Source: Gnetum montanum
Taxonomy: Eukaryota > Plantae > Gnetophyta
Direction: 5' to 3'
DNA: 64,000 nt
NCBI GenBank assembly: GCA_015680685.1
Contig: MNCI01001743.1
Coordinates: 154,472-218,471, forward strand
Shown: positions 1-64,000 of the stretch, piece by piece
How positions within the stretch are numbered: position 1 is the first letter of the stretch
Layout: the number at the start of each line of letters is the position of its first letter
Notes under the pieces: generated by a model
Database searches by the model: none
Seen by the model: the letters and a program-made list of their open reading frames with translations, nothing else
What the model was told of the DNA's origin: nothing
Made by a program: the position numbers and the translations under genes

Positions 1-499
1 ATGAGCTACGACGCCCACATTGTGCCTTCCATCAGTTGTCGACAAACCCCTAGCAGGGTCGCTGCTTTTAGCCCGCGGGGGTCGCTGTTGCCCCCCCCCC
101 CAGTGGTTCGGTTGTGCTCCCCCTCCCCCCCTATGGTGGATGCCTTCCATTTCGTGGGTGCCTCCCATTTCGTGGGTGCCCCCTATGAGTCTCAAATTTT
201 AATGAGCGGGAGTCTCAAATTTTAATGAGCAGGAGTTTCAAATTTTTGAAGTTGGGACACTATTTATACATGTACTTGCATGCTCATTCCCTTGCCTTTG
301 CAGCTTCGGCTGCCTGGCCACATTGCCTAAACACACTGATGAGGGGTGAAAGTCCCCGAATACGTTTTGTGTCACAACAGACGTTGTGCAATGCTTTGAG
401 CTTCTATTACTTTCTGTTTTACAGTTTCTGCAGTATTTCGCTCAGCCTCCCCGTTCTTTTCCTTGATGCACGAGATCAAATCTCTAAAATTTCTAAAAG

Positions 500-633
500 T
501 CCTAAAATTTTAAGTCCAAAAATTTTAAGTCCAAAAATTTAAGTCCAAAATTTTAAGTCCTAAAATTTTAAGTCCAAAATTTTAAGTCCAAAAATTTTAA
601 ATCCTAAAATTTTAAGTCCAAAATTTTAAGACC
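500..633. repeat. Minisatellite, ~9 units of 14-15 bp (AAAATTTTAAGTCC[A/T])
   Basis: Directly visible tandem units; smaller tandem pairs also at 147-180 and 186-250. Confidence 0.9.
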
Positions 634-3600
634 GGATGGGCACCAAGGCCGGATGGGTGGCCAATTGAATCCTTCCGGGAATTTGCAGATATTCTAGGTA
701 GCAATATCCTAGACACTTTCAACAACATGCTTAAGTAGCATCAGGTCCGTAGGGAAATTAATTGCTCCCACATCATCCTGATCCCTAAAATTGAAGGACC
801 TTCAAAGGCTGCCCACTGCAGACCCATTAGGGTCTATAACACCCTCCTTAGACTATTCACTAAACTTCTGGTCCCGAGATTGAGGCCTTTGATGCCACAT
901 TTAGTCCATCATAATCAAACTGGGTTTGTGTGGGAGAGGCTACTTCAGGACTAGGTTATTTTGTTGCATGAAACTCTTCACTCGCTGCGTGTTCAGCGCT
1001 TCCCCAGACTTTGTCTTAAGTTGGATATAACAAAAGCTTATGACTATGTTAGTTAGGAGGCATTACGGGCTATCATGGTCAAGAAAGGTTTTAGTCAAGG
1101 ATTTCTTGACTTATGCCTGCAAATTCAATCTTCAGCCACTTATTCCATTGATCTTGATAGGCTGCTCTAGGGTTTCTCTTCGCCAAGGCAGGGTCTTCAA
1201 CAAGGTGACCCATTATCACCATATCTATTCATTATGGTGATGGATACCATGCAGGATTACTGTCGTGCGAAAGGGGTACAAGGATTACAAATCAACAAAG
1301 GTGGAGTATATGGCAAAGCACTACGCTGATGATACAATGTTTTATACTCAGGCGTCAGTGCTACAAGCGAGAGCGTTGGATTGAACGTTGTTGGAAATGG
1401 CAAGAGAAATTGGGCTAGAGGTGAATAGGGCAAAGTTGGTGCTTTACACTGTTCATACCAACTCCAAGGTTGAGGTGTGTATCACACAAACACTAGGGAT
1501 GTTGCCAAGTACTTATGGCAACCAATATTTAGGGTTCCCCATGTTTGAATGGGGTCAGAAAAAAACTTGGATCCATGTTCTCAAACATATCCAACTACAA
1601 ATCAAGCATTAGACCATGCATTTTTTAACATGAAAAGGGCAAATCCTATTGGCTATGTCTATGTTGCCTACTATTGCCAGATTTATGTTGTCGATTACTA
1701 CCCCCTGCCCTCGAGCTCAACAATAAAGTTGATCAAACAATTCAAAGCTTCATTTGGTTTGGGGGGAAAGGGGGGAGGCATATCCATCTGGTAAGATGGG
1801 ATACAATCGCACAAACGAGGAAGGTGGGTGATCTTGGGATTTCAAAATTTGCGGACCTGGTGATAGTGAGACAGCAATAACTGGTCCATCGCCTGACACG
1901 ACCTAACACACAGCTAGTTCCTTGGATATGGATTATCCATCAAAAATATCACCAGTGGACTGCTACTCCACATGATTCGAGGCTCTAGTGATCGATGTGC
2001 CAACATGTCCACTACATGATGCAACTAGGGTGGTCTAATGTTCAACCAAAAGACATCTTTTCGAGGCAATTCCCTGCAGTTCCCGAGTGGCAACAAGTGT
2101 AGCAAGGATGCCTACCAGACAAAATCAAAGCATTCTTATGGCTTATTAATCATGTAGTGATGCTAGTTAGGGTGGAGTTAAGACGGCACAAATTACAAAT
2201 TCAGGACACTTGTCCAACATGTGGGTAGGCGACAGAAACTTGGTGACACTTGGCATTTGAATGCACGTTCAGTACTACAATGTGGTGAAGTGCCAGGATT
2301 AGACCATCGATTATTTTAAGCAAAGATTCTACAGCAACTGCTATTCTCTAGTGCTTGTGAAAGGTAGGTAACCCACTAGTTTTTGGGCAGGTGCCACTTC
2401 CATTGCTAGCACAAGCGGCTGCTAAAGGCACTAGGCTGTGGAGGGAAGTTGTGGCCACAATGGGAATGATGCCAACATTCAAGCCACATTGCCACCATTT
2501 TCAAGAAAACATGGAGTTGTGGTACCTAGTGCAATCGGTTGGCTAGGCAAGATTTTTGCCGCATTTGCTTGAGGATCCCACCCTGCCAAATGGCAAGTTC
2601 TTTGCCAACTAGCAAGGTAATTGCACAACATTTTGGGGGATTATGATCAAATTGTCTGAAGAGGCGTTGGCTAGGGCTCTAGAAGGGCAATTGACTAGTC
2701 AGTGTGTGGACCCAACGATGCGTGGGCTTCAGGAAGCTTAGCATTTCTTTCTAGGTCCATACCCTACAACAGTTAGCGAGCAAATTCCTAAGTCTGCTTT
2801 GCCACCATTGTGGTAGCTGGCAATTGAGCTTGTTGAAAGGTTTTTCGTGCAAACGGGTAATGTTTCGAAACTCCAAGGAGTCCATTTTGTGCTCTTTAAG
2901 TGTCTCAAAATGGGACAGACAGTGAATACTCTTGGATTTTTCCTTGTGTCATTGCGTCGAAGGCAACCCAAGAGACACTCGAGGCTTATCCTGGCTCTAT
3001 GGTGTGTGGCCCATCTTACACCCGTGATGCAGGAAATGAAACCAGCAAGTATGATGACCTACCATACAATTTACTAGAGATGCAAACTACTGCCAACTAC
3101 CCAACAGATGGAGGTTCCTAAAGGATCTATTGTCATGGCCCTTATGGCTACCAAGCAGCTTAGGCAAACCAATGATGCGCCACAAGACATGCCGCCACAC
3201 GTGGATTTGACTATTGTGAGGGCACAAGCCAAGGTGGAGAAAGAGGAGGCCACTAGTGAAGTGAGAACAAATGAGCATCGGGTTTGGGAGGCCAAATGGG
3301 AAGCTAGTGAGGTCACATTTCAACGGGAACTAGGGAACTACCCATACATGCGCATGCACATTAACCGTAATGTGACCTAGTCGAATCTAAGATGGCATAT
3401 TAGGCTTGCTTCCGCAAAGTTGCACCCTGATGGAAAAGGCTCTGAAGAAGAACAAGTGAGGAAGGCCAAGGCCTTTAAATCTTTTCAACAGGCGGTGGCT
3501 TTTGTGGACTCACAGGAACTCCACATGCAGATGGACATGCTACATGCTCAACTCCAGCCATATTGCCATTACACTCACCTTCCCCACCATCCCCACAATT

Positions 3601-3966
3601 TAGAGGATGAATGATTGTTTGCAACTGTTCGGCCCCCCTGGATGGGGGGTCTTTGCTTGTTTGTTTCTTTTGTTTTGGTTGCCTATGTTGATGGGAAGTC
3701 ATTTTGGCTGATGTCAACACTCGGTACACCAGTTGGTGTTGGCTTGGTGGGACATTGTTTGGTGCTTTAACATTTTAATGGTGTTTAATGTTTTAATGTT
3801 TGTTAGTCGTTGGAGTTAGGGTGGTCTTGGTTAACCCCATTTTGTTGGGGAGGACAGTGCTCCTCCCAGGTCTATGTTTTGTCTCGTTGATCAGGGTGTC
3901 TTCCCTAATTTTGTACATAATCTTCTTTGTTTTTTAATACAATCCTAAAAATTTGCTCAAAAAAAT
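632..3966 (+). mobile_element. 5'-truncated degenerate L1-clade LINE (copy 1): RT - zf-RVT - accessory domain - coiled coil - J-domain - 3'UTR - poly(A)
   Basis: APRPDGWP (~640), KLDITKAYD (~1018), QGDPLSPYLF (1201), YADD (1322), zf-RVT CPTC..H...C (~2210-2265), HPD 3423-3431, stop 3614, A-tail ~3959-3966. No TSD identified. Confidence 0.9.
3333..3614 (+). pseudogene. DnaJ J-domain plus short tail at the C-terminus of LINE ORF2 (copy 1)
   Basis: NYPYMRMHINRNVT*SNLRWHIRLASAKLHPDGKGSEEEQVRKAKAFKSFQQAVAFV; same reading frame as zf-RVT (2088) and the accessory domain (2460-3000), broken only by point stops. Confidence 0.8.
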
Positions 3967-4290
3967 ATAACATTACATTAAGCATGAACATCAACATAAT
4001 TTCATTATTTATACTCCCCTATACATTACAATAGGTTTTAGATGTAAGCTACACTGCAGGTTGTTTCTTTGTGTTACATAGCAATATTCAATATTCACCA
4101 TCAACTAAAACAAATGAGTTAAAATATGTCTAAAATCAACTACTTAAGTGATACAAAATAAGTTGAAGAATGCATTGTTGAGCTTCCTAAGAATGTGTTT
4201 CTCCTTGAAAGAAAAATGTGCACTCAAAGTGCTAAAAACCTTTAAACTACTAATGACACATCCAAAATGATGTATGCTCATTTCTTCTAC

Positions 4291-5585
4291 TTTTATTTTT
4301 TAAGAAGAATTTGGGGTTTGTATTAGAAACAGTTTGCAATGGCGCATGTACAAGAGTAGATAATTAAAAGGGGAGAAGAACCCCTTCCAATAGTGATATA
4401 CATGGGGGTGAGAACTCCCTTAACACTATCAAGGGCAATATACACCCCAGACCAACAAAACAAGAACAATCCTCAAGTCAGAAGACCCCCAAGAGCAAGA
4501 ATCAAAACCAAAATGTCTATGAAGTGTCCCTCTCCAACACAAAATGGGGACAAAATGGAGATAGAGGCAAACCCAGTAATCATATGCAATGGCCCTAGAA
4601 CCCAAAAAGAACCCCTAGTCAAAAGAAAACAGCAAAACATCCCCCACATCCAGCCCAAGCCACGTTAAAGTTGTCTTGCTAGTCATGTGCAGGTGCAACG
4701 GGCCCTTTCCTATGCATGAATAGCATGCAGCATTACCCAATGATACTCAATCGTGATGAATGTAGCTACCTGCAAGAATTCTTTATACTTTTCTTTGCTT
4801 TTCATGAGCTCCCCCAAATTGCCAGCCCCATCAAGATGAAATTTGGCCACATTTCTTCTAATGTATTGGTGCAAAGCATGCCACATGGCGTTTCGATTAA
4901 CATTCATGATAACATATGTGCAACGACCCATCTACAGCCAACAACAGGCATTGGCCTCATGTGCCTCATTCTGGCTTTTCCTCATTTGTTCTAATTCTTC
5001 CATGTCTCAAACCCATTGCTCCTATGCTTCTACAACCCTCCTCTAGTGTTCTTCTTCTAGACGAAACTCCTCTTTCATCTGCTTGCACAAAGCATCTTCC
5101 ATCTCACATCTTATAGCCGCCTCCCTTAGGTCCCTCTAGTGTTGTTCCTCCTTGGCAAACTTTGTACAGTGTTGGTCCTCTAGCTTAGCCTAGCATCTAT
5201 GATCATATTCCTACTCCTACCATTCTCCTTCCCAAGCAACTCTTTCCTCTGCATGGATCCAAGCAGCCATCTCTTCAGTGGCCCTAGCCAAGTTAGCCTC
5301 AAACTTGGCTTGCAATTCTCTACGGATATCTTTAGTATGCTACTGGCCCATCTTGTACAAGTTGGGTGATGGATTTGTAACCGATTCCAGCCAGTCAAAC
5401 ACAAAGCCCTTCCTGCCCACTCCTAGAGCCCCAGGCGCAGCTGGTGCTGAAGAGGAGGCAGCCCACTCCGCAGCCTGGTGCCACCTATACACCACTATAA
5501 AAGGTGATGGACAACAAGGAGGTGGATCCAACGGCTGAGCCACCCTCCACAATGCTAGAATCAGCCCCAAATGATGACCTTGACA
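4291..5585 (-). mobile_element. 5'-truncated LINE 3' end (copy 2): end of accessory domain, coiled coil, J-domain, 3'UTR, poly(A)
   Basis: GHHLGLILALWR (~5580-5545); Glu/Arg-rich coiled coil 5330-4960; J-like GRCTYVIMNVNRNAMWHALHQYIRRNVAKFHLDG..KYKEFLQVATFI (4931-4710); T-tract at 4291-4301. Confidence 0.85.
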
Positions 5586-5696
5586 AATTTTGTAGCTGTC
5601 TTAAGTTACAAATTTTGTTATTCAAATGGTGGTTTAATGTTTAAAGAAATCTTTAATGTTAAAAAGTGTCAATTTATAATTGGTGTTTTTAATGAT

Positions 5697-5845
5697 TCTG
5701 GAATCATCCAAAATTGCACAGAATCATCTAGAATCATGATTCCAAACTAGATTGCAATCTGGAATTGCCTAAAATCATCCTAAATCGTGATTCCAAACTA
5801 GATCATGATCTAGAATAGATCCAGATCGCAATCTCAATTTGATCT
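5697..5845. repeat. Degenerate short tandem repeats (GAATCATCC/GATTCCAAACTAGAT), possibly a DNA-transposon subterminal remnant
   Basis: Repeated motifs visible by eye; origin uncertain. Confidence 0.4.
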
Positions 5846-6787
5846 TCATAAGTATGACCACTGCCTTCTGCATTAAATCCTTAATATTTTATTCATAATT
5901 GTTCTACAATTCTTCAATGCGCAGCTTCACGAACTTAATTTTCTTACAACCATTACCAAGATTATACTGCAAGCTACTATCTACCACCACCTTAGGCTCC
6001 TAATCCCTGGTCCATGGGCAGCCATCTGACACTGCCCCACACACCTACACCTGACCCTTACTCTCTTACATCCCAGCACTTACGAACCTACGGGAATTGA
6101 GTTGCACCCATTTACCTAAGTAGTCATCATGTAAATCATGCAAATGTTTTCATGTGTTTCTTCAGATTTTCACTCATTTCAGCATGTATTTTCAGCAGTT
6201 TTCTAACCAGTAAATTTTTCCGAGTTAATTATTAGCCTAGTTTTATGTGCAAAAAAATAGTTTTGTCAATCATGTCCACATTTTTACATCAGTCAATGGA
6301 TATCATGCATTACATCATTTGTTCTGCACAAGTGGACTATTGCTAACGAGGACAGATGATTAATGCTATCACCAGTGTTTATCAGTAATTTTTACAAGAT
6401 CATGCATTCAACATCACATTAAGACATTATCGTTTCTTAAATTTAATAAATGAAAGCATGATGTAACACGAACTGCAAGTTAAGAAGTGGAAATTGGCCA
6501 GTAGAAAACGTTAATTTTGTGTAAACATCCTTCTTTATTACATGAGAAATAAGATGATATGCTAGGTATGCTAAACGTTACATAGATCAGACAGTATTAC
6601 CGTGCTTAGTGTCTCTCATGCATTATACAAGTTTGCAAACATCAATTACGTATATGACATGAAAAGTCAAAACCATATTTCATCAGGACTGATGTTTTTC
6701 ACAAACATTAACTGACAATTTCAATATAGTCAATTGAAAAAGGGCTTAACCACTGAAATTAGCAATTGGAAATGATGAAATAATCAC

Positions 6788-6833
6788 CTTTTCCCAAGAT
6801 GACCTCCTTTTCTATTCTCCACCTAAATCCAAT
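6788..6833 (-). CDS. FRA10AC1: FRA10AC1 coding exon 6 (IGFRWRIEKEVILGK); later exons not found in window
   Basis: Poly-T plus CAG acceptor, GTGA donor; IGxRWRxEKEVxxGKG motif. The expected next exon (GQFxCGNK) was not seen in 1-6787, so it probably lies left of the window. Confidence 0.92.
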
Positions 6834-6971
6834 CTGAAAAAAAATAGAAATACCTTTTCACTTTGGGAAAAAAATAAGTTGTGACTACTAAAGTTAACAA
6901 CATCAACCAGAAAAGTAAACAAAGATAACATTAAATCAAAAGGAACATGAAGGAAGGACAACAAAGGAGAA

Positions 6972-8382
6972 ATGTTGGGCTGGAAACCAGGAGAGAGCAG
7001 GGGTTCGGGCAGTTCTAGGAAGTGCGGTGCGGATAGGGCGGGAGCAAGCGGCACCAGCAACACAGTTGAGGGCCAGGAGGAGGTAGGACTAGGTGAGGGA
7101 TCAGGAGCAAGGTTGGGCATAAATTATGGCATAGGGTCTGGTGAGGCTTCTGGTGCAGGGTCAGATTTGGGCTTTGGCAAGGTCAGTGGTGGGTATGGGG
7201 GTAGGGCTGCATGAGGCGTTCCACACCCTGCAAACACCCCCCCTCCCCCGCAGCCCCCACATGGTGCCCCGGGGCATGGTATTGAGGCTTGTATCCACTG
7301 TGAGGGTTCGATGCAGCTGAAAGTTAAAGCCCTCCCCAATGAGGGGCTGAAGACAATGAGTTAAGCCTGATTGGGAATACGTCTTGGCCAGCACCAGTCC
7401 CAAGCTAGATTTGGTTAAACAATGGATGGTCATGCATTGGGGGTTTTGCCCAATGGAGGTCCAGGGGACCTCTTATTGTTTGTTTTTCAATCTGTGTTAA
7501 ACCAAGATAAAGTTCTCCTAGGCGAGCCTTGGTTTTTTGGGGCCAAGGGCCTAGCCCTTGCACACTAGCACCCTAGTGCCCACAAAGAGCCAGATCTCTT
7601 TTCTAGGGCACTTGTGTGGATACGTGTCTTTGAGATCCCATGGGAGCTATGGATGACAGACTTTCTTAGGACATTGGCAGGGTTTTTTGGAGAGTTTATC
7701 ACCTTCGATTGTTTCACTTGCTCCATGGAAAGAATAGGCTATGCTTGCTTTTGCATGTGGCAATCGCTATCATTGTGAAATCTAACCAAGAGGTGGTCCT
7801 CGACCTTTTGACCAACGAGGAGAAAGTTCAAGTGGAATATGATAATGTTGTGACTGACAAACCTACAGTGACGAAACCCACATAAGCTAAGCATTATAGT
7901 GTCTACTACAAGGCTGGCCACTTGATGGCTGATTGTCGAGTGAAGCCAAAGGCCCCAAGCCCAAAGAAAACTGGAAATGGTTGGACAATTTGTACCAGGC
8001 AGGAGGGGGGGACAGGCTCAAGGTCAAAGACAAGGAGTGGATCCCTCAATGCCGCCTACCCTAGTGAAGGTTCCCCAAGGGGACTTGGGGAAGGATCTGT
8101 CAAGTTCCCTAGTACGAGTGGACCACAATCCCTAAGAGGTTGGGAATACCGCTTGGTGGATGGGTCTTCATCATGAGGGGGAGCACAATGCCATCCATGT
8201 TAGAGGTTACTGGGGGATGTGCCGATTCAAAAGGGGGATTTCCAATCTCGCCTAATTTTGGCAAGGTTGGGAGGCCATTGGGCCCTATGTCCCAAACAAA
8301 GAAGACATAGATGGAGACTAACCTGGGGGTCCAAACAACCCTCAGGGAGGTTTACAAAAAGCATTAAACTAGCAAAACATGA
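6972..8382 (+). pseudogene. LINE ORF1 (Gly-rich N-terminus, DUF4283-like, zinc knuckle), disrupted
   Basis: Plant L1 ORF1 motifs across frameshifts; ends ..VQTTLREVYKK.TSKT-TGA overlapping the ORF2 ATG. Confidence 0.75.
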
Positions 8383-11300
8383 GGACCCTCTCATGGAACT
8401 GCAAGGTGCAAGGTACTCCCTACAAAAGAAATACCCTCAAAGATTTAGTGTGTAGGGAACGCTGTGATGTAGTTTGCTTGCAAGAGACAAAGCTACTGCA
8501 ACAAGAATGTCACTGGTTATGCTAGCCCGGTTGGTAGAAGCAGTTTGTGGCCTGTCAAGGGATGGAAAGAGGCCTAGCCTCTTTGACATTGGCCTTTTGA
8601 GACCGTGCACATGTCCACATGGAGTATTACCATTCGCTTCCAACAAACCAGCATCTAGCTTACAAATTTCTACAACACCCAAAGATGGGAGGAGTAGCTG
8701 AGGGAAATGCAAAGGATTGCCCCCTGATCCTGGATAGGAGGCAATGGATTCTGGTAGGGGATTTCAACCAAAGATTGTATGCATGGGAGAAGTCAAATGG
8801 GTGGACCCAAGAGCCTCGTGGTGGTCTGCCATTCCTACAGTTTCTGGTGTCTCATGATCTAGTTGATATGGATATCAAAGATTGCTAGTTCAAGTGCAGC
8901 AACCGCAAAAAAGGTAGGGACCGAGTCATGACAAAGATTGATAGGGTGTGGGTCAACTCAGATATTCTGTTGAATCAGGGGATGAATGTTCATGGGAAAG
9001 AACAACTAGCTTTTGATCATAGGTCAATTCTATGCCAAGTGGGAACTCTGGTTTCGAGGGGGCCTACATCATTTCGTTTCGAATGATTTTGGCTTACTAA
9101 GTCATGGCTGCACCCAATGGTGGAAAGGATCTAAAGGAACTACTCGTCGCGGGTTGACACCAAGGAGTTTCTCAAGAGGGGGTTACACTTGCTAGGGTAG
9201 GAGATAAAGGCATCAAAGGTGGAGGAGAGGTTCTCTTTCTGATCCAACCGGGGGACGTTGCTACAACATCTGGCAGTGATTCAATTGGACTAGGAATTGG
9301 TTAGGGGTTGGATGACGCAGAAGGTGAGGTGCTAACAAAGCTTTAGAACCTGAACACTAAGGAGGAAGCTAAATGGAGGCAGCATAGGCATGCGCATTGG
9401 CTTAAGGAGGGGGATAGGAATACTTGTTTTTTCTTCGCAGCAACTAACTTGATGTGTCTCTCCAAAAAGATTCATAGTCTTGCTTTCTAGGGGAAATACA
9501 ATGGTTGGGAGGCAGGAGATCACCCAAGCCATTATGGAGTACTAGTCCAACATTTGGCAACGGAAGGAGACCATGCCTCTATCAATTCACATTGAAAAGA
9601 TTATGGATGAGGAGAACAACCAATGGTTACTAGAACCATTCACTCGAGAGGAGCAGGATGGGGCTCTTGCATCAATGAAAGTTGGGAAGGCGCCTGGGCC
9701 TAACAATTGGCCTATGGAATTCTTTAGAGCTTTCATTGATGTTCTAGGGGATAATCTATTGGATGCCTTCAACGCAATGCTAAGTTGGCAACAAGTCCGG
9801 AGGGAGATAAACTATTCCCAGCTCGTCCTTATTCCTAATACGGCTAACCCCATGGATCCTTCTCAATTCAAGCCTATTGGGGTGTGTAACACTCTCCTTT
9901 GCCTCTTTGCTAAGCTCTTAGTTGCTCGGCTAGGGCCTCTGATGTTGTGCTTAGTGGGACCGCAACAGGCAAGTTTTGTTAAAGGCAGGTTCATTCAGGA
10001 CCAAGTTATCTAGGTGCAAGAAGTGTTGCATTCACTAAGGGCAACCAATTACCTAGGCATGTGTCTTGAACTAGATATTACTAAAGCCTATGACACGGTG
10101 TCCTAGCACTCTCTCAAAGAAATCATGTTGCAAAAAGGCTTTCACCCACACTTTGTAGATTTATGCATACACATCCAAACGTTGGGGGCTTTTTCTTTGG
10201 ATCTGGAGGGGAAACTATGCAATTTTCATCCCCTGCCAGGGGGTTAAGACAAGGGGACCACCTTTCTCCATATCTCTTTATTTTTGTGATGGACACCCTA
10301 CAAACTTATTGTATGTTAGAGGGGGTTAGAGACTTGCATATTGCCTAAGTCAGTTGCCTGGTAGAGCACTACGCTGATGATACCAATTTATTCTCTTGGG
10401 TTGTTGTGTCCCAAGCACTAGCGATAAATAGGATGCTGCAACAAATGGCAAAGGAGATTGGCCTAGAAATTAATAGGGGTAAGGTTGCAGTGCACCTAGC
10501 CAACACGAATGCCCAAGTGAAGAGTCAAATTGTGCAACTTCTGGGGGTCTTGCTCGGCTTCACGAGGGACACTTACCTTGGGCTGCCTCTTTGCGATTGG
10601 CATCGAAGGCATGCATAGGTTGGCCTTCTTCAGAGCCTGCAGATATGGATTGGCCATTGGACAACTAAGTTCCTGACTCGGGTTGAGAAGTCACTATTAG
10701 CAACGTTTGTGCTTTCGATATGACTCATTATATAGCTTCCGTGGCCTCCGCCTTGCTAATATCATTCAAAAGGTTGATCAACTGATAAGGAATTTTACTT
10801 GGTCAAGGGGTAAAAGGGAAGATCGCATGCATCTTGTTAACTAGGATACAAGAAGCTGGGAGTCTTGGTATCATCCAATTCCATGATATTATTGCTATGG
10901 GGTATCAAGGCCTCCTTAATAGGTTGTTGAGGTAGGGCAACGGTGCCGCTCAATGGATTATAATCATGAACAACAAGTATAGACAATGGGAGGAGCTTGC
11001 ATGGGACTCTCATATCTAGCATGCCCTTTGTAGGCACGCACGGGTGGCTATGGACTCCAGGCTAGCAAGTGTGCCTCTCCAACAACTTATTAAGTCCAAA
11101 TATCTAGCGGTTAGGGGATGGCAAGGGATATGGAAGGGCCAAGTGCCAAAGAAAATAAAAACATTTATTTGGCCGGCAAATCATTTGGCCATTCCGCTTC
11201 AGGCAATTCTAAGATAGCAAGGGGTGAACGTGGCAGACATGTGTCCCCTTTGCATGGCTACGTCTGAAATGGTTGCTCACTTCATTTATTACTGCATGTT

Positions 11301-12910
11301 CACTATCAGTGTTTGGTGGGCTGCGAATGTTCAACCCTTGTTGAAGTTTGATGAAAATTCCAAAGTTGCAACAGTGTTGTTGTCCATCTAAAAAGCGTGC
11401 AATCACTAGGTTTTTGGCAGTGTGTTGTTGCACCACCGACACAGATTGTCACTATGGGTACCAACTTTGGCGGGAGGTGCATTCAATGATGGGGGTTACC
11501 CCCACTTTTGAGCCAACATGTGTGGGCTACAAGAAAACTTAGTCTTGTGGAATATGGTCTCGCGAGTGGGGTGGGCTGACCTCCAAACCATGCTCTAGGG
11601 GGAGCCAAACCTAGAGAATAGTCAGTTCTACACAAACTAGCACGAGGACTACACACTATTTTGGGGGGATGCAGATTGGGTTGACGAAGGAGCTGATTGT
11701 GGAGTATTTGGGGGTGTTGGCGAGACGTGAAATGGTCCTACCCAAGGGTCGTGGCCTCCAAGATGTTGAAGATTTTTTTTAGACTAGTGCCCAAAATAAG
11801 AAGCAGATAAGTTCCCAAGTCAGCACTCCAACCAATATGGCAAGACGCCACCAAGCTAGTGGATAGGTTTTTTGTGCACTCTAGCAACGTCAGAAAGTTG
11901 CAAGGCATGCACTTTAGTTTCTTCAGGAGCCGAAGGAGGGGGTATGTAGTCAACCTGTCACTTTTCACTCTCGCAATGCTACGGTGTCAAAGGCAACCAA
12001 GATGATTCTGGCTCTGTGGCGGGCATCTTGGCCTCCCATCCCCCCACAGCTGAGGGGCACTCCGTTTCAGGCTATTTATGGGTGAAGGTGGTCACAATGC
12101 GCTCCGCTAGTGTTGGTGGACCTAACAAAGGAACCTGAAGAGCAAGAGGCTCGATCGAGGTCTTTGGAGTCACATGCCGAGGAGGGTTCCAGGATGGTTG
12201 CAATGGAGGTGCATGTTGGGCCTATGGAGCTACATGTTGGGAAGAGCTCAGGGGTGATGTCACCTAGGATCATTGATGATTCTGCGCTCCCAGATCTTGA
12301 AGCATTGCTAACTAAGGCAATGAAGGAGGCAACTACATAGGCCCAGGTGGAGGAGAGAGCCATCTAGGAGGCCAAGGGGTAGACAAGGGAGGAAGAGTTC
12401 CAACAACAGTTGGAACAAACCGAGCGACTCCATGCTAAAGAGTTTAAGGAGGAGAGAAGGCATCAAGATGTGGCTGAAGTGATGACACTAAATGAGATAG
12501 AGGTTGCGCTCCGGCATTGAATTCGAAAGTAGCTCTAGGAAGAGGTGCGACAGTAGGAGGCCTAGGAGAGGAAGGACCAAGAGGCGTTGGAGGCAGCTCA
12601 AATCTAGCAGCAGCAAGATCAAGCACATGAGCATAATGCTCCTTCCTAGCTCATTAACATCGGCCAAAATACGTCATGGAAGGCGCTACAATGGTACATT
12701 CACCGTGGGGGGGGGGAAGCTACACCCGAATGGAAGGGGGGGTGCGGAGGAGTGCACAAGGAAAGCGGAGGCATTTAAGGAATTTCAACAAGCCACTACT
12801 TTTCTGGATACTGAGAGGCACCGGATTGTGCTCAACACTATCCATAGCCAAGAGCGGGCAATCTACTATTGCACAGGCCTTCCTTGCCATATATTGGCTA
12901 TGGGCCTAAG
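8379..12910 (+). pseudogene. LINE ORF2: APE endonuclease - RT - zf-RVT - accessory domain - coiled coil - J-domain, disrupted
   Basis: Ordered motifs as in the element entry; J-region GGKLHPNGRGGAEECTRKAEAFKEFQQATTFL (HPN 12723-12731, CCG-AAT, plausibly from CCG-GAT). Confidence 0.85.
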
Positions 12911-13399
12911 GTGTTGTGTTCTTTTTGGGTTTTGTTTTTTCTTTATTTGAACTAATGTCAGTGGGTGTGTCCTAGGAATCTCTTGGATCAAGACACCAAT
13001 TTTGAACTAATTAGGGATATCCGAGTTGGAGGGGTTTTTGTCATGGAAAAGGCTGAGGGCTGTGGGGGGTTTTCTTGTTTTGAGGGATATCAGGGGAGCA
13101 ATCTCCCCTCATTTTGTGATTGTACAGAACTCTTATAAATTCCTTTTGTGATTAATTTAATGACCCAAAATTTTTTCAAAAAAAAAAAAACAATCAAAAG
13201 GAACATTATCCCATGGTAAAAATTTCTTATAAATTTTATTCCATATTACATAATCTTCCAAAGCACTAAAATTTAAAGTAGGAACCTAATCACTTGCAAA
13301 ATTAACAAACAAAAAACCCAAAAAAAAAACTTTCATTATTTTTTAGGGTTTTTATATTAAGAGGACCAAAATTTACATACAAATCATATCAACAAAACC

Positions 13400-16300
13400 A
13401 GTCTCTGAAAGGCTACTGTGTGGGTAGTGGAGCATGGGTGAGCAAGTGAGTACAATGGAAGCAGGAGTAATTGGGGCTGGTGCAATGGGGGCAACTGTAA
13501 TGGGAGTAGGTGTGGTCAATGAAGGATGCAAAGGAGGCGACCATTTTGAGGGAACGAAGAGTGGCAATGAGAGTCTAGGCTACAAAGGGGGAGGCAAGGC
13601 AACAAAGCGGACACCATGTATGGCAATGGTGTAGGTTTTGCTAACAAGGGAAGCTATGTAGGGGCAGCCAATTGTGCGATTTTGGGCACAGGTTCAAAGC
13701 AAAGACCAAATGATGGCCAAGGTGGGTAGTCTACAGGGCCGTGGAAGCCTAGTATGGGGAGAGTGGATGAGGTCTATTGCTCAGGAGAGGGATTGAGGCT
13801 CAAGATGCATGCACTTGCCTCGGAGGAAGTCCACACGATGAGATGCAACCTCATTGGGAGGTGCGTCTCAGCGAAAGCCAAGCCAAGGATGAAGGCTATG
13901 AGGCATTGGGCTATTTCGTCTTGGGAAATTTTAGGTTTGGAAATATGCATGCTTATAAGAGATTTGCTCCTTTCCATTTTTCCAAATCTAGATGCCAAGG
14001 ACCGAATCCTGCTAGGAGGGCAGTGGTTTCTTGGAGCCAGAGGACAAGCTCTGTTGCCTTGGCATCTAAGCATCCACCATGCGACAGACTTATTCTTGCA
14101 AGCACCAGTCCTGGTCCAAGTGTCGGGTATGCAATGGGAGTTTTGGACTATAGAATTTTTACATACACTCACCGAGTTCTTTGGGGAGTTCATAATTTTT
14201 GACAAATTCATCATAATGAAGGAAAGAATGGGCTTTGTTTGATTGTGTGTCTAGCGGTCACTCTCCTTAGAGGACCTCCTAAAAGAGGTTACTCTCAACC
14301 TGCCAACTAGGGAGGAAGTCTTGGGGTGGAGTACATGGGATCTAGGAGCTACGGGATATGTGAAAAGGGGAATCATTCTACTAAGGAGTGCTGCTATTGG
14401 AAAAAGGAGCGACTTCAACAACGGCGGAAGGGAGTGGATGGGTACACTGTCATTGGCCCAAAAAAGGGGAGGGTTGCTAAGGGGTTGGTGAAGCTGAAAA
14501 TCCCTCAGGGTGTTTCATCCCCCCTTGCCCCTCAAGGCCCTCCTCCATCACCCATCCCCTCCCCCATCCTCCCCACTTCAATCATCACCTAGACCCTCCC
14601 TCACCCCTAAACTATGGGGGTCAACTAACAGAAAGGGGGCACTCAGGAACTGGTTCTCCCCTTTGGGAGACTTGGCAAAAACTAAGGAAACACCCCTAGC
14701 TATCGCAATAGACTCATCATTTCAAGTCCCACCCTTCGATGACTGGATATGGGCAAAATGGGATTCCTCCAAACCACTAATGGAGCCCGTCCATTAGGCA
14801 TTACAAGCAAAGGAGGTCTTAGGATTTGATGTAGTATCTAAGCCAAGGAAGATGAGCCAACCCATAGGCCTTGAATTGAGTTTGAAGAAAACAAAGAAGG
14901 AAATTGATTTGGGAACCCAGACCACCCTAAAAGGAGTGTACCAGAAAAGGTCTACCAGTACACCATGAATATCATTTCATGGAATTGCAAAGGATAGGGT
15001 AACCCCTATAAACGCTATACCCTGAAAGAGTTAACGAGAATCGGGAAGGTTGATGTAGTGTGCCTGCAAGAGACCAAGTTAACTAGGGCACAAAGGCAGG
15101 CTATGGAAAGGCCATGATGGAAGAAGATTTTTGTGGATTCAAGAGGGAAGGTAGGAGGACTCACCACTATTGCTCGGGTCCCTATACAACTATTGGACTC
15201 CTCGAGATGGAGTATTATCACCTTCATGCCAACACAGGGCTTATGGTTAATGAATTTCTATGGGCTGCAAACCCTAGAGGCCCATCTGGGTGAGCTTTAT
15301 CATATTGCTGAGAAAATTCCAAATCGAACAACTTGGCTTTTCATTGGTGATTTTAATTAGAGCTATTCCCTTAGAAGAAGACGGGGAGATTCAACCCCGT
15401 TGCTAGGAAGCTAGGAATCCATAAGGAATCTGCAAACCTTCGAGCTTGTAGATGTGGGGGTCTCCAAGAATAGGAGAGTTTTCTCCAAGGGTCTGTTCCA
15501 AAAATAGGGACGGACAAGTGCCAAAGTCCACTCTCCTGCCCCTCTAGCAAGAGGCAGCGGAGGTCGTTGAAGGTTTCTTTGTGCAATCAAGAAACATACG
15601 GAAACTCCAAGGGATCCATTTTTCTTTCCTCTTATGCATGCAACTCAGTCGCCTATCAAATCTCCCAAAGTTTTGCCTGGCACCACTCCAAAGAAGCAAA
15701 AGAGGATGACATTCAAGCCTAATTTTGGCCCTCTAGAATGCAGCGCAGCCACAAGAACCTATCCTAGCCAAATCCCTCCAGATTAGGATGATGTATGTGT
15801 GCCACCATCTCTCCCTCAAGGGTGAGTCCTCCACCTTAGTCAAGCTATTTTCAAAGGTGCAACCAAAGGAGGGGTGCCAATAGTGGATGATAGGAACCTT
15901 AACTAGCAAGGATCTTCTGCATATCAACCGCTGCTCCATGACCATATCAAATTAGCAGAGGAGCAAGTCCAACAGGAGCTCCAAAGCCAATTTAAGATAG
16001 ACCTGCTTTGGGCCATCAAGGAGGTGAGGGCCCATGAACAAGCACACTGGGAGGAAGAGTTAAGCAACTGGGGGAAGGCAACCAAAATCAGATTCCAAAA
16101 GGCAAAACAATAAATGCAAGAAGCCACCATGGAGGAACAAAGCCAAAGGGAGTTGCAGGAGGCCACCAGCAGGAGTGTTCTGGAATAAGTGCTCACGATG
16201 CAACTCCAGGAGGATTTATGCCGCGAGGAATAGAAGCAGTTACAACAGGAAGAGGAGGAAGGAGCATAGTGCACCAAGGCCCTCCTTGAGGAAGAATAGC

Positions 16301-16585
16301 TTCAGCAAAGCATATGGCTACATATGAAACCAACGCACAGCATTGGTTTAGCAAGGGTCATTGTCCCTATGAAGTTATGGGGGTTAACCACAATGTCTCA
16401 TGGGCCAGTTTGAAAAGGCACATCTGGAAGGCTTCAATGAAGTTCCACCCTGACAAGGCCTCCATTGTGGAGGCCCAACAGAACCGCGAGGCCATGTATA
16501 AGGAATTCCAAGAAGCAACAAATTTCGTTGCTACATAGCAGTTTCAAGCAATTCTAGATGCAATCCATAGCTAGGAAAGAGTAAT
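13400..16585 (+). mobile_element. Internally deleted LINE (copy 4): ORF1 plus partial endonuclease fused to accessory domain, coiled coil and J-domain; 3' end lost
   Basis: DUF4283-like ORF 13754-14242; knuckle (GICEKGNHSTKEC); ORF2 ATG 14965 (MNIISWNCKG), CLQET, GDFN; jump at ~15455 into GLQE..FFVQSRNIRKLQGIHF; J-domain 16314-16538. The 5' boundary is approximate. Confidence 0.85.
16314..16538 (+). pseudogene. Best-preserved DnaJ J-domain of the LINE (copy 4)
   Basis: HCPYEVMGVNHNVSWASLKRHIWKASMKFHPDKASIVEAQQNREAMYKEFQEATNFV fits the J consensus PYEVLGV...LKKAYRKLALKFHPDK...FKEIQEAYEVL; HPD at 16446-16454. Confidence 0.88.
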
Positions 16586-19500
16586 CTTGTAGAAGAATAT
16601 CTAGTCCTAGATGAAGCATCCTTTGATGAATCTCGTTTGTTGTGCACCCACCAATTTTCGCATAAGTGGTGCCAATCTTTGGACAAGAATCTTCGTGAAA
16701 AGTCTCAGCAGTGTATTACACATCCCAATTGGTTGAAATTGGGAGGGACTCATGGGGTTTGAGACCTTAGGGATGAGCACAATGTGGGAGTCGTGCCTCA
16801 CCTGCTAACATTGAAAAATCAAATTAAAAGCATCAAGGATATTGCTACCCAAGATGTCTACAAACTCCTTAAAAATTTCAATCAACCAACCATCAAGACC
16901 CAAGGTGTTTTTCATTTTTTTCAAGATGCCATGGCCAATTGCAGTTCACCCATAGTGAAAGGGACGATCAGGTTATTATTTTCCTCTATTCCCACCACTG
17001 ACTAGATTGGAGCTGAGACAGGCAAGGTTCTCTTGTAGCTCCAAATATCAACCCAGTATTCTTGCATAATTTCAGTAATATCAGCAAGACTAGTGAAGCT
17101 TTCTCCCTTGTTTATGAGATGATGAATCCTTTTGGACCCATAGTTGGCTTTCACCTTGACAAAGAAGAACCTGGTATTCTGATCATCATCCTTCAACCAC
17201 TGGACCCTAGACCTCTACCACCAATAAATTTCCTCCTCAGCAAAGATCTCCTAAATCTCCTTCAGCACCTCTTGCTCTTCTTTAAGTAGCAGGTCCCCTT
17301 GTTCCTACTTGGCCTGTATAGCAAAGAGCTTCATTCTCAAAGTTGGGTTGATTGCTTTGAAGGAATATGTTTCTATCGTCTTCTTGGACTTAATCACTCT
17401 CTTCAGCCTGAGCAGCCCTTGCTTCAAGAAATCACGAAGATCCATTTGATTTGGATAACTAGCCCAAATGTCTTCAACCAGTGGCCTCAACTAGGGTTTA
17501 GAAAACCATGACCGCTCAAACCTGAAAGGAAAAGACCCATGAGGATAAGGTGTGTCCACCTAACACACCAGTGACCTGTGATCAAAGGTCTACCTTTCCT
17601 AACCTAAGGCAACAATGTCATGGTTCAGGAAGAACTTGGAGCTAACCCAAATCCTATCAATACAAGTCATAATCCACTCTCTCCCCTAGCATTGGTTGCA
17701 TCAAATGAAGTTGCAACCTTTAAGCTCCATGTCAACCAAATCATGATCCTACAAGAATTGCAACAAGAATCGACAACCGAGAGGATCATCAGCATCACCC
17801 CCAGACTTCTCCCAACTATGAAGGCATTTGTTGAAATCCCCAATAATGATCCACTATTGTTTGTTATGGATCAATGAGGCAATGTGTCTAAGTTCCTAAA
17901 GTCGGGCTTCCCATCTTTGCGGTCTATAGAAGTTTGTGAGCCATATCCTAAGGGAGACCAAGAAAATCATCACACTCCAAGTGAAGGAGTCAACTAAGGT
18001 CAATGGCAACCTAGAGAGCATAACCAAGCCTCCCACCTTGCCTCTGCAGGCAACAAAATGGAGTTCCCATCCTGACCACTGCAACCAGAGGGATTCCTAG
18101 AGTTGCATTTTGGTTTCCTACAAATAGATGACATTACATTCTTCTATATGCATGATATCTTTCAGGGTATTGCATTTGTAGGGTGTACCCTAGCCCTGCA
18201 ATTACATGAGAGGATTCTCATGGTTTACTTGTGGACCTTTTCTAGTAGACCTCCCTCCAGGTGGTCTGAGAACCCAAGTCAACCTCAAGCTACGATTTTT
18301 TGGAACAAGCCACCAACCCTAGTGGATGCCCAGCCTTGTTTGGGTCGAAGGCCATAGCGAAACTACCTTCTTGAGCAACTCCCAAGATGTCCGTCATCTT
18401 CAACAAGACAAAGACCCATATTGTTGAAATCCAATCCATCAGGGAAGACCTCCCCCTTGCCCCTATGGGGTGCAACTAATGGGTGTGTCCCCCTCGAGGC
18501 TTGTGCAAGGGGCCAAGGTAAACATCCTTCTAGGTGAGACGGTAGGAGGCTACATTTCCGTAGTAGGACTAGACCGAGTCCGACCATGTCGTCCCACCAA
18601 AGTCCACCCCTCATCAGTTTCAGTCTTCAATGTAGGGTTCTTGGGCTTGATCCTGCAATCTTTAGTTGTGTGGTTGTTTTTGCCATAGACGACATAGGGG
18701 AATTCTGAGGGGATATGTGTTGCAGCTAATCGATCAACTGGGACATTCTCATATTCCATTGTCACTATTTCCTCTCCAAACAGAAAATCCAACATTATCT
18801 CCTTCACTGGATCCTTCGAAGACAAAGACCTCCAAACACAAAAACGTGTGTCTCCCATATGCGCCTTGGTCTCTATAAATTTGTCAAAGCTGATAAATTC
18901 CCCAAAAAAAACCCCATTGTTCATTGTTTGAAGCTCCTAAGACACATCCAAGGCCCTAATCCAAACAAGAACCATAGAAAATAGATTTGGGTCTCTATGG
19001 ACCCTTGGCCACCAATGTGTAAAGGCAAAGCCCTTTGGCTCTGAAGAACCACAAACCACCAAACAAAACCTTATCCCTGGAGATTGAAAAACAAAGAGAA
19101 GCATATCGTCCACCAGGCTACAAATCTCAACTCCATTAACACCCTAGTTTCTATAAGAGCCTTGAATTAAGTTGGGCTAGTTTGTTGCTCAGCATGCACA
19201 ATATGCATGTCAACAAGCACCTCAACATTAGCATGCCTCACAATATGCCCTTTAATCTTAGCTCCATCTATATGCTACATAGAGGTAGAGGGTCCATCAC
19301 ACTATCTAGGCCACCAAATATTCATTTTGATATTTTCATCATCCCTTGGATTATCCACAGCTGGATTCCATACCAATATTGAAGCACAATGCTAGGTGAT
19401 GCTTGTCTTTGCTAAGCATTGGTGTAGCCCATGCAGCTTTGAAACATTCTTGAACTAGGTGAAGAAACACTATACCAACTCAACAGGCCGCTGCCAATCT

Positions 19501-19667
19501 TGTCAAGGCCTCAATCAGCATCTGTCCATTAGCACTCTTCATCATTTTTATAAGCACAAAATCAATAGTTAGAACTTCCAGTCCCTTATCTAACTTGGCT
19601 TCCTTTTGTGCTCTTTTCTCTTGAATAGTTACCCTGGCCTCTTTGGAACCAGGTTTTCCTCCTATCA
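16586..19667 (-). mobile_element. 3'-truncated LINE (copy 5): ORF1, endonuclease, start of RT
   Basis: ORF1 (FFGEFISFDKF..RFCVWRSL, YVVYGKNNHTTKDC); ORF2 ATG 18221; RT N-terminus IVLIPK..FQPIGMCNTLLRLFTKILVQRL..QQTRFIKG ends ~16586. The 5' boundary is approximate. Confidence 0.85.
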
Positions 19668-19681
19668 ATATATATATATGT

Positions 19682-19738
19682 GAAATGCAGAAAACAATTC
19701 ATATAGCTGACCCCATGTAGTTGGGATAAGGTTAGGGT
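19682..19738 (+). mobile_element. Tiny 3'-end remnant of an RTE-clade LINE / Au-like SINE
   Basis: ATTCATATAGCTGACCCCATGTAGTTGGGATAAGG resembles the plant RTE/Au 3' terminus as recalled (ATTCATGTAGCCGACCCC..GGGATAAGGC). Confidence 0.6.
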
Positions 19739-19919
19739 GGTTATTTCACCTTTTTGCATTGCATTTAAGTTGGATACATATGTAATGGAGCTTGATCTCT
19801 AAGATCCTTGCAAGTTTGTGGTTCAAAATAAAATTTCTGTCAAGGGGAAATAAAACTACTATCTGGCAACAAGAAAGTTATGATCGTAGTTCATCATACT
19901 CTAAAAGATGAATGTATAC

Positions 19920-19959
19920 CTTTCCTTCTTTGTATCTTGACATATCAGCAAGGCAATAT
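19920..19959 (-). CDS. FRA10AC1: FRA10AC1 coding exon 5 (YCLADMSRYKEGK)
   Basis: CAG acceptor and GTATAC donor; continues FKE-YCxADMS in phase. Confidence 0.93.
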
Positions 19960-20699
19960 CTGAATATTGTCAAGGATCATACATAGCAGTGAAATTAATC
20001 ATAGCTTTTGAAAGCTAAAACTGTAGTTAATAAGTTGGAAACAAAATGTAAATTGTCATTGCAAAAAAATAAATGATAAAATAACTGTACATATCTACAT
20101 GATTTTAGATGAAAATTAATAAATGCCTTCGATAAGACAAGAATTCACCAAAGTTCCACATGTCCGATTTAAAAAATGCTGAACTCCAAATATGCTATGA
20201 ACAACATACTTATTAATAACATTCACTAATCGCACCAGCAATAATAAAACAAGGCAATATTATAAACGGGGTTTTAACTTGTTGATAACAATTGTGGGTT
20301 GCATCATTTAGATCACAGGTTCAATCGCAGTAATTTATGCTGAGCTACAGTAGGACTGGATAATCTTTAAATCTAACCAATATCTACCATGGGCCACCTT
20401 ACTGAAATAGTCAACAAGATCCAACAATGGCTGGTTCCCAGTTTGTTTGATTTTTAATTTTGCTTTATTTCAAGTACAAAGAGCCCACCATGTATTTCCT
20501 CATACCCCATTGGTTCAGTTTTCTACTTTTCCTCTAATCCATACGATCAGCATTACCTTATAGATTTTTCCGCAATGACAATAGTTGAATATATGTTCCA
20601 CGTATCATTACCTTGCTGCTTTGGGAACAGAAAATTAAAATAGAACATTGTTTTTGAGAAAAAGCCAACAATTTCAGAAAAGTAAAATATGATTAATTA

Positions 20700-21400
20700 T
20701 ATATGATAGTTTGAGTTTAGACAGCCACTATGGTTTGTTGTAGAGCAGATTTCCTTATTTGTTAGCTTAATAAGATTTTTTTTTACACGTAAAAATATGT
20801 TTGCTTCATCATCATCTTAGCATTATACCAATTACATATGTATGTTCAACTTACGAGTTTGCTTATACAAGTCAGAGTCGTGTACACAACTGTTTGAACA
20901 GCATGTGCATTGAACTATTTGATTTGATTTCATTTATCACGGTATCAACCAACATATAGAAGCTATTGTACACTGTACCATCCATAACAAACGATCAAGA
21001 AGTTTTGTATAAATATGTTATTACTCTTAACACTTAATTTTAGTTTGGCTTTAGACAGCCCAACTAAATAACATTGTTCTCGAGCATTTGTTACCATGAA
21101 AACATTTTTTTTAACAGATAAAATGAAGTTTCTTTCTTCATCATTTTAGTCTTATCACAACTTATGAACAACACTACATGTTCACTTATACCATTCAGTC
21201 ATATAAACAAGTATTTAAACAACTTTTGCATTGAACTTTTTAATTTCATTCCATTTATCATGGTATCAACCAGGATATAGAAAGATATTGTACGTATGAG
21301 GTTTTGTGCTACTATATTATTTCACAACACTTAATTTTAGTTTGACTTCAGAAGTCCAACTAAATAACAATGTTCATAATCATTTGTTACTGTAAAATTA
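20700..21400. repeat. Old intronic tandem duplication, ~2.3 units of ~300-330 bp
   Basis: Recurring TAGTTTG..TAGACAGCC..ACTA at ~20710, 21040, 21340 and GCATTGAACT..CATTTATCA.GGTATCAACC at ~20907, 21228. Confidence 0.65.
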
Positions 21401-21462
21401 GTCATGTAGCCTTGAATAATTATGACATACAATTATTTTTTTAAAAAAGTGTTTTTATATTT

Positions 21463-24400
21463 TCTACATCACTTAATTTCCCATTTTCTCTTGATTTTGT
21501 TGATTTTTTTATGATCAAGATATTACCAATTCTCAATGCAATAAAATTTTACCAACTACGTTTCCACCAAAAAATTGCAGTCTTTCAACCTGATCAACAT
21601 AGACGTATGATACCCTTAATTAGCCAAAATCATTTGGATTTCCGATGCTTATTGCTAAGGATCATATTTACATTAAAATGATTCACGAGTCCAAGTCTCC
21701 CTAATGCCACTTGGAATCATGCTAAAAACCCTGTATATTCATTTTGTGTCAGGCAGTACAGCCAAACTGCATAGTATCACCAAGTTTTACATGTGCACAC
21801 ATGTGTGCGTGTATTATGGTCCCAGCCATTATTTTTGGCTAACTATGCACAAAGGACCATCACTCCAGCTGTTTGTTTCTCAAGTTGACCTAGGTTCAAG
21901 CTTAGGTGTAACCACTTAAAAGCGCTTAGGCTTTTGTTCATCAATGACCCTCCCAGGACTCCACTTTGGCAAGATGAGCATTGAACCTCTAGGTGATGAT
22001 CCTTTGTGCACCTATGGTTGTATGATGGAAGCAGTACCATCAAGCCATAGGTTGGTTATCTCCAGCAAATAATCAACGAGTACCACGACCAGAATGTTTC
22101 TGTTTACTCCCGTGCTGTATTAATAAATACTGAGCAAGTGCAAAGTTTGTTGGTATACTGTTAATATTTGGTAGTTTACGCAAACTAGTTCCCAAATTGC
22201 CCTTTTATCTTGAAAAAGTCCAAAATATCTGTGCACTGAATGAATTCATGAATTATCCCGCAAAGTTCAGACCCTGAAATCTCATTTCCTGGTGGACCAA
22301 AATGTCAGAAATGAGAGTCTCATTAAAATAGTTAGTAGTCATCCTATGTNGGGCTCTGATTTCGTCGGCGAGCCTGGCCTTGGCCGCCTCCGTCATGAGG
22401 TCGTGATGTCTAGCCCGCTCTTGTTCCCTGGCCTGGAACTGGGCCTCCAGTTCGTTGCGGGCCTGGGCCAGGGCCTCCGCCCATTTTGCCTCCCACTCCC
22501 TCCGTTCCGCCGCCCGGGCCTCCGCCACCAGCTTTTGCCGTTGCTCTTCATTCCAGGAGGAGGTCGTGGGCGGAGGAGAGGGCGCAGGGGGGGCCGAGGT
22601 CGTCCCGGCCGGCCACTCGGGAGGGCGCCGCGCCCGCGGGGCCCGACGACCCCACCCGAAATGAACACCACCGGGACAGGCACCCCCCCCCCCCCCCGAC
22701 GACCCGGGGGAGCAGCTCCCCCGAGGGGGGGCAGGGTGGGGGGGCTGCTACCTCCCCTCCGCCCCCCGCCACAGAGCCAAAATCACCCCCGAGTGCTTAC
22801 CCCGGCGTTTGAGGCGGAGGGCCTCCTTAAAATAGAGGGGGAGGTTGACCTGGCCACCGGTCTTCAGGCAGCGGAGGAAGGTGAAATGCAGGCCCTGCAG
22901 CTTGGACCCGTTGCCAGACTGGACGAAGTACCGTTCCACCAGGTCCGCCCCCCGGGCCCAGAGGCGAGGGAGAGCAGATCTGGGCACCTGTCGACTGATG
23001 GTCCTTGGGATGGTCCCACGGAAGAACATCCCCGCATCCGTGAGGCCGTGGGTAGACGGGAGGATGGTTTCCCCGGCGATGGGGGTCCCCGGACAGCTGG
23101 CGATAGCTGCCTCCGTGACCCAGATTTCCCGCCCCCTGAAGAAGGTGCGGTCGTTGACCCAGTTGGAGAAGAAGGCGTCATCAGCCAGATCTGGGTCCCC
23201 CACAAGTCGCTGCAGAGGAACATCCCATCCGCATTGACTCACCAGCTGCCAGAGCTCCTCGAATTCCTGAAACCTGGCACAGTCCGGTTCGTACGTGGGC
23301 GTTTTTCCCATGGCGTCCTCGATTTCTTTCCACGCGCAGGACGCCTGCCAAACCAGCCGCTGCGGGGGAGGGCGCCGTTGCTGCCGAAAGACGAGATTGT
23401 TGCGGGCCTTCCAAACCGTCCATAGAAGTAGGGCGGCCCACGAATCCCCAGTTGCATGCCTCGGGGGGGGCACAGCGGCCGCGCACCACACGTCGCGCGT
23501 GCGGGGACAGTCGCGCACGAAGTGTGCAACAGTCTCCCCCGCCCCCCCGCATGTCGGACAAGTGTCCGCCTCGAGAAGCCCCCGCCGCCTCAATAAATTC
23601 CTGACAGGTAACGCGTCATGGTGCATCAGCCAGAGGAAGAATTTAATTTTTTCTGGCAGTCTTCCTTTCCAGACCTGCCGCCACGTGCCGCTGCGGGGGT
23701 ATTTTGCCGTCATGATGGCGCGTGGCTCAAGATGCGCCCAGCCCGAGGTCTGCATGGCGCATGCGTGCCGGGCCACCACCTGCCAGGACTTGGAGTCCCG
23801 CGTCGTCACATCCCAACGGATGTATTTGTTATTAATGACGTCGATCCAGGGGGCCGGGTCCCGAGGTGGCTGCGTAAGTCGGAGGACGAGCCTTTGCCGC
23901 CCCAGCATTAACTCATCCTCGAAAGTCGTGACACCCAGCCCGCCAGCGTCCCGCGGGCGCGCCACCTGCTCCCAACGGACCAAGTGCAGCTTGCTCCCCC
24001 CTCTGCCCCCCCCCCCACACGAAGTGCCGAACCAGGGCGTTAACGGCATTGATGACGTTTCCAGGGGGGGCGGCCACCGCCGCGACGAAACGCACGGTGG
24101 CCACGAGGATCCCGGTGGCCACCAGAAGACATCCCTTGCGGGTCAGGAACCTATTTGCCCAGTGGCTGGCCCGTCGTTCCATCTTCTCCAGAAGGGGGCC
24201 CCACGTTGCGGATTGCCCCCATCGAAAAAGGGGGATGCCAAGGTATATGTCGGTGGGAGACCCTGGCCTAATGTCCAAAGTTTGGGTCACCCTCGTTTGG
24301 ACCGGCTCGTCCACGTTCACGAAATAGACAGCGGACTTTGCCCTGTTGACCGCCAACCCCAGCTCCGCAGCCAACCGATCCAGCGCCAAATTAATGCATC

Positions 24401-25653
24401 GGGCCTATGGGACTGCCGCCCTACTAAGCAGCATCGTGTCATCCGCATAGTGCTCCGCCCGACAGGTCACCCCCGCAATGTTCAGCCCATCGACCCCGGA
24501 TGTGCAACAGTAATGTTGCATCAGGTCCATGGCAATGATGAAAAGGAGGGGAGAGAGTGGGTCCCCTTGCCTCAGTCCCCTCCCAGGAGACGCAAGGCCC
24601 CACAGCCTCCCCCCCACGTTGAAGGAATAGCCCGCCGAGGATTGCATGTGGATGCATAAACGGGTGAACTGCGGGTCGAAACCTTTATGCTGCATGATGG
24701 TCTGCAGAGCTTCCCAACTAAGGGTGTCGTAAGCCTTTGTGATGTCCAGCTTGAGACAAAGGCTCGTCTACATCACTTAATTTCCCATTTTCTCTTGATT
24801 TTGTTGATTTTTTTATGATCAAGATATTACCAATTCTCAATGCAATAAAATTTTACCAACTACGTTTCCACCAAAAAATTGCAGTCTTTCAACCTGATCA
24901 ACATAGACATATGATACCCTTAATTAGCCAAAATCATTTGGATTTCCGATGCTTATTGCTAAGGATCATATTTACATTAAAATGATTCACGAGTCCAAGT
25001 CTCCCTAATGCCACTTGGAATCATGCTAAAAACCCTGTATATTCATTTTGTGTCAGGCAGTACAGCCAAACTGCATAGTATCACCAAGTTTTACATGTGC
25101 ACACATGTGTGCATGTATTATGGTCCCAGCCATTATTTTTGGCTAACTATGCACAAAGGACCATCACTCCAGCTGTTTGTTTCTCAAGTTGACCTAGGTT
25201 CAAGCTTAGGTGTAACCACTTAAAAGAGCTTAGGCTTTTGTTCATCAATGACCCTCCCAGGACTCCACTTTGGCAAGATGAGCATTGAACCTCTACGTGA
25301 TGATCCTTTGTGCACCTATGGTTGTATGATGGAAGCAGTACCATCAAGCCATAGGTTGGTTATCTCCAGCAAATAATCAACGAGTACCACGACCAGAATG
25401 TTTCTGTTTACTCCCGTGCTGTATTAATAAATACTGAGCAAGTGCAAAGTTTGTTGGTATACTGTTAATATTTGGTAGTTTACGCAAACTAGTTCCCAAA
25501 TTGCCCTTTTATCTTGAAAAAGTCCAAAATATCTGTGCACTGAATGAATTCATGAATTATCCCGCAAAGTTCAGACCCTGAAATCTCATTTCCTGGTGGA
25601 CCAAAATGTCAGAAATGAGAGTCTCATTAAAATAGTTAGTAGCCATCCTATGT
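21463..25653. repeat. 887-bp near-identical direct duplicate (21463-22349 = 24767-25653) flanking an N and a LINE fragment; probably two haplotypes
   Basis: Constant offset of 3304 and about 5 substitutions seen; first copy ends exactly at the N (22350). Confidence 0.9.
22351..24766 (-). mobile_element. Young GC-rich 5'-truncated LINE copy (copy 7): RT C-half - zf-RVT - accessory domain - Pro-rich - coiled coil (3' part lost in gap)
   Basis: LKLDITKAYD, GLRQGDPLSPLLF, HYADD, YLGIPL, CPTCGGAGETVAHFVRDC, LWTVWKARNNLVF. One stop (24405) and frameshifts at G/C homopolymers; CpGs retained. Confidence 0.92.
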
Positions 25654-25977
25654 TGCTTTACGCTCTCTAAATTATAATAACCTCAAAGGAACTATCAATG
25701 ACAGTTTGACACTACACTGATACCGGTAACAGCATAAAGGAATAACATCACTGTTGCTAAAACATTTTGATTCTTTGTTAACCTCCCCTACAGCTGTGGT
25801 AAAAGATGAACAAACTACAGTGCATAAATTGAACCTGCATAAACACAGAATGGATTCTAATTAACCAGAAACAGAAAAGAAATTGAACCCAAAAAAAAAC
25901 TTTTAAAATAAAACAAATTTGAGATGGGGGCTATGAGATAAAACCTATTTCCCATTATTTCATCAATTCCAGGATAC

Positions 25978-26061
25978 TCTTTAAATAACTTATCATAATA
26001 GCGTTTTGCAAGCCGTTGTTCCCATGACATGTCCTGATCATCTTCCTCACTTCGTATAAAT
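25978..26061 (-). CDS. FRA10AC1: FRA10AC1 coding exon 4 (FIRSEEDDQDMSWEQRLAKRYYDKLFKE)
   Basis: AAG acceptor and GTATCC donor; WEQRLxKRYYDKLFKE is the FRA10AC1 core motif. Confidence 0.95.
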
Positions 26062-27111
26062 CTTGTTAAGGCAGAAAACTTGGATTAGCAATGACCAACA
26101 TTGTCATACAAAAACGTTTATACTTACAAAGAACAAATTTTAATGGCCTCAAAAGGGAGAACGCAGTTAGCATCAGTGTGCAGTATAAAGATCTTCATTA
26201 AATGCTTCAAAAAAGCATAACCAATGGCATCCACCCAAAGCCATAACTTTGTTTTTGCTTACTTTACAATGCATTGTGGAATAATTCACATCAATGTTGC
26301 TTGGAAATCAAAAGGATTGATAAAAATTTAACCCTACTTGCAAATCAAACAAGTATTAAAAGCAGAAAACCATATAGACTCTGATTGAACATATTGTTCA
26401 TTGAGATCCAATTACATTCCAAGAAGACACGGGAATAATGGCAAAGAATACTTTGGCATAGAGTGTGAAACCTATTTCTTAAAGGATAATGATGATAGAA
26501 TCAAAAGCCACTGCCAAACCCTAGAAGCATCAGAGACTGGCATAAAGTCTCCCTGATGTTGACCTGCATAAAGCGTATCACTACGTTTGCCAGTTTATTA
26601 AGTGGAAAATCTTTTTCAATTACCAAGAAAATCCTAATCATAAAACAGCCAATAAAAAGGCTCTCCCTGAGTTAAATGCTCATAGGGACGTTTATTGTAC
26701 TTGGTACTTGGCTTTCCATCATATGTGTAGTGATATCAACGTAGGACTGCCTTTGCTGCATTTTACACATTTCTTCATTTTTCTCTCATATCAGCTCCAA
26801 GCAACTGTATCTTGAAGGCTAGCATTGTAGTAAAGAGTGTTGGCCATAGCAGATGCTTTGATTGCACAAGGAGATGCATATAGATGAAACACGAACAAGC
26901 AATTCATTGGCTTTTCCTCAAGCACATAGACAGAATGCTAGCATTGAAGAGGTTTCAAAGTGGTTTTTCCTCAAAGTTTACAGCAATGCATTGATGTTTC
27001 TTCAAGCTTTTATCCTCTTATTTCTCTCCTGGAGCTCTACTTATCATGTAAAATCTGTTATTTTTTTTATTTCTTGTTGGTTTATTTGCATTATATATCA
27101 AGGTGTGTGAC

Positions 27112-27585
27112 TTGTTGATTAGGGCATGTAGCTTGAATCCTTAAGTCAAACGTTCAATACCAATAGGGTGTCACTAAGATATACAAGCCTTACACAAATT
27201 AATGGAAACTGAATTGACCCAAAACTGAGTACAAGTGTTTCGATCTTACTCAACTTTTTCTGTCCACTTGCACCACCGAGCAAGGCACTACAGAATAAAA
27301 GACAGTGCAACAGTTCACTAAGACACGAGGAAAAACTCTCAGCAAAACCCAAAACCCAATAGTATTGGAAATAACACAAGGAGCATCTTTGTAGAAGTCC
27401 AAATATTGTCAAACAATTGCTCCTTGGTAGCTACTTGGTTGCTATATCGATTGTAGGAAAGGACTGTACTAGTCTTCCTTCCTCACTTATAACATAGAAG
27501 TATGGCATTAAAGTGATCTCCCACTTCTCATTTTGGACAAGGGCCACAAGATTAGACAGCATGTTAGTTAGTAAGTTAGTTAGAT
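27112..27585. mobile_element. Possible LTR fragment (Copia-like)
   Basis: Starts TGTTGA, LTR-like composition with GTTAGTTAG repeats; no matching end or TSD found. Confidence 0.3.
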
Positions 27586-27689
27586 CCTCTCTTTTTTTTC
27601 CTGAGGAGAGAAGGTCAGGAATATATTACAGCCACAAAAACAAGTCAAATACAAACGAGGGACAAAAACTTAGTGATGCTTGTTAGTAA

Positions 27690-30600
27690 GATGAGTGACT
27701 TGTGAGAGCCATGGGCAGAGGTAGGCAGGAATGGGACACGGGCAGCAATGGTGAAGACTGAGGCACAGGAGCGCAGCCCTAACTCATTAGTGGCCTAGAG
27801 CACATAGGGATCCCAATCTCTTCTAAAGGGCCTAGTTTGGATCAGGGTCTTGGGGCTGCCCTGGGAGCTTTAGATGGTTGATTTCCTAAATACACTTGCA
27901 AGCCTCTTTGGCAAGTTCATCTCCTTCAACAAATTCATGACGTAGAAGGAACAAGTGGGTTATGTGAGATTTTGTGTTTGGAGGTCATTATTCCCTAACG
28001 ATTTGCTGCGGGAGGTCATCCTAGATCTTTTGTCTAAGAAGGAAAACTACATGTAAAATATGAGAATGTTGCCTTGGACAAAAAGCCCCGGTTCAAAAAG
28101 GGGNTCATGCCAAGGCACCTAGGCCTAAGAACAAATCGGATACATATGGTTGGTTGCTAGTGGAGAAAAAGGGTCAAGTCTCTCCAGCTGCTTCTCCATG
28201 GGAACCCATAGTAGGGGGTTCTCAAAGCAAATCCAGTGTCAATTGTGTCTAGGGAGGGGGGCTACAGGGTGGGGGGGATGCCTCCTCTCCACCTCCCACT
28301 CCTACTATTACAAGTGTTCCAACCATCTGCACACCACCCCCCTAGTGGAGAACTCCTGCCCCTTGGAGGTGGATGTCAATGGTGCATGGCTCAACTCTAT
28401 CGTCATTTGAGCCAGTCACTCGCAAGATCCTAATAGAAGAGGATTAGGGCGTTATGGTTTCCACAAGGTCTCAAAAGGTTGGACAACCAACAAGACAAGA
28501 AACACGAAATAAGAAGACACAATAGGATATTGATTTGGGATCTCAAGCAATCCTCAGAGGGCTTTACAAAAGAGGTCTACTAGTAGACCATGAAGACCTT
28601 GTTACAAAATTGTAGGAGACAAGGTACCCCCTACAAAAGAAGTACCCTAAAAGAATTAGTGCAAGATGTAGGTTGTGACATGGTATGCCTCCAAAAGACT
28701 AAATTGCACACCATACATTGTAATTCTCTGCATTGGCAAGGGTGGTACTCTCACTTTGTGGATTGTCATGGCAAGGTAGGGGGTTGGCCACGCTCTCCCG
28801 CACACCTTTTGACATCGTTGATGAATCCACCTGAAGCCTTATGGTGTTCCTACCACCACAAGGAATCAATATCATGAACTTATATGGCCCCTAGAATTGG
28901 GGACAACGATTATAGGAGCTCCACAAAATTGTTGAGCATGTTTTGAACCCCCACACCTAAATGTTAATTGGATACTTCAACTAGTACCTATATGCATGGG
29001 AAAAGACTAGGGGAGGCATCGAACCTCTGCCAACGAATCAGGAGTTCCAGCAATTTCTCCAAACTTTTGACTTGATTGATGTAGATATAAAGGGATGCCT
29101 TTTCACCTGTAGCAATAGAAGAAAAGGGCCTAATTGGGTCATGTCTAAGATTGATAAGGTCTAGGTTAGTACAAAGATCCTCCTTTACCATGACGTCTCT
29201 ATTACTGGCCACAAGTAGTGGGCATCCAATCATCAAGCTCTGATCTATATAGTCCAACAACCCAGACAAACTTGGGTCTATTCAGTTTAGATTCAAACAA
29301 CCATGGCTAACAAGACACTAGTTGTGTAAGCTAGTGATGGACATCTGGGGAGATTTTCCCTTGCAAACTAACCCTAAGGATTTCCTAAAACACGAGCTTG
29401 CACATGTCAAAAAGGAGATACGAAGAATGCAAGTGTCAAACAAATATTCTTTCAAAGCTTTCCATACTGCACTGCAGCAAAGATTGCTTGATATCTAGGC
29501 CTAACAGGAAGCTAGGGAATTGCTAGAGGAAGAGGAGCACAAGATCTTGGTCACTCTGCAACAACTATCGAAAGAAGAGGAGCAATACTAGAGAGAGAGA
29601 TCACTAGTCAGGTAGCTTAGTGAAGGCAACAAAAATACTTGCTTCTTTTTTGCAACTACTAAGGCTAACAATCAATCAAAAAAGATTCAAAACCTCTCGC
29701 AAGGGGGGTGGGGGGCACAAGGCAGTGTGGCAAAAACTCCTCCACGACACACATAGCATTGCCCAAGAGATGCAAAGGTACTAGTCCAGGATTTGAACAA
29801 GGGGAATACTCCCCTATCTTTGTCCAAATTCAAAAGGTTGTCGAGGAGGAAGATGACCTTAGATTCCTCATGTCCATCACTAGGCAGGAATTATCTAATG
29901 TCATGGCCTTCCTTAAGAGTGCTAAGGCTCCAAGGCCATATGGCTGGCCTATTGATTTCTTTTGCAAGTTCTCTGACATCTTGGGGAGCAATCTCCTTGA
30001 TGCCTTCAACCTCATGTTGAAGTGGGGACAAGTTAGACATGAGATTAATTGCTCACAGATCGTGCTCATCCCAAAAATCTCTCATTGCACCAAACCTATC
30101 CACTTCAAACCCATTGGAGTGTGCGATATGCTACTCAAGCTATTCACCAAAATTCTAGTTAAATGCCTCCAACTGTTGATGTCATCCTTGGTCACTCCCC
30201 AGTAGGCCAATTTTGTCAAGGGAAGGTACATTCAAGATCAGATCCCCTTGCTCCAAGAAGTGATGCATTCCATACAAAGAGCCAAATTCCCTGGTATGTG
30301 CATCAAAACTTGATATTGTTAGAGCTTATGACACAATCCACTAGTGATGACTCGTATTCTGCTTAGGCCTCGATATCAGATCACATGCTACATTATTGGA
30401 TATCCAATATCGCAGGATGTTTGCCTACCTATAAATACAGCACTTGGGCACATGATCCAAACATATTTCCATTAGTTGTAGCAAAGATCTTGCAATTTTT
30501 CCTTCCAAAAGTTAAAATATTTTCTGAGTGCCCGCAGTAGGAGTCAAACAAGTGTATGGATCTTTATTTGAGCACTGATGTACTTGAGCACCTTAGTGTG

Positions 30601-32228
30601 AACGGCAATAAAGATGAGCTTTTCTGATCAAACCTTGTAGCACTTAGAATGGATTAATGTTTCCTTATGCATTTATTATTCATGCACTTTACTTTAATGA
30701 ATTTTAATTTAATACCGATTAAATAACAAACATAAGTATGACCGCTTCAGGCATACGTTAATGCTTGGCAATCCCAATAGCGCCTAACGCTTGGTAACCA
30801 AGTAGCATTGCAATGTGTTCAGGATGTGTACAGAAAGTGGGAACGGATGCTTATGTTAGGATTAGTTAAGTATTAGTTAGTTATTAGATTAATTAGATTA
30901 ATTGAATATTAAATTTACTTTGTTTCCAGCACTTAGTTGATTAAAACCATAAAAGACAAAATGATAAAAATCAAATGCCTCAGTTACAATTAACCATACA
31001 CTTGCACTTCACAAGTGGAACTAAGAATACAACGAGTGCAACAATTATATTCACCTCTTAGAAATCGGTGTACTTAGAGAGCTGAAGTGTACAGAATTTG
31101 ACCAGATCGCTAAGTGAACACTAGTGATTCATATGGTTGGGCATAGGGTATATTCATTGCTCATCAATTGGGGTGCTCTTCGAGACATTATCCTCAAGAG
31201 GAGAATCAACCAAAAACTTGTTGATCCCTGCATTAATCTTTAGGCCATAGGGGCCTAGTCATTTGACATCACTGGGAAGCTGTGGGGGTTTTCTTCCCCT
31301 TGCAAGGGGCTACATTAAGGTGATCCTCTTTCCCCTTACCATTTCATTATAGCCATGGATAGCATGAATCTGTATTGCAAGATTGAAGGGATCCAAGGAC
31401 TAAATATTGAAGGGGTTGACTACATCATTGAACATTCTGTTGATGACACGATTTGATGACCCGGGTGGCAATGCCAAAGGTGCAGGCAATCAAAAGGGCT
31501 CTCAGTAGGATAGCAAAAGAAGTGGGCCTAGAGCTTAATCAGTGAAAGTCTGCAATACATGTTTTCCATACTGAGGAGATGGTTAAAAGTTAGGTTTGTC
31601 AGACCCTAAGGATTTTGCAAGGTACAATGCAAGACTCGTATTTAGGAGTGCCCATGTTTGCTTGGAACAAGCAATTGTCCAAGACTTGGTTGGTCCAAAA
31701 GCTTCAATCTCGAGTAAGGCAATAGACCTCATGTTGTTTGACTAGAAAAGGGAAGATTATTCTAGTCACCTTGGTCCTATCTACTATTGCTAGATATGTT
31801 GCCCCCGTTGTTGCTCCTCCGAAGGGCATCATTAACAAAGTTGATCAAATTGTTTGAAACTTTATTTGGTCCAAAGGAAAAGGTGGCGAATGTATGTATC
31901 TAGTCTGTTGGGAGAAGGTGGCCAAACCAAGACTTGTGGGGGTTCTGAAGGTGTTGAGATTTCATGATGTCATCTTCATCGAGTACCAGGGGATTATGAA
32001 TCAGTTCATGCAAAATGACAGTTATCAACTGCAATTGGTGCCCATACCAACCTTGGACAACAAACCCCAAGGACTCCCACATCTGGAGGAGCCTCTGCAA
32101 TTATGTGCAAAGGATTGCCCAATGGAGGCTGATGGGTGCGCAGCCATGCAAGGTTATAAATACAAATATCCCACTGTGTAGCTGGTGGGCTGCTTGGAAA
32201 GGGTGGTTGCCGCAAAATATTAAATGCC
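27690..32228 (+). mobile_element. Degenerate LINE (copy 6): partial ORF1, endonuclease, RT; 3'-truncated at the start of zf-RVT; interrupted by a solo LTR
   Basis: VWIRVLGLPWEL (ORF1); ORF2 ATG 28590; KAPRPYGWP (~29925); AYDTIH|WGAL split by the LTR; GDPLSPY (~31320); SVDD (~31437); ends at WKGWLPQNIK. Confidence 0.85.
30345..31166 (+). mobile_element. Solo LTR (Athila-like family) inserted in the LINE RT
   Basis: TGATGA...TCATCA termini; degenerate 5-bp TSD ACTAG/ATTGG; 3' half similar to the LTRs at 41398 and 60445. Confidence 0.88.
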
Positions 32229-32321
32229 AAAAAACAGAAAGGGAAAGAACTATGACTACTTCATTTCATATAGCAATCAAAAATTAAAACAGTAACATAG
32301 TCAAAACTTTTCAAAACAAAC

Positions 32322-32403
32322 CTGTAAGATTCTCTAAGAGTGTCTTGGTCAGTTTTAACCAGTTGGCTTTTGTCCATAATCGAATGCTTTCCATAAAATT
32401 GAA
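32322..32403 (-). CDS. FRA10AC1: FRA10AC1 coding exon 3 (VQFYGKHSIMDKSQLVKTDQDTLRESYR)
   Basis: CAG acceptor and GT donor; KTDQDTLRE motif; in phase with neighbouring exons. Confidence 0.95.
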
Positions 32404-33585
32404 CTGAACAACAAACAAAATAGAAATTTACATTTCTGGTATGAATGGTGGGAAATTTGAAGTATAAAGGCTTTTTAAAAACCAAATGCAACAACCCTAA
32501 ACATACAATCAGTTTTTTGTATATAACAGAACCGGTGATGTAGCTTGTGCAAGATAAAGCAACCAAAATCTACCATCAGAAAACTGATTACTTAAAGAAA
32601 ACTAGTCCAGTGACTTATAAGCACGTATACAACATATGGTGAATTAAAGTAGAGCAAGACACAAAGAAAAAGGACTCTAGCATAGGTGCAAACAAATGAC
32701 AGTCAAAAATAGCGTTAATTAGTCTAACCCATGTTTTACTTCTTGCAGCAAATAAAGCAGTCCGAACAAGTAAAGTTCAACATGATATAAAATGGTATTG
32801 TGATAAAACAAAGAATATTCACAAAGTATGAAGGTCATTAAGAAGATAGCTATACAAACTGATAAAAGACTAATTCATAATCAAAAAGACCTGCAGAAGT
32901 TTTAGAAACATGCTCAAAACTACAGCTCCTTTTTGCTGAAAAACTTCAAGTTGATTGAATTGCACAACTGTCATGCCCAACAGATTTTTGAAAGGCATTT
33001 TTGTGGGTATAATAATAAATTCATTTCAGTTTCAGTTTCCCCATCTATGGAACATACCACATTACAATTCACGGTCATAAATGCATGATTTGAAACAAAT
33101 CACCAACAAATACAAAGAGAAATATTGAATTTTTCCAGTTTTAAATGCATATTTTGTAATCGTCATAATCCTGGAATGGGGTCAGCTAAATATGCAATGA
33201 ATTTGGAAAGCATATAGCCACAGTAACTGACACCACAATGATGTAGGAAACGTAATAGAACTTTTAAAGTCTCTTTTTAAGAAATAAGAAAGCAGATACA
33301 GCCAGAAACGAAACAATAATATCCATAATACGGTCAAGATCCATTCTTCCAAGCAGCGCTGAAAACATTAATAGAATAAACAAATCCTGCGAGAACATTC
33401 TATAATGAAAATGCAATATAGCACATAGATACCAAGAATAGCATTCCTTTCTACACTGGGATGTGTAAACTCACTGGACAACAGGACAATAGGAGAACCA
33501 AGGGTCTCATAAACCCAAAAGCTTAGATGTAGATAAGCATTCTAAAAGGATGGTGTTTAAAAACTATGAATCAATCATATCATAC

Positions 33586-33653
33586 CGTAATCTTCCATGA
33601 ATTTCTTGTGGCGGTCATACGCATTAAGCCCTTTAATGAATGCACCATACTGC
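33586..33653 (-). CDS. FRA10AC1: FRA10AC1 coding exon 2 (QYGAFIKGLNAYDRHKKFMEDY)
   Basis: TAG acceptor and GTATG donor; contains the LNAYDRHKKF motif typical of FRA10AC1; phases fit exons 1 and 3. Confidence 0.95.
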
Positions 33654-34914
33654 CTAACACAATTGTTTGTAAAAACAAAGTGTCAATACTGTAAGGCTAC
33701 AACAAGTGAAATAACCAAGAGAATAACATATAAAAAAATGTCCTAATGACATTCATATGCATCATGAAATAGCATTGCCTGTAAATGCAATCCCAAAACT
33801 TGAAACAATTTGATAATATATATCTTCATCTTGCATTATTTATTTCAGGGTCACTAACTAGGCATTCGCACGGTCATATGTAATGTCACAGAACAAAAAT
33901 TCCAACATTTGATTACATATAGATTATTTTATGAATAAACATTTAAAATATGGTAATATTTGCTTTCCTTTTGGGATGACCTCACATGATATAGAAAAGC
34001 CAAAATAAAGTAGGATTAGATGATTCCAGGATACAAAACTTATTCAAGAAACTGACCCCGTTATTTCTTTGCTATGTTGTCTTTGAGTCTGAGAAATCAA
34101 TGATCGAGCATAATAGTTAGATAAATCATATTAATTTGTTACACGCAAAAGACTAGCATGTCTGTAGCAAATCCAAGTTGACGTAGAACTTCTTCTTTAT
34201 CATAATTTATGCAAGTTAAGATCACTGTAAACAAATTTATATGTTTGCTCAAAAAGAAATCTCACAGAACGTGATTGTTTCTTAGCTGAATTTCTGAAAA
34301 TATACATTTGGAAATACTCCTTCAGAAAAGAAAGAAAAGAAGAAATGATTAATTCTATCTACCTTAGTCTTCTACCATAAACCTGTGATACCCAATGAAA
34401 AAAAAGATACTTGTTCTTTTTAATATAAAAATTTCTTTCTTCAGAACAAGTAAAGAGAACATTTTTGGTAAGAGGACTCGGAATTAGATGATCAAGAATC
34501 AAGTCACAAAAATGACTGGCTAATATTTGACGCTGTGGAATCCATTGCATTTAGGCATAGTTTGAAAAATCTGCAATTAATATTGTGCAGTGCAATTAAT
34601 CGCAAATCATGTCCCAAGCTGATCAGAAATCAGATCATCTTGGGATTTTAATTTACAGTTCAATTACCCATTGGATCACAATTAATTCTGATCTAAAACA
34701 CAGAAATCATTATTAAACATTCTACCAAAATTGCTTAACGGGATGCTCAAAGCAAAATCATTCAAAATAAACATCACAACTCAGTATTCCAAGCATGCAC
34801 ATCAATGAGGAATGAGGCAGCCACACATAAATTTTTATGATTTTTTCCAATTTTGTCAATTTGATAGATGAATTCAATTTTTTATCCAATTTGATTTATC
34901 AACAAGGTTCCCTA

Positions 34915-35343
34915 TTTTTTTAGCATATTTTTGGGAATATATTAACAGAAAAACAGAAGTATTTACATCTCAGGGATAACCCCTGCCCAGCACGACCACC
35001 ACAGACTGTGGGAGGAACACTGGCCACCACCATCAAAAGATGGGGTTAAACCAGGACCCCTTAAGAACCCACACCATCATCAAAAGATGGGGTTAAAGAA
35101 GGACCCCTTAGACACCTGACGCCAACCAACAAGGACACATAAACTGATGTCCCCCTGAAGTTAACACCCTCCGGTGTCCCTAGAGCCAACCACCAGCAAA
35201 GACAACCACAGAAAGCTAAACCAACGGAGAACAGACAGAAAAAACCCCCATCCCGGAGGGCGGGACCAACAACCCACACAAACCAAACCCATGTCATGCA
35301 TCCCCCACTCAATGGGGTTGACGAGGAAGCTGGGCGCAGCTGC
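34915..35343 (-). mobile_element. Short 3'-end copy (~430 bp) of the J-domain LINE: last codons, 3'UTR and poly(A)
   Basis: Reverse complement is collinear with the copy-1 3'UTR (GGATGGGGG..TTAACCCCAT..CAGTG.TCCTCCCA..CAGGG..TCCCT..AAAAAT.TGCT-An). Confidence 0.8.
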
Positions 35344-36364
35344 AATCCAATTGGATTTAGTATAAAAATTGAGTGAATTATGGAGAAATAAACTTGTTAA
35401 AACACAGCTGCTCATGTTTCAAAGAGGGACAAAGAAAAGAAAATAAAAATTACTTGTTTAAGAATATGGCAAATTAGTTATAAATGTTACTCAGCTGTTC
35501 TTATATTCTCTCAACATAACTTAAATCAAGTGTGAAAAGATAACATTTATGTCAATAAATATAAGGTATTTAGTAAAAGCTTCTTCAACTGATTCACTGT
35601 GAAATATTAAGCTAGTTACCTTGTTTAATTTAGAAACAGCACGCTCAAACCATGCAAGAGATGCAAGAACGTTGTGATTATACTCTCAAACACAGCTTTT
35701 AACAATTTTAAGAAAATAGGACCCTAACGATGCATATCTGCAAGGCTGGGAAGCAACCAAGTGAAAGAAAAATAAAGGCAAATGGACTATATTCCAAACA
35801 TTAAAAGATATTACAAACGGAAGAGAAACTAATCAATAACAATTATAACTGGATAAACCCAGGAATGCAATCAACTGTATATATCCGGAATGCTTACAAC
35901 TTCAATTCACTCAACAAGCAAAAAATTCCATCAGAAAATAATCAAAAATAAGGTTCTAAACAACACAATGTGTAGTTTGAGGCAAAGGCAAAAAGGCAGG
36001 GAAAGTTTCATCCTGATAATACAAAACAAACAATTTATGAATAATAATTACGCGGGCCAATTTCCACGAAAAGGTTTGTCAGATACAAATAAGCAACGTT
36101 CTATGTGTCGCAGGTGAAATATTCGGTTTAGCACTATTTTCAATCTAAAGTCATCTCTCGAATAAATTTGATTCATTCATAAATTGATCCTGCAAGTGTA
36201 CTAATTTATTTCATTTCTCTCTTATTTCCATTTAATAACTTCATTTGGAATTGTGCCGCACTACAGAAACGGCCGTCTTAGAGATATTATAACATAAATC
36301 TTCTGATCGAAGTTCAGCAGACTCAATGCAAAGTAAATTCCAACAAAAATGGTCAGAAACCTAC

Positions 36365-36420
36365 TGTCTTTTCTGCTCTTTATCATATATCGCAGATTTT
36401 AACGAGCTAAATGAAGCCAT
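36365..36420 (-). CDS. FRA10AC1: FRA10AC1 coding exon 1 (MASFSSLKSAIYDKEQKR..)
   Basis: ATG at 36420. The translation matches the plant FRA10AC1 N-terminus as recalled (MASFxSLKSAIxDxExRK). GT donor at 36364; phase 2 joins exon 2 to give CAG (Q). Confidence 0.9.
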
Positions 36421-37362
36421 GCCCTTGGCGAATAAGGTGAGCGACACTGCGATCGAATTTCCGCGGTATACGATCCGAGCAAGATGACTCTGCGATTTTA
36501 TCTATGAACCCAACAAGTCTTCTTCTGTAAGATGGTCGGTTCCTTTGGTCCACACCCTCGGATTAATCTCACCGATTACGTACGAATGTTATCGAACATC
36601 TGCTCGTGTATGTTTTGCTGCATGCAACATCGACCTTATTGAACATAGATTCACCCCATATATACATATAAGGCCTTCTTTCCACCAAATATACACACAT
36701 ATATAGATACATGGGTATGTTCGCGTTATTTATATTTAAGCTTGAAATATGTCTCCACGTTGGCATGTATGAAGCTAGTACTCGGATTCGATGTAGTTCT
36801 TGCAAGGTGGTGCAAAGCATGTAAGCTAGTCAATTGAACTACAACTTTTATTCTAGGTTTTAGGCATTTTATGCCATCTCAACAATGGGAATTTTGGTGT
36901 ATCTAACTTCAATATATATATATATATAATAAAAATTCAAAGTACAAAAGCAAAAGTACTACAAAGAGGAGAAACTCCAAATCAACAAAAAAAAGGCCCA
37001 ATGGTTTTAAGGATACTTTTTCAAATTTTCATCCTTACAACTAATCTTGAAAAACCTCCCCAATAGAGTAGGAAATCAAACAATGGAATTTTTTGATTAT
37101 ATGCATTTCTAATCACACACATATAAAGGTATCTTAAGTGTGATTTTGGGTATTTACATGCAACATCAACCTTACTTATTGAGCTTAAATTCATAATCAC
37201 TTTAGCTTTTAGGCCTTTTTTTTTACTTGATTCAATCCAATACCTCTAGGGCACAAAGCATGTAAGCCAATCTATTAAACTACAACTTTTGCTTTAGATT
37301 TTAGGCATTTTATGTTCTGTGAACAATGAGAACTTTTGATTATATGCATTTCTAAACATATA

Positions 37363-39301
37363 TATTGAGGACTGAGAATGTAGATCAAGGATTGAATAAG
37401 TTCCCCAATTCGAACAACCAAGACAGCCAAAACTACACATAGATTTACGTAGTTTCCCAACTTAGGTATGTCCACCCTCAGAGGGTAGAATCTTTGCACA
37501 TCTTCGAACTTTGTTCCTTCATGATGAGTGGCGAGGTACCCCTACACTCAACCATACGAATACGAATGTCTCACGTGCGATCCGGTCAAACTCCAAGGAC
37601 TAAGTGCTTACGTCCCTTATGGAACACTTAAGGTTAATCAATCATTGTCTTCCCAGACTTACTTGTATTGTCGCGGTTGTATGGTTAAGTAAGTCTGAGG
37701 TATATGATTTTTATAACTTTTATCTTTTTATCCTATGCTAAGAGAGGAAAGGGTGAAGAGACTACATAACTAACTTTCACTAACTAAGCTTTGATCGTCT
37801 TAGCATCAATATCCATTCCCACTTGCCGTACACACCATGAACCAGTGCAACGCTATTGGGATTACCAAATGCTATTCGTTACAGGGTTACCAAGCGTCTC
37901 ACACGTGCTCGAAGCGGTCGTATTGAATGCGCTTAACTAGGAGTTGAGGGCTAAGAGAGATTAATTATCTAAGAAATCATTTAAGCATTTTACATTAATT
38001 AAATCCTAATTAGCTTAGTCCATGCACTGGAAGGTTTATTAGAAAGTTCGTCTTTATTTCCGTACACAAATGTGTGCTCAGGTATAATTTGCTCGAATAA
38101 AGATCCATTCACTTTGAGACTCTTACTGCGGGCACATGGAAATTATTCTATCTCTGGAATGGTAAAACTGCCAGAGTTTAGCTAAGGGTCTAGATCTAGA
38201 TGATCTTACAAGGGAAAGCCGCCTCTTATTTATAGACAAGGAGACAGGCTATGATATCGTGACACGATATCGCAGGGGCTGACGCGATATCGAGACCCAT
38301 GCAACATTGCATCCCATCACTTCAAAAATGTGGTTTAGAGGGCACCACAACCTTTACAAAGTTTGAGCTCCACACATAGTGTTTTCTTGCAGGAAACATA
38401 CTCAACCTTGCAAGGTTCCAACAAGCTCAAAATGTGGTTTCAAGGATCCAACAACCTTTATAGTGATATGAGCTATACACGAAGTGCTTTCTTGTTGGAA
38501 ACATACTCAACCACGCAAAGTCCCAACAAGTTCACAAGATGCCTTCTCACAAGAAGCACATCAACCCCATATAGCTACAAAGAGAGAGAAAGAATCAAGG
38601 AGATAGTGTAACTATAATTTACAAATTCCTTGCAATTAAGCTCACACAAAACAATTCACAAATGATTAAGGATTAAGGAACACAACAAATTTACTTGATG
38701 CAGACAATGAATATTCCAATGAATAGTGCTTTTTCTTTTCACAAGGATCCTAATCAATTTTATAACCTTTTACTTTCTAAATATTCCTCGAAATTCATGC
38801 AATGGCTAGGAAACAACTAGTTGGGTTGTCTCATTGAAAACAAGCCACTTGCAAGTGGGAAATTCCACTGAAAATTAGGACGCTTCACTTAGGACATCCT
38901 ATTTGAGACATCTTAGTAGTAATTGGGATGTCTAGTGTTTTTTTGGGATGTTTGGCCTAAAATTAATCCTTCATCCCTAGGACATTTGGTAATCTTTTGG
39001 GACGTCTAGGCAAATACCAAAGCATCTTTGTTTGGCTTATAAGCTTCATGCATCCTTGACATCTTGTAGTCTTCGTTTTCCTATTGAGACTTCTTATCAT
39101 CTCAAATTGGAAACTTAACTCTCATCTTGGTCTCAACTTGCTATTTGTCCCAATCTCTTATCTTATTACCATTTAAGCTCTTGACTTGATCTTATGTTCT
39201 TGTCATCATCGTGATTTTGTCTTTTCCAAGTCCTACAAGATCACAAGCACATTTTCCACAATCTCTATTTTCTAAGGTTTTGACATACTAAAAGGTCAAC
39301 A
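37363..39301 (-). mobile_element. Probable Copia-like solo LTR in a TA tract, carrying a nested Gypsy solo LTR
   Basis: T(A)TTGA...TCAACA termini; GATTTACGTAGTTTCCC..TATGTCCAC motif typical of reversed Copia LTRs; interrupts the second unit of a local duplication (36810-37250). TSD ambiguous. Confidence 0.45.
37522..38319 (-). mobile_element. Solo LTR of the nested (non-autonomous) Athila-like family
   Basis: TG...CA termini; perfect 5-bp TSD CTTCA (37517-37521 / 38320-38324); highly similar to 51181-51979. Confidence 0.93.
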
Positions 39302-39461
39302 TATATATAGTTAATATGATATTGTATTTTTGAGCTTATAGAAAATATAAAGGTATCTTAAGTGTCATTTCAAGTATTTAATTTGCATTTTATTGGTCAT
39401 CATATTGGTACATTTTTTCATTATAGGCTTACACTTATATTTTTATTAAAACAATAAGGTA

Positions 39462-39530
39462 TTAGCCTAGTGGTAAGACTCTTGATTTGAAAGCCCCAAG
39501 TCATGGATTTCATTTTGGTAGGCAATGCTA
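39462..39530 (+). mobile_element. Possible decayed tRNA-derived SINE head
   Basis: A-box-like TAGCCTAGTGGTAAG; B-box very degenerate. Confidence 0.25.
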
Positions 39531-39849
39531 AGTTATAAAGTTATAATTGAACTATATATCTTGGGGTGTATCTATATTACAATTATTTTGGGGTTCTAGC
39601 ATCTTTCCCGATCCCCCATGCACCCATCCCCNNNNNNNNNNNNNNNNNNNNNNNNNNNNNNNNNNNNNNNNNNNNNNNNNNNNNNNNNNNNNNNNCCACC
39701 CCCAACCCCCCCCCCCCCCCCCCCCTTCCCAAGGGAACCCTACCCCTTCCTTATATTTGTGTGGAAGATCTCCTAAAGTGCTTCATAAAAATATTAACTA
39801 AACAATCATGAACCTTTGTTGATGGTAGCATATAGCCTTTTGTATGCCA

Positions 39850-41340
39850 AGTGTTTGTAATTTGTCACTCTTTAGGATTCTTGAAGTGGTATCTTTATTC
39901 AAGCTTTGAAGCAGAATGTGGATGTTTCTATAGGAGGTTCATGCCCTATAGCGATCACAACAAATTGAAGTTATCCATGTTTATAACATAAATAAAATAT
40001 AAAAAACATAATACACAAGAACAAAAATTGCAAAGTAACCAAAACTTACCAGAAAGATCATGAGATATGTCCATCGAAGGGTTTCCTTTTGAAGGTAAAT
40101 AATCTAAATTGGAATCTAAAATATCTTCTACTTCCTCAGCCATCCTTTTCTATTATTCTTTACACCATTGCTCTTTCTCCATAGTAACCTTGCCTACCAA
40201 CTCTTGCTTTTTCACTATAACAAACCAAAGCTAAAAAATAAAATAAAATTAGTAAGCATTTTTATCAACCAAATATAACCAAAAATCAATGTTAAAACCT
40301 AAAATTTTTAAAAAATATATACATACCTTCAACAACTTGATGAGCCTGGTTGAGCCTAATCGTCAATTTACTAGGTGTTTGTTGGTTAGGAGCCATGACA
40401 TTTTCTTCAACTCTTGGCCTTTTTATCCTTTCCTTAATAGCACCATCTACTTCTACACATGACCTTTTGGTCTTTTTTGCCTTTCCATGCGTAGCATGGA
40501 GCTCAATCCCCATGTTGTTAGGGGAATAACCACATAGACTACTAACATTCTTAGTGGTAATAAACAACAATTCATCTACATCCTCCATGGGTGGGCCTTG
40601 GGCATGCATTACGTGAGCAATATGCTTAGCCCAAGGCTTTAAAAGCTAGAAAAAATCATGTGCAACCCATTTTCCATCTTTCTTGATCACCAAAAACTCT
40701 ACAAACCTTCTAAGATATGCACTAAAAAGTGTAACATGCACATGATAACTTGAATTGAGTTTGTTATGGAATTTTTGTATTTCACCCCTTAAACTAGTAC
40801 TCAATAAAGTGGTCCAATCAAACCCAGTGCCATCAATCAACATCTTTCTCATACCCCCAAGCTTGTTATTCTCCTATGATATTCTTTTAGAATAATAGCA
40901 TGGGAAAAAATCTAGAGCATAACAAAGAATATAACTCATTCACCTCTTCAATATCACAATTATCAAAGGATAATGTTGTACTAGGAGGCGATTTGAGCCA
41001 AGCCTCCATATCCTCTCTACAATTGGCATCTTTCCCTACTTTAATGGCCACCTTAACACCATCAGCAAGTACATAGAAGAGATTGTTAAACATGTCCTTA
41101 TCAATACTCAAAACTACATAAAAACCATGAACATGAGTATAAAATTTTGTGACTCCCTTATCAAAAGAGTTAATGACATTCAACATCTTGGCCTATGACA
41201 TAGATGAACTAGGAAATAGAAACAAATCAGATAAGTTTGTGTTCATTATTATTTACTGGATATTTGTGGAGGCTTTATTTAACAGCCATTCTTGTGCTCC
41301 ATCCACTTCACCCCACTTGAGGAGAATATTGTGATTGTAG
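39850..41340 (-). pseudogene. Degenerate, apparently spliced TE-associated gene of unknown family
   Basis: Consecutive ORF pieces 41186-40887, 40852-40646, 40609-40292, 40143-39955 with GT donors at ~40326 and ~40048; several stops. Confidence 0.4.
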
Positions 41341-41397
41341 ACTTGTGCATGGAATTTGTAACATATGACGTAGTTAGCCTATTAACCTATTAAATGG

Positions 41398-42317
41398 TGA
41401 TGAGTCATGTTAAGTTGGCTATGTAGACAAGGCCTTGTTGACTGGGCTGCATTGATGAGGCTTAGTCGATGCATCTTACCATGCGTCAATGAGGCCCTGT
41501 CAACACATTGTCAATTTTCTTGATTTTCAACTACAAATATGCGCTTGTAGCACATTTATGGCATAGTAGATTATACTTACAGTGGATCTCTTGCATTTTT
41601 TCCATTTGAAAGTTAGAATTTTTCCTCTGAATGCCCACAGCAAGAGTCATTTGAGTGTACAGATCTTTATTTGAGCATTGTCGTAGTTAAGCACGATAGT
41701 GTGTGCGACAATAAAGATGAGCTTTTTGATAAACCTTGCAGCACTTTGGATAGATTAGCTATTTTATTTATGCATTTACTATTTCCAATTGTTTATTCAA
41801 TGATTTCAATTAGTTATTAAATATTTTGCAGTTATTACATTAATGAGGCAATTAAGCGAGGTAGATTACACACATAAGTACAACCACTTCGAGCGTAGCA
41901 CATATTCGCTTGGTAATCTCAATAGCATTATCGCTTAGTATGCCCAGTAGCATAGCGCTTGGTCACCCAACAGTAGATATGTGGGTTCATAATGTGTATG
42001 GAAAGTGGGAACGGATACTTCTGTTAGGATTAGTTAAATGATTAGTTAATTAGTTAATCAAATTCCTTTTTATCTACATTTCAAGCACCCAACTATAAAA
42101 CATAAAAATGATAAAAATCAAATGCCTTAGTCACACTTAACCACACCAACGAACGTCACAAGTGTAATTGGGAAGACAACAATTAATCTTAAGGCTAGAT
42201 TCACTTCCTAAAGGGCTAGTGCATTGGAAATGACAAAGTTTGTAGAATTCAATTGGATTGCACATGAATGCTTTATGATTCGTATGGTTGGGCATAGGGG
42301 TACCTTGTTGCTCATCA
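41398..42317 (+). repeat. 5' LTR
   Basis: TG..CA termini, followed by the PBS; pairs with 60445-61361. Confidence 0.95.
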
Positions 42318-42472
42318 TTGGCACCATTGTTGGGAACTTTGTTTGTGGAACATGCGCTATTTAGGTCTAAGTGAATATCATGAATATTGTTGTATGAACC
42401 TCAAGGTCAATATCATTCCCACTATACATAGAACTATAAAAGCACACTAACAATTTTTTTTTGTTTTGCAAA

Positions 42473-45310
42473 ATGTTTTCTTCTTTTCACAAGCCTGAAG
42501 ATACCAAACCACTGGTCCCATAAGAATGCAAAGTGGTCTACACTCATCCAGATGAGTTTGTGCCAATTTTCACCTTCATCCTACATAAAGATGAATAGAT
42601 GTGATGGCATGATATGGAGGGTAACGTTGTCTTGCCCCCCGATAGATCTATGCCCAAGATGCTATTCAAAACCCTTAAGAAGTTGGGCATAGCAGATATT
42701 CACGAAGAATATGTTGTGAATGGATACGACACTTGAAACTATTATCCCATTGAAACACAACGTAAACGAGATCAATGTTAGAAAAAACTCCATGAAGCTA
42801 CAAAGGGGACACATTACACTAACCCCTTGTTCCTACTAGATCAAAAGGACAATGAGGATCCTCCCTTGGAAGGTTCTCAACATAAAGATTTTCCACCCCT
42901 TGTTACTAATGGCAAGGATTTGAACCTAACCTTGCGATCAACTATTCATAAATTGGATTTAAGAAAAAATGATAGCCAAGGTAGGGACCCAAGTAAACAT
43001 CACAACAACAAGGGATCTAAGGATGGTTATTATAACAAGCATAAAGTGGTGGTGGACACCATGGTGGTAGTCGCGGTCCACCTTTCTCTTCATCCTCTTC
43101 ATCCAATTCCAAACATTCCTCTTCATCTGACGGTTCTCATGGAAGTCATAGTTGAAACAACCATGATGAAGATGATCATCGAGATAACAATGACCATGAA
43201 GGCTAACAAAATTGAAGGGGTGGCTAAAACCATCATCAGCATCATTGACATAGCAATGATGATGAACTACTGTTGGCGACTTGAAGTATGCTCAACATTG
43301 CAAAGGTAGTGAAAATCGCAACTAGGCACATGAAGGATCATTGGATTAAGCACCTGGACATGAACAATATCCCAAGATTTGAGGGGGGATGCAATTTTGA
43401 TTTGTAGACACATCTACAAGCTTTTCAAGATGCCTGTGCCTTATAGAACATAAAGAATGAGTGGCAAAAACTCAAAATTTTTCCAAGGACACTCATTAAG
43501 AAAGCTGAAAGCTGGTACTGGTCCTTAGAGTCAGAATCTATCCACAAATGGAGTACCATGTTAGAACTATTCAATGACAAATATCAAATGTACTCCAAAG
43601 TGTCTAATCTAAGAAGGCAAATCCAAGGCTAGAAATAAGGAGCACATGAACCCTTGGATGCCACCATGGATCAATACTATTCACTCCTATGTCAATGCCT
43701 TAGCCATGATTATTCTCAAAGGGAACAACTTCGCCACATCATAGATGGGCTCAGAGCCAAAATAAGAAGAACCCTTGGGATGTATGCCCAAGGAAGGTTG
43801 TCTAAAATGAGAGCTCATCAAATCCAAAGGTTAATTAAGTAGTTAGCAAAAGAAGAAGGTGAGCTATGAAAGAGAGAAAGTGCTGAAGAGTATAACAGAT
43901 ACCCTTCCATTAGAAAATGAGAGGTCAAATTTTATGATAAGGAGGAGTCACCACTTGATGAAGTGGTGAACCGAAAGGCCTTGCCCATTGAAAAATCTAT
44001 CTCTAATATTTCGGCCAAGATTGATAAGTTATGGGACTCTTTGGATGAAAAATTTCAGACCACTTTGAAGATTGCTGAAGAATCCAAAGAGCAAAATAGT
44101 GATTGTAATCACAAGAGGCAAAAAGAAGCTGAACGTGCTTGCCAAAGAGGTAAGGGCAAATTTGCTATAGTAGAGGAAGTTGTGGAGTCTGACTCTAATG
44201 ATGAAACTAAATGTGACATATGCCAATACGAACATCTAAAGGGATGTTGCCCTATGGTGTCACACTTACAAGAGTTTGGAGTGTATGCATTAACTCCTTG
44301 CCTAGCATGTAGGCAAGCTCCAAGATGATTGCCTTACCCTCAAGGCACCAAGGCAATTCCACCAACAGCAACAAGCTTACTACCTAAGTGAAACGCCTCC
44401 ACAACCTTATGAACAATACCAGCAATGGTACCAACCACAATCATGGGGAATGCCATTGCCAAGGCAATAGTACCCTTATAGGCAACTAGATCCATATGGG
44501 TACTATGTTCAGTAGCCCGTCTTCCCTAGGAGTTCTAGAACCCATATTCATATTCATATCATCCTCCACATCCCTCTACATCTACACCTCCACCTTTAAC
44601 CCAATTACCTTTTTCTCCGTCTATGTACAGTGAGATTCCTCCACAACCGTAATAACAAAATGGTACAAGGGTTATACAACCACAACTAATTTTTGGTCTA
44701 GATAATTGATCAAGAAAATGACATTTCTTCTAGTCCATCAGTCCTCTCCAGCCCTCACAACCTACTTTAGCTAATCGTCTTGCATCTCTATCACCCTCAT
44801 CCTCTACATCAAATACCTTCGAGTGCCCTTCAAACCAAGAGCCACCTAGGATCCACACTGTAATGCTAACTCATGCTGTTTCTAACTAGATCAAGGTTGG
44901 CAATCTTTCTACAAAAAGATTTGATCTAGGAAGTCCACTCATCTCTCTACAGATTTTTGGACAAGAGCTATGCAAAGCTCTTCTTGACTTTGGTTCTGGA
45001 GTTAACCTCATCTCCCATGATATGTATAAGGCCTGGAACCTACCACCTCTTTAGAAGAACAACATTTGTCTAGAATTAGTAGATAAGTCAATTACTATCC
45101 CTTTGGAATTAGTAGAGGAAATTGTGACCGCAGTTTGTGGATGGTCCTATCCTACTGATTTTCTAGTAATTAAGGTGGACAATTGTAATAATGACTTCCC
45201 TATCATTATGGGAAGAGCTTGGTTAAGCACGGTTGATGTGCGAATGGGTATAAGAGACCTATCTCTCAAAATATCTAAAGAAAATGAGCCAAGCAAAATT
45301 GAGAAGAAGC
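42473..45310 (+). pseudogene. gag plus aspartic protease of the host Gypsy
   Basis: HLQAFQDAC..KLKIFPRTL..AESWYWSL (retrotransposon gag); CDICQYEHLKGCC knuckle; ALLDFGSGVNLI..DFLVI..PIIMGRAWL (protease). Confidence 0.85.
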
Positions 45311-48300
45311 TGATGAGTGGCAAGGTACCCCTACACTCAACCATACAAATACGAGCATCTCACACACGATCTGGGTGAACTCCAAGGACTAAGTGCTTAT
45401 GCGCCTTATGAAACACTTAAGGTTAATCAATCGTTGTCTTCCCAGACTTACTTGTATTTTCACAGTTGTATGGTTAAGTAAGTCCGAGGTATATGATTTT
45501 TATAACTTTTATCTTTTTATTGCCTATGCTAAGAGAGGAAAGGGTGAAGAGACTAAGTGACTAACTTTCACTAACTAAGCTTTAATTGTCCTAGCATCAG
45601 TATCTGTTCCCACTTGCCGTACACACCCTGAACTAGTGCAACGCTACTGGGATTACCAAACGCTATTCGTTACTAGGTTACCAAGCGTAGCACACGTGCT
45701 CGAAGCGGTCGTACTGAATGCACTTAACTGGGAGTTGAGGGTTAAGAGAGATTAATTATCTAAGAAAGAATTTAAGCATTTAACATTAATTAAATCCTAA
45801 TTAGCCTAGTCCATGCACTGGAAGGTTTATTAGAAAGTTTGTCTTTATTTCTGTACACAAATGTGTGCTCAAGTACAATTTTCTCAAATAAAGATCCATT
45901 CACTTTGAGACTCCTATTGTGGGCACATGGAAATTATTCTATCTTTGGAATGGTAAAATTGCCAAATTTTAGCTAAGGGTCTAGATCTAGATGATCTTAC
46001 AAGGGAAANGTGAATGGATCATCATTACAATACATGGAAAAATTTAGTGTTCATGACAACAAGAGTGAACACTATACACATTTGACATCCAGCCTTATTT
46101 GGCAGCTGAGAGAGAAAAGAGAAGAGAGAGAAGAGAAAAGAGAGAAAAGAAGAAGTATGCTACTGCCAACACCAAGATTGCGCCTTTCGTTATTTTTCCA
46201 TAAGTGCGCCATCAATCTCGTTCCTTGCGAAACTACTTCAGCACCAATCCATTCCAAGTGTTTCCTTCAGATCCAATCCATTGTTGTATGATTGCCATTT
46301 GCACACACAACACAGTCTGATATTAGCAAGGATAAATGAATCATAATGCAATTGATACCTTGCTTCGGTGTAAGGTCCATTGGCTAAGTTGTGATATGGC
46401 TGATACAGATCTAGAGATATAATACTAGTGACTACCCGAGGTGTAGGGGTTAAGAGAAAAATCGAAAAAATTGGACCAGGACCCCCATGACTGAGAGTGA
46501 ACCTCCGGTATCGATAGAATGGAAAAGGAGAAGGAATAAGAAAGATGAAGAAAAAGAAACAACAACAACACCGATAAAATGGATGCCAAAGATGGAAATG
46601 AACAAAAATAAATGGTGATTGCGAACATGTTTAAGGGAAAGAAATTAATGGATGCACCAAATAGGAATCCCAGTGGGTTCTCCCCAAAGTAGACTCATGC
46701 CCTTAATGCCCTGACAATCCCACATTCAAAGAGTCCGTAGGCTCTAGGAATGTCATTCGGAGACAAGAGTTAAAGTCTTAACCACAAAAATTTACCAAAA
46801 AGAAAACAATACATCCACCAAAATATGGACTACTAATACAACTGACAATGAGGTGATAAATGGGGAAAGAAGGATGGAAAGAATAGAATGGAATGGAATC
46901 TCAAGAACAAGGTGTATTAATGGTTAATGTGACTTAGTAGATACCATTCCAAATCTATCCTTAAACAAACCACATTTAGTGACTCCACATTAATACATTC
47001 AACCCATCCATCCACTTGAAGTAACAAGAATGCTTTCACCAAAGAACCACCACCATTCTGACAAAACGAAAGAGGAGAAGGTAGGAAGCGAGAAGGGCCT
47101 TAGTTAGAGGGAACATGTTTATTTTAGTTCCATAACCAGTGTTTGTAGCTAACATGATTATTTTGTCTAAGGGGTGTGCTTTGAATTCTCACTTTTTTTT
47201 TTGCGTCAGAATCACACCATGCAAAGACTTATTATTTTTATTTTCTCAGCTTCCCAATAATGTGGCAACGTTGGAATGGTAAGAAAACTCAAGAAGAAAA
47301 CATCCAAGCACCCAAGAGAATGGCTAGCACAAGTGCATCAAATCCCCTTGAAGCCACACCCTTTTCAATCCCTAAGTCCTTCCTTAGTTTGAGAAATGCC
47401 CAGTCACCGGTTCGTTCATAGTTCTTATTATTGAGAAAGGGACTGTATAGTTCCAAGCCAAGAGAGATCATAGAATTTTATGGATGTATGGATGAAGTGA
47501 ACTCATTGCCTACTATATCAAAAGAACCATACCTTAGTATCAACATCATAACTTAAAGGTATAAACCAAACATTAGCAATCAATGGAGTACAGTTCATAC
47601 CATCATCAGAGCACTTATTAGGTGACGAATCAAACAAAATAATCAAACACACAAAGAAATGAAAAAGTATAAATGATGTTGTAAAACAAAAACAAGAAAA
47701 GTTAAAGAAATCTGTAAAACAAAAATGTGTAAAACAAAAACTTAAAAAGAAACTGAGGGCCTCAAATGATTAGCATAGGTGGCCATCTCCCCCATGACTA
47801 AATTGGAAGGGAGAGATCTGAAATAGTGAGTGAGATCGTCCTCTCTCAAATGTGCTATGTGCATAGGCCGTTCTAGGTTCATGATAAGGGTTGGTCAGTT
47901 GCACATAGACTAGTATTCTCCTATCGGAGTACTCATTTGGATTTTCTAAGAGTTTCCAGCTTCCCTCAATTGGTGGTTTCAGATTAAGGGTTGGAAGTTG
48001 GCGACACTCTTGCTCCAATGCATCTATGCTTTCTTTGTGGGCGCAAGTTGGTCCCCCAGTTAGTTCCATGCATATTGGTGGGTTGCTCTCTTGATTAGTT
48101 ATCAACCACTGGGTGTTCTCTTGTTGTGTGGTTGCTACATATAGGCACTTTTGTATGTTAACTTCTTGGGCACACCGGTTGCATGCAGGACATGTTGAAC
48201 ACTCCTATACGCTATCACCCTCTGTATCACTATATGTGATGCATGGAACCTTCTGCTTCTCAATCTTTCCATAAGTATTTTCCTTAGATATTTTTAGGGA

Positions 48301-51300
48301 AAGATCACAGATTCCTAGGCATGCGTTTATGGTACTTAGCCATGCCCTTCCCATTATTATTGGGAAGTCCCCCTTGTCATTGTTGACTTATATCACTAGG
48401 AAATTAGCTGGGTATGACCAACCACACACAGTGATAACGATGTCCTCCACCAATCCCAAGGGAATAGTGATGGACTGGTCAGCCAGCTCTAAGCAAATGT
48501 TACTCTTCTTTAGTGGAGGCAGGTTCCAAGCTTTATACATTTCTTGCGATATCAAGTTGGCTTTGGAACTTAAGTCAAGGAGAGCTTTACGTGGTTCATT
48601 CCTAGCGACTTGGAGGTAGATTAGGGGACTTCCAGGATCAGAGAATTTCTTGGGAAGGTGGCCCACCTTGATCCAGTCAGTGACGATATGTGTTAACATA
48701 ACCGTATGTGTTGAGCTCTGTTGTTGATTTGAAGGGAGCTCTGAAGTCTTATTTGATGGAGGAACATTCGAAGGCTTAACGCTTGTGGTTGTGAGAGCTT
48801 GTTTGGATTGTTGGTTCTGAAGAAAGGTCTTCTTCTTGTTCGGTTGTCAAAACCAGCAACATGTTGAAGGTTTACAGCTCTTGTAACATTGCGTTGCTAC
48901 GGTTGAGTGCGGAGTTCCCCTTACATTGCTGGATCAGGTGGTAGTGGAGCTATTGGTGTAAGAGTCACGGGTGGATTTGGAGGATGGTATGCATGTGGTG
49001 TGTCTCTCCTAAGAGAAGGAGTTCTATAATACTCCCAAGCTTGGTAGTAATGTGGTGGTGTCACACGACCAACAGAGTCATGTGAAGAGATTGGCTACTG
49101 CACGTAATAGCCATATGGATTCGGTTGCCGGTAAGGGTATTGTTGCCTAGGCAGTGGCATCCCCCATGACTGTGGGTATTGCCACTATTGGTGTTGCTCC
49201 ATAGGTTATGGTGCAGTTCCACTTGGATAATACATTAGTGGTTGGTGGAATTACCTTGGGTTACCTTGAGGATAAGATAACCGACAGGGTGCTTGCAATT
49301 TGTTAAGTCATGGGTTGAGTGCATACACCCCANTTAACAAATTGCAAGCACCCTGTCGGTTATCTTATCCTCAAGGTAACCCAAGGTAATTCCACCAACC
49401 ACTAATGTATTATCCAAGTGGAACTGCACCATAACCTATGGAGCAACACCAATAGTGGCAATACCCACAGTCATGGGGGATGCCACTGCCTAGGCAACAA
49501 TACCCTTACCGGCAACCGAATCCANTGTACTTTCTATCTTACGTAGCTCTCCTTCTTCTTTACCTACTTACTCCAACAATCTATGAATCTCATGGGACCT
49601 AAGTTCAGATAATCTCCCTTGGGCATATGTCCCAAGGGTTCTCCTAGTTTCATGTCTTAGCCCATCTACGAGATGGCGTAGTTGATCCCATTGTGCGTAA
49701 CCATGGCCTGAGCAACGATGTAGCAATGCATAATATCGACCCATGGCAGCATCCAAGGATTCGTGATTACCCTGCTTCCATCCTTGGATCTGTTTCCACA
49801 AGTTGGACACTCGGGAGTACGTTTGAAATTTATCGTTAAATAGTTCTAACATCTTACTCCACCTTCGAATGGATTCTAGTTCTAAGGACCAATACCAACT
49901 TTCTGCTTCTTTTATGAGTGTCCTTGGAAACAACTTTAACTTTTGCCACTCATTTTCAATGTTTTGCAAGGTGCAAGTATCGTGAAATGCTTGTAAGTGA
50001 TTCTGAGGATTAGTGTTGTATCACCCCTCAAATCGTGGGATATTATTCATGTCTAGTCTCCTGATCCGACTATGTTTTTGGTGCCTTGTAGGTATTCTAA
50101 CGGCCTCCGTGATGTCTAACATGCTTTGGGTTGCAAGTAAGGGTTTGTCATGGTCATTTCTTTCATGGTGTCTGTGATGTCTACGCGGTTCCCTACTTTC
50201 CCTTCTTCAATGTCGTGATTCCCTAGAATGCCCTTGCCCTCGCTCTCGACTCTCTCATCGAGGTCTCTCATTTTGCTTACCCTTGTCCTCATGGTTAGGT
50301 TCCTTATGACTACATCCCGATGTTGAAGGAGAGGGTGAATGTTGCGATGAAGGGGAAGAGGAAGGAGAACCATCACCATGACGATGTTTTCTACCTTCCT
50401 TTCGGTGATCTCGACCCCGATCGTAATAACGATCAGAATGCTCGCCCTTATCTTGTGTTTGTGTTCCTTCATTGAACATTTGGTGTTTGTGGGAATCAGA
50501 ACTAGGATTGTGTATCATGGAGCGAAGGTTCTAATACACCATCTCCTCACTATCATTAGGAGGGGGAACATCATTTTGTGGAGAACCTATTGAGATAGGT
50601 TCACCACCATTAATTTCTCTTATAATGGGCAAAGCATTATGGGGTCGTTTGCCCTTCAATGATGTGTGGTAACTCTCTTGCTGCGAGTCTCGTTGACATT
50701 ACACTTTTGTGGGATGTTAGTCCCTTATATTGTAATCACATGCAATGTACTCAACATATAATTGTGACATGCCAATTCATGCAAGGGCACGAAGGAGCAT
50801 GTTGGGGGTGACTCTGTCTGGAGGCAACACTATGTTACCCTCCAAGTCTCTCCAACGCAATTGTTCATCTTGATAGAAGACAAAGATAAAGTCAGGTATA
50901 AAATCATCATGATGAGTATATACCACACTGAATTGTTGAGGAACTAACGGATTTTGGTTATGTGTGTTGTACCGTCGACTGTCTCTAGTGTTGGTCCTAG
51001 GTAGTGAAGTGCTTTTGTGTGGAGAAGAAGACATTTTAGTCTTGTTCGGTCTGCTATTTGTTGTTATGTTATTTTTTTTCTTGATTAACCCTAAGGGTTT
51101 TTTTTAGCTCCCAATGATGTAAATGATTTCCTATGTTCTATGTAGCGCATAAACAACCAAGTCCCTAGCAACGGCGCCAATGATGAGTGGTGAGGTACCC
51201 CTACACTCAACCATACGAATACAAGCATCTCACGCATGATCCGGTCGAACTCCAAGGACTAAGTGCTTACGCGCCTTATAGAACACTTAAGGATAATCAA

Positions 51301-51979
51301 TTGTTGTCTTCCCAGACTTACTTGTATTGTCACAGTTGTATGGTTAAGTAAGTCTGAGGTATATGATTTTTATAACTTTTGTCTTTTTATCACCTATGCT
51401 AAGAGAGGAAAGGGTGAAGAGACTAAGTAACTAACTTTCACTAACTAAGCTTTAATTGTCCTAGCATTAGTATCCATTCCCACTTGCTGTACACACCATG
51501 AACTAGTGCAACACTATTGGGATTACCAAACGCTATTCGTTACTAGGTTACCAAGCGTAGCACACATGCTTGAAGCGGTCGTATTGAATGCACTTAACTA
51601 GGAGTTGAGGGTTGAGAGAGATTAATTATCTAAGAAAGCATTTAAGCATTTAACATTAATTATATCCTAATTAGCTTAGTCCATGCACTGGAAGGTTTAT
51701 TAGAAAGTTCGTCTTTATTTCCGTACAAAAATGTGTGCTCAGGTACAATTTGCTTGAATAAAGATCCATTCACTTTGAGACTCCTACAGCGGGCACATGG
51801 AAATTATTCTATCTCTGGAATGGTAAAAGTGCTAGAGTTTAGCTAAGGGTCTATATTGATGATCTTACAATGGAAAGCCACCTCTTATTTATAGACAAGG
51901 CGACGGGCTACGATATCGCGTACGTGATATCGCAAGGGTCGACGTGAAATCATGGCCCATGTGATATCACGTCCCATCA
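45311..51979 (-). mobile_element. Nested non-autonomous Athila-like element (gag plus protease, no RT/RH/IN)
   Basis: Perfect TSD GAAGC (45306-45310 / 51980-51984); LTRs 51181-51979 and 45311-46008 (cut by N); PBS TTGGCGCCGTTGCTAGGGAC at 51180-51161; gag 49568-49969; protease ALLDLSSKANLI 48699-48300. Confidence 0.92.
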
Positions 51980-51984
51980 GAAGC

Positions 51985-54900
51985 GTATTCCATGCATCGC
52001 ATATAGAAATAGCGGGTGCAATTGCATGCAAAAGATTTGGTCAATCAAGAGTACATACATTAAGGCATGAAATTAGTGTGCACAAAAAATTAACATTCAA
52101 AGGTGTCTATATGCAACAACCACAAAGCAAGAGGACACCTAGTGGCTAATAGTTGATTCAGATAGCAACACAATATGCATGGAGCCAACTGAGAGCTGAA
52201 CATGTGCATATGTTGAAGGCATGAAAAAAATTGAACAAGTTCATTCTCAACTCTCTAATGAAGATGATGATACTTGTTGGGGAGAGTTGGAAATCCCTAA
52301 TCACTTCAAGCAAGAGCCCTTAGAGCTAACAACTTTACCAACTAGTATGGAGTATGCATTTTTAAATAATGGTAAACTAGTCATCATTAATGTCAAACTT
52401 ACTCCTGAGCAAAAAGAAACATTGTTGGAAGTGGTGAATAAATGGTCAACAACATTTTCTTGGTCATATCTAGAGCTAATAGGAATCGATCCAAGGATAT
52501 GCTAGCATCACATCTACACAAACCTAGCCATGAAACCTATAAGGTAGTCGCAGAGGTGGCTAAACCCCAAATTGAAGCAAATCATCAAAGAGGAGATAGA
52601 GCAACTCCTCAAAGTGGGGTTTATCTATCCAATCACGGATAGTGAGTGGGTTAGTCCACTCATAATTGTATCAAAGAAGGATGGTAAATGAAAAGTTTGC
52701 ATCAACTTTAGGCTATTAAATATGGAAACATTTAAGGATTACTTTCCTTTGCCATTTGTGGATCAAGTATTAGACACCATATCTGGGCATTGTTATTATA
52801 GATTTTTGGACGATTATAGTGTTTATAACCAAATCCAAATTGCAGTTGAAGATCAAGCCAAGACAACATTCATGAGTCCTTGGGGGACTTTTGCATATTG
52901 CAAAATGCCATTTGGCCTATGCAATGCCCCTACAACATTTCAACGCTTGGTTCTTAGTATCTTTCAACAGTAAATTGGTGGTGGTGTTGAAGTCTTCATA
53001 GATGATTTTTTCACCTATGGAGCTACCTATGAGCAAGCCTTGGACTGACTTGAGCAAGTATTGAAGAGATGTGTAGAGACAAACCTACAGCTCAATTGGC
53101 AAAAGAGCCATCTCATGGTCCAAGAAGGCATTATGCTAGGGCACCGAATTTCACAAAAAGGGATTGAGGTAGACCTCAAAAAGATAAGGGTTATCCAAGG
53201 AATAACACACCAACCAGAGATCCTTAAAGATGTTCAGTCATTCCTTGGACATACTGGTTACTACTGGTGATTTATTGAGAATTTCTCTAAGATTACAAAG
53301 TCGTTGGTAGAGGTTACAAAGAAAGATGCACCTTTCATTTGGACTAAGAAATGTGAACATGCATTTCAACAATTAAAGGAAAAACTCATAGAAATACCAA
53401 TCCTATGAGCACCAGATTGGTCCAAACCATTTTATATCATGACAGTTGCATCTAACTATGCTTTGGGAGCAATGCTCATGTAGCTGGATGATAAAAAATG
53501 TCCATATTATATCCACTACGCAAGTCAAAGCATTATGGGAACATAGTTAAATTACATCACCATGAAGAAAGAATTAATAGTAGTGGTGTAGACACTAGAA
53601 AAGTTTAGGCACTATGTGTTGGATTACAAAGTATTTGTACATACGGACCACAACAAAATTTGCTTCCTCATGAATAAGCTGATGGTGAGCCCTCATGTCA
53701 TACGATGGCTTGTGATCCTGTAGGAATTCGATCTCACTATGGTAGATCGAAAAGGGACTGAGAATGTGGTCGCTGACCATCTCTCTCATTTAAGATGGGA
53801 TAATAAAGAGGAGGAGAGCTCACTATCTGATAAGTTTCCAGATGAACTCCTCTTTACTAGAGTAATAAATGAACAAACACCTGCAGAAGCAATATGGTAT
53901 AATGGCATCCTCACATATCTTTTCACTCAAGAGATGTCACAAGACTTAGATTTTAGGAAAAAGCATCAATTTCTTCATCAGTCAAATACTTCATGAAAAT
54001 CAATGGACACCTTTACAAGGTGTGTGCCAATGGCCTAATTCATTAGTGTCCCTAACAAAAATAAACTACGTGTTCTCCAGGATGCTCATGAATGGCCTTG
54101 CGAAGGCCACTATGCAGGGAGATGCACAACCATAAAAATCTTGATGGCAAGATACTATTGGCCTACAATCTTTAGGGATGCCCATTAATTTGTCAAGTCT
54201 TGTGAACGTTATCAATGTGATGGGGGGATGACCACTCAAATGGAAGGTCCTCAATAGTGGATTTAACCACTAGAACCTTTCGACATATGAGTTGTTAACT
54301 TCATGGGTCCCATCACACCCATGTCCAACGGGAAGGCATATATTATAGTAGTAGTTGACTACTACACAAAATAGATAGAAGTAGTAGCGATTACTGATTG
54401 TACATCATCCACTGCTGCCAAATTTATACAACAAAATATCATAAATAGGTTTGGGATGCTACATTCACTAATTTCTGATAATGGAACTCATTTCACAAGT
54501 GTTACATTTAGAAAATTAATGCAACACTTGGGGGTAGAACATNAAAGTGTTACATTTAGAAAATTAATGCAACACTTGGGGGTAGAACATAAATTAACAA
54601 CACCTTACCACCTCCCAAGCCAACGGTCAAGTAGAGGTAACTAACCAAGATATTACAAAAATACTAACACAGACCATTAGCAAATATAGGAAGGGCTAGA
54701 GTACAAAACTTAATGATGCTCTCTGGGCTTATTGTTCAACTCAGAAACTTCCTATTGGCTATTCTCCCTACAAGTTAGTGTATAGGAAACTTTGAATGCT
54801 CCCGATTCAATTTGAGCTCCATACACTATCAACGGCCTGTGATCTAAACCTTGACCTAAGTCTAGCACAGAAGGAAGGATTGATCAATCTAAACATGCTA

Positions 54901-55290
54901 GACAAAAACTGCTTAGTGGCTCTATCCTTGAATGAGGTGAATAAGTCATTTAGCAAGCAACATCATGACCTTAGAATCAGTAAAGTAAAACTTCAACCAG
55001 GAGATAAGGTTCTTTACTAGTATCCCACACATGTACCCCAAAAGACAAAATTTCCAACATTGTGGGAGGAACCTTATATAATTGATCAAACCTTTCCCTT
55101 TGAGGCTATGTTAATCTACAAACTTGACAACCCAAATAAAAAGTAGTTGATCAATATCCAACAAGTCAAACATTTCCTAGAACCAAGATAGGCTAGTGTA
55201 AATACTATCTCAATAGATGGACAACCATGTTCTATTTTTTGGATCTCCTCCTTCCAACTCAGTCATGGGGAAGATAGCCATCCATGCTAA
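51985..55290 (+). pseudogene. pol of the host Gypsy: RT - RNase H - integrase
   Basis: KDYFPLPFVDQVLD, MPFGLCNAPTTFQR, FIDD (~52996), SFLGHTGYY, RNase H ASNYALGA..YTDH, integrase H..GH, LISDNGTHF, NGQVEVTN. Confidence 0.93.
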
Positions 55291-57372
55291 CCATCAAATT
55301 GCCTCTAGGTTTTTCTACTTTTTGTTTGTCATGTTCTTGATTTTTACAAATTATTTATTTTACAAATTCTTGATTTTTCAAATTTTCTAATTTTACACCA
55401 TCTTTAGTACTTTTTGAACTTTCTTGACTATTTTTACATTTTCTTATATATTTTACTTTGTTTTTTTATTGAAGTATGATATTTTCTCATTTTTGCTAAT
55501 AAATTTACTTTATTGTCACAGGACATAGTGCCGCTATTGTTGTTTACTAATGATGGTTTGTGCTTAATGTGTGATTGTCGATGTCTAGTTTTTATTTTTG
55601 AATTCTGATGTTTGATGACTTTGACATGATTTATTTTTCATGGAATAGGCAATGAGTCCACGTCATCTGCCCATCCAATGAACTCTATGATTTTCCTTGT
55701 TTTGGGAATTTAGTGTCCCTTTTCATTAAAGAAACTTTTAATTACTCAGTGACCTTGCTAGTTCTGGAATTAGGAAGGATTCAAAGGTTTGTAAAGGGTA
55801 TGACTTCAAGGGGACTTAATACTCTTTGTACTCTTCTACTTACTTGAGTGCTTGAGTGTTTTTCACAGACTTCTTGCCATTCCACACCAACCACTAATAG
55901 GAAGTCAAATGACATCATTGCATGGTGTGGTTTCCATTTCAAAAAAATAAATAATGAAAAAAAAATAATGGGAATTCAAAGCACACCCCTTCAACATGAA
56001 TAAGTCCTCACATGGTGTGGTTCCCATTTCAAAAAAAAAAAAAAAAAAACCAATGGGAATTCAAAGCACACCCCTTGGACAAATAAAAGAGCTACAAGCA
56101 CTGGTTATGGGACTCGAACAATATGCACCTATGCTTGAAGGTCCCCTCTAACTAAGGCCCCTTCTCTTACTTCCTACTTCTCATTTCTTCTCTTTGTGGA
56201 ATGGTGGTGGTTTTGTGTGTCTCATGTGGGCAGATTGGTCTTAGAGTGGTGATGCAAAGTCACTAAAAGCATATGGTTTTGGTTTGGATTGAAGATGGAA
56301 CTTCCTAGGTTATTTTAACCACAAATTCCACAAGGGACTTCTTATGACCTTAACTTGGAACTCCATTCCACATTCTCTATCATCCATCTATGTTACCATA
56401 ACTTACGTCATTGTCATGTTCTATGTTATGCTCCATGTCTTAGTCTGATGTGTTGGGATTCTTGAATAGATTCTTTGAGGTTGGTCTTTAACTTTTCATG
56501 ACCATTAATTGACTATGGGACCCACGAACCCTCCAGTAGAGGTTATGAAAGGGCAAAAAGGGCATGAGCCTACTACGGGGAGGATCCACTTATATAGCTC
56601 TTGGCTTGATTAGTTAAGGTTCCTTACCTTTGACATCACTACAATCCTACCTTTTGCATTTTCCATTGCGTAAATTGCTCAGTACTCAGTTTTTCATTTC
56701 ATTCATTCACTAAATTAATTTTCCTTCATTTTTTCAAATTTATAAGCTTCAACACCCTCTTCTCATTTTTTCATACTATTCTTGTCTTCTGAGCTTCCAT
56801 TTGACCCCAATTTCATCCAAAAGTTTCTTATATTTTAAAAGTTTGACCAAGTCAATGATGGTCGTTGACTACGTCAATGAGGCCTCATTGATGCAGTGCT
56901 TAGATCCTATATATACCACCAGAAACTTTGGATTTTTTTTCAAATTACTCATAACACATGAGAAATTTTTGCAATTTTTCAGAGCCCAAAACCTTACAGA
57001 GCTCATAACTTTCCAAACGTTTGTCCAAATCACTCCGTTTTTCGATCCTATGCTTACTAGAGGTAAGATCTTTATCATGGGGGCCACAAACCTTAAGGTT
57101 TCCAATGAAAAATTAATGAAATATTTTGGAAATTTTCCTAACTCCCCTAAAGGGTTAATAACCTTAACCATATATAAACATCAACATTTCTCAAGTTAAC
57201 CCCTCCAACAACCTTCGGGATGAATTATTCATAATAACACATACTAAATGAGTTAATTAAATAAGCCATAATCACAAGTTAGCCAAGTGTAAGTATCCTC
57301 AAGAGTTAAGGTATCCCAATTACTTTAAGGTTACACAATGATTGCTAATTCATGATGTTATTATGATTACAA

Positions 57373-60200
57373 ATGGCACCTAAACAAAAACATATGCAGG
57401 AATGGGAACCCTCACAACCATGGGAGAAATGACCTAGAGCTAGAAGGGGCCAACAAGAACAAGGCCAAGAACTACCAGAGGCAAGCCATGCAATAGGACC
57501 TCTTTAGGAGGAGCTCAAAGTGGAATCTGTTTGATAGATTCCAGAAGAAGAAGTGGCAACTGAACAATCACAAAGAGGAGAAGTGCCTGGACCTGTGCCA
57601 AGGCTTGAGGTCACATTGAATCAAGCTTGCCTAGACATCATTCGGTCCCGAGACATTCAAAGATCAATTCTTCAGGAGATTAACTTTCAGCCATTATTAA
57701 ACAAAGCCCTAGAGGATGTCAAGACACAACTACAGAGCTTTGCCATGTGGCTAGTCATCATATCCAGTGGGGAATGGTACATGGGAGAGACCTATCTCTT
57801 CTGGAGTAGCTGAAGGTTGGGGTCTATTATCAAGATCAAGGACATTCAGGTATCCTACTCTGTAGAAGCCATTACACAAGCACTTGGGTTGCCTGACATA
57901 GGAACACAACTAGCTAAATTGTCTACAAAAGGTGATCTTGAGCCCAAAAGGGAGTGGACCCAATGATCCTACGGGGTCGACTATAAGTAGTATGGTGTGC
58001 TCACATGGGCAGAGTGGATTTATTTCAAGATTGCATCATATTACCTCAATTCAATGGTGAGACAAAGTAAGGTGACTACTTTCTCTGCCCGAGCATGCAC
58101 TACTCTAAGTGGAAAGTTCCTTGTTAACCTTCCACAATTGCTATACTTGGAGATTGAAAAATGTTTCAAGAAAATGAATGTGAAAGGAAGACCTTGCTCG
58201 TTTCATGCCTCATCAAAAAAATTTGCTAAAGGGAAGGCATTGTTCACTACTCTAACAACACTCTTAGGCATGTTCCTGTGGCCTCATGGGTAGAAATCAT
58301 GAAGGATAAAACACCAGTGACAACCCAAGAAGAGGAGTTGCCACCACCACCACCCAGTCGGTAAACAACACTGGAGGCCCGCGCAACCATTGAACGTCTA
58401 CAAAAAATCTAAGAATAGCTCTTGAGCGAACAAGAGCAACAAGTAGAAATGAGTGGGGCAAATCCATTTATGTATCGGGCAGCAATGAGTCACCTTAATG
58501 AGGTGGCCCAAATAGTTAGTTAGATGGAGAGGGGTGGTTCCATTTTCTTTGTGCAAAGAATGCAGCTACCTTCGAGGTCAAATCCTAATGCTCGAGAGGT
58601 AATGATGTCATTAGCAACACACCATCTATTTCCAGAAATCTCTAGGAATGTTGTCACTTTCTCAGTGAGGTTGGAGGAAGGCAAAAAGGAAACTATCTTG
58701 GTGATGTAGCACCATGGGTAGGAGATAACTATAGAAGTGGTAGCTGACTATGTAGTTGGAGCACTGAATGCACTCGCGGCATATGTACTAGATGTATCTA
58801 CACTCCAATATGTGCAAACATCCACAAGCATGGTCAGCGGCAAGTTAGATGTAGCTCAACTGAAAACTTCTTAGAACGACTGGTAGGAACTAGGCAACCA
58901 ACTCCGAACATCTTTGATCTTCTAGAGAACATCATCACAACCTAGTTAGAGTTGCTAAATGCAAGGGGCAGATGCATTATTTTGGAAGGACAACTAGAAA
59001 CAACCCAAGAGCAAAATCAATGCTTGGCTGCGCAAGTTGCCGAACTTCATGCTTGACTTGTAAAACAAACAATCCTAAACCCAGTAGTGACAAGAGATGA
59101 AGCTATCAAATGGCTTTAAGAACAATTTCAGAAGGCTGAGGAGGAGGTAGTGATGACCATCTTTAAATAGTCCATAGCTAAAGTTGAAATTTACTCAATC
59201 AAAAAGAACTTGAATTAGATGTGCTAGGAGAATGAATTATTGACCATACAAAATCATCACTTGTGAAATGTTGATGCATAGAAATATTAAATGCAAGAAT
59301 TCATTCATCAACAATAGGAGTATCTTGTAAGGGTAAACACTAAATTGAGGAAATTGGCCATAGAGAACCACAATCTATCAATGAAGGAGGTACGCATCTT
59401 GTGCTAGAAATCAACCATCGAGATCACTACCTAGAAGAATGAAGCTCTCAAATTTGAGAAAATGAAAAATCAGTACAAGGACCAGGTCAATTTGCAAAAG
59501 GAAGTGAATGAAAAACAAATCTAGATGGCAAAGGCGAAAATGAATGAAGCCATCTAACAACTGTAGTAAGGAAGAGAGATGTGGCAACCCATCCTTGATG
59601 GGATTGACGCCTACAACAAAGTAGAGATTTGCTTAAAGGAGTTGCAAATTGAGGAGATGATAGAGTACATGGAGTTGTCCAATCTTTATTATGCAAGCCT
59701 GGTAATGCTGACTACCGGATGGCCACAGTCAGAGTTAAAAAAACAAGTGGCTAGCTCATATCTGCTATACGAGGCCAAGTTCAAACACCACAAGGACACT
59801 AAGCAAAAGCTTGAGACTGCTAATGCTGAACTCAAAGTTCTCAAAGGATGATTTAGATATCAATGATCTATTGTTGAGAACCTAGCCAGATGGATGAATG
59901 ACTACTAGAAGCTGAAGAACACAATGAGAGTGTTAAACATTGAACATAAACAGTTTGCTACCTAGTTTGTCAATGCCAAGCAGTTGAGCAATCTTGTGTC
60001 CTTGGGGAAGCTGTGTGCATGGTGCATGATCCTAGGAGAAGGAGGAGAAAATGAAAGCACTTCTGGATGCTTTTTGCCTACTGCCTGAAGTTGCAGTAGT
60101 AGTAGGACAACCACAACCACCTCAACCATTGCTAGTGCGTGAAGTCGGTGAGGGTCTCTTGGAGCTTTAGGAACCAACATTGCTTGGGATCATTTGATCT
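57373..60200 (+). pseudogene. Extra 3' ORF (Athila env-like/accessory): Transposase_32-like domain, Pro-rich linker, long coiled coil
   Basis: Starts MAPKQK; ..IQVSYSVEAITQALGLPDIG..SKVTTF..VNLPQLLYLEI; LPPPPP; heptad-rich pieces 58400-60000; many stops. Confidence 0.65.
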
Positions 60201-60444
60201 TCTCCAATAAGCTTCACACCATCAAGGAATGTGTTGTTCAATTTTTGAAGAGTTGAATCATGGTGTTCAATTTTGTATCCTGAACACCTTTATTTTTATT
60301 TTTTATAATGTGTTGATCCATACACTCCATTTTTTGTCAAGTCAGTCAGTTTGTTTTATGTGAAGAAAAGTTAGTCAATAATCCCATACCTTCCCAATTT
60401 TGTAATAGAACTCGAGGACGAGTTTTCATTTAGTCATGGGGGTA

Positions 60445-61361
60445 TGATGAGTCATGTTAAGTTGGTTGCATCGATGAGGCCTTGTTGATGCAGCTTCATC
60501 GACGAGGCCTAATCGACGCATCTTACCATGTGTCGATGAGGCCCGTTGATGCAGTGTTAGTTTTTTTGACTTTTGGCTATAAATATGCTCTTGTAGTCGC
60601 ATTTATGGCATAATAGATTGTAATTGCAGCGGAGCTTTTGCATTTTTTCCATTTGAAAGTTAGAATCTTTCCTTTGAGTGCTTGTAGCAAGAGTCATTAA
60701 GTGTATGGATCTTTATTCGAGCATTGTTGTACTTGAGCACGATAGTGTGTGTGGTAATAAAGATGAGTTTCTGATAAACCTTGAAGCAGTTTGGATAGAT
60801 TAGCTCTTTATTTATGCATTTACTGTTTCCAATTATTTATTCAATGCTTTTAATTAGTTATTAAATATTTTCCAGTTATTACATTAATGAGGCAATTAAA
60901 TGAGGTAGATTATACACATAAGTACGATCGTTTCGAGCGTTGCACGTATTTGCTTGGTACTCCCAGCAACATTATCGCTTGGTACGCCTAGTAGCATAGC
61001 ACTTGGTCACCCAACAGTGGATACGTGGGTTTAGGACATGTACAGAAAGTGAAAATAGATACTTATGTTAGGATTAGTTAATTAGTTAATTTAAAATAGT
61101 TAATCAAATTTCTTTTTATCTACATTTTAAGCACCCAATTATAAAACATAAAAATGATAAAAATCAAATGTCTCAATTACACTTAACCATACCAACAAAC
61201 ATCACAAGTGTACTTGGGAAGAAAACGATTGACCTTAGGCTAAATTCACTTCCTAAAGGCTAGTGCATTAGAAACGGCAAAGTCTACGGAATTCAACTAG
61301 ATCATGCATGAATGTTTGGTGATTTGTATGGTTGGGTGTAGGGGTACCTCACCGCTCATCA
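60445..61361 (+). repeat. 3' LTR
   Basis: Preceded by the PPT (CATGGGGGTA), followed by TSD AATGG. Confidence 0.95.
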
Positions 61362-64000
61362 AATGGTAAGCAACTAATGTAGCCTATAGTAAACCATAAA
61401 ACTAAAAATTTAAAAACTAAAAACAATGTTAAAATATAAACTGTGGCAATATGAGAACAATTTTTACTTACCCAACTTGAGAAAAGTTGAAACCTTGGGT
61501 TGAATTAATGTACAAACTCCTAAATCTTGGAGATGCCAAAACTCATGCATGTGTAGTTATACATTTTTGGTATACTCGGGAATATTGCATCCTGCACTTA
61601 GCAAAGTGTGCAACAAATTGGTTGAGCATTTGCACTCTAAGGTTATCTCCTTATGTGAATTCCTCCAAGGCTATGCAAACTAAGACCAAGGTTTGGCACA
61701 TTTTTGCCATTTAATGGAGTAGATTTTATTATTGAAAGGGAGTTCCATTTATCATCCATTTTGTATTGATTTAAGAGAAAAATGATCTACCTATAACATC
61801 AAAACATTTTACATTGAATTTTTGAAACAATTTATGGTGAACAATTTAGAAGCAAACATGTAGCTTTAAGGTCATGGGCGGATGAGTGTTTGGGAGAAGT
61901 TTCAAAGATAAGAAATCACTAGAAAAGCCTCAAACAACAATCTTGAGGTTGGCATCATTACAGAAAGCATACAATTGCTGGACAGCATTGCCCAAATGCA
62001 ATTGTCATGTAAATTGGAGAAAACAAGGATAAACTTCACATACGATATTTTGCCGTTATTGAAAATTCTGCAGGTTGTGAATCCCTTGGCTCCTGAACTA
62101 AGGAAACAAGGCAACGGTGGATTTATTTGCAAATGATGAGGTACAGAATCCTAATGACCTAAAACTGTTCAAGGAGGATTATGCTCTTTCCCATGAAGAA
62201 TTCGTGAACACTAAACTGACCATGAGGTTGGAATGGGATATGCTAGATATTGTAACTACATTTACATACATCTTGGTGTCATGAGCAGTGCAGCATTCTA
62301 ATGATTAATTTCATGACTTCCTCAAGAGCAGCGCAGCATTTTAATGATTAATTTCATGACTTGCTCAAGAATCATAATCTGGTGGTTCTCAAGTTGCCTC
62401 ACTGGAATGTATCCGTAGAAAGAGAAGACATAAAGGGTTGTGATGGCATCACGCTCCCTTAAAATTGAAATTCTGGAAGGGTTTGGCTTAGGCCCCACGC
62501 TCGAATAGGTGCTGATAAGAGACTTCAAGCGGAGATGCCACTCAAGAAGCTCCATCTGCAACTGATGCTTCATATTGACGTTGGATCATTCAAGAATACT
62601 GCAAATCTTGTGGACGGCTCAACAAGTTGGAGGAAGAAACAGACGACTTAAACGAGAAGAAGGATAATCACCAATAACATGAACAGAACCAAGAAGAAGA
62701 AAATTGTTATCCACCGACAATTTGCTTGGAAGAGGGTGAAATCGCATCTGTGGCAGGAGAAGCATGTGTAGCGGATCTGAAGAGCAGAGGATAATGATGA
62801 TGAGCTACTAATGTGGGAACACCCCTGGTGTTGTTGCAGAGGCAGTGAGGGCATATGGGTTTTGGGGGATGAGGCTTACTCAGAGATCTGCCATAATCAT
62901 GGAGGGCATTTCACTGCAAGCTTTAGACAGCCTCATCTTCATCTTGTACCAATGGCTGCCGTGGTTGCCCTGGTATTGGAACTCAATGTTGGCATTGCCA
63001 AGGAAATGCATCTTGATGACATTTAGAACTGCTTCATCCATGGCTGACGGCACCAACTTGATGGAATCCTCTTGGGGCAGCTCTGTTTCAACTCTGTTGC
63101 GTTTGTGTTACTGTGTTTCCAACTGTCAATTACTATTCTGGTGCAGAGCAGCGTGGTTGTTAGACGGCGGGCAGGACTACGAGACGGGCCAACATGGACG
63201 GTGAAGCAACACATGGACCAGGACGGAAGCCACCTTGGCTGGGGCCTGGCCACTGTGTTCACGATGCCTGACGCGACAATGATTGGTAGCCGAAATTGCT
63301 GCCAATTCTCTGCTCCTATCTTACGATCCATTTGGACATGGAGCGTCTCACTAAGGTGGAGTTTCTCTGGAGCTTTGCTTCTGGAAAATGCAGTAATAAT
63401 GGTACCATCAACGTTTTTCGGTTATTCTACACCAACACTGTGGAGGAGAACCTGGCCAGAAAACCCATGGATTACTGCTTTGAGTTATGTGGCTCTGATT
63501 CCTGCCGATGGCTTCTCAGGAGACGGGCCCAGGTTCTGTTTCTGATTTATCAAATGCTTTCTGCTAACGGTGGTGTCGTGGACTTTTCTCAGAATAAGCA
63601 GGGCTTGCAGGAATTAGCTACGGTGCTGTGCAATCTGTGTTCAGGGTTTGAGATTTCAATGCCTTTTCAGGATGATAAGCATGTATGACCGGTTGCTGGT
63701 TTCACTGAAATAGACTAGCCGGAGACCAAGGATGAACAGATTTCCTATAAGGATTTTTGGGCTGCTCAAGCAAGCCGCAGCTATATGCAGCAGGATAATC
63801 CATCAGATGCAAATATGGATTTTTACGATCAATCTGTTCTTGGGTTTAGCCAAGAAAATAGCTCTAGTCCACCAATGTCGGAGACTTTACAGGAATTAAG
63901 CCGAGGCCATCGCCCTGCTCAGCGTGTTTCTCGCGGCTGGGGATTGTAGAAGCAACACGCTGGAAGCCGTTGCTGACCATTGATAAATATTTCACGGAAG

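Follow-up and report, generated by a model that had tools for sequence, protein, structure and literature searches.

A family of plant LINEs in a 64,000-nucleotide stretch of Gnetum montanum DNA (the window) probably encoded a second open reading frame (ORF2) that ran without interruption from the reverse transcriptase (RT) region through a zf-RVT zinc-binding domain, an accessory domain, a linker, and a coiled coil to a C-terminal J-domain. We put the probability of such a single ORF2 at about 65%. The ancestral product would have been a single protein of approximately 1,400–1,500 amino acids carrying a predicted VANC-like domain together with an Hsp70-recruiting J-domain.

Decayed LINE copies in the window

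The first 32 kb of the window contain several decayed plant LINE copies, of which the following features were analysed.

640–1700, plus strand: copy 1, RT and post-RT region of ORF2, 5'-truncated and frameshifted (RT motifs in shifting frames)
1707–2070, plus strand: copy 1, post-RT region in which the single frame starts (gapless alignment to copy 4 from 1761)
2073–2285, plus strand: copy 1, zf-RVT zinc-binding domain (Pfam PF13966, E 2.3e-11, 44.6 bits, above the cut-off)
2460–3005, plus strand: copy 1, accessory domain from a conserved Met (43% identity to copy 4; Transposase_32/Athila-like lead; predicted fold VANC21-like)
3006–3330, plus strand: copy 1, linker (single TAG, at 3075) followed by a shortened coiled coil that bears WEAKW (same frame; WEAKW also in copy 4)
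3336–3614, plus strand: copy 1, C-terminal J-domain (HPD at 3423–3431; single TAG at 3378; terminal TGA at 3612)
3615–3966, plus strand: copy 1, T-rich 3' UTR and A-rich tail (sequence inspection)
4686–5579, minus strand: copy M, 5'-truncated, with the last motif of the accessory domain, a stop-free linker, coiled coil, and J-domain in one frame
7400–13190, plus strand: copy 2, near full-length and decayed, with DUF4283 ORF1, APE, RT, zf-RVT, accessory domain, coiled coil, and J-domain
13600–16600, plus strand: copy 3, internally deleted, with DUF4283 ORF1, the accessory-domain C-terminus, coiled coil, and the clearest J-domain (16302–16580)
22351–24766, minus strand: copy 4, young, 64% GC, from RT to coiled coil; an assembly N cuts it off before the J-domain

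Copy 1 extends over approximately 640–3966 on the plus strand, and its 5' truncation falls inside the RT. A tandem array of nine copies of a 15-bp unit (497–630) lies directly 5' of the truncation point, and copies 1 and M are arranged tail to tail near 3960–4300. The 5' part of a minus-strand LINE (approximately 16.8–19 kb) and an interrupted LINE copy (approximately 28–32.3 kb) are also present. Together, at least seven related LINE pieces lie between 640 and 32300, possibly as a result of clustering or of a target preference.

Judged by its domains, copy 1 represents a dead member of a family of plant L1-clade LINEs, the chassis of which is that of an ordinary plant L1-type LINE. A DUF4283 ORF1 was found upstream of ORF2 in copies 2 and 3 (E 5.7e-10 and 7.8e-11, respectively) as well as in L001 (E 2.4e-21), a diverged LINE described below; copy 1, being truncated, lacks this ORF. 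The ORF2 order APE, RT, zf-RVT is present in copy 2 and L001, with zf-RVT also found in copy 1, and the RT of copies 2 and 4, which is homologous to that of copy 1, matches Pfam RVT_1. A-rich 3' tails and 5' truncation were seen among copies 1, 2, and M. The family therefore resembles plant L1-clade LINEs in its DUF4283 ORF1, Exo_endo_phos, RVT_1, zf-RVT, A-rich tail, and 5' truncation, whereas it differs from them in that zf-RVT is followed by the accessory domain, coiled coil, and J-domain in place of RNase H. No Pfam match to RVT_3 or RNase H was obtained after zf-RVT in copy 1. A survey of plant L1 elements describes DUF4283 in ORF1p and RNase H as an addition to ORF2p (PMC5203782).

A single reading frame downstream of the RT in copy 1

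The initial annotation held that several landmarks downstream of the RT in copy 1 share one reading frame interrupted only by point stops. This proposal was borne out for five of them, at 2088 (Trp), 2460 (Met), 2847 (GTG), 3108 (Met), and 3420 (L-H-P-D), all of which fall in a single frame (position mod 3 = 0). Over positions 1707–3611, the shared frame contains 15 stops in 635 codons; the two other forward frames contain 35 and 39. When the interval was shuffled with its dinucleotides preserved, 29.9 ± 5.1 stops were obtained, and 5 of 2000 shuffled sequences had no more than 15 in the best of their three frames. For 3006–3611 alone, the counts were 2 in the shared frame versus 12 and 15 in the others. 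A Pfam search with the copy 1 frame detected zf-RVT plus a weak DnaJ match (E 0.0022, on 3078–3611).

Alignment of copy 1 with copy 4 extended over 417 residues with zero gaps (1761–3011 in copy 1, 22.7–24.0 kb in copy 4; 169 identical), and copy 4 is stop-free across this block. Given the gapless match to a sequence that is open there, no frameshift is present within 1761–3011. Six of the 13 copy 1 stops in the block face a Trp residue of copy 4, and the stops look like products of decay because 6 of the 20 Trp positions of copy 4 were hit, compared with 7 of the 397 others. Such scattered stops would have arisen through C-to-T or G-to-A decay. The GC content is 64% for copy 4 (22351–24766) versus 45% for copy 1 (650–3614), a fall that is consistent with heavy methylation-driven decay after insertion.

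A sixth landmark, the ORF that begins with TTG at 1674, had also been assigned to the ancestral frame and has to be removed from it. The segment from 1632 to approximately 1700 matches copy 4, as read by eye, in a different frame, so that the shared frame starts near 1700–1710 and the 1674 start lies upstream of the frame change. The RT of copy 1 carries frameshifts and copy 1 contains no APE, and the link from its frame back to APE rests on other copies.

Fusion of zf-RVT and the accessory domain in copy 4 and L001

The fusion of zf-RVT and the accessory domain in ORF2 is well supported at the sequence level, given that copy 1 aligns gaplessly to the open copy 4. The stop-free frame of copy 4 spans 464 codons; because of a frameshift at an 11-base run, approximately 418 of these belong to the true reading. 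A TAG at 24407 in this copy is private according to the read runs. Copy 4 is flanked by an 887-bp direct repeat (99.4%; 21463–22349 and 24767–25653), with a single N at 22350. The repeat looks like an assembly join between an empty allele and an insertion-bearing allele; copy 4 may therefore have inserted recently and be polymorphic, its 3' end having been lost in the assembly.

In L001, zf-RVT and the accessory domain also share a single frame. This LINE (34% GC) lies on a metagenome contig that was reached via P0001, one of the protein matches described in the next section, and shows the order DUF4283, APE, RT, zf-RVT, accessory domain, long linker, DnaJ. Its identity to the window copies is 24–28% in the zf-RVT/accessory region. 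The linker of L001 (5962–7500) comprises approximately 510 codons, is acidic and then basic, has about three times the length of that in the window copies, and gave no Pfam match. Because L001 keeps the domain order at just 24–28% identity, we regard the cargo as an old, kept part of the element, and the maintenance of this order across subfamilies at 24–43% identity argues for long-term selection. The first metagenome scan and the viral scan returned zero matches. Two other loci, L002 and L003, were dropped as chance matches within unrelated bacterial proteins.

Relatives and predicted fold of the accessory domain

The Met at the start of the accessory domain (2460 in copy 1) is present in all four LINE copies that cover the site, at 24–43% identity. 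When 1.84 billion proteins were searched with HMMER, 10 matched, at lengths of 86–473 amino acids; none of these contained RT or J, the profile having 355 positions that probably do not cover the J-domain. P0001 and P0004 are of the LINE type, and the other eight matches are without RT; the accessory domain opens with the motif M-G-G...E-P in seven of these eight. The four named matches are from Taxus (two), Ginkgo, and Welwitschia. Word-indexed protein searches with the accessory domain returned zero matches among long or near-length proteins, a result that does not imply absence.

Three of the 10 homologues match Transposase_32 (PF20167) weakly (best E 5e-5, 23.6 bits versus a cut-off of 45), and the accessory domain of the LINE itself gave no Pfam match to PF20167. 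An Atlas search gave Transposase_32/ATHILA leads at 0.83, and a second Atlas search gave no usable match. We therefore treat the LINE accessory domain as related to Transposase_32, not as a member of it.

A structure model of the copy 4 accessory domain, obtained with 20 sequences, had a pLDDT of 87.5. The best match among 48,161 solved chains was DNA-bound VANC21 (9lnk; rmsd 4.0 over 165 of 182 residues, 10% identity), with a Z score of 5.9, a range (below 8) in which similarity may reflect merely a common arrangement. The only other chain with a Z score of at least 2 scored 2.1. Foldseek likewise placed VANC21 at rank 1, with an E value of 3.0 and a TM score of 0.41. No Pfam match to DUF1985 or PMD was obtained for the domain, and its sequence profile did not retrieve VANC21 from the PDB sequences, with remote homology being possible. 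The viral fold library yielded zero matches at E 0.001 or better. The VANC21-like fold of the model is thus a good lead, not a membership. A two-sequence model of the copy 1 tail was unusable (pLDDT 38).

The C-terminal J-domain

The C-terminus of the element is, on the basis of its Pfam and profile matches, a J-domain. Scores for Pfam DnaJ (PF00226, cut-off 27.8 bits) were above the cut-off for copy 3 (32.4 bits, E 9.8e-08) and L001 (36.2 bits; 7555–7750) and under it for copy 1 (18.5 bits, E 0.0022). Among solved structures, J-domains were matched at E 3.5e-10 by a profile built from those of the LINEs, with DNAJC5 and E. coli DnaJ among the proteins hit. J-domains recruit Hsp70 via HPD, and this motif is intact after helix II in two of five sequences (copies 1 and 3), with the others reading HPN, HLD, and YLD, each of which derives from HPD by C-to-T or G-to-A transitions. 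The helical J-domain bearing HPD is the feature shared with J-domain (Hsp40) co-chaperones; unlike in these proteins, it is here located at the C-terminus of a predicted retrotransposon protein. A protein search with the J profile returned just seven ordinary DnaJ proteins, which likewise does not imply absence. J-domains also exist in viral proteins, such as polyomavirus T antigen.

Continuity across the linker and alternative readings

The fusion of the coiled coil and J-domain to ORF2 across the linker is likely from the frames of the copies. The last motif of the accessory domain and the coiled coil/J anchor are in frame in copies 1, 2, 4, and M, and are related by a –1 frame in copy 3 and L001. 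A single frame leads from the coiled coil to J in copy 1, copy M, and copy 2 (up to J helix II). Copy M starts at the last motif of the accessory domain (E 3e-5 for the pair), shows 73 stop-free linker codons, and keeps its frame through J to the end of that domain; it contains 10 stops, nine of which are TAG. The spacing from ILAL to HPD is 715 nt in copy 2, 720 nt in copy M, and 721 nt in copy 3; it is 432 nt in copy 1, whose coiled coil is approximately 90 codons shorter and still in frame.

In four read runs, the TAG in the linker of copy 4 appears as CAG, at 388/397, 884/972, 3472/3493, and 89/89 of the depth. This TAG is a private change from CAG, and stop readthrough at the site was rejected, since the family has CAG there. 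The four read runs gave no indel rows at 22690–22815. Loose ends of reads at 22351 in three runs extend the coiled-coil frame by 8–10 codons that are stop-free as judged by eye. A 15-base run of possibly incorrect length lies within the in-frame linker of copy 4, and another such run in this copy carries a frameshift. A plain start for an ORF3 is lacking in copy 4, which contains no in-frame ATG from the accessory domain as far as 22396, a point well inside the coiled coil.

The strongest alternative is that ORF2 ends approximately 22–25 codons past the accessory domain, with the coiled coil and J-domain forming a separate ORF3 or being reached via –1 frameshifting or readthrough. The –1 frame of the tails of copy 3 and L001 speaks for such an arrangement, as do the contigs: among those listed, from 31 of more than 7,000 pieces, all four that span the linker are shifted relative to copy 4 (net –1, –1, –2, and –4), with three well-covered contigs being net –1 modulo 3. 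The –4 contig holds nearly all of the depth of run X9 across the linker, and a deletion at 22626 is common to runs of two organisms. The linker stops of three sequences also fall at similar positions (25 residues after ILAL in copy 1, 22 in copy 2, and 25 past the matching motif in the upstream frame of L001); these could be a mutated Trp codon plus chance or the true end of ORF2. Of 18 variant rows, 9, 8, and 4 were synonymous when read in each of the three frames, without a clear preference for one of them. On the other hand, four of the six copies are in frame, copy M is open throughout the linker, and the young family is without a stop at the copy 4 site and without an in-frame ATG. Moreover, the shifts occupy different positions in copy 3, in L001, and in the contigs. 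Decay most often produces frameshifts through one-base deletions, long contigs of a high-copy family favour diverged, dead copies, and Trp codons became stops at 6 of 20 sites. We thus consider a separate or recoded ORF3 unlikely and prefer the uninterrupted ORF2.

The frame might also be continuous while the main product was a separate cargo protein, its translation beginning at Met 2460 on an RNA that was subgenomic or spliced, and the fusion to ORF2 incidental. The retention of this Met in all of the LINE copies covering it, at 24–43% identity, would fit such a protein, as would the fact that the closest database homologues are RT-free and mostly open with M-G-G...E-P; a combination of domain and coiled coil is described for VANC and Athila accessory proteins in PMC13547354. 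In the open copy 4, however, the stretch from zf-RVT to the Met is stop-free, and we regard separate initiation as improbable. Still further removed is the notion that the tail is a functionless passenger, a host gene fragment acquired through a single 3' transduction and in frame by chance. Every copy examined is indeed broken and yields no intact product, but the domain order is repeated across subfamilies at 24–43% identity and in L001, the spacing is conserved, read runs from several organisms contain the family in multiple copies, and the shared frame is depleted of stops in 3006–3611 (2 versus 12 and 15). A passenger origin is accordingly given very little weight.

For the single ORF2, which had been proposed to run through to the J-domain, the zf-RVT/accessory portion is well founded in copy 4 and L001, and the junction joining the accessory domain to the coiled coil is likely rather than proven. 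A conserved break between zf-RVT and J, which would contradict the proposal, was not found in copy 4 or L001 up to the end of the accessory domain; the linker is in frame in four of six sequences and shifted in two. None of the sequences examined is an intact copy open from APE through HPD, and none is open from RT to J. Protein searches found no full-length protein of the RT-to-J kind. The suggested ORF2 length of roughly 1500 amino acids agrees with copy 2 (8379 to approximately 12920) and less well with L001 (approximately 1900 amino acids) and with the shortened coiled coil of copy 1.

Proposed origin and function of the cargo

We propose that the element acquired everything from Met 2460 to the end as one gene, comprising a whole accessory gene (domain, linker, and coiled coil) plus a J-domain. 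The captured gene would have been of the type found in plant transposon accessory proteins, with a DNA-binding domain, a disordered linker, and a coiled coil. It would have joined the element behind zf-RVT, the place of RNase H in some plant L1s according to PMC5203782. Frameshifts may gather in the linker because tail-less copies retain a working RT core, and sublineages could in this way inherit a broken tail while the RT core works.

In linker sequences of three copies, we noted short hydrophobic-acidic motifs of the LVDLT or VDLT type at 3198–3212 (copy 1), 12110–12135 (copy 2), and 15872–15890 (copy 3), which resemble SUMO-interacting motifs.

With regard to function, PMC5735166 describes VANC21 as binding a short DNA motif and causing hypomethylation, and leaves open the route that follows binding. 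According to PMC13547354 and bioRxiv 2024.09.27.615353, VANC structurally resembles PMD/MAIN, and coiled coils are the predicted means by which VANC and proteins with the Athila domain oligomerise. Given these properties of VANC21 and of the VANC and Athila proteins, together with the HPD of the J-domain, we propose that the tail would bind element DNA and bring in Hsp70. The VANC-like domain would be the part that binds a DNA motif within element copies; oligomerisation would fall to the coiled coil, and the J-domain would bring host Hsp70 to strip or remodel silencing complexes at these copies. Such counter-silencing would be the most likely function of the cargo, at somewhat less than an even chance. 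Hsp70 recruitment for ORF2p folding or RNP remodelling would be the next most likely function, with insertion-site targeting as another alternative.

Comparison with known systems

With VANC of VANDAL (MuDR) elements, the copies described here share a coiled coil after the domain, and the fold predicted for the domain aligned to VANC21 over 165 of 182 residues. They differ in that the host element is a non-LTR retrotransposon, the domain is fused to ORF2 and joined to a J-domain, and the likeness consists of a predicted fold at 10% identity. Weak PF20167 matches among the homologues and the Atlas lead at 0.83 connect the domain to Transposase_32 (PF20167) and Athila ORF1-like (PF03078) proteins, which, in contrast, are separate additional ORFs of LTR retrotransposons; PF20167 is related to Athila ORF1 in the account given by PMC11728184. 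Insect R1 LINEs provide a parallel for a captured domain at the C-terminus of a LINE ORF2, in their case a viral SF1 helicase for which counter-silencing is discussed in PMC4686597, and differ in clade, host, and cargo.

Known additions to ORF2 include RNase H in plants and the viral helicase in insect R1. Literature searches outside subscription journals and Repbase found no description of a LINE-encoded J-domain or VANC-like domain. The term "DnaJ" has 0 occurrences in the main text and two of the three supplementary files of the L1 survey (PMC5203782), and "transpos" and "reverse transcriptase" have 0 occurrences in a J-domain survey. An old, still multi-copy LINE lineage with counter-silencing built into its RT protein, in which a DNA-binding domain of the VANC/PMD fold and a J-domain that hijacks Hsp70 would remodel the silencing complexes of the host on new insertions, is a possible but rather doubtful interpretation. 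If true, it would be the first description, in a non-LTR retrotransposon, of an anti-silencing factor of the VANC/PMD fold and of an Hsp70 co-chaperone encoded by the element itself. A LINE with VANC-like and J-domains would carry anti-silencing proteins beyond DNA transposons to non-LTR retrotransposons, and Hsp70 recruitment would offer a possible answer to how anti-silencing follows binding, the step left open in PMC5735166.

Other repeats in the window

Two features that each coincide with a single N (49116–49524 and 54497–54593) are probably assembly artefacts, namely a perfect inverted repeat of 191 bp and a tandem duplication of 48 bp. LTR-like repeats are present at 37522–38017, 45311–45808, and 51181–51678, as well as at 30.5, 41.4–42.3, and 60.4–61.4 kb, and a Retrotrans_gag fragment is located on the minus strand at 49571–50020. 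These repeats and the gag fragment identify the region from 30.5 to 61.4 kb as one of decayed LTR retroelements.

Follow-up and report, generated by a model that had tools for sequence, protein, structure and literature searches.

The window analyzed here comprises 64,000 nucleotides of a Gnetum montanum contig (MNCI01001743.1, positions 154,472 to 218,471), and all coordinates below are window coordinates. It contains a 6.24-kb LINE (copy C; body 6949-13191, 6243 bp, plus strand) flanked by an exact 15-bp target-site duplication (TSD), AATCAAAAGGAACAT, found at 6934-6948 and again at 13192-13206. At the 3′ end are a 3′ UTR (12951-13177), the terminal motif of which aligns with those of two other copies (A and B), and a poly(A) tail consisting of a 13-nt A run (13178-13190). 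The original prediction was of a TSD- and poly(A)-bounded LINE at 6934-13206, as the exact duplication and the A run confirm. The domain order is DUF4283 ORF1, APE, RVT_1, zf-RVT, a conserved accessory domain, charged helical stretch, and J-domain. All predicted coordinates and motifs agree with what we find. The open frame implied by that prediction does not: ORF2 is a ruin, interrupted by numerous stops and frameshifts, and at most 155 codons run on without a stop. Copy C is a full-length yet thoroughly decayed, dead LINE.

Several sister copies lie in the same window. Copy A (622-3968, plus strand) is 5′-truncated and carries an HPD tripeptide at 3423-3431. Only the 3′ part of copy B remains (4296-5600, minus strand), including a J-domain at 4713-4931 with HLD at 4830-4838. 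Copy D (13961-16586, plus strand) is internally deleted and retains a J-domain piece at 16290-16535 with HPD at 16446-16454. All three motifs are where they had been predicted to be. Copy F (22351-24770, minus strand) is young, GC-rich, and 5′-truncated; it ends at an assembly N (22350), the assembly join cutting it before the J-domain. Two further copies, E and G, enter the comparisons below.

For relic copies, Pfam was run on stop-free pieces. The ORF1 relic of copy C (6972-8173, plus strand, as are all features of this copy) includes a DUF4283 core at 7569-7775 (36.2 bits, against a cut-off of 27.2) and a decayed CCHC knuckle at about 7886-7960 that was read by eye in the translation only. 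The APE endonuclease relic of ORF2 (8230-9300) matches Exo_endo_phos at 8373-8522 (E 8.6e-5) and Exo_endo_phos_2 at 8601-8885 (E 0.011), both below the Pfam cut-offs because the relic pieces are fragments; tblastx finds homologous regions in copies D, E, and G. The reverse transcriptase (RT) relic, with its YADD motif (9546-10720), is recognized as two RVT_1 pieces (10094-10345 and 10349-10615; 23.3 and 19.9 bits) and shares 37-66% amino-acid identity with copies A, E, F, and G. It is followed by the post-RT region and zf-RVT (10760-11388), the latter matched at 11020-11214 and 11218-11388 with 21.1 and 19.7 bits in copy C and, above the cut-off, with 59.8 bits in copy F. The nearest database match is an L1-type RVT_1 plus zf-RVT protein from Cajanus (45% identity over 15% of the query). 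With an APE, RVT_1 plus zf-RVT, a DUF4283 ORF1, and the poly(A)/TSD signature, copy C is assigned to the plant L1-type LINEs. In copies A, C, D, and F, the pieces downstream of zf-RVT gave no RVT_3/RNase H match with Pfam.

What follows zf-RVT in copy C is an extension of about 520 codons, counted to the end of the J-domain. Its first part is an accessory domain (11345-12002; conserved core 11811-12002), which occupies the place often taken by RNase H in plant L1s. With the accessory domain of copy F as query, phmmer recovers those of copies A (2e-16), C (1.8e-13), and D (7.8e-10). Pfam gave no match for this domain in four copies at E<=10, including to Transposase_32 (PF20167) and ATHILA (PF03078). 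In protein language-model searches, the nearest families to two independent copies were nonetheless Transposase_32/ATHILA (scores 0.90 and 0.87), a likeness that we treat as a lead, not as membership. The structure model of the domain is of low confidence (pLDDT 53), and a wide fold search with it returned generic helical-bundle matches alone (Z<=5.5). A low-complexity linker and a charged helical (coiled-coil-like) stretch come next (12003-12649), with tblastx matches to copies A, B, and F; the motif (E/V)WEAKW(A/E) is common to copies A and F. Homologue searches with the 433-residue ORF, the accessory domain, and the helical stretch of copy F yielded four distant L1 fragments or none, full ORF2 proteins being outside the length window and word index of that search.

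The extension ends in the relic (12650-12890) of a J-domain, the module that activates Hsp70 chaperones. In copy C this stretch is split by a frameshift in a G-run (12707-12716), such that helices I and II are in one frame and the HPN loop (12723-12731) with helices III and IV in another. Taken singly, the J-domain piece of copy D exceeds the cut-off for Pfam DnaJ (PF00226; 31.8 bits against 27.8, E 1.5e-7), copy A scores below it (13.7 bits), and copies B and C give no match. The four J-domain copies are mutually significant by phmmer in a 2088-sequence set (E 1e-13 to 1e-4), copy C matching copy A at 1.7e-13 and copy B at 3e-6. A profile built from all four and searched against the PDB had 43 matches, every one a J-domain (top match 6rzy_A, E 2.4e-6). 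AlphaFold gives a poor model of the J-domain (pLDDT 52.9), in which the helix order fits the four-helix J fold; the top fold matches of this low-confidence model are nearly all J-domains (rmsd 2.1-2.6 Å over 52-56 columns, E at least 0.35). The HPD tripeptide is intact in copies A and D and reads HLD in B and HPN in C, each one C>T or G>A transition away from HPD; HPD is the ancestral state in all four. A whole-library phmmer search with the J-domain of copy D gave 11 matches; those scanned with Pfam were generic DnaJ proteins and one unrelated 1835-residue protein, with no LINE fusion. This blank is uninformative, because the J-domain copies of the window score just 20-48 bits against each other. 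From the Pfam score of copy D and the PDB profile, we conclude that the J-domain of this LINE group is of genuine DnaJ type.

Every copy in which a 3′ half survives, five in total (A, B, C, D, and F), has the same extension, and the five are collinear across accessory domain, helical stretch, and J-domain. Beyond the J-domain, a homologous 3′ terminal motif is common to copies A, B, and C, and the TSD and poly(A) tail of copy C lie outside the J-domain. By this comparison, the J-domain is best read as an inherited, internal part of the retrotransposed unit.

The reading frame can be followed from several copies in combination. In copy A, one frame (2817-3611) leads from the accessory domain through the whole of the J-domain, with two stops. 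The accessory/linker junction of copy B (5343-5600) has no stop. Copy F has 464 open codons (22751-24142) that span the post-RT region, zf-RVT, and accessory domain and then meet a TAG (22748-22750), past which the linker and helical stretch continue in an unchanged frame. At the first letter of this TAG, and likewise at the other stop of copy F, ~90-100% of RNA reads and of DNA contig depth from other family members differ in a way that gives a sense codon; the TAG is private to copy F. Every copy in the window is damaged, and an ORF2 that runs from APE to J without interruption is therefore not seen directly; it is from copies A, B, and F together that we place the J-domain in the ORF2 frame. 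The original prediction had the segment as a DnaJ-type J-domain, in the ORF2 frame, and heritable with the mobile unit, and the profile searches, the frames of copies A and F, and the shared extension with its common 3′ end uphold it on each point.

RNA reads on copy F track genomic copy number (Spearman 0.76) and hence provide no evidence for an active element. Eight of 18 RNA reads show a 2-nt difference at 24064, about 50 nt from a G-run frameshift in copy F (about 23995-24015). This difference does not explain the frameshift.

The copies are strongly diverged. By blastn, DNA similarity between them amounts to a single 152-bp stretch. At the amino-acid level, copies A and C are 42-44% identical in the J-domain, 37-52% in the RT, and 46% in the accessory domain. 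Differences at third-codon positions are near saturation (0.55-0.72), in segments that were picked by amino-acid similarity and are thus biased toward appearing selected; dS between copies is saturated, and NG86 dN/dS gives no value. The copies are unalignable as DNA, yet conservation of the J-domain equals that of the RT, an argument for prolonged purifying selection. The old copies are also heavily depleted in CpG (observed/expected 0.22-0.36), which shows that this LINE family is a methylation target.

Taken as a whole, the evidence is probably best explained by a diversified L1-type LINE group with an ORF2 protein (ORF2p) that ends in a J-domain and may recruit Hsp70. The window is a nest of old and young insertions from one diversified group of plant L1-type LINEs, in which ORF2p is predicted to go on for ~500 residues past zf-RVT, through the accessory domain, linker, and helical stretch to the terminal J-domain. 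In active copies, the HPD loop would dock host cytosolic or nuclear Hsp70 on ORF2p in cis and stimulate its ATPase. The element would in this way supply its own co-chaperone, which may serve the folding of a very long ORF2p or RNP remodeling during target-primed reverse transcription. In the original prediction, recruited Hsp70 might act in RT/RNP folding or remodeling or, alternatively, against silencing. A stronger form of the proposal, to which we give slightly less than even credence, is that this long-lived L1 lineage depends on its self-encoded Hsp70 co-chaperone: the C-terminal J-domain would recruit Hsp70 in cis and be required for ORF2p folding, RNP remodeling, or retrotransposition, and an exchange with Athila-type LTR retrotransposons may have involved the accessory domain.

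It is conceivable, although we consider it unlikely, that the module is fused and selected as proposed but has another role, acting on host chromatin or silencing (e.g., by competing with or mimicking the J-proteins of methyl-DNA readers) or persisting as a J-like scaffold that has lost its signal to Hsp70. In plants, J-domain proteins including SILENZIO do work with MBD5/6 in transposon silencing (PMC8616336), and the CpG depletion of the old copies marks the family as a target of methylation. However, the sequence contains no pointer to chromatin targeting, and a dead J-like fold is hard to reconcile with HPD, the motif that signals to Hsp70, being ancestral in all four copies. Somewhat less probable again is translation of the module as a separate, unfused downstream ORF3, with the helical stretch and J-domain forming a free small co-chaperone. 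The in-frame TAG of copy F, right at the point where the accessory domain gives way to the linker, speaks for such an arrangement, but it is private to that copy, and most family reads and contigs have a sense codon there. Furthermore, no stop position is common to copies A, B, and F, the junction in B is free of stops, and the linker keeps the ORF2 frame in A and F. A last alternative, in which the J-like stretch was picked up once by 3′ transduction of a host DnaJ exon or resembles a J-domain by chance, draws on the fact that copy D alone passes the Pfam cut-off individually. It is refuted by the mutual phmmer matches of four copies, the PDB profile, and the position of the module, because five independent, diverged insertions share the collinear extension and three of them continue into the family's own common 3′ terminus.

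There are several known systems with which a LINE ending in a J-domain can be compared. Smyshlyaev et al. (2013; cited in PMC4686597) described plant L1 LINEs that bear an archaeal-like RNase H (RVT_3) at the C-terminus. Like the present group, they have a DUF4283/CCHC ORF1, APE, RT, and zf-RVT, and an extra ORF2 C-terminal domain that is inherited lineage-wide; here, in contrast, an unrelated helical accessory domain fills that place, and a long linker, the helical stretch, and the J-domain come after it. Insect R1 LINEs carry a C-terminal tobamovirus-like SF1 helicase, proposed to assist RNP/RNA handling (PMC4686597). The parallel is a foreign domain fused to the C-terminal end of ORF2, beyond a long spacer that lacks recognizable similarity, whereas the LINE clade, host kingdom, and domain all differ, and a helicase is an enzyme that acts on RNA rather than a putative co-chaperone that recruits a host ATPase. 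The accessory ORF domain of Athila/Tat LTR retrotransposons (Transposase_32, PF20167; ATHILA, PF03078) has also been described (PMC11728184). Its likeness to the LINE accessory domain is at the language-model level, without an HMM or fold match.

A further comparison is with viruses. The large and small T antigens of polyomaviruses are the classic case of a parasite-borne HPD J-domain that harnesses host Hsc70. Common to both systems is an HPD J-domain encoded by the replicating parasite itself, but that of the T antigens is N-terminal in a DNA-virus replication protein, whereas the one reported here is C-terminal in a retrotransposon reverse transcriptase. T-antigen J-domains (1gh6, 2pf4, and 1faf) are among the weak PDB/fold matches; specific sequence kinship to them was not found in the PDB profile and fold matches, where the closest are cellular type I/II DnaJ proteins. 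Full-text literature searches (the repeat catalogues Repbase and Dfam and InterPro architectures being outside their scope) turned up no LINE with a J-domain, and the architecture is probably novel.

The ORF2 proteins of LINEs are large and scarce and fold with difficulty, and the handling of these proteins and their RNPs by host chaperones is poorly understood. If the reading preferred here is true, a LINE lineage that has kept its own J-domain over the long term would constitute genetic evidence from nature that retrotransposition is limited by the recruitment of Hsp70. The J-domain would be a third kind of module among the domains gained at the LINE ORF2 C-terminus, after RNase H and helicase, and a parallel to the J-domains of polyomavirus T antigens. 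Under the stronger form of the proposal, this would be the first transposable element known to carry a J-domain of its own.

The ends of copy C, the focal LINE (6934-13206), are those of a textbook insertion. A perfect 15-bp repeat, AATCAAAAGGAACAT, stands at 6934-6948 and 13192-13206, and with an A run of 13 nt (13178-13190) and a body of 6243 bp the element is bounded as originally predicted. An ORF2 continuing some 500 codons to a J-domain had also been proposed; the length stands, with a coding relic of ~520 codons 3' of zf-RVT, but in this copy the continuity does not: stops leave no open run longer than 155 codons in any sense frame, and copy C is not an open gene. Domain order was read from Pfam scans of stop-free pieces, most of which score under the cut-offs because they are fragments of a relic. 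On the forward strand these are ORF1 with DUF4283 (7569-7775), APE (8373-8885), RVT_1 (10094-10615), and zf-RVT (11020-11388). The extension beyond comprises an accessory domain (conserved core 11811-12002, forward), a charged helical stretch and, at the end of the coding relic, a J-like stretch (12650-12890, forward) that is split by a G-run frameshift and has the loop HPN.

A tblastx search of the window with copy C found six further copies: A (622-3968), D (13961-16586, internally deleted), and G (27826-32188) on the forward strand, and B (4296-5600), E (16604-19107), and F (22351-24770) on the reverse. Nucleotide similarity among window copies is almost nil by blastn (the sole match is one 152-bp stretch), so they are old, separate lineages rather than recent duplicates. 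The claim that the J-domain recurs at the same position in divergent copies agrees with the collinear extension, found in identical order in A, B, C, D, and F, which are all the copies with a retained 3' half; E and G are without the 3' part. No window copy was seen to be intact, none ends at zf-RVT, and Pfam scans of the pieces beyond it in A, C, D, and F found no RNase H.

Several copies are rearranged. Copy D is without its entire RT (the equivalent of 8768-11780 in copy C), its J-domain is cut at 16586, and it adjoins, tail to tail, copy E, which is cut inside the RT at 16604; the two were probably joined by deletion or rearrangement. The RT of copy G is interrupted by ~840 bp lacking LINE similarity (30338-31175), which looks like a nested insertion. 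Copy A is truncated at its 5' end, and directly before the truncation is a tandem array (497-630) of nine copies of the 15-nt unit AAGTCCTAAAATTTT, with 90% matches. Other transposon debris occupies the right half of the window, where there is also an LTR-retrotransposon gag relic (49571-50020, reverse; Pfam Retrotrans_gag, 38.9 bits); a 64-N gap lies at 39632-39695.

The C-terminal stretch is a J-domain, as predicted. With 31.8 bits, the copy D piece (16290-16535) clears the curated Pfam DnaJ cut-off of 27.8. The J-domain pieces of the four copies match one another significantly (phmmer E 1.7e-13 to 2e-4 in a six-frame set of 2088 sequences), and all 43 PDB matches of their profile at E<=1 are J-domains, the best being that of a Plasmodium type II Hsp40 (E 2.4e-6, helices I-IV aligned). 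An AlphaFold model of the piece is poor (pLDDT 53), and its best structural neighbours, nearly all J-domains, are weak but consistent support. The Hsp70-signalling tripeptide HPD is intact in copies A (CAC CCT GAT) and D (CAC CCT GAC); the loops of copies B (CAT CTT GAT) and C (CAC CCG AAT) are each one C>T or G>A transition away, an expected form of decay given the strong CpG depletion of the older copies (A-E and G; observed/expected 0.22-0.36, GC 42-47%). Copy F, by comparison, is young (GC 64%, CpG observed/expected 0.78), and together the copies of this one LINE group trace methylation-type decay as a clear progression with age.

The J-domain lies in the ORF2 frame on evidence that, though indirect, is consistent. 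In copy A, a single frame with two internal stops only (2817-3611) leads from the accessory domain to a terminal stop after the J-domain, and the accessory/linker junction of copy B lies within an open run of 86 codons. In copy F the post-RT region, zf-RVT, and accessory domain are covered by 464 open codons; a TAG (22748-22750) ends this run, and the linker and helical stretch go on in the same frame to 22350, where there is a single-N assembly join with unrelated AT-rich DNA beyond. When same-species reads and contigs were aligned to copy F at a likeness of at least 88%, ~90-100% of the RNA reads and DNA contig depth from other members gave a sense codon at the first letter of this TAG and at the other stop of copy F (24405-24407), so both stops are private to it. 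Its one frameshift is in a G homopolymer (~23995-24015), and the stops of A, B, and F have no position in common. Given this continuity and these private, unshared stops, we take the ancestral protein to have been a single polyprotein, and consider it quite improbable that the J-domain module was a separate ORF.

On sequence grounds, the J-domain belongs to the mobile unit. Copies A, B, and C each extend ~300 nt 3' of it and end in a common motif (TAAT..AA..CC.AAA.T..T.AAAAAA) followed by an A run, and the TSD of copy C lies outside the J-domain, 3' tail, and motif. A one-off transduction is excluded, since one internal order and the 3' end proper to the family recur in four independent insertions, in line with the heritable unit originally proposed. 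At the ends of C, A, and B (13095-13177; 3880-3962; 4302-4400, reverse), the last ~40 nt ahead of the A run remain conserved where the other DNA is unalignable, and just upstream is a short G-rich hairpin (GGGGAG..CTCCCC in C). The element's own RT may recognize these as a 3' signal; the z-scores for folding are unremarkable (0.67, -1.89, and -2.38).

Third-codon positions differ between copies at 0.55-0.72, so near saturation that dS (NG86) is not computable, and amino-acid identity between A and C is 42-44% in the J-domain, 37-52% in the RT core, and 46% in the accessory domain, per-position figures that are biased because segments were chosen by amino-acid similarity. That significant protein matches persist after DNA similarity has been lost is free of that bias; in the linker and in most of the 3' UTR nothing alignable is left. 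The J-domain was kept by purifying selection during lineage divergence, about as strongly as the enzyme domains.

In A, C, D, and F alike, the accessory domain is conserved. It had no Pfam match even at E<=10, no sequence relatives in the protein collection, and no clear match in a fold search (helical, Z<=5.5). By language-model search, the nearest families for two independent copies were Transposase_32 (PF20167) and ATHILA ORF1 (PF03078), at 0.90 and 0.87; these mark an accessory ORF of Athila-type LTR retrotransposons (PMC11728184); this possible relationship is a lead, not a result.

About 2480 short contigs per DNA run aligned to copy F, with summed depths in the thousands, and 834 oligo-dT RNA reads, most of them merely 90-95% alike, cover its whole stretch at a depth that tracks DNA copy depth (Spearman 0.76). 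This shows the young family to be abundant, with either pervasive transcription at a low level or DNA carry-over, and is not evidence of an active element. At 24064, a 2-nt difference from copy F is carried by 8 of 18 RNA reads but by only ~4-5% of the depth in DNA contigs; the family members that are transcribed may not be typical of those in the genome at large.

J-domains dock on Hsp70 through the HPD loop and helix II and trigger ATP hydrolysis. Parasites are already known to encode them, in polyomavirus T antigens. From the general action of J-domains, we infer that an ORF2p with a J-domain attached would draw host Hsp70, in cis, to itself or its RNP. The most economical roles would be folding or stabilizing a ~1700-residue polyprotein or RNP remodelling at the target site. 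SILENZIO is one of the plant J-proteins that act with methyl-DNA readers (PMC8616336), and a role against host silencing is possible, although the sequence lends it no support. Domain gain at the ORF2 C-terminus has precedents, with an archaeal-like RNase H in plant L1s and, after a long spacer, a tobamovirus-like helicase in insect R1 elements (PMC4686597), whereas here the gain is a J-domain. Full-text searches of papers, rather than of Repbase, Dfam, or InterPro architectures, turned up no J-domain in a LINE or other transposon, and DnaJ goes unmentioned in the main text of a large survey of L1 domain variation. As read from sequence, the J-domain LINE is real and of interest to transposon and chaperone biologists alike, its function being a prediction.
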